This document shows, one piece after another, positions 1 through 39,699 of a stretch of DNA of 39,699 nucleotides (the first letter of the stretch is position 1; each line of letters opens with the position of its first letter). This DNA is from a virus. Lineage: Duplodnaviria > Caudoviricetes. The notes under the pieces were generated by a model. The model saw only the letters and a program-made list of their open reading frames with translations, did not search any database and was not told the origin of the DNA. The stretch is taken from positions 1 through 39,699 of the IMG/VR virus record IMGVR_UViG_3300028072_000012; one strand, 5' to 3'. Position numbers and translations under genes: made by a program.

Positions 1-135
1 GCAGCGTTCAGCTTACAATTCAGCCCAGTCACATCAGCATCACGCAACCCTCGCACAACGGGGTTACCATGCAATGTTACTACTCTGCGCTAACTGATTA
101 CGGTGAGGGATCTAGGGTTAGGGGATCTCTCCTGC

Positions 136-222
136 GGAAGGTCAACCGGACAGGCGTGCCGGGCTCGCCCCGAAAGCGATGCGTCCCCTCAAAAGGATGG
201 TGTTCAAATCACCGATCTTCCT
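136..222 (+). tRNA. tRNA-Ser(CGA), atypical 8/4 fold
   Basis: Acceptor GGAAGGTC/GATCTTCC (8 bp), D-stem CCGG/CCGG, anticodon loop CCCGAAA, long variable arm, T-arm GGTG-TTCAAAT-CACC. Confidence 0.7.
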
Positions 223-235
223 CTATAATGTCAAT

Positions 236-318
236 GGATCGTAAAGCTGCCAGGGGTAGCCGCCGGCTTGAACCCGGCTGGGCGCGTGAGCGCTGGGGGT
301 CGGGACCTCTGCGATCTG
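236..318 (+). tRNA. tRNA-Ser(TGA), atypical 8/4 fold
   Basis: Acceptor GGATCGTA/TGCGATCT (8 bp), anticodon arm GCCGG-CTTGAAC-CCGGC, long variable arm, 4-bp T-stem with GTCGGGA loop. Confidence 0.7.
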
Positions 319-319
319 C

Positions 320-393
320 GGGTGACGACTCAGCCGGTTGAAGAGGCGGTCCTGATAAGACCGTAGTGCAAGGTTCAACTCCTTGGTCACCTA
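320..393 (+). tRNA. tRNA-Ile(GAT)
   Basis: GGGTGAC/GTCACCT acceptor; CGGTC-CTGATAA-GACCG; CAAGG-TTCAACT-CCTTG. Confidence 0.88.
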
Positions 394-433
394 CGTGAAA
401 TTCAGTGCAGTTGATAAGGGAAGCAGGAGAAGC

Positions 434-649
434 ATGTCAGACTGGGAAACAACTCTTCTGGAGCCAGTCGTGGATAAGCCGGGTACTGAACTTGCAGTGA
501 TACCGAAGGAGCTGCCACGTGGACGCCATCGACGCCCAAAGCCTCCACGAGCTAGCGCAGCTCACCTTGCCGGAGCACGATACCGTGACCTGCTGGTGCT
601 GCTGTCTCGACTGCGACTTCAACTACCAGGAAGTCATGGCGGAAAGTAA
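434..649 (+). CDS. hypothetical protein (71 aa)
   Basis: ATG after AGGAG RBS; stop overlaps next ATG (TAATG). Confidence 0.55.
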   Translation: MSDWETTLLEPVVDKPGTELAVIPKELPRGRHRRPKPPRASAAHLAGARYRDLLVLLSRLRLQLPGSHGGK

Positions 650-813
650 TGCGCGCAGACGGCTCATGCAGTGAATGCGGGTGCACCTGGCCGCCCTGCG
701 CAGCCAAAGGGCATTGCGTCAGTCCGCTCATGTTCCGCTGGTGGATGATCCGGCATCCTCATGAGTACCGTAAGGCAAGAACGATAATCAGAGAGGGGTA
801 TGACAGTGAGTAA
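649..813 (+). CDS. small Cys-rich hypothetical protein (54 aa)
   Basis: Manual translation MRADGSCSECGCTWPPCAAKGHC...; coupled to upstream ORF. Confidence 0.5.
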   Translation: MRADGSCSECGCTWPPCAAKGHCVSPLMFRWWMIRHPHEYRKARTIIREGYDSE

Positions 814-832
814 ACACAGCGGGAAACTTCAT

Positions 833-906
833 GCCCCGCTAGCACAATCGGTCACTGCAGCGTCCTTTTAAGTCGCGGATTCCCGGTTCGAATCCGGGGC
901 GGGGCA
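833..906 (+). tRNA. tRNA-Lys(TTT)
   Basis: GCCCCGC/GCGGGGC acceptor; loop CTTTTAA; GGTTCGAATCC. Confidence 0.9.
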
Positions 907-925
907 CCCTTTATAATCCTCAACC

Positions 926-1060
926 ATGAATCCTCCCCAGCCGCCGCCTCCCCCGCAGCCGGATGACTGCCCGCGCTGCCAGGGAGCCGGTGCTGTCATC
1001 ATCAACGACAGGCCAGTTCAATGCCCCGCATGTCACGGCAGCGGGAAGAAAAACAAATAA
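926..1060 (+). CDS. DnaJ-type zinc-finger microprotein (44 aa)
   Basis: MNPPQPPPPPQPDDCPRCQGAGAVIINDRPVQCPACHGSGKKNK has two CxxCxGxG motifs; TATAAT at 912-917. Confidence 0.7.
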   Translation: MNPPQPPPPPQPDDCPRCQGAGAVIINDRPVQCPACHGSGKKNK

Positions 1061-1133
1061 GCATCACTAGCTCAAAGGATAGAGCGGCCGGCTTCTACCC
1101 GGCGGGTTAGGGGTTCGAGTCCTCTGTGATGCA
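1061..1133 (+). tRNA. tRNA-Arg(TCT)
   Basis: GCATCAC/GTGATGC; GCCGG-CTTCTAC-CCGGC; GTTCGAGTC. Confidence 0.92.
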
Positions 1134-1180
1134 CAGCATGCCCGTCCTTTTCCAGGGAGGTTGGGGGCGGGCATGCCCTA

Positions 1181-1252
1181 GGCCCCATCGTCTATGGGTT
1201 AGGATCGGAGGTTTTCACCCTCCGGAATGGAGTCCGAGTCTCCATGGGGTCA
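1181..1252 (+). tRNA. tRNA-Glu(TTC)
   Basis: GGCCCCA/TGGGGTC; GGAGG-TTTTCAC-CCTCC; T-loop variant TCCGAGT. Confidence 0.85.
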
Positions 1253-1253
1253 C

Positions 1254-1640
1254 ATGACACATATAAGAAACGACAAGACAGCCCGGGTCATCCCCGGGTT
1301 CAAGAAATCCGTTAACGAAAGCACCGGCGTCACGCACGTGTCCGCGTTCATGTGCCGGCACAGCGACAAGACCACCGCAGACGCCGACAGCGTACTGAAC
1401 GAGGCGAAAGAACAGCTCAGCGCAACCGACGCCACCCTGCTCAGCAAGGTGGTCTACCGGCTCAACTTCGAGTACGAAGCTGAGATCAGCAGCATCGCAT
1501 GCGACCAGTGGGCTATGGTCAGCGCGGAAACCTACGATCACAAGTTCAAGGTGACCGTCCAGTGCGACAGCGTGGAAGACGGCATCGCAGCAGTATGGAA
1601 GGCGTTCAAGGATCATGGTGCACCCGTCCCGGATGAGTGA
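1254..1640 (+). CDS. hypothetical protein
   Basis: ORF starting just after tRNA-Glu; overlaps next start; the ORF-track start at 1227 lies inside the tRNA. Confidence 0.7.
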   Translation: MTHIRNDKTARVIPGFKKSVNESTGVTHVSAFMCRHSDKTTADADSVLNEAKEQLSATDATLLSKVVYRLNFEYEAEISSIACDQWAMVSAETYDHKFKVTVQCDSVEDGIAAVWKAFKDHGAPVPDE

Positions 1641-1977
1641 CGAAGAGTACGTTAACTGGATCAACACCATGCCGGCAGCGGAGGAACGGATCAGCGCGGT
1701 CATGCGGGAATCCAGGTTCATCACCAGCTGGTTCCCGGCATACTCATCGGGGGCCGGGGACCTGATAGAGCAGATGCTGAAAGACCTGAAGAGGGAATGG
1801 CTCACCACGATCCGGAACTACCTGGAAGACCGGGAACTCCTCGCAGACAAGGATCTTCAGGAAAGCCTCCGGCAGATGCGTGACAGAATGTACGGTGCTG
1901 CCCTGGCATTCACTGAGCAGGAAGTCAGCGACGCTGCTGATGTCATGCGGTCAGCAGAAGACAGCGAGCCGGCATAG
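1633..1977 (+). CDS. hypothetical protein (helical)
   Basis: ATG overlaps the 3' end of the upstream ORF; protein-like composition. Confidence 0.7.
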   Translation: MSDEEYVNWINTMPAAEERISAVMRESRFITSWFPAYSSGAGDLIEQMLKDLKREWLTTIRNYLEDRELLADKDLQESLRQMRDRMYGAALAFTEQEVSDAADVMRSAEDSEPA

Positions 1978-2040
1978 CTTAGCGGTCAAAGCACCCCGCT
2001 CATAACGGGGAGACGCCTGGGTCAGCACCAGGTGCCGGTA
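1968..2040 (+). tRNA. tRNA-Met/Ile2(CAT), elongator type, atypical T-loop
   Basis: GCCGGCA/TGCCGGT; CCCCG-CTCATAA-CGGGG; CCTGG-GTCAGCA-CCAGG. Confidence 0.8.
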
Positions 2041-2055
2041 CGGAAAGGAAACCTG

Positions 2056-2241
2056 ATGGCATCGTGTGATCACGCGTGGGGTCCGTGGAACAGCTGGACC
2101 CAGACCTGCAACCAGTCACGCAGCCGTGTCTGCAATAAGTGCGGTGACTTCGACTACGACTACCAGACTGTGCATCAGTGGGGCACCTCTGAGGAAAATC
2201 CGAGGAAGATAACCTGCCAGCGCTGCGGTCAGTCCAGGTGA
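2056..2241 (+). CDS. small Cys-rich (CxxC) protein
   Basis: ATG after AAGGA RBS; CNKC and CQRC motifs, HxWG repeated. Confidence 0.65.
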   Translation: MASCDHAWGPWNSWTQTCNQSRSRVCNKCGDFDYDYQTVHQWGTSEENPRKITCQRCGQSR

Positions 2242-2245
2242 ACAC

Positions 2246-2319
2246 GGGCCAGTAACTCAGCTGGTAAGAGTGGCATCCTTATAAGGTGCTGGTCGTGCGT
2301 TCAAGCCGCACCTGGCCCA
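2246..2319 (+). tRNA. tRNA-Ile(TAT)
   Basis: GGGCCAG/CTGGCCC; GCATC-CTTATAA-GGTGC; GTGCG-TTCAAGC-CGCAC. Confidence 0.88.
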
Positions 2320-2333
2320 CTGAAGAAAGAAAG

Positions 2334-2699
2334 ATGATGAAGTTCAACATCGCACAGCTTGTGCACGGCAAGGACGGCAGCGCCGTCCTCATCGAAGAAG
2401 TTGCTCTCCGTGATTACCTGATGGAGTACGTGGTCGGTGACAACCTGTTCGGGTTGCTGAACTGGGTTCACCGGGACTGGATGTACAGTGTCCGCTGGGG
2501 ACCGGAAGATCCCGAGTTCGGGTTCGCGGAGAAGTCCCTCGGCGCGAAGCTGTTCAGCCTCGCCCAGTGGACCGCCGGCGGGTTCGGCGCGTACCGTAAG
2601 GCACGGCGGGTGGCGCAGTTCCCGGTGTCGTATGAGTGGGTGCGGGAGCACATGCCGGATGCCGGGTGGCCGTGGGACGGCACAGACGACAACGAATAA
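2334..2699 (+). CDS. hypothetical protein
   Basis: ATG after purine-rich RBS; GC3-rich codons. Confidence 0.7.
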   Translation: MMKFNIAQLVHGKDGSAVLIEEVALRDYLMEYVVGDNLFGLLNWVHRDWMYSVRWGPEDPEFGFAEKSLGAKLFSLAQWTAGGFGAYRKARRVAQFPVSYEWVREHMPDAGWPWDGTDDNE

Positions 2700-2703
2700 A
2701 AGG

Positions 2704-2731
2704 TTGACAACCAGCAGGATGCTGGTATGAT
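2704..2731 (+). promoter_or_regulatory. sigma70/SigA-type promoter
   Basis: TTGACA-16 nt-TATGAT with extended TG, upstream of tRNA-fMet. Confidence 0.75.
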
Positions 2732-2748
2732 TATGGGTGTAACAACGT

Positions 2749-2822
2749 AGCGGAGTAGAGCAGTTCGGTAGCTCGTCGGGCTCATAACCCGGAGGCCCCA
2801 GGTTCAAATCCTGGCTCCGCCA
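2749..2822 (+). tRNA. initiator tRNA-fMet(CAT)
   Basis: 1:72 mismatch (A:C), GGG/CCC anticodon stem, CTCATAA loop, GGTTCAAATCC. Confidence 0.9.
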
Positions 2823-2872
2823 CTAGGACTCCCGGGTAACCCATAGGGTGCCTACACCGGGAGTCCGATCAG

Positions 2873-2946
2873 TCTCCACTAGCTCAATTGGCAGATGCGT
2901 CCGGCTGTTAACCGGAAGGTTCCAGGTCCGAGTCCTGGGTGGAGAG
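2873..2946 (+). tRNA. tRNA-Asn(GTT)
   Basis: TCTCCAC/GTGGAGA; TCCGG-CTGTTAA-CCGGA. Confidence 0.9.
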
Positions 2947-3084
2947 CGGCAGCCGCTCACAGGTGAGTTGCCCTGGAACGTTTCCCCACCCCCTAGAAGG
3001 CGTTCCGTCCCTGTGTGCGCACTCCGAACTGCCCAGCGCCCGCCTGGCCGGCTGCCAGCGGGCACACAGATAGGATGCTGATAC

Positions 3085-3216
3085 ATGAAAGTGAAATGGC
3101 TGGTGATCGCGCTGATCGTGCTGTTCATCCTCATGGCACCTCAGGATGCAACGAACGCTGTGCACAGTCTCGTAAAGTTCTTCCAGGGAGTGTTCAGCGG
3201 AATGAACCTGCACTAA
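3085..3216 (+). CDS. small membrane protein (43 aa)
   Basis: MKVKWLVIALIVLFILMAPQDATNAVHSLVKFFQGVFSGMNLH, hydrophobic N-terminal helix. Confidence 0.55.
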   Translation: MKVKWLVIALIVLFILMAPQDATNAVHSLVKFFQGVFSGMNLH

Positions 3217-3224
3217 CAGACCAA

Positions 3225-3298
3225 GGTCCATTAGCTCAGTTGGTCAGAGCGCCGCCCTGTCACGGCGGAGGCCGCCGGTTCGAGCCCGGTATGGGCCG
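3225..3298 (+). tRNA. tRNA-Asp(GTC)
   Basis: CCGCC-CTGTCAC-GGCGG; canonical D and T arms. Confidence 0.93.
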
Positions 3299-3323
3299 CA
3301 AGTTCAGGTGATACGATGTCGCT

Positions 3324-3914
3324 ATGCCGATGCCGACACCGGAGCTGCAACGCGAGTATGCGCGTCAGTGGATGGCCGCCAGACGGGCGGCCTGGTTTGA
3401 AGGCAAAATCTGTGAAGAATGCGGGTCCACGAAGAATCTGGAACTAGATCACCGTGACCCGACGATGAAAGTAACGCACCGTGTCTGGTCATGGAGGAAG
3501 GAAAGACGAGAAGCGGAACTAGCAAAATGCCGGACACTATGCCAGGAATGCCACAAACTGAAGTCAGCTGGTGAGCACGCCAAAGGTTCACGTAATGGCT
3601 GCGCCAAGCTCACCGAAGAAGAAGCAAGACAAATAAGAGAATCGGTAGAACCTAGCCGGACGCTGAGCATTCGCTACGGAATCGGAATGCGCACAGTACA
3701 GCACATCCGGAAGGGCGATACTTGGTCACACATTGGGACGTTAGCACAACGGTCAGTGCACCACCCTGTCACGGTGGAAGGTGCCGGTTCGAATCCGACA
3801 CGTCTCGCGCAGAACAAGCTAGGCGGCGTAGCCTGCCCGTCTCCGGTAACCGGGCCTGATCTCCCTCGAAGTGCCGGGGATATGACCGCCGCACCCATAG
3901 AAGAGAGAAGATGA
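3324..3914 (+). CDS. HNH endonuclease with C-terminal HTH-like DNA-binding segment
   Basis: CEECGS-x-LELDH...CRTLCQECH motif, then KLTEEEARQIR...W-x-H; TACGAT 6 nt before ATG suggests leaderless mRNA. Confidence 0.85.
   Translation: MPMPTPELQREYARQWMAARRAAWFEGKICEECGSTKNLELDHRDPTMKVTHRVWSWRKERREAELAKCRTLCQECHKLKSAGEHAKGSRNGCAKLTEEEARQIRESVEPSRTLSIRYGIGMRTVQHIRKGDTWSHIGTLAQRSVHHPVTVEGAGSNPTRLAQNKLGGVACPSPVTGPDLPRSAGDMTAAPIEERR
3735..3807 (+). tRNA. tRNA-Asp(GTC), second copy, inside the HNH ORF
   Basis: GGGACGT/ACGTCTC; CCACC-CTGTCAC-GGTGG; GGTTCGAATCC. Confidence 0.85.
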
Positions 3915-4303
3915 TAACCGTGGGACCCTCAGGGCCGGCACCCTTCCAGCCCCTGTCCAGCTTTGCCGCGCACCCGCTGTCGTTCGACAGCCTGATGCTC
4001 ACCCATGAGGATCTCGCTGACATCATCGCCGGGATGAACGAACTGGAACTTTCCAGGTTCATGGAAATACTCGCGCTCAAGCTCGGCGCATCCAGTGACA
4101 CCCTGATGCTGCGACTGGAAGATCCCGGGGACAAGAAGATCGCGGTGATCAAGGAGATCCGTGACGCAACCGGCGTCAAGCTGATCGACGCGAAAAACAT
4201 GACGAACAGTGCACCTGTGAACATCCTGGCCGGTCCTGCCTGGCGGGTACGAGACGTGGCCGCACGACTGCGCCAGGCAGGCGCAACAGTTACAGTGAAC
4301 TAA
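3911..4303 (+). CDS. rplL: ribosomal protein bL12 (L7/L12) homolog
   Basis: C-terminal GDKKIAVIKEIRDATGVKLIDAKNM..AP..I....A..L..AGATV; N-terminal LTHEDLADIIAGMNELELS resembles the dimerisation helix; start may be 3995. Confidence 0.85.
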   Translation: MITVGPSGPAPFQPLSSFAAHPLSFDSLMLTHEDLADIIAGMNELELSRFMEILALKLGASSDTLMLRLEDPGDKKIAVIKEIRDATGVKLIDAKNMTNSAPVNILAGPAWRVRDVAARLRQAGATVTVN

Positions 4304-4310
4304 CTATCAC

Positions 4311-4382
4311 GGGCGTGTAGCTCAGCGGGAGAGCAGCTGCATGACGCGCAGAAGATCCCAGGTTCAATCCCTGGTACGCCCA
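4311..4382 (+). tRNA. tRNA-Val(GAC)
   Basis: GGGCGTG/TACGCCC; CTGC-ATGACGC-GCAG; GGTTCAATCC. Confidence 0.87.
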
Positions 4383-4442
4383 CAGGACCGGCATAACAGC
4401 CGCAGGTCCACACCTTTATCCTGGTGTGCCGGTCCCGCCAAC

Positions 4443-4517
4443 GGCCTTGCAGAGCAGCCTGGAGTGCTCGTCTGCCTCTCAAGCAGGAGATCGCCGGTTC
4501 GAATCCGGTCAAGGCTA
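4443..4517 (+). tRNA. tRNA-Glu(CTC)
   Basis: GGCCTTG/CAAGGCT; loop CTCTCAA; GGTTCGAATCC. Confidence 0.9.
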
Positions 4518-4621
4518 CGCGTCAGTCCGGGAAAAGAGAGGCAGCAGCCCTGCCGTTGCCTGCACGGCGGTCGCAAAGCAGGACAACCTGAGAGGTTCCC
4601 CGGTCAGCCGTCTCAGGACCA

Positions 4622-4694
4622 GCGCCCATAGCTCAGCGGATAGAGCAGCGGCCTACGGAGCCGCGTGTCGGGAGTTCAAGTCTCTCTGGGCGTA
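4622..4694 (+). tRNA. tRNA-Arg(ACG)
   Basis: GCGCCCA/TGGGCGT; GCGGC-CTACGGA-GCCGC. Confidence 0.92.
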
Positions 4695-4710
4695 CGTGAA
4701 AGAGGAAAGA

Positions 4711-5226
4711 ATGAGGATCAGCCCCGGTGATCTCGGCTGGATGGCAGCCATCATCGACGCTAAAGGCGCAGTCATCCGGAAACACAACGCCAAACGGAGA
4801 ACACCGCAGATCGTTCTCCGGGTGGACACCAAAGACCGTCGCATCGCCCGCCGGCTGAGTCTCCTCACCGGCACCAGCCCGGAAATCAAGGAAGCCATGG
4901 GCCCGTCGGACTTCCTCCGCCGTGGCTGCAAGGAACACTGCCCGGAATCCCACATCCACGTCGATCAGGAACCCTCCTGGCAGATGCCCGAAACCACCAG
5001 GTGGGCCATCACCGGCGCAGCCGCAGCAGTGATCCTCATGAACCTCGCCCCGTACATGATCACCTACCAGGATTACGAAGGTGACGTGAACCTGGCACTG
5101 ATGAACCTGGTCACCTCCGGGCAAGGTTCCGGCATGGTCCGATCGTCAGTGAACCGTCTCGCTGATCTCGGCTGGCAGATCCCCCGGAAAATAGAACTGA
5201 AACTCAGATTGACGAGCACCCCATGA
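4711..5226 (+). CDS. LAGLIDADG-like protein (possibly degenerate homing endonuclease)
   Basis: N-terminal DLGWMAAIIDAKGAV resembles the LAGLIDADG helix; ATG after GAGGAAAG. Confidence 0.6.
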   Translation: MRISPGDLGWMAAIIDAKGAVIRKHNAKRRTPQIVLRVDTKDRRIARRLSLLTGTSPEIKEAMGPSDFLRRGCKEHCPESHIHVDQEPSWQMPETTRWAITGAAAAVILMNLAPYMITYQDYEGDVNLALMNLVTSGQGSGMVRSSVNRLADLGWQIPRKIELKLRLTSTP

Positions 5227-5441
5227 CAACATGGAGAGACATCCTCCCCGAGGATGCGATACACATCGACTGCCGGGAACACCCCGAACTTGACCCGCCC
5301 CAGAATGAGGCAGGCGAACCATGCCCATGGCCGTGGGACCCCCAGCAGCTTGCCGGGGCACCCCTCGGGCAGTATCATTGCGGGTTCTGCGGTGCGATGG
5401 TCGTCGCGGGACTCCCCCACATCGACTACAGAGACGAGTAA
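5223..5441 (+). CDS. hypothetical zinc-binding protein
   Basis: ATGA overlap; YHCGFCG motif. Confidence 0.7.
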   Translation: MTTWRDILPEDAIHIDCREHPELDPPQNEAGEPCPWPWDPQQLAGAPLGQYHCGFCGAMVVAGLPHIDYRDE

Positions 5442-5447
5442 CACTAA

Positions 5448-5521
5448 GGCCGGTTAGCTCAACCTGGCGGAGCAACGCTTTCACACAGCGGAGGTTCAGA
5501 GTTCAAATCTCTGGCCGGCCA
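5448..5521 (+). tRNA. tRNA-Val(CAC)
   Basis: GGCCGGT/GCCGGCC; CGCT-TTCACAC-AGCG; CAGAG-TTCAAAT-CTCTG. Confidence 0.87.
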
Positions 5522-5675
5522 CGCGTAGTAGAGGTACTGTCACTGTAACTGTCGCACCACTGGGGTACCTCCGGGGCGATCCCGGGGGACGTGATGAACG
5601 CACCAATCCCCCTAGGCTAGAACTGGAACAGGCCAGCGGTCCACCCGTCCCCCCGACGGGAATCTGCTGGCGCAT

Positions 5676-5750
5676 GGCGGATATAGCTCAATGGGAGAGC
5701 GCTGGACTGTGGCTCCAGACATACGAGTTCGATCCTCGTTATTCGCCCCA
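5676..5750 (+). tRNA. tRNA-His(GTG) with G-1 and encoded CCA
   Basis: CTGGA-CTGTGGC-TCCAG; G-1:C73; ends CCCA. Confidence 0.92.
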
Positions 5751-5761
5751 AGTATTGACTA

Positions 5762-5841
5762 GCCAGAGTTGAGCAATCGGTCGCTCAGCGCCCTGTAAAG
5801 GCGTGGCTTCGGCAGTGGGGGTTCGAATCCCTCCTCTGGCA
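5762..5841 (+). tRNA. tRNA-Tyr(GTA)
   Basis: GCCAGAG/CTCTGGC; loop CTGTAAA; variable arm; GGTTCGAATCC. Confidence 0.9.
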
Positions 5842-5842
5842 C

Positions 5843-6079
5843 GTGGGTAAATACGCAACCCGCAATGGCGGGTATCAGATAGTAACCGTCCCTCTAGAAT
5901 TGCCGGAAGTGCCTGGTAGCCCCGGCGGCGTAGTTGAACGTTCCCTTGACGCCGGGTTCTATGCGGCGGTGTACATAAATCAGGGCAGTAGTGCTCCGAT
6001 AGGTGTCGGATACGGAGAAACTGAAACCGCCGCTGTCCGCGCAGCACTCAGCAACGCCGACGTGCGCTTCCAGGGATGA
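5843..6079 (+). CDS. hypothetical protein
   Basis: ORF filling the gap after tRNA-Tyr; start uncertain. Confidence 0.45.
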   Translation: MGKYATRNGGYQIVTVPLELPEVPGSPGGVVERSLDAGFYAAVYINQGSSAPIGVGYGETETAAVRAALSNADVRFQG

Positions 6080-6145
6080 ACTGCGTCGCGTATGCTACCC
6101 AGGTTCAAGTCCTGGTCCCGGCACAAAAAGAAAAGGAGAAACACA

Positions 6146-6334
6146 ATGAAGACAGCAGCAGTCATCCTCATGACCATCGGTCTCGCAGGACTGTTCCTCC
6201 TCGGCTACGCCTGGATGACCAGTGACAGCTCCTTCGAACCCCGCAAGCCCGCCGACAAGCCGAAAATCCGCCGTCGGGTAACAGCCATGCTGATGCTCTG
6301 CGTAATGACCGGCGCAGCATATGCAGGAGCCTGA
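6146..6334 (+). CDS. small membrane protein
   Basis: AAGGAG RBS; two hydrophobic segments. Confidence 0.7.
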   Translation: MKTAAVILMTIGLAGLFLLGYAWMTSDSSFEPRKPADKPKIRRRVTAMLMLCVMTGAAYAGA

Positions 6335-6482
6335 CAACATAGACGACCTGATCAACGCCTGGCACAATGGTGCTGGCGGTAACCAGGAACTCTGGCAGTA
6401 CCTCGGCTGGACCTGGAAACAGTACAAAACATGGGTAGAGACCGGGAAAATCTCTCCAGTAGAAATCAGTAAAGAACAGTAG
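6321..6482 (+). CDS. hypothetical phage protein (53 aa)
   Basis: Manual translation MQEPDNIDDLINAWHNG...LWQYLGWTWKQYKTWVETG; fills the gap between flanking ORFs. Confidence 0.65.
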   Translation: MQEPDNIDDLINAWHNGAGGNQELWQYLGWTWKQYKTWVETGKISPVEISKEQ

Positions 6483-6501
6483 AGAGTAAAGGAGGGGGAC
6501 A

Positions 6502-6843
6502 ATGATCACCATCACCCGGGCGGTACAGACCTGCATGGCCTGCCCCTCCCAATGGAACCTGTGGAGCGACAACGGCGACTACTACTACGCCCGCTACCGG
6601 CACGGCTGCGGTGAACTCCGCCAATACAAAACCGAACACTGGTACCACAAAGACGAAGACGAATTCATCGCCGACATCGCCGAGTTCTACCACGGCGACC
6701 CGCTCGACGGCATGATCAGCCTGGAAGAATTCGCGCAGCTCGCCGGCATCACCATCGCCCCCGACGCCATGATCACCGGATACGGGGACCATCTCCGCGA
6801 TGAGATGATCACCAGCGGGTTCACCGGACTGCTCGATGAGTAA
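6502..6843 (+). CDS. hypothetical phage protein
   Basis: AAGGAGG RBS; TCxACPSQW...YARYRHG motif. Confidence 0.8.
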   Translation: MITITRAVQTCMACPSQWNLWSDNGDYYYARYRHGCGELRQYKTEHWYHKDEDEFIADIAEFYHGDPLDGMISLEEFAQLAGITIAPDAMITGYGDHLRDEMITSGFTGLLDE

Positions 6844-7039
6844 CTGGGCATACGCGAGTACCCGACGAGGCACGGTGATCATCATGAATGAAGATGAGCG
6901 TGTCCTGTTCGAAGACTTCATCAGCACTGACAGTCTTCTGGCATCAGCGGAAATAGCGTTCGCGTCAGCCGGCTGGACCCGTCAGGGTGACTGGGAACAG
7001 CTTGCCAGCGGATGGCAGACTGAAGTAAAGCGCACCTGA
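6836..7039 (+). CDS. hypothetical protein
   Basis: Overlapping start with upstream ORF. Confidence 0.6.
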   Translation: MSNWAYASTRRGTVIIMNEDERVLFEDFISTDSLLASAEIAFASAGWTRQGDWEQLASGWQTEVKRT

Positions 7040-7048
7040 CGGCCTGTT

Positions 7049-7121
7049 GCTTCCGAAGTAGACCGGACGATACGCCAGCCTCCGGAGCTGGAGACAGCAG
7101 GTTCGACTCCTGCCGGGAGCA
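7049..7121 (+). tRNA. tRNA-Arg(CCG)
   Basis: GCTTCCG/CGGGAGC; CCAGC-CTCCGGA-GCTGG; GCAGG-TTCGACT-CCTGC. Confidence 0.87.
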
Positions 7122-7145
7122 CCCACAAGAAAAGAGAAGAGAGAA

Positions 7146-7511
7146 ATGAAACGCATCACCGGCGCGATCATCGCAGCCGCCATAGCATGCCTGGCCATGG
7201 CCGGCTGCTCCACCACCAACCATGACAGCGGCAACCCCACCTACGACATCGTGCTCCACTGGTGGCGCGTCGAAACACCCCCGTCAGTCGTGACCGAGTT
7301 CTTCGCCTGCTTCGACACCACCGGCCTGTGGCTCGACCAGGCTGACGGCAACATCTCCACCACCCCAAACGACCCTATGTGCCCCAAGAACGGCCAGCCG
7401 TACAGACTAGTCAAGAGAAGCGGCACGGACCCCGCAGTCGACGTTGGCGGGTTCCGTATCGTCCCCCCTGACAAGACCGGCCTTTACCAGACAGTCAACG
7501 GAAGAGTCTGA
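7146..7511 (+). CDS. lipoprotein
   Basis: MKR + hydrophobic helix + lipobox (LAMAG-C). Confidence 0.8.
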   Translation: MKRITGAIIAAAIACLAMAGCSTTNHDSGNPTYDIVLHWWRVETPPSVVTEFFACFDTTGLWLDQADGNISTTPNDPMCPKNGQPYRLVKRSGTDPAVDVGGFRIVPPDKTGLYQTVNGRV

Positions 7512-7635
7512 GGAGACAGATGAGAGCACCGCACGATATCCTCTGTGATAAAAAGTGCCGCTGCCGGGCCTGCCTGGACGGCAACTGCTCAATGTGCGCC
7601 CACGGAGGCCACTAACCTTGCCTGACACGATCCCG

Positions 7636-7764
7636 ATGACCTGCCTGCACTGCGGAAGCCCCAAGCTCAAGGTGCACTGCCCTAACGTGCAGTGCACCTG
7701 GCTGCGATGCGACGCATGCGGCAAGCTGACCCGGGTACAGGACATCCCTGCCCCCGGAACATGA
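7636..7764 (+). CDS. zinc-finger microprotein
   Basis: CLHC, CPNVQC and CDAC in 42 aa; start uncertain. Confidence 0.5.
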   Translation: MTCLHCGSPKLKVHCPNVQCTWLRCDACGKLTRVQDIPAPGT

Positions 7765-7834
7765 CGGTATGGCCGAGAGGCTCAGGCGCACGCCTGCAAA
7801 GCGTGATACACCAGTTCGATTCTGGTTACCGTCT
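7763..7834 (+). tRNA. tRNA-Cys(GCA)
   Basis: GACGGTA/TACCGTC; CACGC-CTGCAAA-GCGTG; U73. Confidence 0.92.
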
Positions 7835-7908
7835 CGGAGCCCCCGCCACCCGGACATCCTCCACCCCGTTTAAGGGATGTGCCGTTGCGAGGCGGGGGCT
7901 TCCCCTAT

Positions 7909-7977
7909 GCTCCTGATACCGGATGTATTCCGGCTCCTCCTAAGAGCTGGTCCCAGGTCCGACTCCTGGCAGGAGCA
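7909..7977 (+). tRNA. tRNA-Arg(CCT), short atypical D-arm
   Basis: GCTCCTG/CAGGAGC; GCTC-CTCCTAA-GAGC; CCAGG-TCCGACT-CCTGG. Confidence 0.72.
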
Positions 7978-8001
7978 CCCCCGCTAGCGTTGACGAAAGA
8001 C

Positions 8002-8030
8002 TTGACGTTGACGTATGGCGGGTATATAAT
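8002..8030 (+). promoter_or_regulatory. near-consensus sigma70/SigA promoter of the RAMP-like operon
   Basis: TTGACG(8002-8007)-17 nt-TATAAT(8025-8030); extra TTGACG copies at 7990 and 8008. Confidence 0.85.
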
Positions 8031-8084
8031 TATGCCTGAACGGAACACGAGAACATAACCTCGAACCCGATGAAAGAAGGAACA

Positions 8085-8813
8085 ATGACAACCACCGCCC
8101 GCACAGCGGCGGCCCGCCCCGGACCCGACAACCCGGTCAACCCGATCCTTGTCGTCTCCCGCATCCCCACCACCACGATGTACGTGCCCATCATCGGCAC
8201 ATCACCCCTCATCGTGAGCAAGTTCAGCACCAAAGCCAAGCAGCAGATGCTTGACGCCCAGCAGGGACGCAAGTCCCCCAAGAAGCTCCGCGACCCCGAG
8301 CGCGAGTACCTCGACAGCATGTACACCGGCCTTGACGGCACCGGCAAGCAGCTCTACGGCTTCCCCGTCACCGGCTTCAAGGCAGCCACCGTGTCCGCCG
8401 CCCGCTTCTACGGCAAGGACGTCAAGATGACCGAGCTGCGCCAGTTCATCTTCATGAAGGGCCGCTTCTTCCCCGAGGAAGGCCAGCAGCTCGCCGTGGT
8501 CAACGGAACCCCGCACATCCGCGAGGACTACGTGCGCCTCGCCGGCGCAGGCCGCCCCGCTGACCTCCGCTACCGTGCCGAGTTCACCGACTGGAGCACA
8601 GTCCTGGAAGTCACCTACGTCAGCTCACTGCTGTCGAAGGAATCCGTCCTGTCCCTCATCGACGCCGGCGGTTTCGGTGTCGGCGTAGGCGAATGGCGTC
8701 CCGAGCACCGGGGCGAGTTCGGCACCTACACCATCGATGAGAGCCGCGACTCCGAGCAGGCCAAGGCGTGGATCGACGCACTGGAAGCCGCCGACAAGGT
8801 GACCGTCAAGTGA
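8085..8813 (+). CDS. stand-alone RAMP/Cas7-like RNA-binding protein (putative effector of the GGY-NN arrays)
   Basis: RAMP-like motifs in order: IIGTSPLIV, YGFPVTGFKAA, thumb-like REDYVRL...LRYRAEF, C-terminal Gly-rich loop AGGFGVGVGEWRPEHRGEFGTY; AAGGA RBS. Confidence 0.75.
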   Translation: MTTTARTAAARPGPDNPVNPILVVSRIPTTTMYVPIIGTSPLIVSKFSTKAKQQMLDAQQGRKSPKKLRDPEREYLDSMYTGLDGTGKQLYGFPVTGFKAATVSAARFYGKDVKMTELRQFIFMKGRFFPEEGQQLAVVNGTPHIREDYVRLAGAGRPADLRYRAEFTDWSTVLEVTYVSSLLSKESVLSLIDAGGFGVGVGEWRPEHRGEFGTYTIDESRDSEQAKAWIDALEAADKVTVK

Positions 8814-9265
8814 GCGAGCCCACCGAGAAGATCAGCAACCTTCGCGATGAGCTGCTGCGGATCAGGGCAGAGTACGGCGAGCTGACGGCGGAGACGATCG
8901 TCGCCGCAGCCACCTCCGAGTCCAGCGCGATCCATAGTCAGTTCGAGTGGGATGACTCGGAAGCAGCCCACCAGTACCGTCTCAACCAGGCGCGGCGGCT
9001 GGTCAAGATCGTCAAGGAGCCGTATGTGCGGCCGACTGGCGAGCAGGGCAAGGTCCGGTTTTTCCACGCGACCCAGGACGACAATCGGACGGTTTACAAC
9101 CCTTTGTCCGAAATCGTTCAGGACCCGATCGCCTCGCAAATCCTGCTGAGGCAGGCGGAGCGCGAGTGGCGGGCACTGTGGGCAAGATACCAGCACCTGT
9201 CCGAATTCGTGGACATCGTGCGGGGTGTCGTCCAGGTGACTGAGCCGACCGATGAGGCCGACTAA
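8810..9265 (+). CDS. phage protein coupled to the RAMP-like gene (putative accessory factor)
   Basis: GTGA start/stop overlap; motif IHSQFEWDDSEAAHQYRLNQARRLV. Confidence 0.8.
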   Translation: MSEPTEKISNLRDELLRIRAEYGELTAETIVAAATSESSAIHSQFEWDDSEAAHQYRLNQARRLVKIVKEPYVRPTGEQGKVRFFHATQDDNRTVYNPLSEIVQDPIASQILLRQAEREWRALWARYQHLSEFVDIVRGVVQVTEPTDEAD

Positions 9266-9283
9266 GTCAAGTAGATCAGAGAG

Positions 9284-9313
9284 GAGGGGGATGACCTTCA
9301 GGTTGTCCCCCTC
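9284..9313 (+). other. hairpin leader upstream of array 1
   Basis: GAGGGGGATGACC-TTCA-GGTTGTCCCCCTC, 13-bp stem with 2 G:U pairs. Confidence 0.8.
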
Positions 9314-9323
9314 TCATCTCTCA

Positions 9324-10272
9324 GGTACGGCAGGTACGGCTCGGCGTGATAGCGCGGGGTCTGGCTAGGTACGGCGTGGTCGGGTCCGGTTCGGTTCGGC
9401 AGGTGTGGTAACGCTGGGTGAGGTCAGTCAGGGTAAGTCAAGGTACGGCAGGTAAGGCAAGGATTGGCCCGGAGGGTTCAGGTCAGGCACGGCAGGTCAG
9501 GTGCGGCTGGGCATGGTGCGGCTGGGCGCGGCAAGGTCCGGTACGGCAGGTAAGGCTGGGCAAGGTCAGTCAGGGTAGGTCAAGGTACGGCAGGTGAAGC
9601 AAGGCGAGGTATGGAAGGGTAATGCGAGGTCTGGTCCGGCAGGTTAGGCTCGGCAGGGTGTGGTCAGGACAGGTCGGGTACGGCAGGTGCGGCTCGGACA
9701 GGTCTGGCAAGGTGCGGCTAGGTGTGGCGTGGCAGGTAAGGCGGGGCGGGTTTTCGCGTGGTAGTGCATGGTTAGGTGCGGCAGGTCAGGCAAGGCGGTG
9801 CGGGGTATCGCTTGGCAGGGCAGGGCAGGCATGGTGCGGTTACGCAGGGTACGGCGCGGCATGGCAGGCAAGGCAAGGCCCGGTTCGGTCGGGTGAGGTC
9901 CGGCAACGCAGGCGTGGTTTCGTCGGGTTCGGCAGGTCTGGCACGGCATGGTGAGGTGCGGTACGGCGTCGTACGGTCTGGCTGGGTACGGCAGGTGAGG
10001 CGTGGCATCGTGACGTCAGGAATGGCTTCGCACGGCAGGTGAGGCTTGTCCAGGAATGGTCAGGAATGGTTAGGCGCGGCAGGCACGGTACGGCGCGGCA
10101 CAGTACGGCAGGGCACGGCAGGGCAGGCAAGGCACGGCTTGGACTGGTTTCGCAAGTTGATGTCCGGCAACGCAGGTATGGCTTCGTTAGGTCCGGCACA
10201 GTAATGCTGGGTTTGGCATGGCAGGCACGGCATGGCTCGGTGAGGCCGGGTATGGTCACGTACGGCCGGTAA
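9324..10272 (+). repeat. Array 1: 20 units of (GGY-NN)4-13 + GGCA delimiter; putative guide-RNA array
   Basis: Manual parse 9333-10267: 171 pentamers in perfect phase; unit lengths 69,49,44,54,44,49,44,49,49,44,39,44,24,59,44,44,44,49,49,44 (all 5n+4). Confidence 0.95.
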
Positions 10273-10275
10273 AAC

Positions 10276-10317
10276 AGAAGAGGCTCGTCCCCCTCTCCAC
10301 GGGGACGAGCCTCTTCT
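10276..10317. terminator. probable bidirectional terminator
   Basis: Perfect 17-bp inverted repeat AGAAGAGGCTCGTCCCC/GGGGACGAGCCTCTTCT between the convergent array and lysis genes. Confidence 0.85.
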
Positions 10318-10330
10318 TGTGCAGGGGGAA

Positions 10331-10681
10331 TTACGCAGGCCGGACACCCGCCGACGGGCTCACGTTCGCCCGGAAAACCAGTCCCAAGACACCAGACAGG
10401 ATAGCAGCACCGGCACCGATCTCCGCCGCACTCAGATGCAACCCGAACGCAGCAGCAGCAACCGCGATAGTCGACACCCCGCCCACCAGCACCGACACCT
10501 CAACCGGCTTCGTAGTAACAGCAGTGAAAATCACCGTCACAGCCGTCAGAACAGTCGTGACAGCGGCTTCCTGAGTGCTCGAAATGTGAAACACATTCCC
10601 GAGGAGAACAGCCAGCCCCCCGTTCAGAGCCCACGCCAGAATAGCTGGCTCATAACGCCACAGTTTCTCAATAAAGGACAT
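10331..10681 (-). CDS. holin-like membrane protein
   Basis: About 4 hydrophobic helices, EPA motif, last gene of the lysis cassette, AAGGAG RBS. Confidence 0.7.
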   Translation of the reverse strand: MSFIEKLWRYEPAILAWALNGGLAVLLGNVFHISSTQEAAVTTVLTAVTVIFTAVTTKPVEVSVLVGGVSTIAVAAAAFGLHLSAAEIGAGAAILSGVLGLVFRANVSPSAGVRPA

Positions 10682-10690
10682 GACATCTCC

Positions 10691-11431
10691 TTATGATGTC
10701 AGAGCGCCCAGGTCAGCCTGCAAGGCAGCCAGGTTAATACCACGGCCATCATCACCCTTAGACACAATCTCACCGGGAATGACAGCCCATGCCTCATCCG
10801 AGATGTAATGCCAGCACGCATAAGTAATCGGCTGGACCTTCCCCCAGGTGATGCAGTAAAGATACTTAGAGTCGTACCCAACTACTGGAACGCAGTGCCC
10901 GCCCACAGTCTGGGAGAACAAGTCGTCCAGGTCCCATGAATCACCCTTGGCGTACGCCTGCTGCATAGCAGCCGTCACCTTGATGCCGGTGTACGCGAAA
11001 TCATAGGCGTCCACCGCAAAATGCAGTGTCGGGATGTCATGCACGGCCACCGGCGCGTAAGCAGCAACGGAATGACCAAAAAAACCATTCTGATGAACGT
11101 AACCTAGGAAATCGGAAAGGACAACGCCAGTGTCCTGCCCGCCGGTGTACCCCAAGTAATACTGGACGACCTCATCGGATGACGGGAAAGACTCAGTTTC
11201 GCCGGTTACCGATGCGGCAACCATGAATCCGTGATCAATTCCCGCGACACCGCAGTCACCGTAACTGTCATTCCCGAGCATTCCCCACGGGGTGCCGTCC
11301 GACTGCGCCGGCACTACGGGAACGTCCACTTTCGGCGGGGCCTGCGGGAGAGTGCCGGCCCGGTAAAAATCAAGGAAGCGCAGGCCGACCGGGATACTCC
11401 CCGGGAGCCTTCCGAACTTCAGGTCAGGCAC
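10691..11431 (-). CDS. papain-like (C1 clan) cysteine peptidase
   Basis: GNDSYGDC (Cys) ... GGHCVPVVGYD ... ITWG pattern. Confidence 0.7.
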   Translation of the reverse strand: MPDLKFGRLPGSIPVGLRFLDFYRAGTLPQAPPKVDVPVVPAQSDGTPWGMLGNDSYGDCGVAGIDHGFMVAASVTGETESFPSSDEVVQYYLGYTGGQDTGVVLSDFLGYVHQNGFFGHSVAAYAPVAVHDIPTLHFAVDAYDFAYTGIKVTAAMQQAYAKGDSWDLDDLFSQTVGGHCVPVVGYDSKYLYCITWGKVQPITYACWHYISDEAWAVIPGEIVSKGDDGRGINLAALQADLGALTS

Positions 11432-11464
11432 ACATCTCCTTGCTGTAGAATGTCAATGCAACTA

Positions 11465-11542
11465 GGTACGGTGACGCAGGTATGGCATGGCAAGTTCCGT
11501 CCAGGCACGGCTAGGTGCGGTAGGGTGTGGCCGGTTCGGTGG
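11465..11542 (+). repeat. Array 2: single orphan GGY-NN unit (10 pentamers)
   Basis: GGTAC GGTGA CGCA, 10 pentamers at 11479-11528, then GGCC; intergenic, antisense to lysis genes. Confidence 0.85.
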
Positions 11543-11709
11543 ATGCGCGATGCAGATGGATAAGAAACGCTGTCAGCATCGCGCATTCCAGCCAGCGATG
11601 TCTCCGACAGATACGCGAGATAGTCGGAGTTCGCCTAGTACCCAGAGCGAACACTTCATAGCTGCAGCCAGCCGCGACGGCAATTTTGAATGCCCCCTCA
11701 GCTGTCACA

Positions 11710-12729
11710 CTAAGCCGTCTCGAATTTGACGCTTGCGTAAGTGTGCGGCCGGATCTGCGTCCCGTGAGGACCAGACGCGACCACATGAGCGATAAAAGCT
11801 TTGCCCTGCTCCAGGGAACCGCCCTGGAAAGAAGTCGCAACGACTTTCCTGGGATAGGACGACACCATTTTCCCGGTCGTCTCATCGTAAATTTCCACGA
11901 TGTACTCCGCCGGGGCAGGCAGCCCCTCGGTTCCCGGCGGCTTCCAGCTCAGCAGCACGCTCGTGTGCCCGCCTCGTGCCCTGAGGTTCGTAGGCGGCCC
12001 ATACGTAGGATCTGACGGAGGCTGAACCGCCAGATCCTGCCACAGCACCTCGTCCACGACGGGTGCTACAGGCAGGCCCAGGAGCTGCTGAGCCATCGTC
12101 ACCGCAATGGACGTCTTCGGCCCCCAATCTCCGTCCGGGACCAGCGCAGGACCGATATGCCAGGCGTTGATCCTCTGCTGCAAAGTCAGCACCGCAGGAC
12201 CCGTGTCACCCGGGAACACCGGCCATGGCGGGGAGAAGAAATCATCATTCAGGATCGACTGGTCAAGGTTCCTGCCCAGTGCTGTGCTCGTCCATTGCGT
12301 GCCGTCCGCGTTAACGCTCATCAGCCCGCAAGAATGCGGCCCGCAGATATGCTGCCCCTGCCCGTAATGGGCGCTCCACAAGCGCACCTCACCCCGGGGG
12401 AACCCGGCTTCCTTGAGAATCGGCAAAATGTCAGATTCCATCACGCTCGCGGACGCATACAGGCACGGGCGGGGTATGCCCCGTGCTTTCTGCCGGGCAT
12501 ACCAGGCGGCAGCTGACTGGGGAGTCGCCGCGCCGTTCTCAATGTCCAAGCAGTACGCATCATGAGCAGGGTTCAGTGCGATCGACAGATGATAAGCATG
12601 AGTGAAATTGTTCACCAGCCACTGAAAGTTCGGCTGATCCTGAATGCCGCCGTCAACATAGCCGGCGACAGCCTGGGCGTTGCCGGGGAACTCGCTGTTC
12701 GTTGCCGAGTCGAACATGATGATGCTCAT
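11710..12729 (-). CDS. endolysin (GH25/DUF1906-like glycosidase + peptidoglycan-binding + FN3-like)
   Basis: CLDIENG, PCLYAS, LWSAHY, QWTS..LDQS; GDTGPAVLTLQQRIN..DGDWGPKT binding domain. Confidence 0.8.
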   Translation of the reverse strand: MSIIMFDSATNSEFPGNAQAVAGYVDGGIQDQPNFQWLVNNFTHAYHLSIALNPAHDAYCLDIENGAATPQSAAAWYARQKARGIPRPCLYASASVMESDILPILKEAGFPRGEVRLWSAHYGQGQHICGPHSCGLMSVNADGTQWTSTALGRNLDQSILNDDFFSPPWPVFPGDTGPAVLTLQQRINAWHIGPALVPDGDWGPKTSIAVTMAQQLLGLPVAPVVDEVLWQDLAVQPPSDPTYGPPTNLRARGGHTSVLLSWKPPGTEGLPAPAEYIVEIYDETTGKMVSSYPRKVVATSFQGGSLEQGKAFIAHVVASGPHGTQIRPHTYASVKFETA

Positions 12730-13208
12730 CTAGTTTTAACCTTTCCCGCAGCAGCCAGGAGCCTGTCCAGTTTCTCATTCAAGATCGCTATGCCTCCTTC
12801 AGTGTCCAGGTTCAGCCTGTCAACGACAATCTCCGAATCCTCGAACGTTTTCACTGCCCGCACATCACTGGCTTCCTGCTGCACATTCTGACCGACCATA
12901 ATGACGGAAAGCAAGACGAGCTGCAGGAAAGTCTGCGCGATCCACGCGACCAGTGCGATAAGCCCAGCCTGGATCAGCCACTGCGGGAACCAGTGCACAT
13001 GAAATGCGGTGGCGATAACAGCAGGGAGGCTGGTGAAAGCGAGCAGTGCGAACGCGTAAGCGCACCACATCGACCCCACAACACGGGTGACCGCGATGGC
13101 AACCTGCTTGTTGACACGCTGCATGAAAGTGCCGGACGGCAGATGATCGACGGTACGCGTATGCACCGGGTGGCCGAGACGCGTCCACCCGAAATGCGGT
13201 TCTTTCAC
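12726..13208 (-). CDS. DUF1003-like membrane protein
   Basis: VGSMWCAYAF...WIAQTFLQLVLLSVIMVGQNVQ; GTG start at 13208 overlaps upstream stop. Confidence 0.7.
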   Translation of the reverse strand: MKEPHFGWTRLGHPVHTRTVDHLPSGTFMQRVNKQVAIAVTRVVGSMWCAYAFALLAFTSLPAVIATAFHVHWFPQWLIQAGLIALVAWIAQTFLQLVLLSVIMVGQNVQQEASDVRAVKTFEDSEIVVDRLNLDTEGGIAILNEKLDRLLAAAGKVKTR

Positions 13209-13351
13209 GCGCTCGGGTACCTTCCCGCGAGTGCCATGCACAGGAACCCGATCAGCATGAACAGAGTCCACGTCCACACGTCGTGTCCCAGGTGCCAGGC
13301 GTAGAAGATGATTGACAGCACGAACGCAACAACCCCGGCGAGATAAAACAT
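13205..13351 (-). CDS. small 2-TM membrane protein (48 aa)
   Basis: MFYLAGVVAFVLSIIFYAWHLGHDVWTWTLFMLIGFLCMALAGRYPSA; AAGGAG RBS; coupled at both ends. Confidence 0.65.
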   Translation of the reverse strand: MFYLAGVVAFVLSIIFYAWHLGHDVWTWTLFMLIGFLCMALAGRYPSA

Positions 13352-13779
13352 CACTGTTCTCCTTTGATGAGCCCCCGCACATATTTTTCAGCTTCGTAGT
13401 CGCTGGCTGTGCTGGTGTGCACCCCGCCAGGACCGCGATGGTGACTCTCGCACAGCCAGATCAGGTTGTCGGCGCTTTCTACCCATGCGCCGACGTTATC
13501 CGGGTCAGATATACCCGGATAATCCTTCTCCAGCCATGCCAGGTCCACCCCGTTCTGAAGACTGAACTCAACATGAGCATGATGAAGTTCAAGGACCCCG
13601 TGGCATTCGGAGAAGTCATTGCGGTGCTCCCCGACACTGCACTTGGCAGTGTCATGCGTCTTGCGCCGGTACTCCTCGAAGTCCTTGTAATGGGGATCAT
13701 CCCTACGAGCTGGATGAGCCGGATAGGACACCCAGTACGAATGGGCTACCTTCTGGGTATGAGCTGCGACCTCATTCAC
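13351..13779 (-). CDS. His/Cys-rich HNH-like protein
   Basis: C..LELHH...NLIWLCESHHRG..GVH pattern. Confidence 0.55.
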   Translation of the reverse strand: MNEVAAHTQKVAHSYWVSYPAHPARRDDPHYKDFEEYRRKTHDTAKCSVGEHRNDFSECHGVLELHHAHVEFSLQNGVDLAWLEKDYPGISDPDNVGAWVESADNLIWLCESHHRGPGGVHTSTASDYEAEKYVRGLIKGEQ

Positions 13780-14216
13780 ACGCCTCCGCTGTCGTCAGGC
13801 ATCCTGTTGATCTTCTTCTTGTCGTTAAAGTCCAGGTGTATGTTCACCTCGGTGAACCACAGTGCTGCCAGGGAAATCACCGCAGGGCCGGACACCTCAG
13901 TCCAGGCAACCCATCCCGGCCGGAGCATCCCGTTCCAGAACAGGAACGTCCACGCGAGCGGCCACGCCATCCAGGTGATGCCGAACGCAAGCAGTCCCAG
14001 TGACGTACCCACGGCGTTCCGCCACCATTTGTTCCCGGTTACGGTGTAACCGCCCAGAAGGATGACAGGGGAGAACGTGAGGGACACAAGCCCCCACCTG
14101 TACAGCTGCTCCTCGAACACGCCGTCATTCCGGAACCACAGTCCCAGGACAACGTAAGAAACGAGAACGACCGCGACCCCGGCCCACACCCGCCAGGTGA
14201 CCCTGCGGAAAAACAT
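13776..14216 (-). CDS. multi-pass membrane protein (putative holin)
   Basis: Four hydrophobic segments; lysis-cassette context. Confidence 0.65.
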   Translation of the reverse strand: MFFRRVTWRVWAGVAVVLVSYVVLGLWFRNDGVFEEQLYRWGLVSLTFSPVILLGGYTVTGNKWWRNAVGTSLGLLAFGITWMAWPLAWTFLFWNGMLRPGWVAWTEVSGPAVISLAALWFTEVNIHLDFNDKKKINRMPDDSGGV

Positions 14217-14249
14217 GTGATCCTCATCCCCCCTGAATGGAGTTGTTTA

Positions 14250-14441
14250 TCATTTTGGGTGGAGCTGGCCGGCGACCCTGGCAGCCCAGTGGTTCTCCTC
14301 GTAAGCGATCCGTCTTACGTCCCGCTGAAGGTGAGCCGCGTCCTCAGCCTGACGGCGGGACCTCACAGCACCTGCCCTCGCCTCCTTGATGCGCTGCTTA
14401 CGTTCAGCACGCCGAGGCCACGGAAACAGGTGCCAGTTCAC
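14250..14441 (-). CDS. small basic hypothetical protein
   Basis: Coupled to upstream membrane gene. Confidence 0.6.
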   Translation of the reverse strand: MNWHLFPWPRRAERKQRIKEARAGAVRSRRQAEDAAHLQRDVRRIAYEENHWAARVAGQLHPK

Positions 14442-14737
14442 GGCGGACCCTCCAGCGACGGATGCCCGCGTTTCTCATTTACCCGCAAATCCTGATCATG
14501 TGCCATCTGGATTCCTGCCTGGATAGCAGCCATCACATCACGTGTGGCCTGCATTGCCGCGATAGCGGCGTCGGCACGTTCCCGCTGGCTGTCACGATCA
14601 GCCTTCAGTTCCCTATTCTCTTCCTTCAGGTCAGTGACAACTGCACGCGGGAAGACGAGCCCGAGGATGAACAGGATGCAGAACACCCCGGCCACCCCAG
14701 CGCTTGAGAGAATTCTGAGGAGTGCAGAATCGGGCAC
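14438..14737 (-). CDS. membrane protein with coiled coil (lysis cassette)
   Basis: N-terminal TM helix followed by coiled coil. Confidence 0.7.
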   Translation of the reverse strand: MPDSALLRILSSAGVAGVFCILFILGLVFPRAVVTDLKEENRELKADRDSQRERADAAIAAMQATRDVMAAIQAGIQMAHDQDLRVNEKRGHPSLEGPP

Positions 14738-14802
14738 AGCTCACTTCTCCCGCGCCCGAGCTTCCAACTGCAGTTCATCATCCGCCACACATCTCCCCTT
14801 GA

Positions 14803-17229
14803 TCAAGCTCCGAGCCGCTCAAACGACGACGTAAGGCACGTAATCGTCGGGGCACCCGTAGTGCTGCCCCACAGCGACTCGATTTCCATAGTGTGACTAA
14901 TTGTTGTATTAAAAGTTGTCAGCGTGTTATTCGGTCCCGTGACAACCACGATCGAGTTCACCGCAGCTGTCCCCGGGCTGATACCCGCAGCGTTCGCGGA
15001 AATCCAGAAAGTCAGCGTCGGGATCACCGTCCCGCCCGTGCCCGTTGTCACCACCGTGATCTCGAACACCGCACGCCAGCACACCGGGGTGCTTATCGCG
15101 AACGCGGTAGCCGCGATCCGTCCCACCCCGCCGCCGCCGGTCACGTTCCCCAGGTCAATGCAGCCGATCGACTGGAGAGTCTGCTGCGTTGACCCCCACG
15201 TGCCGTACCCCGATGCGGTAAGCCGGTACACAGTGTTGACCTGCGGGTCACCCGCCTGGATGTTCCAGAGATTAGTCAGCTGCGCCTGCGCCGCCTGCGT
15301 CACCGTATGCGGTGTCGTGTCCACCTGCGCGGACCCGAGCAGCCCCGAGTACCCCGACGGGAGACTCACCAGGGGAGTGCCCGCAAGGTTCGCTGACAGC
15401 GACGACGTGCCCGCGTTCGCGGACGGCGGCACAGCGGACCCCACCAGGTTGAACTGCCCCCCGGTGAACCCCGGGCCGAACGTGTACCCGTACGCATCCG
15501 TGGAAGACACCGACGCGATAGCCAGGTTCAGTGTCGGCACCGACGGGTTATAGGAAAGGATGACCTGCCCGTCCGCGCCGTTGCCCGCAGTGACCACAGC
15601 GGAACCCGTGTAATAGTTCACCACGATGCGCGGTGACTCGCCCGCCTCACCCGAGTCGAACGTCCCCCAGTACGCCTGGTTAGTAAGCAGCGACGACGGG
15701 ATCGGGCCGACCTTCATCGACTTCGCGTTCCCGTTCTGAAGCGCCGTCCCGATGTTCCCGTTCCGGCCCACGTTGATCGTGGTGACCTTCCCGACCGTGA
15801 ACGGGCTGATCGTCACCTGCACCGACGTGACCCCCGTCGGGGCCACCGCACCGAACGCGCCCGCGTTCGAGTAGGACACCTGAGAATGCAGGATCTTCCC
15901 GATCGCCACCGACACGGACTTCATGACAACCGACACGGACGTGACCGTCACCCCGGCCAGGTCAGACTGGATCGTCGCGAACGGCAGCAGGAAATAAGCG
16001 AACTGGTTTCCTGCAGCCAGCGTCCCGAAACTGCCCAGGTTCTGGAACCCGGTGTACATGCCGCCGCCATGCTGCCGCAGCTGGTTCGGGGCCAGCGAAT
16101 CCGCACCGAAATACGACCAGGTGCCAGTCGTAACATACGTTTTCGTATGCGAGTTGACCACCGCAGCGCCCGCACCGCCCCCGCCGCCGCCCGGCCCGCC
16201 GCCGCCGATGCCGTTCAGGTCAGATGCACCGCCGCCGCCGCCGACCCCCCCGTTCAGCGGTGCGGCACCCCCCGACCCGCCGGCGTTACCAGCAGACTGG
16301 ACACCAGGATTACCCTGGTTCGTGGTGCCGCCTGAGGAACCGCCGCCGTTACCGCCGAACAGGCCCGACCCGTTCGCCCCGTTACCGCCGTCGAAATGAA
16401 TCGTGTTACTGGACCCTGTGCCGCCAGGACCGCCGGTGAACGCGGACCCGCCCGTCGCCCCGTTCGCGAGCACGGTAGTCCCGCCGAACCCGTTCGGCGC
16501 GAACGAGGTGTCCCCGCCGTCATTGCCGGACTGCCCGGTGATCGCCCCCGCACCGCCCTGACCCACATTGATCACGTAAACAGTGCCGGGATTCACCCCG
16601 TACAGCGGCTCTTCCGAGTACTCCCCGCCGCCGCCGCCCTCACCGCCCTGGGTGGCTGTCCCCCCCGACCCCCCCGACCCCGCTCCCCATGCCTGCACCC
16701 GCAGGGAGTTCACCCCGGTCGGCACAGTCCACAGGTACAGGCCGTTCGTTGCGAACGTCACAGCGGTGGCACCCTGCGTGTACCCGAGAACCTGCCCGCT
16801 GCCGTTCGTCATGGTGTGCACCAGCGACACTGCGGTGCCGCCGCTGATCACCGGGGTCAGCACGCTCCCGTTCGCCAGGGTGCTGCCCTGCATCAGCGTG
16901 GTGGCGTCCATGATCGCGCCGATCAGCGACACCGTGGCCAGCGTGCCGCCCGCCACGTTCAGCCCGGCCCCGTACGTGTTCCCGAACTGGTCGGTGCCGT
17001 CCGCAGCGGCCAGCGAGAAATACAGGTTCCCCGCAGAAGGGCTGCCTGAATAGCCGAACATGCCGCCGCCGCTGGTCTGCGACGCGAAATTCAGCTGGGA
17101 AGTGTTGACAGTCATTCCCCAGGCACCGATGGCATACCCGGGAATCATGCCCTGCGTGGAATACGGGAGCAGTGACGACGCCTGCGAATACGGGTCGTAA
17201 GCCGGGTAAGCCCCGTAAGGTGTTGTCAC
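14803..17229 (-). CDS. minor tail protein, glycine-rich
   Basis: 808 aa; WTVPTGV..VQAWGAGSGG and Gly-rich tracts typical of actinophage tail proteins. Confidence 0.8.
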   Translation of the reverse strand: MTTPYGAYPAYDPYSQASSLLPYSTQGMIPGYAIGAWGMTVNTSQLNFASQTSGGGMFGYSGSPSAGNLYFSLAAADGTDQFGNTYGAGLNVAGGTLATVSLIGAIMDATTLMQGSTLANGSVLTPVISGGTAVSLVHTMTNGSGQVLGYTQGATAVTFATNGLYLWTVPTGVNSLRVQAWGAGSGGSGGTATQGGEGGGGGEYSEEPLYGVNPGTVYVINVGQGGAGAITGQSGNDGGDTSFAPNGFGGTTVLANGATGGSAFTGGPGGTGSSNTIHFDGGNGANGSGLFGGNGGGSSGGTTNQGNPGVQSAGNAGGSGGAAPLNGGVGGGGGASDLNGIGGGGPGGGGGGAGAAVVNSHTKTYVTTGTWSYFGADSLAPNQLRQHGGGMYTGFQNLGSFGTLAAGNQFAYFLLPFATIQSDLAGVTVTSVSVVMKSVSVAIGKILHSQVSYSNAGAFGAVAPTGVTSVQVTISPFTVGKVTTINVGRNGNIGTALQNGNAKSMKVGPIPSSLLTNQAYWGTFDSGEAGESPRIVVNYYTGSAVVTAGNGADGQVILSYNPSVPTLNLAIASVSSTDAYGYTFGPGFTGGQFNLVGSAVPPSANAGTSSLSANLAGTPLVSLPSGYSGLLGSAQVDTTPHTVTQAAQAQLTNLWNIQAGDPQVNTVYRLTASGYGTWGSTQQTLQSIGCIDLGNVTGGGGVGRIAATAFAISTPVCWRAVFEITVVTTGTGGTVIPTLTFWISANAAGISPGTAAVNSIVVVTGPNNTLTTFNTTISHTMEIESLWGSTTGAPTITCLTSSFERLGA

Positions 17230-17235
17230 ACACTC

Positions 17236-19053
17236 CTAGTTACTCAGCCACAGCAGCTCAAAATGGCTGTTGAAATTGTGGGTGACATCAGTAGTCCATG
17301 CGGTGCGCGCCTGAGACTGGTACATCATCGCCGGGGCGATCGTCTCCCCCTGGTTCAGGTAATAGCAGCCGATCGCGGTAGCGCCCGCCGGCTGGGTGCC
17401 CCCCGACACGAGCGGCAGCGACTGATACCAGTCCGGCTGCCCGTGACTTGTCGCCGGCGACGCGAACCCTCCCGACGTCGGCACGGAGAACCCTGCTGTG
17501 ATCTGATCCGATGCGCCTGCCCCTGCGGTGACGGAGATTTCCTCCACTGCCAGGTACCAGCCGGCTACCTGCGCGGTGTACTTGTTGTTCACCGCTGACC
17601 AGCCGCCGTAATTGTCTCCTGTTGACCCGTGGACCAGGCCCCCGACTGCCTGCATCGTGACCGGCACGAACTGGTTCACCGTGCTTGACTGTGCTGTCGA
17701 CTGATGCACCATCAGGTAGGGGCGGTTCAGGAGAAAGTTCAGGTCGTTCGCAATTTTAGTATTCATTATCCCGGCAAGCTGGGTAGCTGCCGTGCCGGGC
17801 GGGGTCGCAGCCTGGAACTGGAAGCCGGTTACCTCCGGGGGCACCCAGGTGAGGCCCCCGGAAGTGATCGCGCCCATCCACACCATGTTCCAGTGCGAGG
17901 AACTGACCGCAGACAGGATCTGCCCGCCGGTGGACGACTGGACGAACGTGGTGATGGTGTCCCCTGCGTTCAGGTCCAGGATTTTCGTGGCTGCCGCACC
18001 GTAATACTGGTTCTGCGCTGTGCCGTAGGTGTACCAGCCGCCGAAATAGTTCGTCGCACCCACCTTGAATCCCGTGGCGAACTGCCCCGGGACACCGCCG
18101 TGTTCCAGCACTGTCGTGCAATGGCAGAAGTACAGTCCGCTTAGCGGCACAACATAGTTCGTGCTCTGGCTGAACCCGCTGAAGTTGTCAATTACCGGGG
18201 TGTTGCTGGACCAGTTCAGGGTGGTGAGCGCGGTGCCGAGGATGCCGCCCAGCGGAGCCTGGATGCTCATCATCGGCGGGTAGTTCAGCAGCGCGAGAGT
18301 CTGCTGGATGGAGGAGTTCAGTGTCCCTGAAGACAGCGGGGTTGCCGCCCCGATCGACGTGATCGGCGACGGCACCGACCTGATCAGCAGGTTGTTCCCG
18401 GACAGGACCCCGCACCAGATTTCCCCCACACGCGGTGTTTCCCCGCAGGTACTGGTCACGTTCGACCTGACGGTGCCGTTCCTCCCGGTCCCGTCCGTCA
18501 TCCATGCGCCCACGGTCAGGCCGCCGTCACCTGGGGTGCGCAGCACCAGGTCCACCGCGAACCCGCAGTTGTCATACACCGCTGAACCCGGCTGAACAGG
18601 GCCGATGTCCTGCTGCGCGGTTGTTCCCAGGTACCAGGCGCTGCCGAACGCAGACCCTGTTGTCTGCGAGAACGGTGACACCGGGACGAAGTTGAAAATC
18701 AGGTTCCAGCCGCCCTGCACCCCCGCGATGCCCGCTGACCCGGGAGCGACCGCGCCTGCTGACCGGAATTTCGCTGCATCCGCCGGGGCATCTGCGCCCA
18801 CCCCGAACAATGCTGCGTTGTCCAGCACGGAAATGGCACTGCCGACGGTGCCGCCGAGGATCGTGGTTTTCCCGCCTTTCGGTGCGCCCAGCACCTGCGC
18901 GGTGGTGTACGTCTCGACCAGCAGAGGCCGGTTCGAGTGGAACAGCACCCCGTTAGCGGCGAAATAGGAACCGTCATACGTGTACATGTCCTGGTTCAGC
19001 TGGTGCGCCGTGATAGGCGAGAAAGTCTGCCAGGTAGACGGTGACAATGGCAT
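17236..19053 (-). CDS. minor tail protein
   Basis: 605 aa, repeated beta-rich (C1q-like) modules, tail context. Confidence 0.75.
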   Translation of the reverse strand: MPLSPSTWQTFSPITAHQLNQDMYTYDGSYFAANGVLFHSNRPLLVETYTTAQVLGAPKGGKTTILGGTVGSAISVLDNAALFGVGADAPADAAKFRSAGAVAPGSAGIAGVQGGWNLIFNFVPVSPFSQTTGSAFGSAWYLGTTAQQDIGPVQPGSAVYDNCGFAVDLVLRTPGDGGLTVGAWMTDGTGRNGTVRSNVTSTCGETPRVGEIWCGVLSGNNLLIRSVPSPITSIGAATPLSSGTLNSSIQQTLALLNYPPMMSIQAPLGGILGTALTTLNWSSNTPVIDNFSGFSQSTNYVVPLSGLYFCHCTTVLEHGGVPGQFATGFKVGATNYFGGWYTYGTAQNQYYGAAATKILDLNAGDTITTFVQSSTGGQILSAVSSSHWNMVWMGAITSGGLTWVPPEVTGFQFQAATPPGTAATQLAGIMNTKIANDLNFLLNRPYLMVHQSTAQSSTVNQFVPVTMQAVGGLVHGSTGDNYGGWSAVNNKYTAQVAGWYLAVEEISVTAGAGASDQITAGFSVPTSGGFASPATSHGQPDWYQSLPLVSGGTQPAGATAIGCYYLNQGETIAPAMMYQSQARTAWTTDVTHNFNSHFELLWLSN

Positions 19054-19063
19054 TCTTTTATCC

Positions 19064-22000
19064 TTACCAGCTCAGGGACTGAGTGCCCGGCGTGTTCTGC
19101 CCCGACTGATCCGCGATCAGCGCCTGGTTTTCCGGGTAAACCGGGGAAATCTGGTACTTCGTCGTCCACTGTGACGGGCCGATATCATGCTGGATTTCCT
19201 GGATTGCCCCTGTCACGCTGAGAACTGCCCCGCCCACCGGACGGCGGTTCACCGTGACTGTCTGGTTCAGTTCCAGCCCGAGAATTGTCGGGAACAGCGT
19301 CGGGAACTTGCCCTGCCCCGCAGCCACGTTAATGGACAGCACCTGACTGCGCTGCACCGGCTGCTGGTACTTCGCAACCGACCAGTTCACCACGTCATTG
19401 ACGTCAAACGGGGTCAGCGCGAACGACTGGATTTCCAGCCCGGACCTGTTGAAGTAATTCGTCTGGCTGGTATGGTCTGCCACCTGATAGAAAAATGTCT
19501 GGTCCGGGCCACGGTTCTGCGTCGCGTTCACCGTGTTGTAGATGAACGAGTTGTCCACGGAGAACGTGGAATCCTGCATGAGCGGCAGTTCCGTTGTCCC
19601 GTTGTCCCCGAATGTGGCAACCACCGGCTGGTTGTACCGCGCCCAGCGGATGACATAGACAAGACTGCCGTTCGCCTGGGTGAAACAGCGTCCGCCTTCC
19701 GTCTGCGTAAGCTGCTGCATGACATCCGCGCCAGTGCTGCCCTCATAGGAGTACGCCTCAGACATGAACGTGTTCTCAACGGTCCCGTAAGTGCCGTACC
19801 AGGCGGTACCGCCCCGCTTCAGGCCCAGCAGCCCCCATGTGAGCACCTGCGCGAACCTGCCCGGCGCGGGAATGTACCCTGACCCGTAGAACCCGGACGC
19901 GAAATGGTTGCTGATCTGCGCTGGGGTCAGCTCATACGGGTAGATGGCAAGATGCCCGGCCGCGAAGTTGAAACCGTTGTAAACGCACAGGTCAGACACG
20001 TCATAGGAGAACCGGGCGGGTCCCAGGGTGATCGCGCGGATCAGCGGGTGCGTCGCGATCCCGTTGCTGACCCCCACCCCCACCCCGTTCAGGTAACAGG
20101 ACAGCGACTGCGCGTACAGGCCAGTCGGCCCGGACACCAGCACGAAATGCTGCGGTGCGAACGTGTTCTGATTGAAGTGGAGCGCCGCGCCGATCTCCGT
20201 GCCGTTAACGTACAGGCCGGTTGCCTTGGCTGTGTTCGACCCGGTGTTGATCCCGACGGTGATCACCCCGCCGACCGTGCCGATCTGCGGGGCAGCCGCG
20301 AAGAAACTGGACGGTCCCGCCCACGCGTTCAGCAGCGTGGTAGACGCCAGTGTCGTACCGCCCCAGGTGAACCAGAACTCCAGTGTCATCCCGGTTGTGT
20401 TCGTCGGGATGTTCGGATCGAAGTAGAACATGCCGGGACCGTTAGTGTTGGTTTCCGGGGCAATGTACGTTGAGGCACCCATCACCGTGTCACTGTCGCC
20501 CAGCAGGTTCAGCGCCTGCCCTGTCGTCGCCGGCTGGTCACTGCCGTCCCGGTACGCGCCGACCCGGTTGTTGCCCGGAGCCTTGTTCACCGCGATCAGC
20601 CCGTTAGCGTCAAGCGGGGCCTTGATCGGGTCCAGCGACTGGGTGGTGAAACTGTACTGCTCATCCGTCGCGAAGTACGCGTACGGGGAATCTTTCCGGA
20701 TGTCCCCTTCCACGGCGGAAGACAGGGAGGTGCTCGCCAGCGGCCCGTAGGCGTCCGTGGCGACCAGCGTGGAGAATCCCCACTGCGGCATGTCCGGCCA
20801 TTCCTGCGGCCACCGTTCCACGTACCCGAACGCGACCGGGTACTGGGTGCCGTTCCACCAGGCTGTCACCCGCACCGGCACGTTCGGGACAACGCAGTTA
20901 GTTGACACCAGGTTCGATCCGTTCAGGATCGCGCACTCATCTACGTAGAAGACAGTGGCAGCGGAAGGCAGGCCGGACAGCTTGGCGTCCACCCGGGCGA
21001 AGACAGCTGTTGACGGGGCCTGGGTGTTCACCAGCGTAACCTGCGTCCACACGCCGGCCGGGACGGACTTGCTGGCAGAAGTCGTGGAAATGAAAACCTG
21101 GCTGGCGTTGTACCAGTCAACGGAAACCTGTGTTGTGCTCCACCCGAGCGGGATGTACACCCAGAATGAGGCGGTGACGATCCCGCTGTTCAGCCGGATC
21201 AGCTGCGAGCTGATGAACGGGTTGCTCGTCACCCCGTCCGGGGTCACCTGCATGGAAGTCGTGCCGCTGTGCGCGAACGCGGTTGACGGTGCCATGACGG
21301 AGTTGTTGTTCGCCGTCCACCCGGTGGTGCCCAGCCCGAAGCTCATGTTCGGGTTCAGCGCGTTGCTCCAGTACGGGCTCGCAGTATTGCCGTACGTGAA
21401 CGCGCCGTCATGATTGTCCAGGGTGAGGGTCAGCTCCCCGGTTTCCTCCTGGGAAATCTCGTACTGCCGGCCACGGGTGATCTTGATGCGTCCCTGGCCC
21501 TTGTCCCCGATGACCCGCGTGGAAATGTCCGTCCACGTCAGCCCTGTGATGTCCCAGGTGTAGTCAACGCTTTGCGTCCAGTCTCCCGGCGTGGCCCCGA
21601 ACGCGGCCTCCACCGTGACCAGGGGATAGTTCGGGTTCGTCTGAAGCGGTGCCGCCGCAGTCAGCTTCAGGCCCACGATAAGACCCGACGCCGGCACTGT
21701 GTTCGCCCATGTAGGAGCGAACGGGACACCCCCGGCGGCATTGTTCGGGATGTACATCGAATAGGTGGTGGCCTGCGCGGACAGCGCCCCGCCCGCCGCC
21801 GCGATCCCCGACCAGCCGGACGGCACCGTCAGCGCACCGCCGCCGCCGCCCGTGGAAAGCACCCCGAACACAAGGTCGCTTGTCGTGGCTGTCCCCGCAG
21901 GGATCGTCAGGGCGGCAACCCCCGCCGTGGATACCGTGGTCTGCACGAAGTCGATCACCGGCGTACCGAAGCTGCCCGGCAGGTTGTGGACTTCAGCGAT

Positions 22001-25000
22001 GGTGTACGAGGTGGCGTAAGCCCACCCGGTGAGCGCCACCGAAACCCAGGACACCTGACGGGGATTGTCGCAGAACCAGATGCTGCTGCGGGACACCCCC
22101 TGCGCCGGGGTGATCCCGATCTGCCGCCACAAGTTCCCCGCAGAGTCCGACACGTTCACCGCAGGAGCCTTGCCAGGGGCGGTGGCAGCGGAGAACGGGG
22201 ACACGTTCCAGCCGATGAACGCGACCAGGCCCGTTGTCGTGCCGGTGCTGCTGATCGTGTACGGGACGTCATCCAGCCCGTAATCGTTGATCACGTTCCC
22301 GGACACGAAACTGTACACGAACGGCTGCGCCCCGGTAGCGGCCCGCCCGGACAGTGCCAGCGGCTGCATCACGTACGTGCCGGTGGCGGTTTCCGAGGTG
22401 AGCCGGTCCGCAGCGTTCGAACTGAACATGAACGGCTGGATGCCCATGCTGCCTGACGATGACTTCCCGGCCGGGCCGAGGAAGTTCGACGGGGACAGTG
22501 CGATGTCATCCATGTACATCAGCGGCTGGGACGGGTGGCTGTGCGTCCACCCGAACTCAACCTCAGCGACACCGCCGGTGCCACCCCAGGCGCTTGTCGC
22601 GTCAGTGTGCGACTCGATCACGCTGAGACTGTCACCCGCATAGTAGCTGATGGTGAACGACCCGTTACCTGCCGTGCCTGCCAGCAGGTACCACTCGATC
22701 CGGTACCAGGTATTGGTGGACAGGGCCGTGGTGAACGTGAAGATCGTCGTGAAGCTGGGATTCTGGAGAACCAGGTGACCGCCCGTGTCGATCTGGATGT
22801 TCCCCGCATTAGATGCGCTGGTGCCGCGCAGCTGAACGTTCGCGTCCACCACCGCCGGCAAGCCCGTCAGGTAAACGTAAACACGCCCGTACGATGTCAG
22901 CGTCGCGGGAATCGTGGTCCACCCGACGAAAGCGGTGCCGCTGCCTGCCGTGGTAGACGCCGCCATCGCCAGGGAACCGTGCGCCGCCTGCGTTGAGGAG
23001 AACGTCAGCGACCCGTTCGCCACCGTCGCCACGTCGAACGCACGCCCGGAAGCACCCCCGGAGTTCCCTGTGGTGATCGTGGTGGTGTTGGTGCCGCCCT
23101 CGAACGTGTTGTAGTAAAACGTGTTCGTGTCGGTAGCTGAGTTGCTGGTGGAAAACGCGGGGGTCTGCAGCACCAGCGCGCCGGTCACCGGATGCCCCGC
23201 CGGACCCATGTACCCGGTCGTGGACAAGCCCAGGTCATCCATGTACATAACATGCTGGTTGGCGAGCGCCGTGTTCCACCCGAACGAAACCTGGCTGATC
23301 GCCGCACCCACCCCGTACGGGCCTGAGGTGTCAGTGAACGTGGCCGTGATCGTGGTGGAGTCCATCGACAGGTAATAGTTCACGGTCAGCGATGCGGTGC
23401 CGGTAGGCCCGCAGACCACCTGCCATTCAACCCGGAACCATGAGCCGACCGGGACCGTCACCCCGACGCTGCTCCTGCCGCCTGAGGTGTTCTGCGTCAT
23501 CAGCGCCCCGGCAGCGGTGATCATGACCCCGCCGCCGAACGCGCCGTTGCTCAGGAACTGGACAACAGTGTCATCTGAGGTCGGCCATGCGGTCATGAAG
23601 ATGTAAGCACGCCCGTACACCACAGTCTGGTAGCCCAGCTGAGTGGACCAGAACACATTGCAGAGACCCGCATTGAATGTGGTGAACGCGATCATCGACG
23701 TGCCGTGCGCCGACTGCGAGAAGTACCCGGGGAAGATAAGCCCGTTCGGGTTCGGGTCCTGTATCGTCGTAACCCCGTCGAACGCGTTCGTGACAGCGGT
23801 CCCTGACAGGGCAACAGTCACCGTCTGCCCGCCGGCAGGGGGAGTTATGTCACAGTTGTTCACCAGGAACGCTGCGCTTGACGCAGGACCCGGGTACCCC
23901 TGAAGGTTCACGTTCAGGCCGCCGAGGTACACCGCCGGCTGGCTCGCGTGGTTGCTGGTGCGCCCGTAGTTGATCGTGTTGATGCTGCCGCCGGACCCGA
24001 ACGCGCCTGCGGTGTCGATAACTGACTGGGTGATCGTCACCGAGTCCGCAGATGAGTAGTAGTTCAGGTTCAGCGACGCTGCCCCCGCACTGCCGCACAC
24101 CAGCTTGAACTCAACCCGCGTCCACTGGTTCAACGGCAGGATCGGGCCGCCGCCGACCTCACCCGACGATGCGTTCTGCGTGCGGAGCTGACCGCTGGTC
24201 GCGATCATCACCCCGCCGCCGAACGTACCCGAGTTGCGGAACTCGACAATGTTGTCGTCCGCAGCAGGGTACGCCTGCATGTACACGTACACGCGACCGT
24301 AAATCGTCGTCTGCGACCCCAGTGATGCCGCCCAGGTAACCATCGCCACCCCGGCCACGCCGGATGTGGTGAACGCGCCGGACAGTCCCGAGTGGATCGC
24401 TGCCACATTCGAGTAGACGGCGGTGGCGCTGTTCGTGGTGGTAACCGAGTCGAACGCGTTCTCCCCGACACCGCCGCCGGAGTTGCCCGTGGTGATGCCG
24501 GTGCCGTTGGTGCCCTCGTTGAAGTCGTTTGACAGCAGCGTCGTGGTTCCCGGCCCCCCGGACGGGGAGATCACCCACGTGAACGACGCACGGCCGGCAG
24601 CAGAAGTCCCGTCCGTGGCTGTCACTGTGCAGTTGAACGTCCCCGCGACAGTCGGGGTGCCGGAGATGAGGCCGCTGGAAGCGTTGATCGACAGAGACGT
24701 CGGCAGCCCGGAGGATGTCCAGGTGAAAGTCTGCCCGGAAGCGGAGTCCGTCGCTGTCATCTGCAACGATGCGGCGGTGCTCACCACCCCGGTCTGCGAC
24801 CCGGGATTCGCTACCGTGACAGTGTTGCCGGAGGCAGGGTTGATCGTCCACGTGAACGAGGTGGACCCCGCAGCTGAGGTGGTGTCCGTCGCGGTGATCG
24901 TGGGAGTGTAAACACCCTGGGTGGTGGGGGTGCCGGTGATCTGCCCGGTGGTGGAGCTGATGGACAGGCCGGTGGGCAGGCCGTTAGAAGAATAGGTGAG

Positions 25001-26407
25001 GGTCTGCCCTGCTGCGGAGTCCGTGGCGTTGATCTGAAGCGTCGCGATAGCCGACCCGGCTGTGCTCGACTGGGAACCCGGGTTGGTGACGGTGACAGTG
25101 TTGCCGGTCTGCCCGTTCGGGAACACATCGATGCTGACCGCAGTGTTCGCAGGGACCGTGTAGGAAATCGTCCCGCCGGAGAACCCTGCGTTGTGCACAT
25201 CCTCCGTGATGGCACCGGGCGGGTTACCCGCGTTCTGCGTCTTCCAGACGTTGTACGTGCCGCTGGTGACCCCGCCGGTCAGCGTGATGCCGATGGAGAG
25301 CGCCTGGCTGGACCCGGACTTGTTGACGATGACGATCTTGTTGCTGTCCGACGCGTAAACGGACAGCGTGCCGAAAGCCAGCGTCGTGGAAGCGGACACG
25401 AAATGCGCGCCGTACTTCTTGAACTGGCCGTTCATCCCGCACCAGATGCCGAGACCCCAGTATGCCGGGAATTTCGTGTACTTCCCGCCAGGCATGTTGT
25501 TCTGGTTGGAACCGTCATTCATCATGCCGAGCGCGCCGTTGGCGTCCGAGTACATCGTCGCGTGCCCGCCGGCGCTCAGCGCCATCCCGATGTTGTCAGC
25601 GATGAAACACGTGTTAGTAGCCGAGTAAAACGTGTTGTCATTGTTGTAGGACGAATGCCAGTTGAATTCCTCAATGCCATAGTGAATGCCAGCCTTGTAA
25701 CTAGGCATGTCATTCTTCATGTGGTTGTACAGCTGCCGCCCGGTCGGGTACGCGGAACCCGTCGAGTCGTCAGTGTTCGCCCCGTCGTACGCGTGGTAGG
25801 ACATCGTGCCGATATTGGCTACGCCTGCCGACCACTGCAAAAGCGGCGCATCCCAGTGTCCCGCAGTCGGGATGCCGATGTTGATCGTCGGATCAGCCGT
25901 GTGCATCGCCGCGAGCGTTGCCGACGCTGATCCCTGACCGCTGCCGGACTGGTAAATGCCGGTGCCGCCGCTGAACTCCGGCTCATTCCCGATCGACCAG
26001 TACTGAATGCGCCCGCCATGCTGACCGCCGTTGTCATTGAAAAAATGAACAAGCGACCCGCCGTCAGCAGGCTGGAAGTTATTGTCCGCCGTGTTCCCGT
26101 TGAATGACACCAGCGGGATCGCGCCCATGTTCTTCACCGCGTTCAGTAGCCCGCTGGCCGCGCTCCCCCCGGAGCCCTGCTGTCCGGGGCTGCCGCCCGC
26201 ACCGTAACTCGGATTGCCGTTGTACCAGGCCAGCGAGAAACGAATGTGCCCCACCCCGAGCGCCGCCAGCGCCGCATTCCATGTGTTATCGCTGACAATG
26301 GCGACAATTCCGCCGTTGTTAAGGAACTCTGAACACACGAAACCCGCCCCTAGCGGGTCCGTCGTCGCGACGTTCTGCGTGAAGTTGACAGTGACGTTAT
26401 TCGCCAT
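19064..26407 (-). CDS. giant tail protein: GH clan-A glycosidase + Ig-like repeats + lectin/CBM modules + tail-tip domain
   Basis: 2447 aa; WSIGNEPE and GIEEFNW catalytic-like motifs, two NTVTVxNPGSQ...GLPT.LSI...G.I.GTPT repeats, C-terminal ITRGRQYE...TLDNHDG tail motif. Confidence 0.8.
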   Translation of the reverse strand: MANNVTVNFTQNVATTDPLGAGFVCSEFLNNGGIVAIVSDNTWNAALAALGVGHIRFSLAWYNGNPSYGAGGSPGQQGSGGSAASGLLNAVKNMGAIPLVSFNGNTADNNFQPADGGSLVHFFNDNGGQHGGRIQYWSIGNEPEFSGGTGIYQSGSGQGSASATLAAMHTADPTINIGIPTAGHWDAPLLQWSAGVANIGTMSYHAYDGANTDDSTGSAYPTGRQLYNHMKNDMPSYKAGIHYGIEEFNWHSSYNNDNTFYSATNTCFIADNIGMALSAGGHATMYSDANGALGMMNDGSNQNNMPGGKYTKFPAYWGLGIWCGMNGQFKKYGAHFVSASTTLAFGTLSVYASDSNKIVIVNKSGSSQALSIGITLTGGVTSGTYNVWKTQNAGNPPGAITEDVHNAGFSGGTISYTVPANTAVSIDVFPNGQTGNTVTVTNPGSQSSTAGSAIATLQINATDSAAGQTLTYSSNGLPTGLSISSTTGQITGTPTTQGVYTPTITATDTTSAAGSTSFTWTINPASGNTVTVANPGSQTGVVSTAASLQMTATDSASGQTFTWTSSGLPTSLSINASSGLISGTPTVAGTFNCTVTATDGTSAAGRASFTWVISPSGGPGTTTLLSNDFNEGTNGTGITTGNSGGGVGENAFDSVTTTNSATAVYSNVAAIHSGLSGAFTTSGVAGVAMVTWAASLGSQTTIYGRVYVYMQAYPAADDNIVEFRNSGTFGGGVMIATSGQLRTQNASSGEVGGGPILPLNQWTRVEFKLVCGSAGAASLNLNYYSSADSVTITQSVIDTAGAFGSGGSINTINYGRTSNHASQPAVYLGGLNVNLQGYPGPASSAAFLVNNCDITPPAGGQTVTVALSGTAVTNAFDGVTTIQDPNPNGLIFPGYFSQSAHGTSMIAFTTFNAGLCNVFWSTQLGYQTVVYGRAYIFMTAWPTSDDTVVQFLSNGAFGGGVMITAAGALMTQNTSGGRSSVGVTVPVGSWFRVEWQVVCGPTGTASLTVNYYLSMDSTTITATFTDTSGPYGVGAAISQVSFGWNTALANQHVMYMDDLGLSTTGYMGPAGHPVTGALVLQTPAFSTSNSATDTNTFYYNTFEGGTNTTTITTGNSGGASGRAFDVATVANGSLTFSSTQAAHGSLAMAASTTAGSGTAFVGWTTIPATLTSYGRVYVYLTGLPAVVDANVQLRGTSASNAGNIQIDTGGHLVLQNPSFTTIFTFTTALSTNTWYRIEWYLLAGTAGNGSFTISYYAGDSLSVIESHTDATSAWGGTGGVAEVEFGWTHSHPSQPLMYMDDIALSPSNFLGPAGKSSSGSMGIQPFMFSSNAADRLTSETATGTYVMQPLALSGRAATGAQPFVYSFVSGNVINDYGLDDVPYTISSTGTTTGLVAFIGWNVSPFSAATAPGKAPAVNVSDSAGNLWRQIGITPAQGVSRSSIWFCDNPRQVSWVSVALTGWAYATSYTIAEVHNLPGSFGTPVIDFVQTTVSTAGVAALTIPAGTATTSDLVFGVLSTGGGGGALTVPSGWSGIAAAGGALSAQATTYSMYIPNNAAGGVPFAPTWANTVPASGLIVGLKLTAAAPLQTNPNYPLVTVEAAFGATPGDWTQSVDYTWDITGLTWTDISTRVIGDKGQGRIKITRGRQYEISQEETGELTLTLDNHDGAFTYGNTASPYWSNALNPNMSFGLGTTGWTANNNSVMAPSTAFAHSGTTSMQVTPDGVTSNPFISSQLIRLNSGIVTASFWVYIPLGWSTTQVSVDWYNASQVFISTTSASKSVPAGVWTQVTLVNTQAPSTAVFARVDAKLSGLPSAATVFYVDECAILNGSNLVSTNCVVPNVPVRVTAWWNGTQYPVAFGYVERWPQEWPDMPQWGFSTLVATDAYGPLASTSLSSAVEGDIRKDSPYAYFATDEQYSFTTQSLDPIKAPLDANGLIAVNKAPGNNRVGAYRDGSDQPATTGQALNLLGDSDTVMGASTYIAPETNTNGPGMFYFDPNIPTNTTGMTLEFWFTWGGTTLASTTLLNAWAGPSSFFAAAPQIGTVGGVITVGINTGSNTAKATGLYVNGTEIGAALHFNQNTFAPQHFVLVSGPTGLYAQSLSCYLNGVGVGVSNGIATHPLIRAITLGPARFSYDVSDLCVYNGFNFAAGHLAIYPYELTPAQISNHFASGFYGSGYIPAPGRFAQVLTWGLLGLKRGGTAWYGTYGTVENTFMSEAYSYEGSTGADVMQQLTQTEGGRCFTQANGSLVYVIRWARYNQPVVATFGDNGTTELPLMQDSTFSVDNSFIYNTVNATQNRGPDQTFFYQVADHTSQTNYFNRSGLEIQSFALTPFDVNDVVNWSVAKYQQPVQRSQVLSINVAAGQGKFPTLFPTILGLELNQTVTVNRRPVGGAVLSVTGAIQEIQHDIGPSQWTTKYQISPVYPENQALIADQSGQNTPGTQSLSW

Positions 26408-26423
26408 TACGCGATCCTAAAGA

Positions 26424-26828
26424 TTACGGCTGAGCCTGGGTCACGACGAAAGAGGAAACCGAAACGGTGTCGCCAGCGGAAATTGATGTCGTGTTGAAGT
26501 TCAGCTCAGCAGCGGACGTAGCGCATGCACCCGTGGAAACCACTGTCGCGTTATCCGACTTGAACAACGCGAAATAGCCGGCGGTGCCGGTCGCGCCTGC
26601 GGTCGCCGCAGTGATCGTGTTCGCTGTCATCGACCCGCCTGACCCGGCTGCACCCGCAGTCTGGAAAGCGGTAGCGCTCATCGACAGGGACGCCAGCAGC
26701 GTCCCCGTCACCCCTGCGTCCACAGCAGGCTGCGCACCCGTGTAAACCTTCAGGAACCCTGAATTCATCAGCGCCCCGTAAGCATTCAGCGCAGTCGTGA
26801 TCCCGGTATCGTAAATATGCGAAGTCAT
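26424..26828 (-). CDS. minor tail protein
   Basis: LKVYTGAQP...GTAGYF pattern; directly downstream of tape measure. Confidence 0.7.
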   Translation of the reverse strand: MTSHIYDTGITTALNAYGALMNSGFLKVYTGAQPAVDAGVTGTLLASLSMSATAFQTAGAAGSGGSMTANTITAATAGATGTAGYFALFKSDNATVVSTGACATSAAELNFNTTSISAGDTVSVSSFVVTQAQP

Positions 26829-26837
26829 TCTCTCTCC

Positions 26838-29800
26838 TTAAAGCGGGCTCCAGCCGCCGTTAACACGCCCGCTGTTGCGCAAGTTATAACGAACGGTCTG
26901 CACCTGCAGGCGGTCCCACAGGTTGTCCATGGCAAGGTCACCATGCAGGTGCACCTCAACACCGCCATTGCCCCCGGCACCCGGAGGAGTGACCATTTCC
27001 GGTTTCCCGGTGCCGTTATAGGCAAGCGTCAGCCCTGGCATCAGGTAACCGCCGCTGTCATAGCCGATGTACTTCCCGCCCCTGTCAAGGCTCAGGATGC
27101 CGGGAACGTTGAACACCGTCCCGTACCGCGCCTCGATATACCGGATAGCCGCAGCGATGTTCGCAACCGGATCGTAAATATTGAAACTGGTCCCCGCCTG
27201 GTGATTCCCCAGGAACGTGCTCATGATGACCTGCATGATCCCGCGAGACGGATCTCCGGCAGCAGCATTAGAGTCGGACAGGTTAATCGCGTTCGGGTTC
27301 TGCCCTGACTCATAGAAAGCAATGGTCAGCAGGTCAGGCAGCCAGGACTGCGGGACACCCGTCAGCGACATTGCCTTAGCCATCCATGCCATCACTGACC
27401 CTGACGGATGCCCCGGAACTGAAATCCCGTTCGCTACCGCCTGCGCCTGGGACACCTGGTTCTTGAAGAAGGAAACCACTGACTTCATCTCAGCGGCCAT
27501 CGCTTGTGAAACGAAATTAGATGCGTTGTACGCGGTGAATTCCTCCGGTCCCGCAGGACCCACGAACCCGCCCGCAGCGAACCCCGGAACGCCCTTGCTG
27601 CGCATCAGCGGCGCGACCATGTTCGTCAGGTGCTTCGGCACCACTGTCTCCCCGGGTTCCAGCAGCGCCGGCACTGAGTCCCCGCCTCCGAAGCCGGGAA
27701 TCCGGCCGCCTCTCGCCATTCCCGCGAAGTGCAGCAGCGCGTTCTTCTGCCCCGCAGGGATCGCCAGTCCCGCGATCGTCGCGACGACACCGCCCGAACC
27801 GCTGGCATGCGCGGTGATGTTCGTGTTCACGTTCTTCGGCACATGCGACAGTGCGGGAATCAGGTTGTTCCAGATCTGCGCGGCGAGATGCTCCGTCTTC
27901 CCCTTCGCGTCATCGAAATTGTTGCTCAAGTGGTGCACCGGAGGCTCAGTCTGGCTGAACGCGCCGGTCAGTTCCTGCTCAATCTGCTTGACCTCAACAG
28001 CCTTGAACCCGTAATGCTCCAGCGCCTTGGTCAGCGCATCCTGGGCGCTCTGCGTCTGCGGTGCCTTCGCTCCGTACTGGGACAGCGCATTCGTGTAGTT
28101 CTGCGTCAGGCCCGTGATGTTCGACGTGGATATCCCCGCCTGCGCGATGGCGTTCAGCACATCCGTCTGGAGCGTGGACGCGAACGTCCGTGCCACCTGC
28201 GTCACGTTCGACAGTTTCTGGGTGAGCGAGTCGATCATCCCGGAGAACTTGTCCGATGACGTGGCGTTCTTGTCCACCCAGTCTTTCAGCGCCTGGAACC
28301 CGCCGACAGCAGGCCCGCCTGCCTCCTGCGCCAGCGCGGACACCTCCGCCAGCGCCGCCTTCGACTTCGACGCGTACGGCAGCAGCTCCGCGACCACCGT
28401 CGCGACCGCCTCCGTGTACTGCTTCTGCGACAGCACCCCCGCCACCGATGCGACACGGAAATTGTCAAGCAGCGTGTTCGCCTGGGTGACAGACTGGTTG
28501 AATGACTGCCAGATCTGCGCGGACGACCCGCTGAACTTCGTCAGCGCCTGCGCGATCTGGCTGACAGTCAGCTGAGTGCCCTGCGCTGTCGTGGAGAACG
28601 CCGCGATCTTCCCGCCGACGGTCGGCGCGATGTTGCCGAGCTGCTGGAAGTCCAGCAGCAGCTGCGAGTAAGCGCCGGTGAGGCTGGTGGACAGGCCGAT
28701 GAAGTAATCCCAGGCGCTGTTCACCTTCCCCACCTGGGAAGCCTGAATGCCAGCCTGCACATTGAGCGCGTTGATCGTGTTGTTCAGCGCACCGCCGGTC
28801 AGGTCCATCTTCTGGTAGCCGAGGAGCAGCGCCTGAATCTGGAGCTGCGCTTGCTGCGCCGCCTTCGACTGGCCGACGAACCCGTTGACCAGCTTCACCC
28901 CGGCCATGTCCGCCAGTGCCAGCGCATTCGCGTACGTCACGTGGTACGTCTTCGCGATGGCGTCAGCACCCTGGATGACAGTGAAGTTCTGGGTAGCGAG
29001 CTTCTGCTGCTCGTTCGTCAGTTCCTCCACAGCGCCGCGAGCCTGGTTGACTGCCGAAGTGTGGAGTGCCATGCGGGCTGTGCCGGTCAGCATTTCAGTC
29101 GAAACGCTCCTCGTGGCGGTGCTCAGGTTCCGCTGGGCACCCGCGAGCGCGTTCGATGTTTCCGCCATGCCCTGGGAGATACGGTTCATCACCGTCAGGT
29201 TGGTCGCGGCGGTGACCGCACTGTTAATGCTGCTGACCAGCTGGTCAGTGGCGTTCTTAGTGTGCATCATCCAGATAGCGAGAGCTGTCAGGCCCAGCAC
29301 GCCCAGAGCAATCGCAGCACCCCACGGGCCGGACATGAAGTCAGCTGCCGCACCCAGCGCACCGACCATCTTCGTGGCCGCCGCATCCGTCTTGGCACCC
29401 AGCACGCCGATCTTCTCGCCCATCGCGACGAAGTTGATGATCGCGCTGCCAACGCCGGTGATGATGTTCGCGACCATCATCCCGAAGTTCATCCCGATCT
29501 TCGCGAACACCGGGATGCCCAGCGTCCCGACCAGGGCAATAGCCCGTCCGATCATTGAGAAGATCCCCGCGAGCACCCCGGACCAGCGGTACAGCTCCTC
29601 AATCACCATGATCACGTAAATCAGCGCCGGGGGCAGCTGGGACACCCACTTGATCAGCTGGGTGAACATGTCGATCAGCCGCAGCACGATCTCCGCAGCA
29701 CCCGGCATCGCCGCCGCGAAGTTAAGGATCGCATGCCCCAGGTTCCCGAAGATCTGCCCGAACTCACGCAGGTCCGTCATTGAATTCGCCAGCAGGCTGT

Positions 29801-30956
29801 TCAGCGCACCCATGTTGCTGGACAGCTCAACAACAACCTTCGCGCCGAACTGGTCCAGCATGTGCGTAACATCCAGGCCCAGCTGAGCGAACGGGGAAAG
29901 CCCCTGGGAGTTCAGCTTCCCCATCGCCGCGTTAGCACCGAGGATCGCCTCGCCGAGCAGCTCGTACGCACCCGGGTTCGCCATGTTCTGCGCAAGCTGA
30001 AGCGAATGCCCCAACCCCAGCACATCACCGGCCGTCTTCCCGAAAATGCCGCCCATCGCCTCAGTGGCCGTCTTCACGGCGACGATCTGCGGGACAACTT
30101 TCTCCGCAAGCCCCTGGTAAAGCACCGCCGCTGCGGCCCCGGCTGCGTACATGGCAGGGATGAACACGGCCAGGAACTCGAACACGCCCATTACGATCAA
30201 GTGCAGCGCCTGCGCGGACAACCCGAAGATGACCGCCGCGCCGCCCATCCCGAACGCGGCAGCTCCCGTCGGGATGACCATCGCGCCTATGGAACTGCCA
30301 GCCTGCTTTGCCGCTGTGGCCAGGGCAAGCATCGCGAGACCGCCGCCGTCCGACGCCCGCTTCACTTCCCCGACAACGCCGGGCATGTCCTTGAGGACGC
30401 CTTTCTGCCACTCCAGGGTTTCCCCCGCCGCACGGGTACGGGCAGCCATGGCCAGTTCAGACTCGCCCATCCTGGCGATGACGTCATCGATCTCCGCCAT
30501 CGCAGCTTCTTCTTCTCGCAGCTGCGAGGCGTACACCCCTGCCTGCCTGCCCGCATCTGCCTCCGCACGGGCAATGTCTTCCAGCTCCAGGCCCATCGCG
30601 TAGATAGCCTCAGCGACCCGGTTCGCATCCCTGATCTGCCCCGCAGTTGCAGTACGCAGTTCCGTCTGCGCCGCAGCTGCATCCCGCGCAGCTTCCGCCT
30701 CAGCGTGAAGCGCACGACTGATCCGGATAATCTCATCAGCTGCGTCAGAGCCCCCGCCGGCGGTCGTCACCGTTTCCACAACCTGCTGCACCGAAGCGAC
30801 GTCCGGGGCGTTACCCTCAGTCGTAATCCGGTAAATAACATTGACGACCTTGGTGTCAGGAAGAGAGTTGATCGCGGTGCGCAGCTCAGCGATCCTGTCA
30901 ATGTCTTCCCGGATCGCCGAAGCGAGACGATCAGCCTGGTCAATCATCTCCTGCAA
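26838..30956 (-). CDS. tape measure protein with C-terminal lytic transglycosylase (SLT)
   Basis: Long Ala-rich helical ORF; ESGQNPNAINLSDSNAAAGDPSRGIMQVI SLT motif; true start may be 31019. Confidence 0.9.
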   Translation of the reverse strand: MQEMIDQADRLASAIREDIDRIAELRTAINSLPDTKVVNVIYRITTEGNAPDVASVQQVVETVTTAGGGSDAADEIIRISRALHAEAEAARDAAAAQTELRTATAGQIRDANRVAEAIYAMGLELEDIARAEADAGRQAGVYASQLREEEAAMAEIDDVIARMGESELAMAARTRAAGETLEWQKGVLKDMPGVVGEVKRASDGGGLAMLALATAAKQAGSSIGAMVIPTGAAAFGMGGAAVIFGLSAQALHLIVMGVFEFLAVFIPAMYAAGAAAAVLYQGLAEKVVPQIVAVKTATEAMGGIFGKTAGDVLGLGHSLQLAQNMANPGAYELLGEAILGANAAMGKLNSQGLSPFAQLGLDVTHMLDQFGAKVVVELSSNMGALNSLLANSMTDLREFGQIFGNLGHAILNFAAAMPGAAEIVLRLIDMFTQLIKWVSQLPPALIYVIMVIEELYRWSGVLAGIFSMIGRAIALVGTLGIPVFAKIGMNFGMMVANIITGVGSAIINFVAMGEKIGVLGAKTDAAATKMVGALGAAADFMSGPWGAAIALGVLGLTALAIWMMHTKNATDQLVSSINSAVTAATNLTVMNRISQGMAETSNALAGAQRNLSTATRSVSTEMLTGTARMALHTSAVNQARGAVEELTNEQQKLATQNFTVIQGADAIAKTYHVTYANALALADMAGVKLVNGFVGQSKAAQQAQLQIQALLLGYQKMDLTGGALNNTINALNVQAGIQASQVGKVNSAWDYFIGLSTSLTGAYSQLLLDFQQLGNIAPTVGGKIAAFSTTAQGTQLTVSQIAQALTKFSGSSAQIWQSFNQSVTQANTLLDNFRVASVAGVLSQKQYTEAVATVVAELLPYASKSKAALAEVSALAQEAGGPAVGGFQALKDWVDKNATSSDKFSGMIDSLTQKLSNVTQVARTFASTLQTDVLNAIAQAGISTSNITGLTQNYTNALSQYGAKAPQTQSAQDALTKALEHYGFKAVEVKQIEQELTGAFSQTEPPVHHLSNNFDDAKGKTEHLAAQIWNNLIPALSHVPKNVNTNITAHASGSGGVVATIAGLAIPAGQKNALLHFAGMARGGRIPGFGGGDSVPALLEPGETVVPKHLTNMVAPLMRSKGVPGFAAGGFVGPAGPEEFTAYNASNFVSQAMAAEMKSVVSFFKNQVSQAQAVANGISVPGHPSGSVMAWMAKAMSLTGVPQSWLPDLLTIAFYESGQNPNAINLSDSNAAAGDPSRGIMQVIMSTFLGNHQAGTSFNIYDPVANIAAAIRYIEARYGTVFNVPGILSLDRGGKYIGYDSGGYLMPGLTLAYNGTGKPEMVTPPGAGGNGGVEVHLHGDLAMDNLWDRLQVQTVRYNLRNSGRVNGGWSPL

Positions 30957-31031
30957 AGCAGAAAGAAAACCAGACGCATCAGCATCAAATGACTCGCTAA
31001 CCGGGGGCAGATCAGGCGCACCAACACCTCC

Positions 31032-31523
31032 TCACGCAGTGAAAAAACCACGGATCTCACGGTAAAACGCATCAGCAGCCGCCCGGGAAAGCGACCCGTC
31101 CTGGATCATCTGCACCACCGTCGGCTCAAAATACGGGTGCGCCGGAACGTAAACCTGCTTCATCCACCACGAACCCCGGCTGTTCACCCAGTGCATGTAC
31201 GCGCTTGTCCTCGCCCGCGCGAACCCGCCGAACTCCTGCATCGCCGCGTACCTCGCATACGCCCCCACATACGCTGTCGCCAGCACCGAACCTTTAGCCG
31301 GCGTCATCCGCACGGACCGGGCCAGCTCCCCCGACGCATACGCAGGCGGCCGGCCCGCCATCGCCTTCCAGAACAGACCCGGAGGGTGAACCGTCTGCCG
31401 CAAAGTGACACTAACCACACGATCCTGGAAAGCACCCGCCATCGCATTCGCCGCCGGAGCCGCACCACCCGCAGCAGCATCTTTCAGTGCACGCAAATAG
31501 GCGGGGAGGGATGCAGTATCCAT
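31032..31523 (-). CDS. HK97 gp10-like tail completion/neck protein
   Basis: PPAYASGELARSV...YAAMQEFGG...PAHPYFEP. Confidence 0.7.
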   Translation of the reverse strand: MDTASLPAYLRALKDAAAGGAAPAANAMAGAFQDRVVSVTLRQTVHPPGLFWKAMAGRPPAYASGELARSVRMTPAKGSVLATAYVGAYARYAAMQEFGGFARARTSAYMHWVNSRGSWWMKQVYVPAHPYFEPTVVQMIQDGSLSRAAADAFYREIRGFFTA

Positions 31524-31554
31524 GCATACCCTCCCCGCCTATTAAAAACTCTTG

Positions 31555-32691
31555 TCAGCGACGCGACATCCGGGACAGAAGCTCCTCCACAGCTGGCCCC
31601 ATATGCTCCACAGCCACCTTATCCACATCATATTCACGGGCGAACTGCCGCAGCTTCCCCGGCTTCACATCCGCCCGCGCAGCATACGCATCCTCATACG
31701 CCTGCACCAGCCCCGGCACAGCCGGACGAGTCCACCAGCCCTTATGCACCCCGTTCCAGAACGGTTCCCCGTCCACCTGAATCCCCAGCGGATTCAGCTC
31801 CTCCATCGAAGAGCAGCGGGTAGTGATAACCGGGCAGCCAGCCGCCTGCGCCTCCATGATCGGCAACCCGAAACCCTCACCATAGGACGCAGCGGAAAGC
31901 ACATCGATAACGTTGTACCACTCATTCAGATCCTGCTGGCTGATCTGCCCCGCCGTATACCTGTACTGATCGACAACCCGCACCTTATCCAGGATGCCGA
32001 TGTTCTCCGCGAGCGCCTCAAGATCCTGCCCCCCATCCTGATGCACCCCAGAATGAAGAGTCATGATCGCATCAGGATGATTCCTCGCGAACTTCGCAAA
32101 AGCCAGCATCTGCTCCGGGAGAGCCTTACGGATCGCATCATTATTCGCACCATTGATACCGATCACGAACTGATCATCATCAATACCGCATGACTCACGC
32201 AGCTTGTCCCGGTCCGGCAGCCACCGGAACACCGTCGTGTCAATCGCATGCGGAACATACACCGAGTCATAACCCGCCTGCCGGAAATTACGCTGCCCGA
32301 ACTGGCTCATCGCGATCAGCTGAGCCCCCGAAGCATCCACCACCATCCGGTCAGCCAGCGACATCGGCCTGCAATCCGACGGCAGCCAGTGCGCAATCGG
32401 CAGCTCCCGCAGAATATTCGGGTCCATCACCCACACATCACCCAAAGTGATGATGAGATCCGGCTTCACCATCAGCGCATGCTGCCCCAGAGACGTAGAA
32501 CAGTACGCATTCCCGAACCCCGGGTACACCGGAATCCCGTTCCACTGGGTAGCACCCCCCTGAATCCCCCAGTACGAGGAAATCGATACCTCATGCCCCA
32601 TCTCTTTCAGCTTCGTCGTCCATATCGCCGTCTGAGTACCGTACCCCGACGGAGCCCACGGGCTGCAAGAATGCCAGAGAATACGAGCCAT
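31555..32691 (-). CDS. glycosyltransferase (GT-B, GT4-like)
   Basis: SGYG N-terminal loop; SYGEGFGLPIMEAQAAGCPVI signature. Confidence 0.9.
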   Translation of the reverse strand: MARILWHSCSPWAPSGYGTQTAIWTTKLKEMGHEVSISSYWGIQGGATQWNGIPVYPGFGNAYCSTSLGQHALMVKPDLIITLGDVWVMDPNILRELPIAHWLPSDCRPMSLADRMVVDASGAQLIAMSQFGQRNFRQAGYDSVYVPHAIDTTVFRWLPDRDKLRESCGIDDDQFVIGINGANNDAIRKALPEQMLAFAKFARNHPDAIMTLHSGVHQDGGQDLEALAENIGILDKVRVVDQYRYTAGQISQQDLNEWYNVIDVLSAASYGEGFGLPIMEAQAAGCPVITTRCSSMEELNPLGIQVDGEPFWNGVHKGWWTRPAVPGLVQAYEDAYAARADVKPGKLRQFAREYDVDKVAVEHMGPAVEELLSRMSRR

Positions 32692-32705
32692 TCGCCGCTC
32701 ACTTC

Positions 32706-32935
32706 CTAATCGCGATCCTGCTCAAGTGCAGCTTGCACAGCTTCCTCAATGATAGGAAGCCACTCCATCTCATCCAGGTGCAGCTCATCCACCTGACGGG
32801 GATGCCAGTTCCGTGCCCGTGCATACCAGTTATACACAAGCATCTTCTGAGGGAAACCCTCCGGGTAAGCCGGCTGGAACTCCGGACGCCCTCCCCGCAT
32901 CCGGTAACTGAAAACCTGCGCCAGCTGGCCTACTG
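32706..32935 (-). CDS. tail assembly chaperone, -1 frameshift extension
   Basis: -1 frame open from slippery CCCAAAAAAG (32936-32945): AVGQLAQVFSYRMRGG...WHPRQVDEL. Confidence 0.8.
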
Positions 32936-33277
32936 CTTTTTTGGGTCGCCCTTCACAGACGTACCTGAGATCTTGTCCATCAGCGGCTGAACCGCGTCAA
33001 CCAGCGCCTGGTAATCATCCAGGTCAAGCAGCTCCCCCAGGATCACGTCTGCTGCCTGGAAGCTGTTGTCCTTCGGCACCGGCACCTGGAACGACCACTT
33101 CTCAATGATCCGGCCCAGCAGCGCATTCCGCTGATCATTGATCATCCCGAGAGAAGCCCGGTTCCCCTCACTGCGGAATTCCAGCATCACCGCATCCTGC
33201 ACATGGAAACGGTCACTGGCCTTCAGCTGATCCCGGTACTCAACCCATCCGCCACTTGGCAGCTCAACACGTGCCAT
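32930..33277 (-). CDS. tail assembly chaperone
   Basis: Follows tail tube gene, ends GDPKKQ at the slippery site; start 33277 or 33310. Confidence 0.82.
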   Translation of the reverse strand: MARVELPSGGWVEYRDQLKASDRFHVQDAVMLEFRSEGNRASLGMINDQRNALLGRIIEKWSFQVPVPKDNSFQAADVILGELLDLDDYQALVDAVQPLMDKISGTSVKGDPKKQ

Positions 33278-33313
33278 TCGCAGTCCCTTCGCTTTCCTCG
33301 TATTAGACATGAA

Positions 33314-33343
33314 TCAACCCCCCAGCAATAGCCGGGGGGTTGA
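33314..33343 (-). terminator. hairpin after major tail gene
   Basis: TCAACCCCCC...GGGGGGTTGA 10-bp inverted repeat. Confidence 0.55.
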
Positions 33344-33347
33344 CCTG

Positions 33348-34664
33348 TTAGTAGGTAGGCGTGGCATTCACAAGCGTGATCGTGCCCGGCCCGAGCCCCC
33401 CGGAACCCCCGACATCCGTAGAGTTCGCGATGCCCTCAAAGCTGTTCGCATAACCGAACAGCGCCTTGGAACGCATCGGCTTCGCCTTAACATTCGCAAG
33501 CTGCGACATAGTGAACGTCAAAGTAAACGGAGTACCCGAGTTCGGGATACCCGAGTTCGTCACAACAATGGTCATCGGAGCCTGCGCATTCAGCAGCATG
33601 TAGTCCAGCGGCCACTCATTGATGGTCGGGTCATACTGAATCGTGCCGTCCACATTCAAAGGACCACGGGCGATAACCAGCGGCGTCTGAGTACCCTGGA
33701 CAGTCCAGTAAACCTGCGTCTGCCGCTTGAACGAAACACTGAACTCGCCGACATCCGTCATAACCTGGTTGCCGCCAGGACCGATAGTTGAAACAGTGCT
33801 GTTCCAGTTAGGAATCGGCCGGCTATTAGTCGTTATGTTCGTAGGGGCGGAAGCAGAAGGCCATGGCTGCGACAGGAACGAGTCACCCGACATCTTGATG
33901 CCCAACAACTGCTCCGCATTCCCGGAGAAGTCAAGCTGCTTCAGAACCGAGAACGGGTAGTACCTTGCACCGAACGGGTTAGTCGCCGCAGTACCGTATG
34001 TTGCGTTCGTGAACGTGCTGACAATGTTAGTGACGTCAGTGAACGTATGCGTCGGCGGCTGAGCACCGAAAGCGCCGCCATACCCGAGCTGTGAGTTCAG
34101 TGCCGCGAACTTATGCGTATACGGGGAAGTAACAGTATTGACAGTCGCGGCAGCATGCGCGAACCGCAGCGGGTTGTTAGTGAAACCGACAACATTCGAT
34201 GCAGCCGTCGAAGAGATAATCACCACTTCAGCGCTGGCACCCGTGCCGATCTGGATAACCGCACCTGCCGTGTACTGCGTCGGAGGCGCAGACGCCAGCG
34301 TCATCAGCGTGTTCCCGATCGGCGCAGTCGACGCCGACATGGTAGCCGCATTCGTAGGGGTGCTGCCGATCGTGGACAGGTCCCCGAACACGTTGTCGAA
34401 GAAGTACCCGTGGCTGTCCAGGAAGTTCGGGCCGCCGAACGAGAACGTCGCCGACTCAACACCGAGCGTCTCGTAGAACAGGTCAGTCATCGCGCCACGG
34501 ATCGACTTGTCCTGAAGGAATTTAGGCGTGTCCTCAGGCTCAAACGAGCCCTGCTCCAGCGGATGAGTGATAACAGGAAGAACCGGGACGCCGCCGGTCA
34601 GTTCCCGCGCAACACCCAGCCAGGTGAGGACGCCAGGATAGATGTTGGGACCGCCAAGGGCCAC
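33348..34664 (-). CDS. major tail (tube) protein
   Basis: 438 aa beta-rich, upstream of the chaperone pair; WLGVARE N-terminus; GAGGAG RBS. Confidence 0.8.
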   Translation of the reverse strand: MALGGPNIYPGVLTWLGVARELTGGVPVLPVITHPLEQGSFEPEDTPKFLQDKSIRGAMTDLFYETLGVESATFSFGGPNFLDSHGYFFDNVFGDLSTIGSTPTNAATMSASTAPIGNTLMTLASAPPTQYTAGAVIQIGTGASAEVVIISSTAASNVVGFTNNPLRFAHAAATVNTVTSPYTHKFAALNSQLGYGGAFGAQPPTHTFTDVTNIVSTFTNATYGTAATNPFGARYYPFSVLKQLDFSGNAEQLLGIKMSGDSFLSQPWPSASAPTNITTNSRPIPNWNSTVSTIGPGGNQVMTDVGEFSVSFKRQTQVYWTVQGTQTPLVIARGPLNVDGTIQYDPTINEWPLDYMLLNAQAPMTIVVTNSGIPNSGTPFTLTFTMSQLANVKAKPMRSKALFGYANSFEGIANSTDVGGSGGLGPGTITLVNATPTY

Positions 34665-34690
34665 ACAGCTCCTCTGCTAAAACGTAAACG

Positions 34691-34948
34691 TCAGCCCTCG
34701 TCAGGCTGACTGTTCTTCTTCCCGGCGTCCTCCGCCGGAATCTCAACCGGGGCCTTCACTTCACGGCCGGTACCTGCCGAGAACCGGCCGTCAGTCGGCA
34801 CCGCAGGCCGCGCAACCGCATGCCCGTTATTCGGAACAAAGTTGTAACTCTGCCCCGGCACGCAAACCAGTGTCTTACCCGTAGCCGTGTCAATGTAATC
34901 CATGTAGGTCATGGTCACATGACCGTTGAAAACAGTAGCCATAACCAT
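34691..34948 (-). CDS. hypothetical virion-module protein
   Basis: GGAGG RBS; in structural operon. Confidence 0.7.
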   Translation of the reverse strand: MVMATVFNGHVTMTYMDYIDTATGKTLVCVPGQSYNFVPNNGHAVARPAVPTDGRFSAGTGREVKAPVEIPAEDAGKKNSQPDEG

Positions 34949-34952
34949 CCTC

Positions 34953-35468
34953 CTACGCGTTGATGATTTCCCAGACCGGCAAAGAAATCAGGCAGTCATA
35001 CCGTATCCAGCGCTCATCCTCCAGCGCCTCAATACCCGGCGTCCACCGCATCTCCTCCCCCACGTTATAAATCGTGGAGGTAATATTCAGGTTCGGGTCA
35101 GTCACATACGCCGGGTTCGGCTGACTGTACCGCAGCGCCGCCAGGATGGCATCAATCATCCCAGGGAAAATCGGGTCAGACTGCTGCGCATTGTTAATCG
35201 ACATCCACGTCAGGTAGATGTCCATGTTATGCATCAGCCCTTTAGTGCCCGACGCGGTGCCCTTCCCCGTATTACGGGGCACCGTCCCCCCCAGACGGTC
35301 CGACCTGTTCTCCTCCGACGGCGCAGGCCAGATGTAAATCGCCGGAATCCTCGCCTGCACCCGGGGGTCAGGGGGAGTCACGAACGCGTTCGCCGCTGGC
35401 TGCCCGTACGGCATCTGCAACCCGTCCAGCAGCTGCAGCAGGTAAGACTGGACCGACACAATCGGCAC
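34953..35468 (-). CDS. putative tail terminator protein
   Basis: Size and position upstream of tail tube; PAIYIWP strand. Confidence 0.6.
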   Translation of the reverse strand: MPIVSVQSYLLQLLDGLQMPYGQPAANAFVTPPDPRVQARIPAIYIWPAPSEENRSDRLGGTVPRNTGKGTASGTKGLMHNMDIYLTWMSINNAQQSDPIFPGMIDAILAALRYSQPNPAYVTDPNLNITSTIYNVGEEMRWTPGIEALEDERWIRYDCLISLPVWEIINA

Positions 35469-35536
35469 TTATCCCAGCCTCCCCCGGGCAATAGTCACCC
35501 AGCCGTGATTATACGCCACCACTAAACAGACCGCAT

Positions 35537-35902
35537 TTACCGTGCCCGCCAAGCCGTCTGAGCCTTCTGCGCCCGCCCGGCCTTCTGCGCATGAGCTGCC
35601 TTCATGATCCGCCCCGACGGCTTGTACGCAACCTTCTTCTTCTTGTTGACGCTGGTCGACACCGCATGCCGGGTCTTCTTCTGACAGACCACCTTGTGCT
35701 TCAGATGATGTATCAGCTGCTTCTTCGTCTTCCTCTTCACCGGCTTGTGCACCAGCTTGTTGATCTTCTTCTTCGCTTTCACCTTCGGCGCAGGCTGATG
35801 CACCAGCTTATGCACCACAGCCTTCTTCTTCGCCTTGCCCTTCACTGGCGTCTTCTGCTTCACATGCACAATGCGCCGGGTAGGAGCCCGCCCGCAAGAC
35901 AT
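35537..35902 (-). CDS. highly basic Lys/His-rich protein
   Basis: KKKAVVHKLVHQP / KKKINKLVHKP repeats; coupled to upstream gene. Confidence 0.65.
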   Translation of the reverse strand: MSCGRAPTRRIVHVKQKTPVKGKAKKKAVVHKLVHQPAPKVKAKKKINKLVHKPVKRKTKKQLIHHLKHKVVCQKKTRHAVSTSVNKKKKVAYKPSGRIMKAAHAQKAGRAQKAQTAWRAR

Positions 35903-36888
35903 CAGATCGTCCTTCTGTACGGATGCAAAAGCAGCTCAGCTTCAGCATTCAACGTGGAAATATCCTGATCCGAACTCGCCGAATGCCCCCCGATCGAATG
36001 AATCGTCGTGGACGTAGCCCCGCGCACCAGCGCCTGAGCACAGCAAAACAAAATCGCCGCCTGCTCAACAGCCGCAGGAATAGTCGTGATCAGCGTCCCC
36101 GCCTGATGCGGGTAAACCGTCGGCGAAGCGAGAGTCAGCGTCCCCGGGCCGGAAGTCGTAGACGACGCCGTAATATGAACAGACTCCTGCCGGCCCGCAT
36201 CCTTGATAACACCAGTCGCACCCGTAATGGTCGTCTGATAGTTAGACACCGCCCACCCGGTCGTGTCATTCACCGTGATCGTGGACGCCCCAGCACTCGC
36301 AGTAACGGAAATCTCCGAATGCGGCCACCCGTTAATATAAGAAATCTGAAGAATGTACCCGTTCCTGCCCAGGCACCTGTCCACATACCCCGGAGCGATC
36401 AGGATCGCCTGAGACCCGTTCGCATCACTCGCCGGCGCAACACTGTTATACAACCCGAAAGGCGGGTACTCCGGCTCCGCGAACCCGGCCGGGAGCGTCA
36501 CCCAGTTCCTCGGCCACGACGCATTCGCAGACACCTGCACCTTCGTCACACCCAGGATCGGCCACCGCGCCATAATGCACCGCGTATTCGACCCCGCAGT
36601 CCCCCAGTACGGAGTAGCAGTACCACCCCCCGCAGCAGGTCCCACCGTCACCCGGTAATCAGGCCCGTGCAGAACCTCAGTATCCAGTGTCGCCCGCAAA
36701 GTCTGATTGCAATATTGATCGGCCATTGCCGTCGCCCGCTGGCACAGATTCCACAGCTCAGACGCATTCGCAGCAGGATCAAACGTCGGAGTAGCCGGGA
36801 TAGTCGAGAAGTCAATTCCGGTAGGTGCGTTCTGAAGGATCTCAGGAGTGACATACGGGATCTGGATCAGCGGCAACGGCGTAGTCAC
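35902..36888 (-). CDS. putative head-to-tail adaptor
   Basis: YVTPE...ATAMADQYCNQTL N-terminus; IPAAVEQAAI...LLLHPYRR C-terminus. Confidence 0.7.
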   Translation of the reverse strand: MTTPLPLIQIPYVTPEILQNAPTGIDFSTIPATPTFDPAANASELWNLCQRATAMADQYCNQTLRATLDTEVLHGPDYRVTVGPAAGGGTATPYWGTAGSNTRCIMARWPILGVTKVQVSANASWPRNWVTLPAGFAEPEYPPFGLYNSVAPASDANGSQAILIAPGYVDRCLGRNGYILQISYINGWPHSEISVTASAGASTITVNDTTGWAVSNYQTTITGATGVIKDAGRQESVHITASSTTSGPGTLTLASPTVYPHQAGTLITTIPAAVEQAAILFCCAQALVRGATSTTIHSIGGHSASSDQDISTLNAEAELLLHPYRRTI

Positions 36889-36927
36889 ATCGGCTCCTGT
36901 GATAAAGTCAACGCTACCCGACCAGTA

Positions 36928-37000
36928 GGTACGGCAGGTTTGGCATGGCTGGGTTCGATAAGGTTGGGCGAGGTCGGGTGCTGTCAGGTAAGGCAGGTTC
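36928..37000 (+). repeat. Array 3: single orphan GGY-NN unit (11 pentamers)
   Basis: GGTAC GGCA, 11 pentamers at 36937-36991, then GGCA GGTTC; intergenic, antisense to structural genes. Confidence 0.9.
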
Positions 37001-37191
37001 TAAATGCCTCCGCGTTCATTAGCAGCGCGGAGGCATTTAGAACAATAATACGCCCCATCCACCCATTTCGAATGTTTCGCGCAAACATCGTCACCGCAGC
37101 GAGCGCACTGCGCAATAGGTGCGGAAATCCGCGCTGACCTGCCCCTTTTCGGTCCTCCGCACCTGCGGCACAACCCTGCAGCTCTCGACAA
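37000..37191 (-). CDS. small zinc-finger protein
   Basis: CRRC, CARC, CAKH, CSKC; GGGAG RBS. Confidence 0.65.
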   Translation of the reverse strand: MSRAAGLCRRCGGPKRGRSARISAPIAQCARCGDDVCAKHSKWVDGAYYCSKCLRAANERGGI

Positions 37192-37200
37192 AAGCTCCCC

Positions 37201-37851
37201 CTATGCGATACCCAAACGCGCCATCATCTGCGCTTTTGTCCCGTAATCCGGCAAACCCCGCTCCTTGCACCGCCGCTTCAGCTCCGCCAGGCTCAACTTC
37301 ACCGGCTCCGCAGCGGGCAGCTCAGCGGCTGCTTCCCGTCCGCCCATCGGCTTGCTGCATTCAGAGCAGTATTTACTGCCTGCAGCGTTCTCATGCCCGG
37401 ACGGGCACTCAGTGGTGCCTTTCAGCACACGAGGATCAAAATTCTGCTCCAGCAGCCACATTGCATTCGCCGGGATATCAATTCCCGCCGCCCTGGCTGC
37501 CGCGAGAGCCTTAATCCATTCCAGCTCTTCATTTCCGAGCTGCTTGCGTCTGCGCAAGTGCACACGCTCATCCGGCGTTTCAGGAATGGATTCCTCAGTT
37601 GCGGACCAGCAGGGATCAGTGTCCGCGACTCTTTCTTGTGTCGGCAGAAGGCCAACTTCTTTGTCGCCAGGTGTGTACTGGAGGCGGGTGCGTCCGCCGC
37701 CTTTCAAATACGTTTCACAAGGCTGGCAGTCCAGCCGCCAGACTTTAGCGGGTGCACCGTTGCGGACGGGTCGGGTGTGCGTGGTGCCGCACCCTCCGGA
37801 CGCAACCGGCACAGCGACGCTCATCAGGTCACTGCGGGCGTGCAGGGACAT
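37201..37851 (-). CDS. zinc-ribbon + SAP-domain protein
   Basis: CPSGHEN..SKYCSEC ribbon; C-terminal LSLAELKRRCKERGLPDYGTKAQMMARL; GAGGAG RBS at ATG 37851. Confidence 0.75.
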   Translation of the reverse strand: MSLHARSDLMSVAVPVASGGCGTTHTRPVRNGAPAKVWRLDCQPCETYLKGGGRTRLQYTPGDKEVGLLPTQERVADTDPCWSATEESIPETPDERVHLRRRKQLGNEELEWIKALAAARAAGIDIPANAMWLLEQNFDPRVLKGTTECPSGHENAAGSKYCSECSKPMGGREAAAELPAAEPVKLSLAELKRRCKERGLPDYGTKAQMMARLGIA

Positions 37852-37873
37852 GCGCTCCTCCTCAAAGAGAGTG

Positions 37874-37903
37874 TTGACAAAATCCCCGACTCGGGTGTAT
37901 GAT
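37874..37903 (+). promoter_or_regulatory. sigma70/SigA-type promoter
   Basis: TTGACA-18 nt-TATGAT; TCCCCGA/TCGGGGA inverted repeat straddles the -10. Confidence 0.7.
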
Positions 37904-37925
37904 TCGGGGAGTAGAAAGGATGAAC

Positions 37926-38165
37926 ATGAAACTGGAAATCCAAGACTGGGACGACCGCAGCGGGCAACCCGAACCAGGACCCCAGTCATTCGGCTACGTC
38001 TACTTCAGTGACGGCTCACGCGCCGGCTACTCACCAGGCGTCGAAGACCAGCCGCCCATCTGGGAACCCCGCACCAACGGCGGCGGCCAGTACCGTCCCA
38101 TCACCCGCAAGCACATCACCCTCGCAGCCGAGTTCCTCGCCTCAAAAGGCATCCTGGAGGGATAA
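37926..38165 (+). CDS. hypothetical protein
   Basis: AAAGGA RBS downstream of promoter. Confidence 0.7.
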   Translation: MKLEIQDWDDRSGQPEPGPQSFGYVYFSDGSRAGYSPGVEDQPPIWEPRTNGGGQYRPITRKHITLAAEFLASKGILEG

Positions 38166-38168
38166 GCC

Positions 38169-38546
38169 ATGGCAGTTACCGTCACTCAGCGTTCCGTCAT
38201 CAACCAGGACGTACCGTCCAGGCTCCTCGCCGTCACGCTTCCCCCAGGAACAACCTTGGAACGATTCGTAGAGCAGGAAACAGACAGGCTGAAGGCCCTG
38301 TACCCGAAGCCGAAAACCCAGTCCGTGGAACTCGGGCCGGAACTCGCAGAAATGCTCCAGATCGCCCGGTATAACCGGAACTACTGGGAAGAGCGATACC
38401 AGCTGGTCAAGCTGGCATTGCGGGAAGAACTCGGCTTCGCCAAGAAAGGCACCAGCGGCGGAGTTCCATTCGTTGACCGCAGGCAATTCCCGGTAACCGG
38501 ATACGAAGTCGAGCCTTTCGAGCAAGACGGAATCTACCCGCTGTAA
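38169..38546 (+). CDS. hypothetical protein
   Basis: GGAGG RBS; operon-like spacing. Confidence 0.75.
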   Translation: MAVTVTQRSVINQDVPSRLLAVTLPPGTTLERFVEQETDRLKALYPKPKTQSVELGPELAEMLQIARYNRNYWEERYQLVKLALREELGFAKKGTSGGVPFVDRRQFPVTGYEVEPFEQDGIYPL

Positions 38547-38559
38547 ATAGGAGCAACCA

Positions 38560-39321
38560 GTGAAGGCAAGTAAGAAAGTCGTCGGCATCATTGCCGGCAC
38601 CGCAATCGTCACGGCACTCGCCGGGGCAGGAACAGCCGCATACGCTGCTGCCAATAGCCCGCGCACCGTCCAGACCCTCTACTCATGTGAGAATTCAACA
38701 AGAACCCTCAAAACCGCACTCACTGAGCACAGCCAATCATGCCCCGTCGGCATGAACCTCGTCCAGCTCAACACCGGCAGTAAGGCCGGCGGCCAAGGCC
38801 CCCAGGGACCCGCAGGACCCCAGGGAATCCAGGGCCCGAAGGGTGACACCGGCGCAGCCGGCACCAACGCCCAGGCGCTCCCCTACGGCATCGGCCAGGT
38901 ACTCGTAGACCGTGGAACCGGCCCCGCAGTCTGGGAAACACTCAGCACCACACTCGGCTCGCCAGCCGGCGACACCACTGGCGGATCATTCCGGTTCACC
39001 TGCAAGACCACCGAATGCCAAGTCAGCGCTAAGGCATACGCCACCGCCACCGGCTACCAGGCTTACCCGCGCATCATCCTGCACAAGCAGCTTGCTGACG
39101 GGGCCATGGCCTACTGCGAGTACGCAGACGGCGCGGACAACAACGGATCATCAGATCCAGTCGGGACCACCGCCACAGCGGTCACGCTCGGTATCGGCGG
39201 AACCCTGGACTGCGGCAGTACCCAGGCGTACCCAGCGAACGGTGTCGCCGCTGAAATCACTGTTCCGGCCAGCACCTACTACGACGTGGACGTAACCTGG
39301 ACCTTCACCAAGGTCAGCTAG
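38560..39321 (+). CDS. secreted collagen-like (Gly-X-Y) protein
   Basis: Sec signal ending AYA-A; GPQGPAGPQGIQGPKGDTGAAG; AGGAG RBS. Confidence 0.8.
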   Translation: MKASKKVVGIIAGTAIVTALAGAGTAAYAAANSPRTVQTLYSCENSTRTLKTALTEHSQSCPVGMNLVQLNTGSKAGGQGPQGPAGPQGIQGPKGDTGAAGTNAQALPYGIGQVLVDRGTGPAVWETLSTTLGSPAGDTTGGSFRFTCKTTECQVSAKAYATATGYQAYPRIILHKQLADGAMAYCEYADGADNNGSSDPVGTTATAVTLGIGGTLDCGSTQAYPANGVAAEITVPASTYYDVDVTWTFTKVS

Positions 39322-39448
39322 GTTTCGTCTGATCAGGCCACCGTCCGGGCGGTTTCCGGTCCCCATTGTTGAGGGTCACGGCCGGGTAAGGGCACTCATG
39401 ATCCCAGGGGCCTGGGGGAGGTGCACCTGCCGCCCGGACGGTCTCAAA

Positions 39449-39699
39449 GGTACGGCAGGTAAGGCGAGGCAGGGTCTGTTATGGCTGGGTTCGGCAGGTA
39501 AGGTGTGGCACGGCTTGGCTTGGTACGGCAATGCAGGTTAGGTGAGGTCTGGCCTGGTGCGGTTCTGCATCGTATGGTCGGGCAGGTATGGCGCGGATCG
39601 GCATGTCACCGCAAGGTGTGGTTTGGCAGGTATGGCACGTCACGGCACGGCACAGCATGGTGTGGCACGGCAGGTTAGGCCGGGCGAGGTGAGGCGGGG
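39449..39699 (+). repeat. Array 4: GGY-NN array, 5 complete units plus 1 truncated by the window end
   Basis: GGTAC GGCA start; units of 39,39,49,44,44 nt from 39458, delimiters GGCA/TGCA. Confidence 0.93.

Follow-up and report, generated by a model that had tools for sequence, protein, structure and literature searches.

A staggered VIPR locus in a soil phage, and a tendency of end guides in such loci to face neighbouring genes

Which nucleic acid is read by a phage operon that couples a RAMP-like gene to long runs of GGY-NN pentamers, and against whom is this reading directed? The question is raised by a 39,699-nt stretch of tailed-phage DNA (IMG/VR record IMGVR_UViG_3300028072_000012; the whole stretch is named the window hereafter and represents ~30% of the genome), which carries a tape measure gene, lysis genes and 19 tRNA calls. 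The phage with this locus occurs in soil metagenomes and its host is probably a member of the Actinomycetota, as indicated by Atlas. No relative of the window's endolysin was found among cultured phages. The locus is letter-for-letter identical in three other records, one of which is probably the window's own contig, and an identical protein product of its first gene is encoded on a 134-kb contig.

The first-pass annotation, made from the nucleotide sequence alone, had described a compact unit in the order promoter, RAMP gene, coupled partner gene, hairpin, 20-unit array and terminator. This order is found between positions 8002 and 10317, and the three further arrays that had been reported elsewhere in the window are present as well (Table 1). 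The promoter-like site is the only one of its type within positions 7500–12000; the evidence for it is its position and not its count because shuffled sequences already yield 0.9 such sites in this interval. The start of vap (the partner gene) shares 4 nt with the 3′ end of vipr (the RAMP gene). The hairpin preceding the main array could possibly act as an attenuator or as a stem that protects the RNA 5′ end, while none of 200 shuffles was as stable as the hairpin that follows the array.

Table 1. Features of the vipr locus and of the other guide arrays in the window (z, hairpin stability score; NN, variable pairs).
Feature	Position	Strand	Details
Promoter-like site, sigma-70 type	8002..8030	+	TTGACG-17-TATAAT; consensus match only, 11/12
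vipr gene	8085..8813	+	242-aa RAMP (Vipr); thumb R164, G-loop E203-W204-R205
vap partner gene	8810..9265	+	151 aa, GTG start
Footprint in own vap	9077..9114	+	Matched 20/26 by unit 1 (9333–9401), skip on wobble
Hairpin, vap-array gap	9278..9321	+	19 bp; z −4.2
Main array	9324..10272	+	
Leader	9324..9332	+	9 nt = one pentamer + GGCA
20 staggered guide units	9333..10267	+	24–69 nt with 4–13 NN pairs; consecutive units linked by 4-nt GGCA steps
Terminator-like hairpin, array to converging holin gene	10276..10317		17 bp; z −6.2
Solo array	11465..11542	+	One full guide, 11479–11532 (10 NN), antisense to lysis genes
Hairpin after solo array 11465	about 11542–11587		z −3.9
Footprint in 3′ end of own endolysin gene (11710–12729)	11729..11757	−	Matched 16/20 by guide 11479–11532, skip on wobble
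Solo array	36928..37000	+	One guide, 36937–36995 (11 NN)
Hairpin after solo array 36928	36997–37043		z −8.3
Fourth array	39449..39697	+	Five complete units; the sixth is truncated by the window end

On sequence and structural modelling, the product of gene 8085–8813 is a Vipr RAMP in which the key predicted RNA-binding residues are kept. Its only sequence match in the PDB is the Vipr of phage SUSP1 (36pp_D; E 1e-4), and the two proteins align with an hhalign probability of 95.6. The structure model (pLDDT 87) finds its best Foldseek matches in Csm3, type VII Cas7 and Cas7-11 (E 1e-5), in a structure library that predates the Vipr entries, confirming the Cas7/RAMP-like fold proposed from the sequence. 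Aligning 159 sequences placed SUSP1 R138, D177, W178, R179, K82 and R39 opposite R164, E203, W204, R205, R107 and K66, respectively; H17 corresponds to S45 and K33 has no clean alignment. Pfam gave no match for Vipr and its PHROG is unnamed. The resemblance to VIPR systems, which the first-pass annotation had put forward, is borne out by this match and by the existence of the family in print.

VIPR was described in three preprints (10.64898/2026.04.26.720920, 10.64898/2026.04.26.720927, 10.64898/2026.10.15.759431), whose text reports guides of GGY and NN elements read with a 1-nt skip, a filament formed on dsDNA and repression as output, as well as solo guides, guides directed against the vipr of relatives, and staggered arrays, in which successive guides share one base. 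In the SUSP1 structure solved by cryo-EM, one protomer covers each 5-nt step, the protein holds GGY, the NN bases pair and one target base is skipped (10.64898/2026.04.26.720927, as its text describes). A first-pass proposal of just this kind, with one subunit per step, GGY held and the NN pairs spelling a non-contiguous target, would thus apply here by analogy with SUSP1. The locus itself is no surprise because the family, its code and the staggered layout were already published.

The locus is a VIPR member of staggered architecture and not of type II, the type of SUSP1 and P. fulva. The staggered systems of 10.64898/2026.04.26.720920 (Results and fig. S18 legend) are likewise phage loci with vipr, vap and GGY/NN pentamers. 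Their guides overlap by one base, with which one guide ends and the following one begins, and the GGCA-GGY step found here is such an overlap, judging by the figure legend. The text of that preprint names no junction motif, processing route or targets for them, and the small-RNA data in its text cover only the ribozyme and single-guide types. SUSP1 shares with the present locus a homologous Vipr (PDB 36pp) whose thumb and G-loop have the same residues, the same code and, according to the papers on it, solo guides and guides aimed at the vipr or vrRNA of relatives. It differs in the ~40-nt pseudoknot tail that each SUSP1 guide carries and that is missing from the units here, in the number of guides (four, against 20 in the main array and 27 complete units across the window) and probably in its host (SUSP1 is an Escherichia phage). 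The partner studied here is not detectably related to Vap1, the partner protein of SUSP1. The backbone RAMPs of class 1 CRISPR systems (Csm3, type VII Cas7, Cas7-11) have the RRM/RAMP fold, thumb and glycine loop in common with Vipr, but those systems pair contiguously whereas VIPR reads with gaps. The 39.7-kb window has no cas1, cas2, cas3, cas5, cas6 or cas10 and no repeat-spacer array, a statement valid for the window only because the same protein also sits on the 134-kb contig. PADLOC gave no Cas match for vipr, vap and the 47 other ORFs, in agreement with the first-pass annotation, and its single weak match was to an HNH/REase at 3324. Rfam detected tRNAs only and no ribozyme.

The main array has the GGY-NN form in 134 of its 173 pentamers. 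GGY pairs at a distance of five nucleotides number 101, compared to 9.4 ± 2.9 (maximum 21) in 500 dinucleotide shuffles. Eighteen of the 21 four-base steps read GGCA, two CGCA and one GGCC, and the 9-nt leader of this array also opens the arrays at 36928 and 39449. Units abut directly. Their length had been given as 39–69 nt; the range has to be extended downwards to 24 nt because the unit at 9911–9934 holds just four NN pairs.

The generality of this organization was assessed in 202 related loci, which were reduced to 184 by removal of duplicates. GGY-NN arrays adjoin 166 of these 184 loci, so that the co-occurrence of homologs and arrays that the first reading had expected was found; at least one further degenerate array (L017) escaped the parser behind this count. 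Relative to vipr and vap the array may come first, last or in the middle, and a partner homolog is present in 150 of the first 177 loci. Steps that depart from the five-base register are GGCA in 1349 of 1827 cases.

For decoding, a guide was taken as the unit between two four-base steps, and units with less than 7 or more than 15 pairs, less than 60% GGY or less than five different NN were dropped. When the resulting 737 guides were compared with 199 kb of vipr and vap genes, a skip of one base was the only one to exceed the best of 20 shuffles by at least three. The outlier matches (26/28, 23/26 and 19/20) all belong to first units and are in wobble phase, and both orientations are represented among them. 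Against the full 1.9 Mb of loci the same skip gave merely a slight excess. Since a skip of one base alone decodes, and does so in both orientations, a unit between GGCA steps would correspond to one guide with a dsDNA target; comparison of the related loci supports its action as a single guide under the published 1-nt skip, as had been suggested for the GGCA-delimited units. For the window's own guides the code yields partial matches only, to their own neighbouring genes. The expectation that NN strings would hit targets more often than shuffled controls is borne out by the one-base-skip outliers in vipr and vap genes; for the window guides no outside target was found in the scans described below.

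The position of a guide within its array is related to what it matches (skip of one base). Among first units, 10 of 130 match the 700 nt upstream, compared to 3 of 667 middle units (p 2e-6); 6 of 107 last units match downstream sequence, compared to 8 of 622 middle units (p 0.01); and solo guides do so in 5 of 18 cases (p 1e-5). With skips of 0, 2 or 3 bases the first units have 0/130 upstream matches each and the last units at most 2/107 downstream. Under a stricter cut-off and with the window left out, the figures are 6/119 against 0/598 for first units, 5/102 against 4/565 for last units and 3/14 for solo guides. The tendency of end guides to face neighbouring genes is real, although it covers less than one tenth of the end guides, in related loci that are not fully independent. 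The 22 neighbour matches have 68–89% identity, place the skip on a wobble base in 15 cases (p 9e-4) and are distributed between coding (12) and template (10) strands. In six of them the like gene of another locus fits the guide better than the own copy does; for the other 16 no better-matching like gene was found among the fetched loci. Compared to the text of the preprints, the decoding of staggered units at a 1-nt skip and the orientation of end guides towards neighbouring genes are new.

Two window guides behave in this manner. Unit 1 matches 20 of 26 read bases in the phage's own vap (p 0.005 over the window), and the only TTG among the 28 leucine codons of vipr and vap falls inside its footprint. 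In P0123 and P0125, both closely related to the partner, the S and V that unit 1 spells stand where the own phage has N and I, and other relatives carry one of the two. The full spelling of unit 1 was found in no relative: all nine close partner proteins keep an N where the guide spells G. The solo guide at 11479 matches the endolysin gene with p 0.02 (27 guides tested); two endolysin relatives have R where this guide spells K/N, so that they fit no better at the mismatched residues. The other solo guide (36937) has a weak match (15/22) in its flank at 37019–37050.

Searches outside the window covered four of the 27 guides by exact or near-exact scans, and units 2, 5 and 12 by shorter patterns. 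No match was obtained for unit 1, unit 9 and the solo guide 11479 in exact scans of IMG/VR, for unit 14 in an exact scan of GTDB, or for unit 1 with three mismatches allowed in 401 Actinomycetota genomes. The shorter patterns of units 2 and 5 gave 13 matches, of which four, on related contigs of 43% GC, have the wobble phase in a YqaJ recombinase gene; this candidate target was rejected, as about one in eight independent matches is the chance level. The three matches of unit 12, all out of phase, were likewise set aside as chance. Nothing beyond chance was found for the other 20 guides in the window, nor for the 17 of them compared with the 1.9 Mb of loci.

The protein encoded by vap is modelled with a weakly winged-helix-like N-terminal domain and a long C-terminal helix. 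Its best fold match (Z 5.9) is below the reliability level of the tool, and no likeness to SUSP1 Vap1 was detected by sequence or profile; the two could still share a winged-helix origin. Pfam and PADLOC assign it to no family, its PHROG is unnamed and its Atlas clusters are unnamed and mainly viral. In our judgement its conserved columns include no recognisable nuclease motif. The partner might be a DNA-binding helper.

Taken together, we consider it quite probable that this phage VIPR locus produces units that are cut into guides steering a Vipr filament onto dsDNA, and that it thereby silences competing, often related, phages. After transcription of the array, Vipr would coat the pentamer runs with one subunit per step, as suggested by homology to SUSP1. 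The four-base step would break the 5-nt register of the filament, possibly directing the trimming of the RNA to single, tail-less guides. Binding of the filament to dsDNA by a code of two bases read and one skipped is supported by the decoding. By homology to SUSP1, an R-loop triplex would then form and block transcription without cutting; no nuclease was seen. Rival phages, kin included, are the likely targets. Unit 1 may be aimed at vap as it occurs in sibling phages, and guide 11479 at their endolysin gene, the own adjacent copy being protected by its mismatches so that weapon and immunity would be linked. Because the own allele is mismatched, guide and resistant allele would travel together in recombination. 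We put forward tentatively, as a possibility that we do not favour over its negation, that staggered VIPR cassettes are RNA-guided, nuclease-free allele drives whose end and solo guides attack sibling alleles of the adjacent gene. If so, in a mixed infection a cassette with its resistant flanks would silence and replace the corresponding region of a rival, including vipr-vap and the lysis genes, and guides could be exchanged as intact modules, at the GGCA junction and with no need for Cas1. No paper joining VIPR with gene drive was found in the literature, and the text of 10.64898/2026.10.15.759431 makes no mention of homing, autoregulation or staggered arrays. Beyond this proposal, the 20-guide array with its four-base junction would represent a compact natural form of multiplexing for a repressor of ~240 aa and provides a test case for how tail-less staggered arrays are cut. 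End guides that face neighbouring genes bear on two questions: by what route guides originate and spread when there is no acquisition enzyme, and whether VIPR serves self-limitation or conflict with kin.

The partial matches to own genes could also be deliberate, unit 1 capping vipr-vap expression and the solo guide slowing endolysin transcription and so delaying lysis. Such self-tuning has to be taken seriously because 7 of the 22 neighbour matches reach on self the 80% that the text of the VIPR papers uses as target cut-off; one of them, in locus L048 (16/18), is best on itself. The solo guide 11479 fits the endolysin gene without gap over its seven 3′-most NN pairs, and growth of SUSP1 R-loops starts at the 3′ end (10.64898/2026.04.26.720927, as its text reports). 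Moreover, neither unit 1 nor this solo guide has a better match outside in the scans, a situation that the lack of a better like gene in 16 of the 22 neighbour cases parallels. We nevertheless regard self-tuning as unlikely. Where relatives are in hand they often fit better than the own copy (26 against 20 of 28, 23 against 18 of 26, and 19 against 15 of 20), unit 1 is fully mismatched at its third pair from the 3′ end, its footprint contains the rare TTG codon and, in the text of 10.64898/2026.10.15.759431, guides that target vrRNA have higher scores against rivals than against self.

The silencing of phage competitors, which we prefer, also has to be weighed against readings with other targets. 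That most guides silence host genes (regulators, defence, methylase) instead of rival phages is suggested by the antisense reading of units 9 and 12, which spell TNPPF-like and FGSR-like peptides that resemble what we take to be methylase and TetR motifs. This is improbable, somewhat more so than self-tuning: with one mismatch allowed, unit 12 found two matches in five actinobacterial genomes compared to one for the reversed control, GTDB holds no exact match to unit 14, and all strong matches lie in phage or VIPR genes, in a target set that was mostly phage DNA. Nothing in these searches pointed to host defence genes, which the first-pass annotation had named among the likely targets. Pairing with mRNA, in the manner of a minimal type III effector, has in its favour that the closest solved folds are the RNA-targeting Csm3 and type VII Cas7 (in a library that predates the Vipr entries) and that the pooled NN composition tracks antisense codon positions 1–2 better (r 0.57 versus 0.21). 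An RNA target with a coding-strand bias was dropped as matches occur on both strands, 10 of the 22 neighbour matches pairing with the template strand, and an antisense lean is found in only 10 of the 27 window guides. Such mRNA pairing, taken together with the view of the array as a CRISPR remnant or a simple tandem repeat, is very improbable: the window has neither CRISPR direct repeats nor Cas genes, while in the pentamers beside vipr GGY is held and NN varies, and a skip of one base alone decodes.

Two pairs of guide units in the main array, which is composed of GGY-NN pentamers, are strongly similar to each other. Units 2 (9402–9450) and 5 (9549–9592) share 14 of their 16 read bases, the NN letters of the guide, and units 9 (9735–9783) and 10 (9784–9827) share 11 of 14. 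These similarities indicate that the units of each pair are likely duplicated guides directed against variants of one target. In sense reading, units 2 and 5 resemble the C-terminal part of the YqaJ recombinase, with matches at chance level. In the related vipr locus L106 the gene faced by the last array unit has a peptide that may resemble a YqaJ amino-terminus.

Possible variants of the main array were found in two sequencing runs. A 194-nt contig from run X24 (wastewater; putative RNA) aligns, with a single difference, to window positions 9544–9721, which cover units 5–7 and the greater part of unit 8. The GGY-NN unit upstream of a GGCA junction differs in this single contig from the one found in the window. 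The contig (n = 1) hints at exchange of whole units at the GGCA junction. A low-depth contig from run X18 joins the regions of 9344 and 10034, separated by 38 other repeat-like letters, and departs from the window sequence inside unit 17. It suggests a relative with a different array content, the shorter matching side being only 21 nt long.

Array organization varies also among related vipr loci. The closest IMG/VR relative (L017; 72%) has a more degenerate array (11050–11690), adjoining a DNA polymerase-like gene; in this array GTC takes the place of GGY after the GGCA step. Junctions in loci L006 and L007 are GGCC-GTC. The arrays of L036, L007 and L001 reach 2–4 kb (see table).

TTGAC is present three times within ~25 nt at the vipr promoter (7990–8015), and its reverse complement GTCAA is found shortly 5′ of the arrays at 9324, 11465 and 36928. 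These copies may represent an operator or have arisen by chance.

Coordinates of very long arrays in related vipr loci and of other genes in the window
Feature	Sequence	Coordinates	Remarks
Very long array	L036	10678–14655	122 four-base steps
Very long array	L007	5303–7868	
Very long array	L001	5905–8160	
tRNA cluster	Window	320–7980	19 gene calls, 15 of which pass Rfam; directly upstream of the VIPR promoter
HNH gene	Window	3324–3914	Inside the tRNA cluster region upstream of the VIPR promoter
2447-aa uncharacterized protein	Window	19064–26407	Minus strand
Group I glycosyltransferase	Window	31555–32691	Within the virion gene block

The Vipr homologs H1–H32 include proteins of the cultured Gordonia phages Pipp, UmaThurman, Ecliptus and ODay (53–57%) and of Mycobacterium smegmatis phages (about 42%), which could provide tractable models for the Vipr clade of the window.

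What the first reader, a model, noticed from the sequence alone, without database searches (positions are those of the whole stretch)
9333..10267. Strict two-level grammar of the array: 5-nt phase with 4-nt punctuation and variable dinucleotides
Seen (hand parse): 171 pentamers with no indel inside any unit. 132 triplets are GGT/GGC and all 39 others differ by one base (CGY, GTY, GGA, TGY, AGY, GAT). Delimiters are GGCA x17, CGCA x2 and a terminal GGCC; modal size is 8-9 pentamers. Example NN strings: u1 AC TC GT AG GG CT TA AC GT CG CC TC TC; u6 GA AA GA AT AG AA GA CT CC; u9 AA GG GG TT GT AG AT TA GC; u19 AT TT TA CC AC AA TG TT AT. Inference: conserved scaffold with hypervariable NN indicates stored information, not a decaying satellite; GGCA likely marks processing sites.
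Basis: partly seen in the sequence, partly recalled or inferred. Interest (0 to 1): 0.92.

Follow-up and report, generated by a model that had tools for sequence, protein, structure and literature searches.

The report
Staggered VIPR guide array in actinophage
This patterned repeat lies directly behind a Vipr gene in a soil phage and is likely a 20-guide RNA array of the recently described VIPR system, predicted to silence rival phages' genes through a gapped base-pairing code; it is a new example of a published system, not a new system.

Summary
The gene upstream (8085-8813) matches the solved SUSP1 Vipr protein (E 1e-4), folds like Cas7 and keeps the GGY-binding residues; a Vap-like gene follows. 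This is a VIPR system (bioRxiv 10.64898/2026.04.26.720920). The GGCA punctuation fits that paper's 'staggered array' (1-nt overlap), which it did not confirm by RNA sequencing. The same grammar occurs in 97 of 123 related loci and five cultured actinophages. Beyond the paper's text: GGCA also precedes the first unit in 61 of 128 arrays, so it behaves like a 5' boundary signal. Unit 1, read with the 1-nt skip, matches the phage's own vap gene (20/26, codon phase) and relatives' Vap better (11/13 residues), suggesting an anti-VIPR guide. No perfect target was found for any window guide, and no RNA data were available. Three more guide cassettes lie elsewhere in the window. Verdict: new member of a known kind; interest 0.3.

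The parts
8002..8030 (+). sigma70-type promoter-like site (11 of 12 consensus bases) in front of vipr
   Evidence: 1 found against 0.3 in shuffles
8085..8813 (+). vipr gene, 242 aa, RAMP/Cas7-like guide-binding protein
   Evidence: start at 8085 follows an AAGGA ribosome site and equals database protein P0001
8810..9265 (+). vap gene, 151 aa, predicted winged-helix-like domain plus long C-terminal helix; start overlaps the vipr stop
   Evidence: phrog_15946; Z 5-6 only; 117 of 123 loci hold both genes
9077..9114 (+). site in vap matched by unit 1 under the 1-nt skip rule, 20 of 26 bases, skips on third codon positions
9278..9321 (+). predicted hairpin in front of the array
   Evidence: -34.4 kcal/mol, z -4.2, 0 of 200 shuffles as stable
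9324..9332 (+). leader: one pentamer plus GGCA junction
9333..10267 (+). array A: 20 GGY/NN units (putative vrRNAs) separated by 4-nt junctions
   Evidence: identical in L018 and L019
10274..10320 (.). predicted hairpin closing the array, also terminator-like for the converging holin gene
   Evidence: (z -5.3)
11465..11542 (+). cassette B: one 10-pentamer unit (11479-11528) between a CGCA and a GGCC junction, followed by a hairpin
36928..36999 (+). cassette C: one 11-pentamer unit (36937-36991) between two GGCA junctions, followed by a hairpin
39449..39699 (+). array D: leader, five complete units and one cut by the contig end

Best explanation
The array lies directly behind a vipr-vap gene pair in a tailed phage and is likely a multi-guide vrRNA array of a VIPR system: it would be transcribed with those genes and cut at the 4-nt junctions into about 20 short guides, each predicted to be coated by one Vipr subunit per GGY/NN repeat and to silence a DNA target of competing phages by pairing its NN dinucleotides with a one-base skip. 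Shown here: array grammar, gene identities and fold, conservation of the grammar across relatives. Taken from the published system: filament assembly, 1-nt skip, transcriptional repression. Inferred here: co-transcription, cutting at the junction (a one-base slip of the 5-nt register would break the filament and expose the RNA), and unit 1 being aimed at the vap gene of a related phage.
For: Vipr: only PDB sequence hit is SUSP1 Vipr, E 1.1e-4; model pLDDT 82.7 matches Cas7/Csm3-type chains, best E 2.5e-5; SUSP1 GGY-binding residues R138, D177, W178, R179 align to R164, E203, W204, R205, invariant in 50 of 50 sequences. Locus layout vipr-vap-array as in the paper. 658 of 699 junctions in related arrays are 4 nt, 402 are GGCA. 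GGCA plus the next G is a full pentamer sharing one base with the next unit, which fits the '1 nt overlapping' staggered arrays. Unit 1 matches vap 20/26 at skip 1 against 17/26 at skips 0 and 2; 7 of 2000 order-shuffles reach 20 in the window, 5 of 20000 in the operon; the match spans the unit from junction to junction; relatives P0123 and P0125 fit 11 of 13 residues against 9 of 13 for the phage's own Vap. Clade-wide, 5 of 438 guides hit vipr/vap genes in codon phase at E<0.02, against 1 and 0 in the other phases and 0-3 in each of 25 shuffled sets; three shown in detail fit foreign genes better than their own (18 vs 15, 18 vs 15, 17 vs 13 of 20).
Against: No perfect or near-perfect target for any window guide: six viral scans gave 0, 13, 12, 0, 12 and 28 core hits, none extending over the full guide; unit 1 had 0 hits with 3 mismatches in 401 sampled genomes; two guides of cultured relatives were near chance in 92 Gordonia genomes (5 vs 0 and 4 vs 4 control hits). 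All 575 guides against 1.7 Mb of loci showed no clear excess at skip 1, and a coarser test found 8 guides beating all 40 shuffles where about 14 were expected. The unit 1 match is about p 0.09 window-wide after correcting for 26 guides. Units (mode 8-9) are shorter than the 9-16 repeats of tested vrRNAs and lack their structured tail.
Confidence: 0.9

Rival explanations
1. Same VIPR system, but the array is not cut: one long RNA carries successive Vipr filaments and the 4-nt junction only resets the register (or marks where new units are inserted).
For: No nuclease, ribozyme or per-unit hairpin at junctions: Rfam finds only tRNAs at gathering level; junction and unit folds are not more stable than shuffles in 3 of 4 tested, one borderline; strong hairpins bracket the whole array.
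Against: GGCA stands directly before the first full unit in 61 of 128 arrays and single-unit cassettes B and C are bracketed by junctions, as expected of an end-defining signal; the paper draws these arrays as processed units.
Confidence: 0.2
2. Unit 1 is an autoregulatory guide: its partial match to the phage's own vap dampens the vipr-vap operon, rather than attacking a rival's vap.
For: The best DNA match among 213 vipr/vap genes in hand is the phage's own vap (20/26); unit 1 is the unit nearest the operon.
Against: Six mismatches; close relatives' Vap fit better at protein level; in L003, L102 and L036 foreign genes beat the own gene; lower self than non-self scores are reported for anti-VIPR guides.
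Confidence: 0.2
3. A decaying 5-nt satellite, or a coding repeat, with no guide function.
For: Open frames of about 100-140 codons cross the array on both strands; units 2 and 5 are duplicates (14 of 16 NN bases, above all 200 shuffles).
Against: Variation is confined to positions 4-5; 4-nt junctions break any reading frame; the grammar is kept beside vipr genes down to 35% identity.
Confidence: 0.02

Closest known systems
VIPR systems with staggered vrRNA arrays (bioRxiv 10.64898/2026.04.26.720920, Fig. S18)
   Same: vipr + vap + GGY/NN array in a phage; neighbouring units offset by one base
   Different: No difference established: I could read only the legend, not the figure or data files, so I cannot say whether this clade or the GGCA motif is the one drawn. 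This phage has at least 28 units in four places.
Type II VIPR of phage SUSP1 and the P. fulva prophage (PDB 36pp; bioRxiv 10.64898/2026.04.26.720927)
   Same: Homologous Vipr with the same G-loop and thumb residues; GGY/NN code; Vap with a predicted DNA-binding fold
   Different: SUSP1 has four ~100-nt vrRNAs, each with a structured 3' tail; here units are 24-69 nt, tail-less and abut each other. SUSP1 itself was not among the 34 phage records hit by tblastn.
Anti-VIPR and solo vrRNAs (bioRxiv 10.64898/2026.10.15.759431)
   Same: Guides aimed at rival vipr genes, with lower self than non-self match; stand-alone guide cassettes
   Different: Those are in VIPR-null enterophages and satellites; here stand-alone cassettes lie in a VIPR-positive phage and the matched site is in vap.
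Class 1 CRISPR-Cas (Cas7 backbone)
   Same: RAMP fold that coats a guide RNA; many guides in one array
   Different: No direct repeats or spacers, no cas genes seen in the window; gapped rather than contiguous pairing.

Membership tests
VIPR | RAMP-fold Vipr protein with G-loop and thumb, outside a CRISPR locus | tested here: met
   no CRISPR-type repeat
VIPR | GGY-binding residues (SUSP1 R138, D177, W178, R179) | tested here: met
   R164, E203, W204, R205 invariant in 50 of 50; D is replaced by E
VIPR | minimal locus with an adjacent vap gene | tested here: met
   8810-9265; both genes in 117 of 123 loci
VIPR | Vap with a predicted DNA-interacting fold | tested here: inconclusive
   no Foldseek hit at E<=0.001; many winged-helix chains at Z 5-5.9 over residues 1-102, which is a middling score
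VIPR | tandem GGY/NN pentamers with hypervariable NN | tested here: met
   units of 4-13 repeats, shorter than the 9-16 quoted
VIPR | phage or prophage location | tested here: met
   tape measure, neck, holin, endolysin hits; virus record
VIPR | DNA targets by the 1-nt skip rule, skip on the wobble base | tested here: inconclusive
   supported for unit 1 and a few clade guides; no full-length target for any window guide
VIPR | vrRNA expressed and bound by Vipr; repression of targets | not testable with these tools
   needs RNA data or experiments
VIPR, staggered-array form | adjacent vrRNAs overlap by 1 nt | tested here: met
   every junction is 4 nt, i.e. a pentamer sharing its last G with the next unit; compared with the legend only
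VIPR type II (SUSP1-like) | invariant structured 3' tail on each vrRNA | tested here: not met
   units abut with 4-nt junctions; hairpins only at array ends
VIPR types I-VII | placement in the published Vipr phylogeny and vap1-6 classes | not testable with these tools
   the paper's data files and figure images were not available; only legends

The most novel reading that the evidence does not exclude
GGCA is a dedicated 5' processing signal of tail-less vrRNAs, read by Vipr itself at the one-base register slip, so that this clade matures a CRISPR-like multi-guide array with a single RAMP protein; and its operon-proximal guides are recurrently aimed at rival vipr/vap genes, including vap, in an arms race between VIPR-bearing actinophages that can be studied in cultured Gordonia and Mycobacterium smegmatis phages.
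Probability: 0.25. Interest if true: 0.65.

Novelty: new member of a known kind. Interest (0 to 1): 0.3.

Why it matters
VIPR is proposed as the ancestor of Class 1 CRISPR effectors, and how its staggered arrays are matured was left untested in the discovery paper. This locus gives a large, very regular example (at least 28 units), shows that the junction motif also marks first units, and points to cultured phages (Gordonia phages Pipp, UmaThurman, Ecliptus, ODay; Mycobacterium phage Saal, one of 27 Mycobacterium phage records with the Vipr relative) in which processing and targeting can be tested. It does not add a new mechanism.

Tried and rejected
Self-targets: none above 82% at skips 0-3. 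Target scans in viral contigs with cores of units 1, 4, 9, 14, B and C: hits at about chance level, none extending to the whole guide. Unit 9 read antisense resembles an adenine-methyltransferase NPPF motif (motif name recalled) and 4 of 12 hits were in long ORFs with that peptide, but none matched fully; unproven. A degenerate pattern of the vap site in metagenome contigs found only this phage (L017-L019). Contigs of four low-share runs did not cover the vap site. No RNA holder listed. Strain comparison was uninformative: array identical in L018, L019 and in the covered parts of four runs. Codon-phase composition test favoured positions 1-2 (21 of 26 guides) but was no better than a uniform model, so confounded by GC; dropped. 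Apparent paralogy of units 9 and 10 is only at the 95th percentile of shuffles; 15/16 and 12/18 not supported. Guides of five cultured phages had no match above chance among those five regions. Pfam: no family for Vipr, none significant for Vap. L018/L019 could not be extended to read the rest of array D. No earlier scan notes on this genome. In some searches units A20, B and D1 each carried one extra dinucleotide from the adjoining junction; A20 and B were corrected and D1 is below its length cut.

Full report
Observation. An automatic parse gives 20 units between 9333 and 10267, 171 pentamers, 132 with GGT/GGC and 39 one base away, no indel inside units, and junctions GGCA x17, CGCA x2 and a terminal GGCC. 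Entropy is low at pentamer positions 1-3 (0.70, 0.32, 1.24 bits) and near maximal at 4-5 (1.91, 1.97). The motif count is 100 against at most 15 in 1000 shuffles. A one-pentamer leader with its own GGCA precedes unit 1. Predicted hairpins bracket the array (z -4.2 and -5.3), and a near-consensus promoter lies at 8002-8030.

Surroundings. The window is part of a tailed phage (tape measure, neck, holin, endolysin) with 19 tRNA genes, held in soil metagenome runs. Its host is inferred to be an actinomycete, because the closest named Vipr relatives are in Rhodococcus, Nocardia, Streptomyces, Microbacterium and Gordonia records. The gene at 8085-8813 has one hit among PDB sequences, the SUSP1 Vipr protein (E 1.1e-4). 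Its model (pLDDT 82.7) matches Cas7/Csm3-type subunits (best E 2.5e-5, TM about 0.4). The SUSP1 residues that grip GGY (R138, D177, W178, R179) align to R164, E203, W204, R205, invariant in 50 of 50 aligned sequences. The next gene (8810-9265) travels with it: 117 of 123 loci hold both. Its model resembles winged-helix domains only weakly (no Foldseek hit at E<=0.001; Z 5-5.9).

What is known. I read the whole text of bioRxiv 10.64898/2026.04.26.720920 without figure images and term-searched its PMC supplement PDF; its data files were not seen and may bear on type assignment and on whether the GGCA motif is described. I read parts 1-2 of 6 of 10.64898/2026.04.26.720927, part 1 of 8 plus passages of 10.64898/2026.10.15.759431 and passages of 10.64898/2026.10.21.760802. 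VIPR systems are vipr + vap + vrRNAs of GGY/NN repeats whose NN pair with DNA with a one-base skip, usually on the wobble base, and repress transcription of rival phages. The paper lists staggered arrays whose vrRNAs overlap by 1 nt; only the ribozyme and single-vrRNA forms were confirmed by RNA sequencing. Three searches found four VIPR papers and none besides the first with the word 'staggered' in a VIPR context; 'GGCA' was not found in the supplement text or in the competition paper.

Relatives. Of 123 loci (window included; three copies of this phage left out), 97 had an array by my detector. 658 of 699 junctions are 4 nt and 402 are GGCA; internal units peak at 9-10 pentamers; mid-unit NN entropy is 3.96 of 4 bits. 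That parser gave GG-starting 4-nt junctions a small bonus; an unbiased one showed the same picture in 15 of 16 loci with an array and in five cultured phages. L006 and L007 use a different 4-nt junction (TCNN). GGCA lies directly before the first long unit in 61 of 128 arrays, against 0.8% background per position, and the window's single-unit cassettes B and C have a junction on both sides. This suggests the junction defines guide ends and is not just a by-product of overlap (inference). The array is unchanged in two other assemblies of this phage, so turnover between strains could not be seen; units 2 and 5 are duplicates that diverged.

Targets. Unit 1 read with the 1-nt skip matches the phage's own vap at 9077-9114 in 20 of 26 bases with all skips on third codon positions (17 at skips 0 and 2; 7 of 2000 shuffles reach 20 in the window, 5 of 20000 in the operon). 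In the clade, 5 of 438 guides of 9 or more repeats hit vipr/vap genes in codon phase at E<0.02, against 1 and 0 in the other phases and 0-3 in each of 25 shuffled sets; those of L003, L102 and L036 fit foreign vipr genes better than their own. This is modest support for the code and for anti-VIPR guides, which are already reported. Against: a coarser version of the test showed no excess (8 vs about 14); 575 guides against 1.7 Mb showed no clear skip-1 excess; six viral scans, one metagenome scan and three genome searches found no full target. Exact-match scans with 16-18 fixed bases are insensitive, so this is absence of proof rather than disproof.

Mechanism. Most likely the operon transcript or an array transcript is cut at the junctions into about 20 guides of roughly 44-49 nt; Vipr coats each, one subunit per pentamer, and the complex with Vap represses matching genes of competing phages. 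Identity of the parts is shown; filament, skip rule and repression follow from the published system; co-transcription, cutting and the aim of unit 1 are inferred. Rivals are an uncut RNA (0.2), autoregulation by unit 1 (0.2, concerning that unit only) and a satellite (0.02).

Verdict. A real and striking feature, already explained: a new member of VIPR with a staggered array, not type II by its lack of tails; type unassigned. Interest 0.3. The open, testable part is how tail-less staggered arrays are matured, for which cultured Gordonia and M. smegmatis phages with the same layout are available.

Noticed in passing
window 11465-11542, 36928-36999, 39449-39699 (+): Three more guide cassettes away from vipr, on the strand opposite the virion and lysis genes for B and C; all start with the same short leader as array A; B and C end in long hairpins; D is cut by the contig end.
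   Followed up: partly
window 39322-39448 (+): A long-range stem enclosing about 90 nt of branched predicted structure (-65 kcal/mol) directly before array D; no Rfam match.
   Followed up: partly
window 9288-9307 and L102:4334: A 7-repeat unit of L102 matches the hairpin between vap and the array 14 of 14 at skip 1 (E about 0.04 for that guide alone); may be chance.
   Followed up: no
runs X10 and X12, laid on window 9531-9595 and 10112-10140: A separate contig of similar depth carries another array sharing 65 nt with the unit 4-5 region (7 differences); either the unseen rest of array D or a related phage.
   Followed up: no
L006:5012-5738, L007:5317-6043 and 6652-7859: Arrays with a different 4-nt junction (TCNN after GGCYG/GGCAG) in place of GGCA.
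   Followed up: no
L191-L195 (Gordonia phages Pipp, Ecliptus, UmaThurman, ODay; Mycobacterium phage Saal): vipr and vap are annotated as hypothetical proteins and, in Pipp and UmaThurman, the array is annotated as a hypothetical gene; 27 Mycobacterium phage records carry the Vipr relative.
   Followed up: partly
window 320-7980 (+): Cluster of 19 predicted tRNA genes interspersed with small ORFs and an HNH gene, ending just before the vipr promoter; L018 and L019 differ from the window around 1119-1179.
   Followed up: no
L001:7047 against L061:8456: A 7-repeat unit matches 14 of 14 a site whose antisense reading is a Walker A-like peptide (motif name recalled).
   Followed up: no
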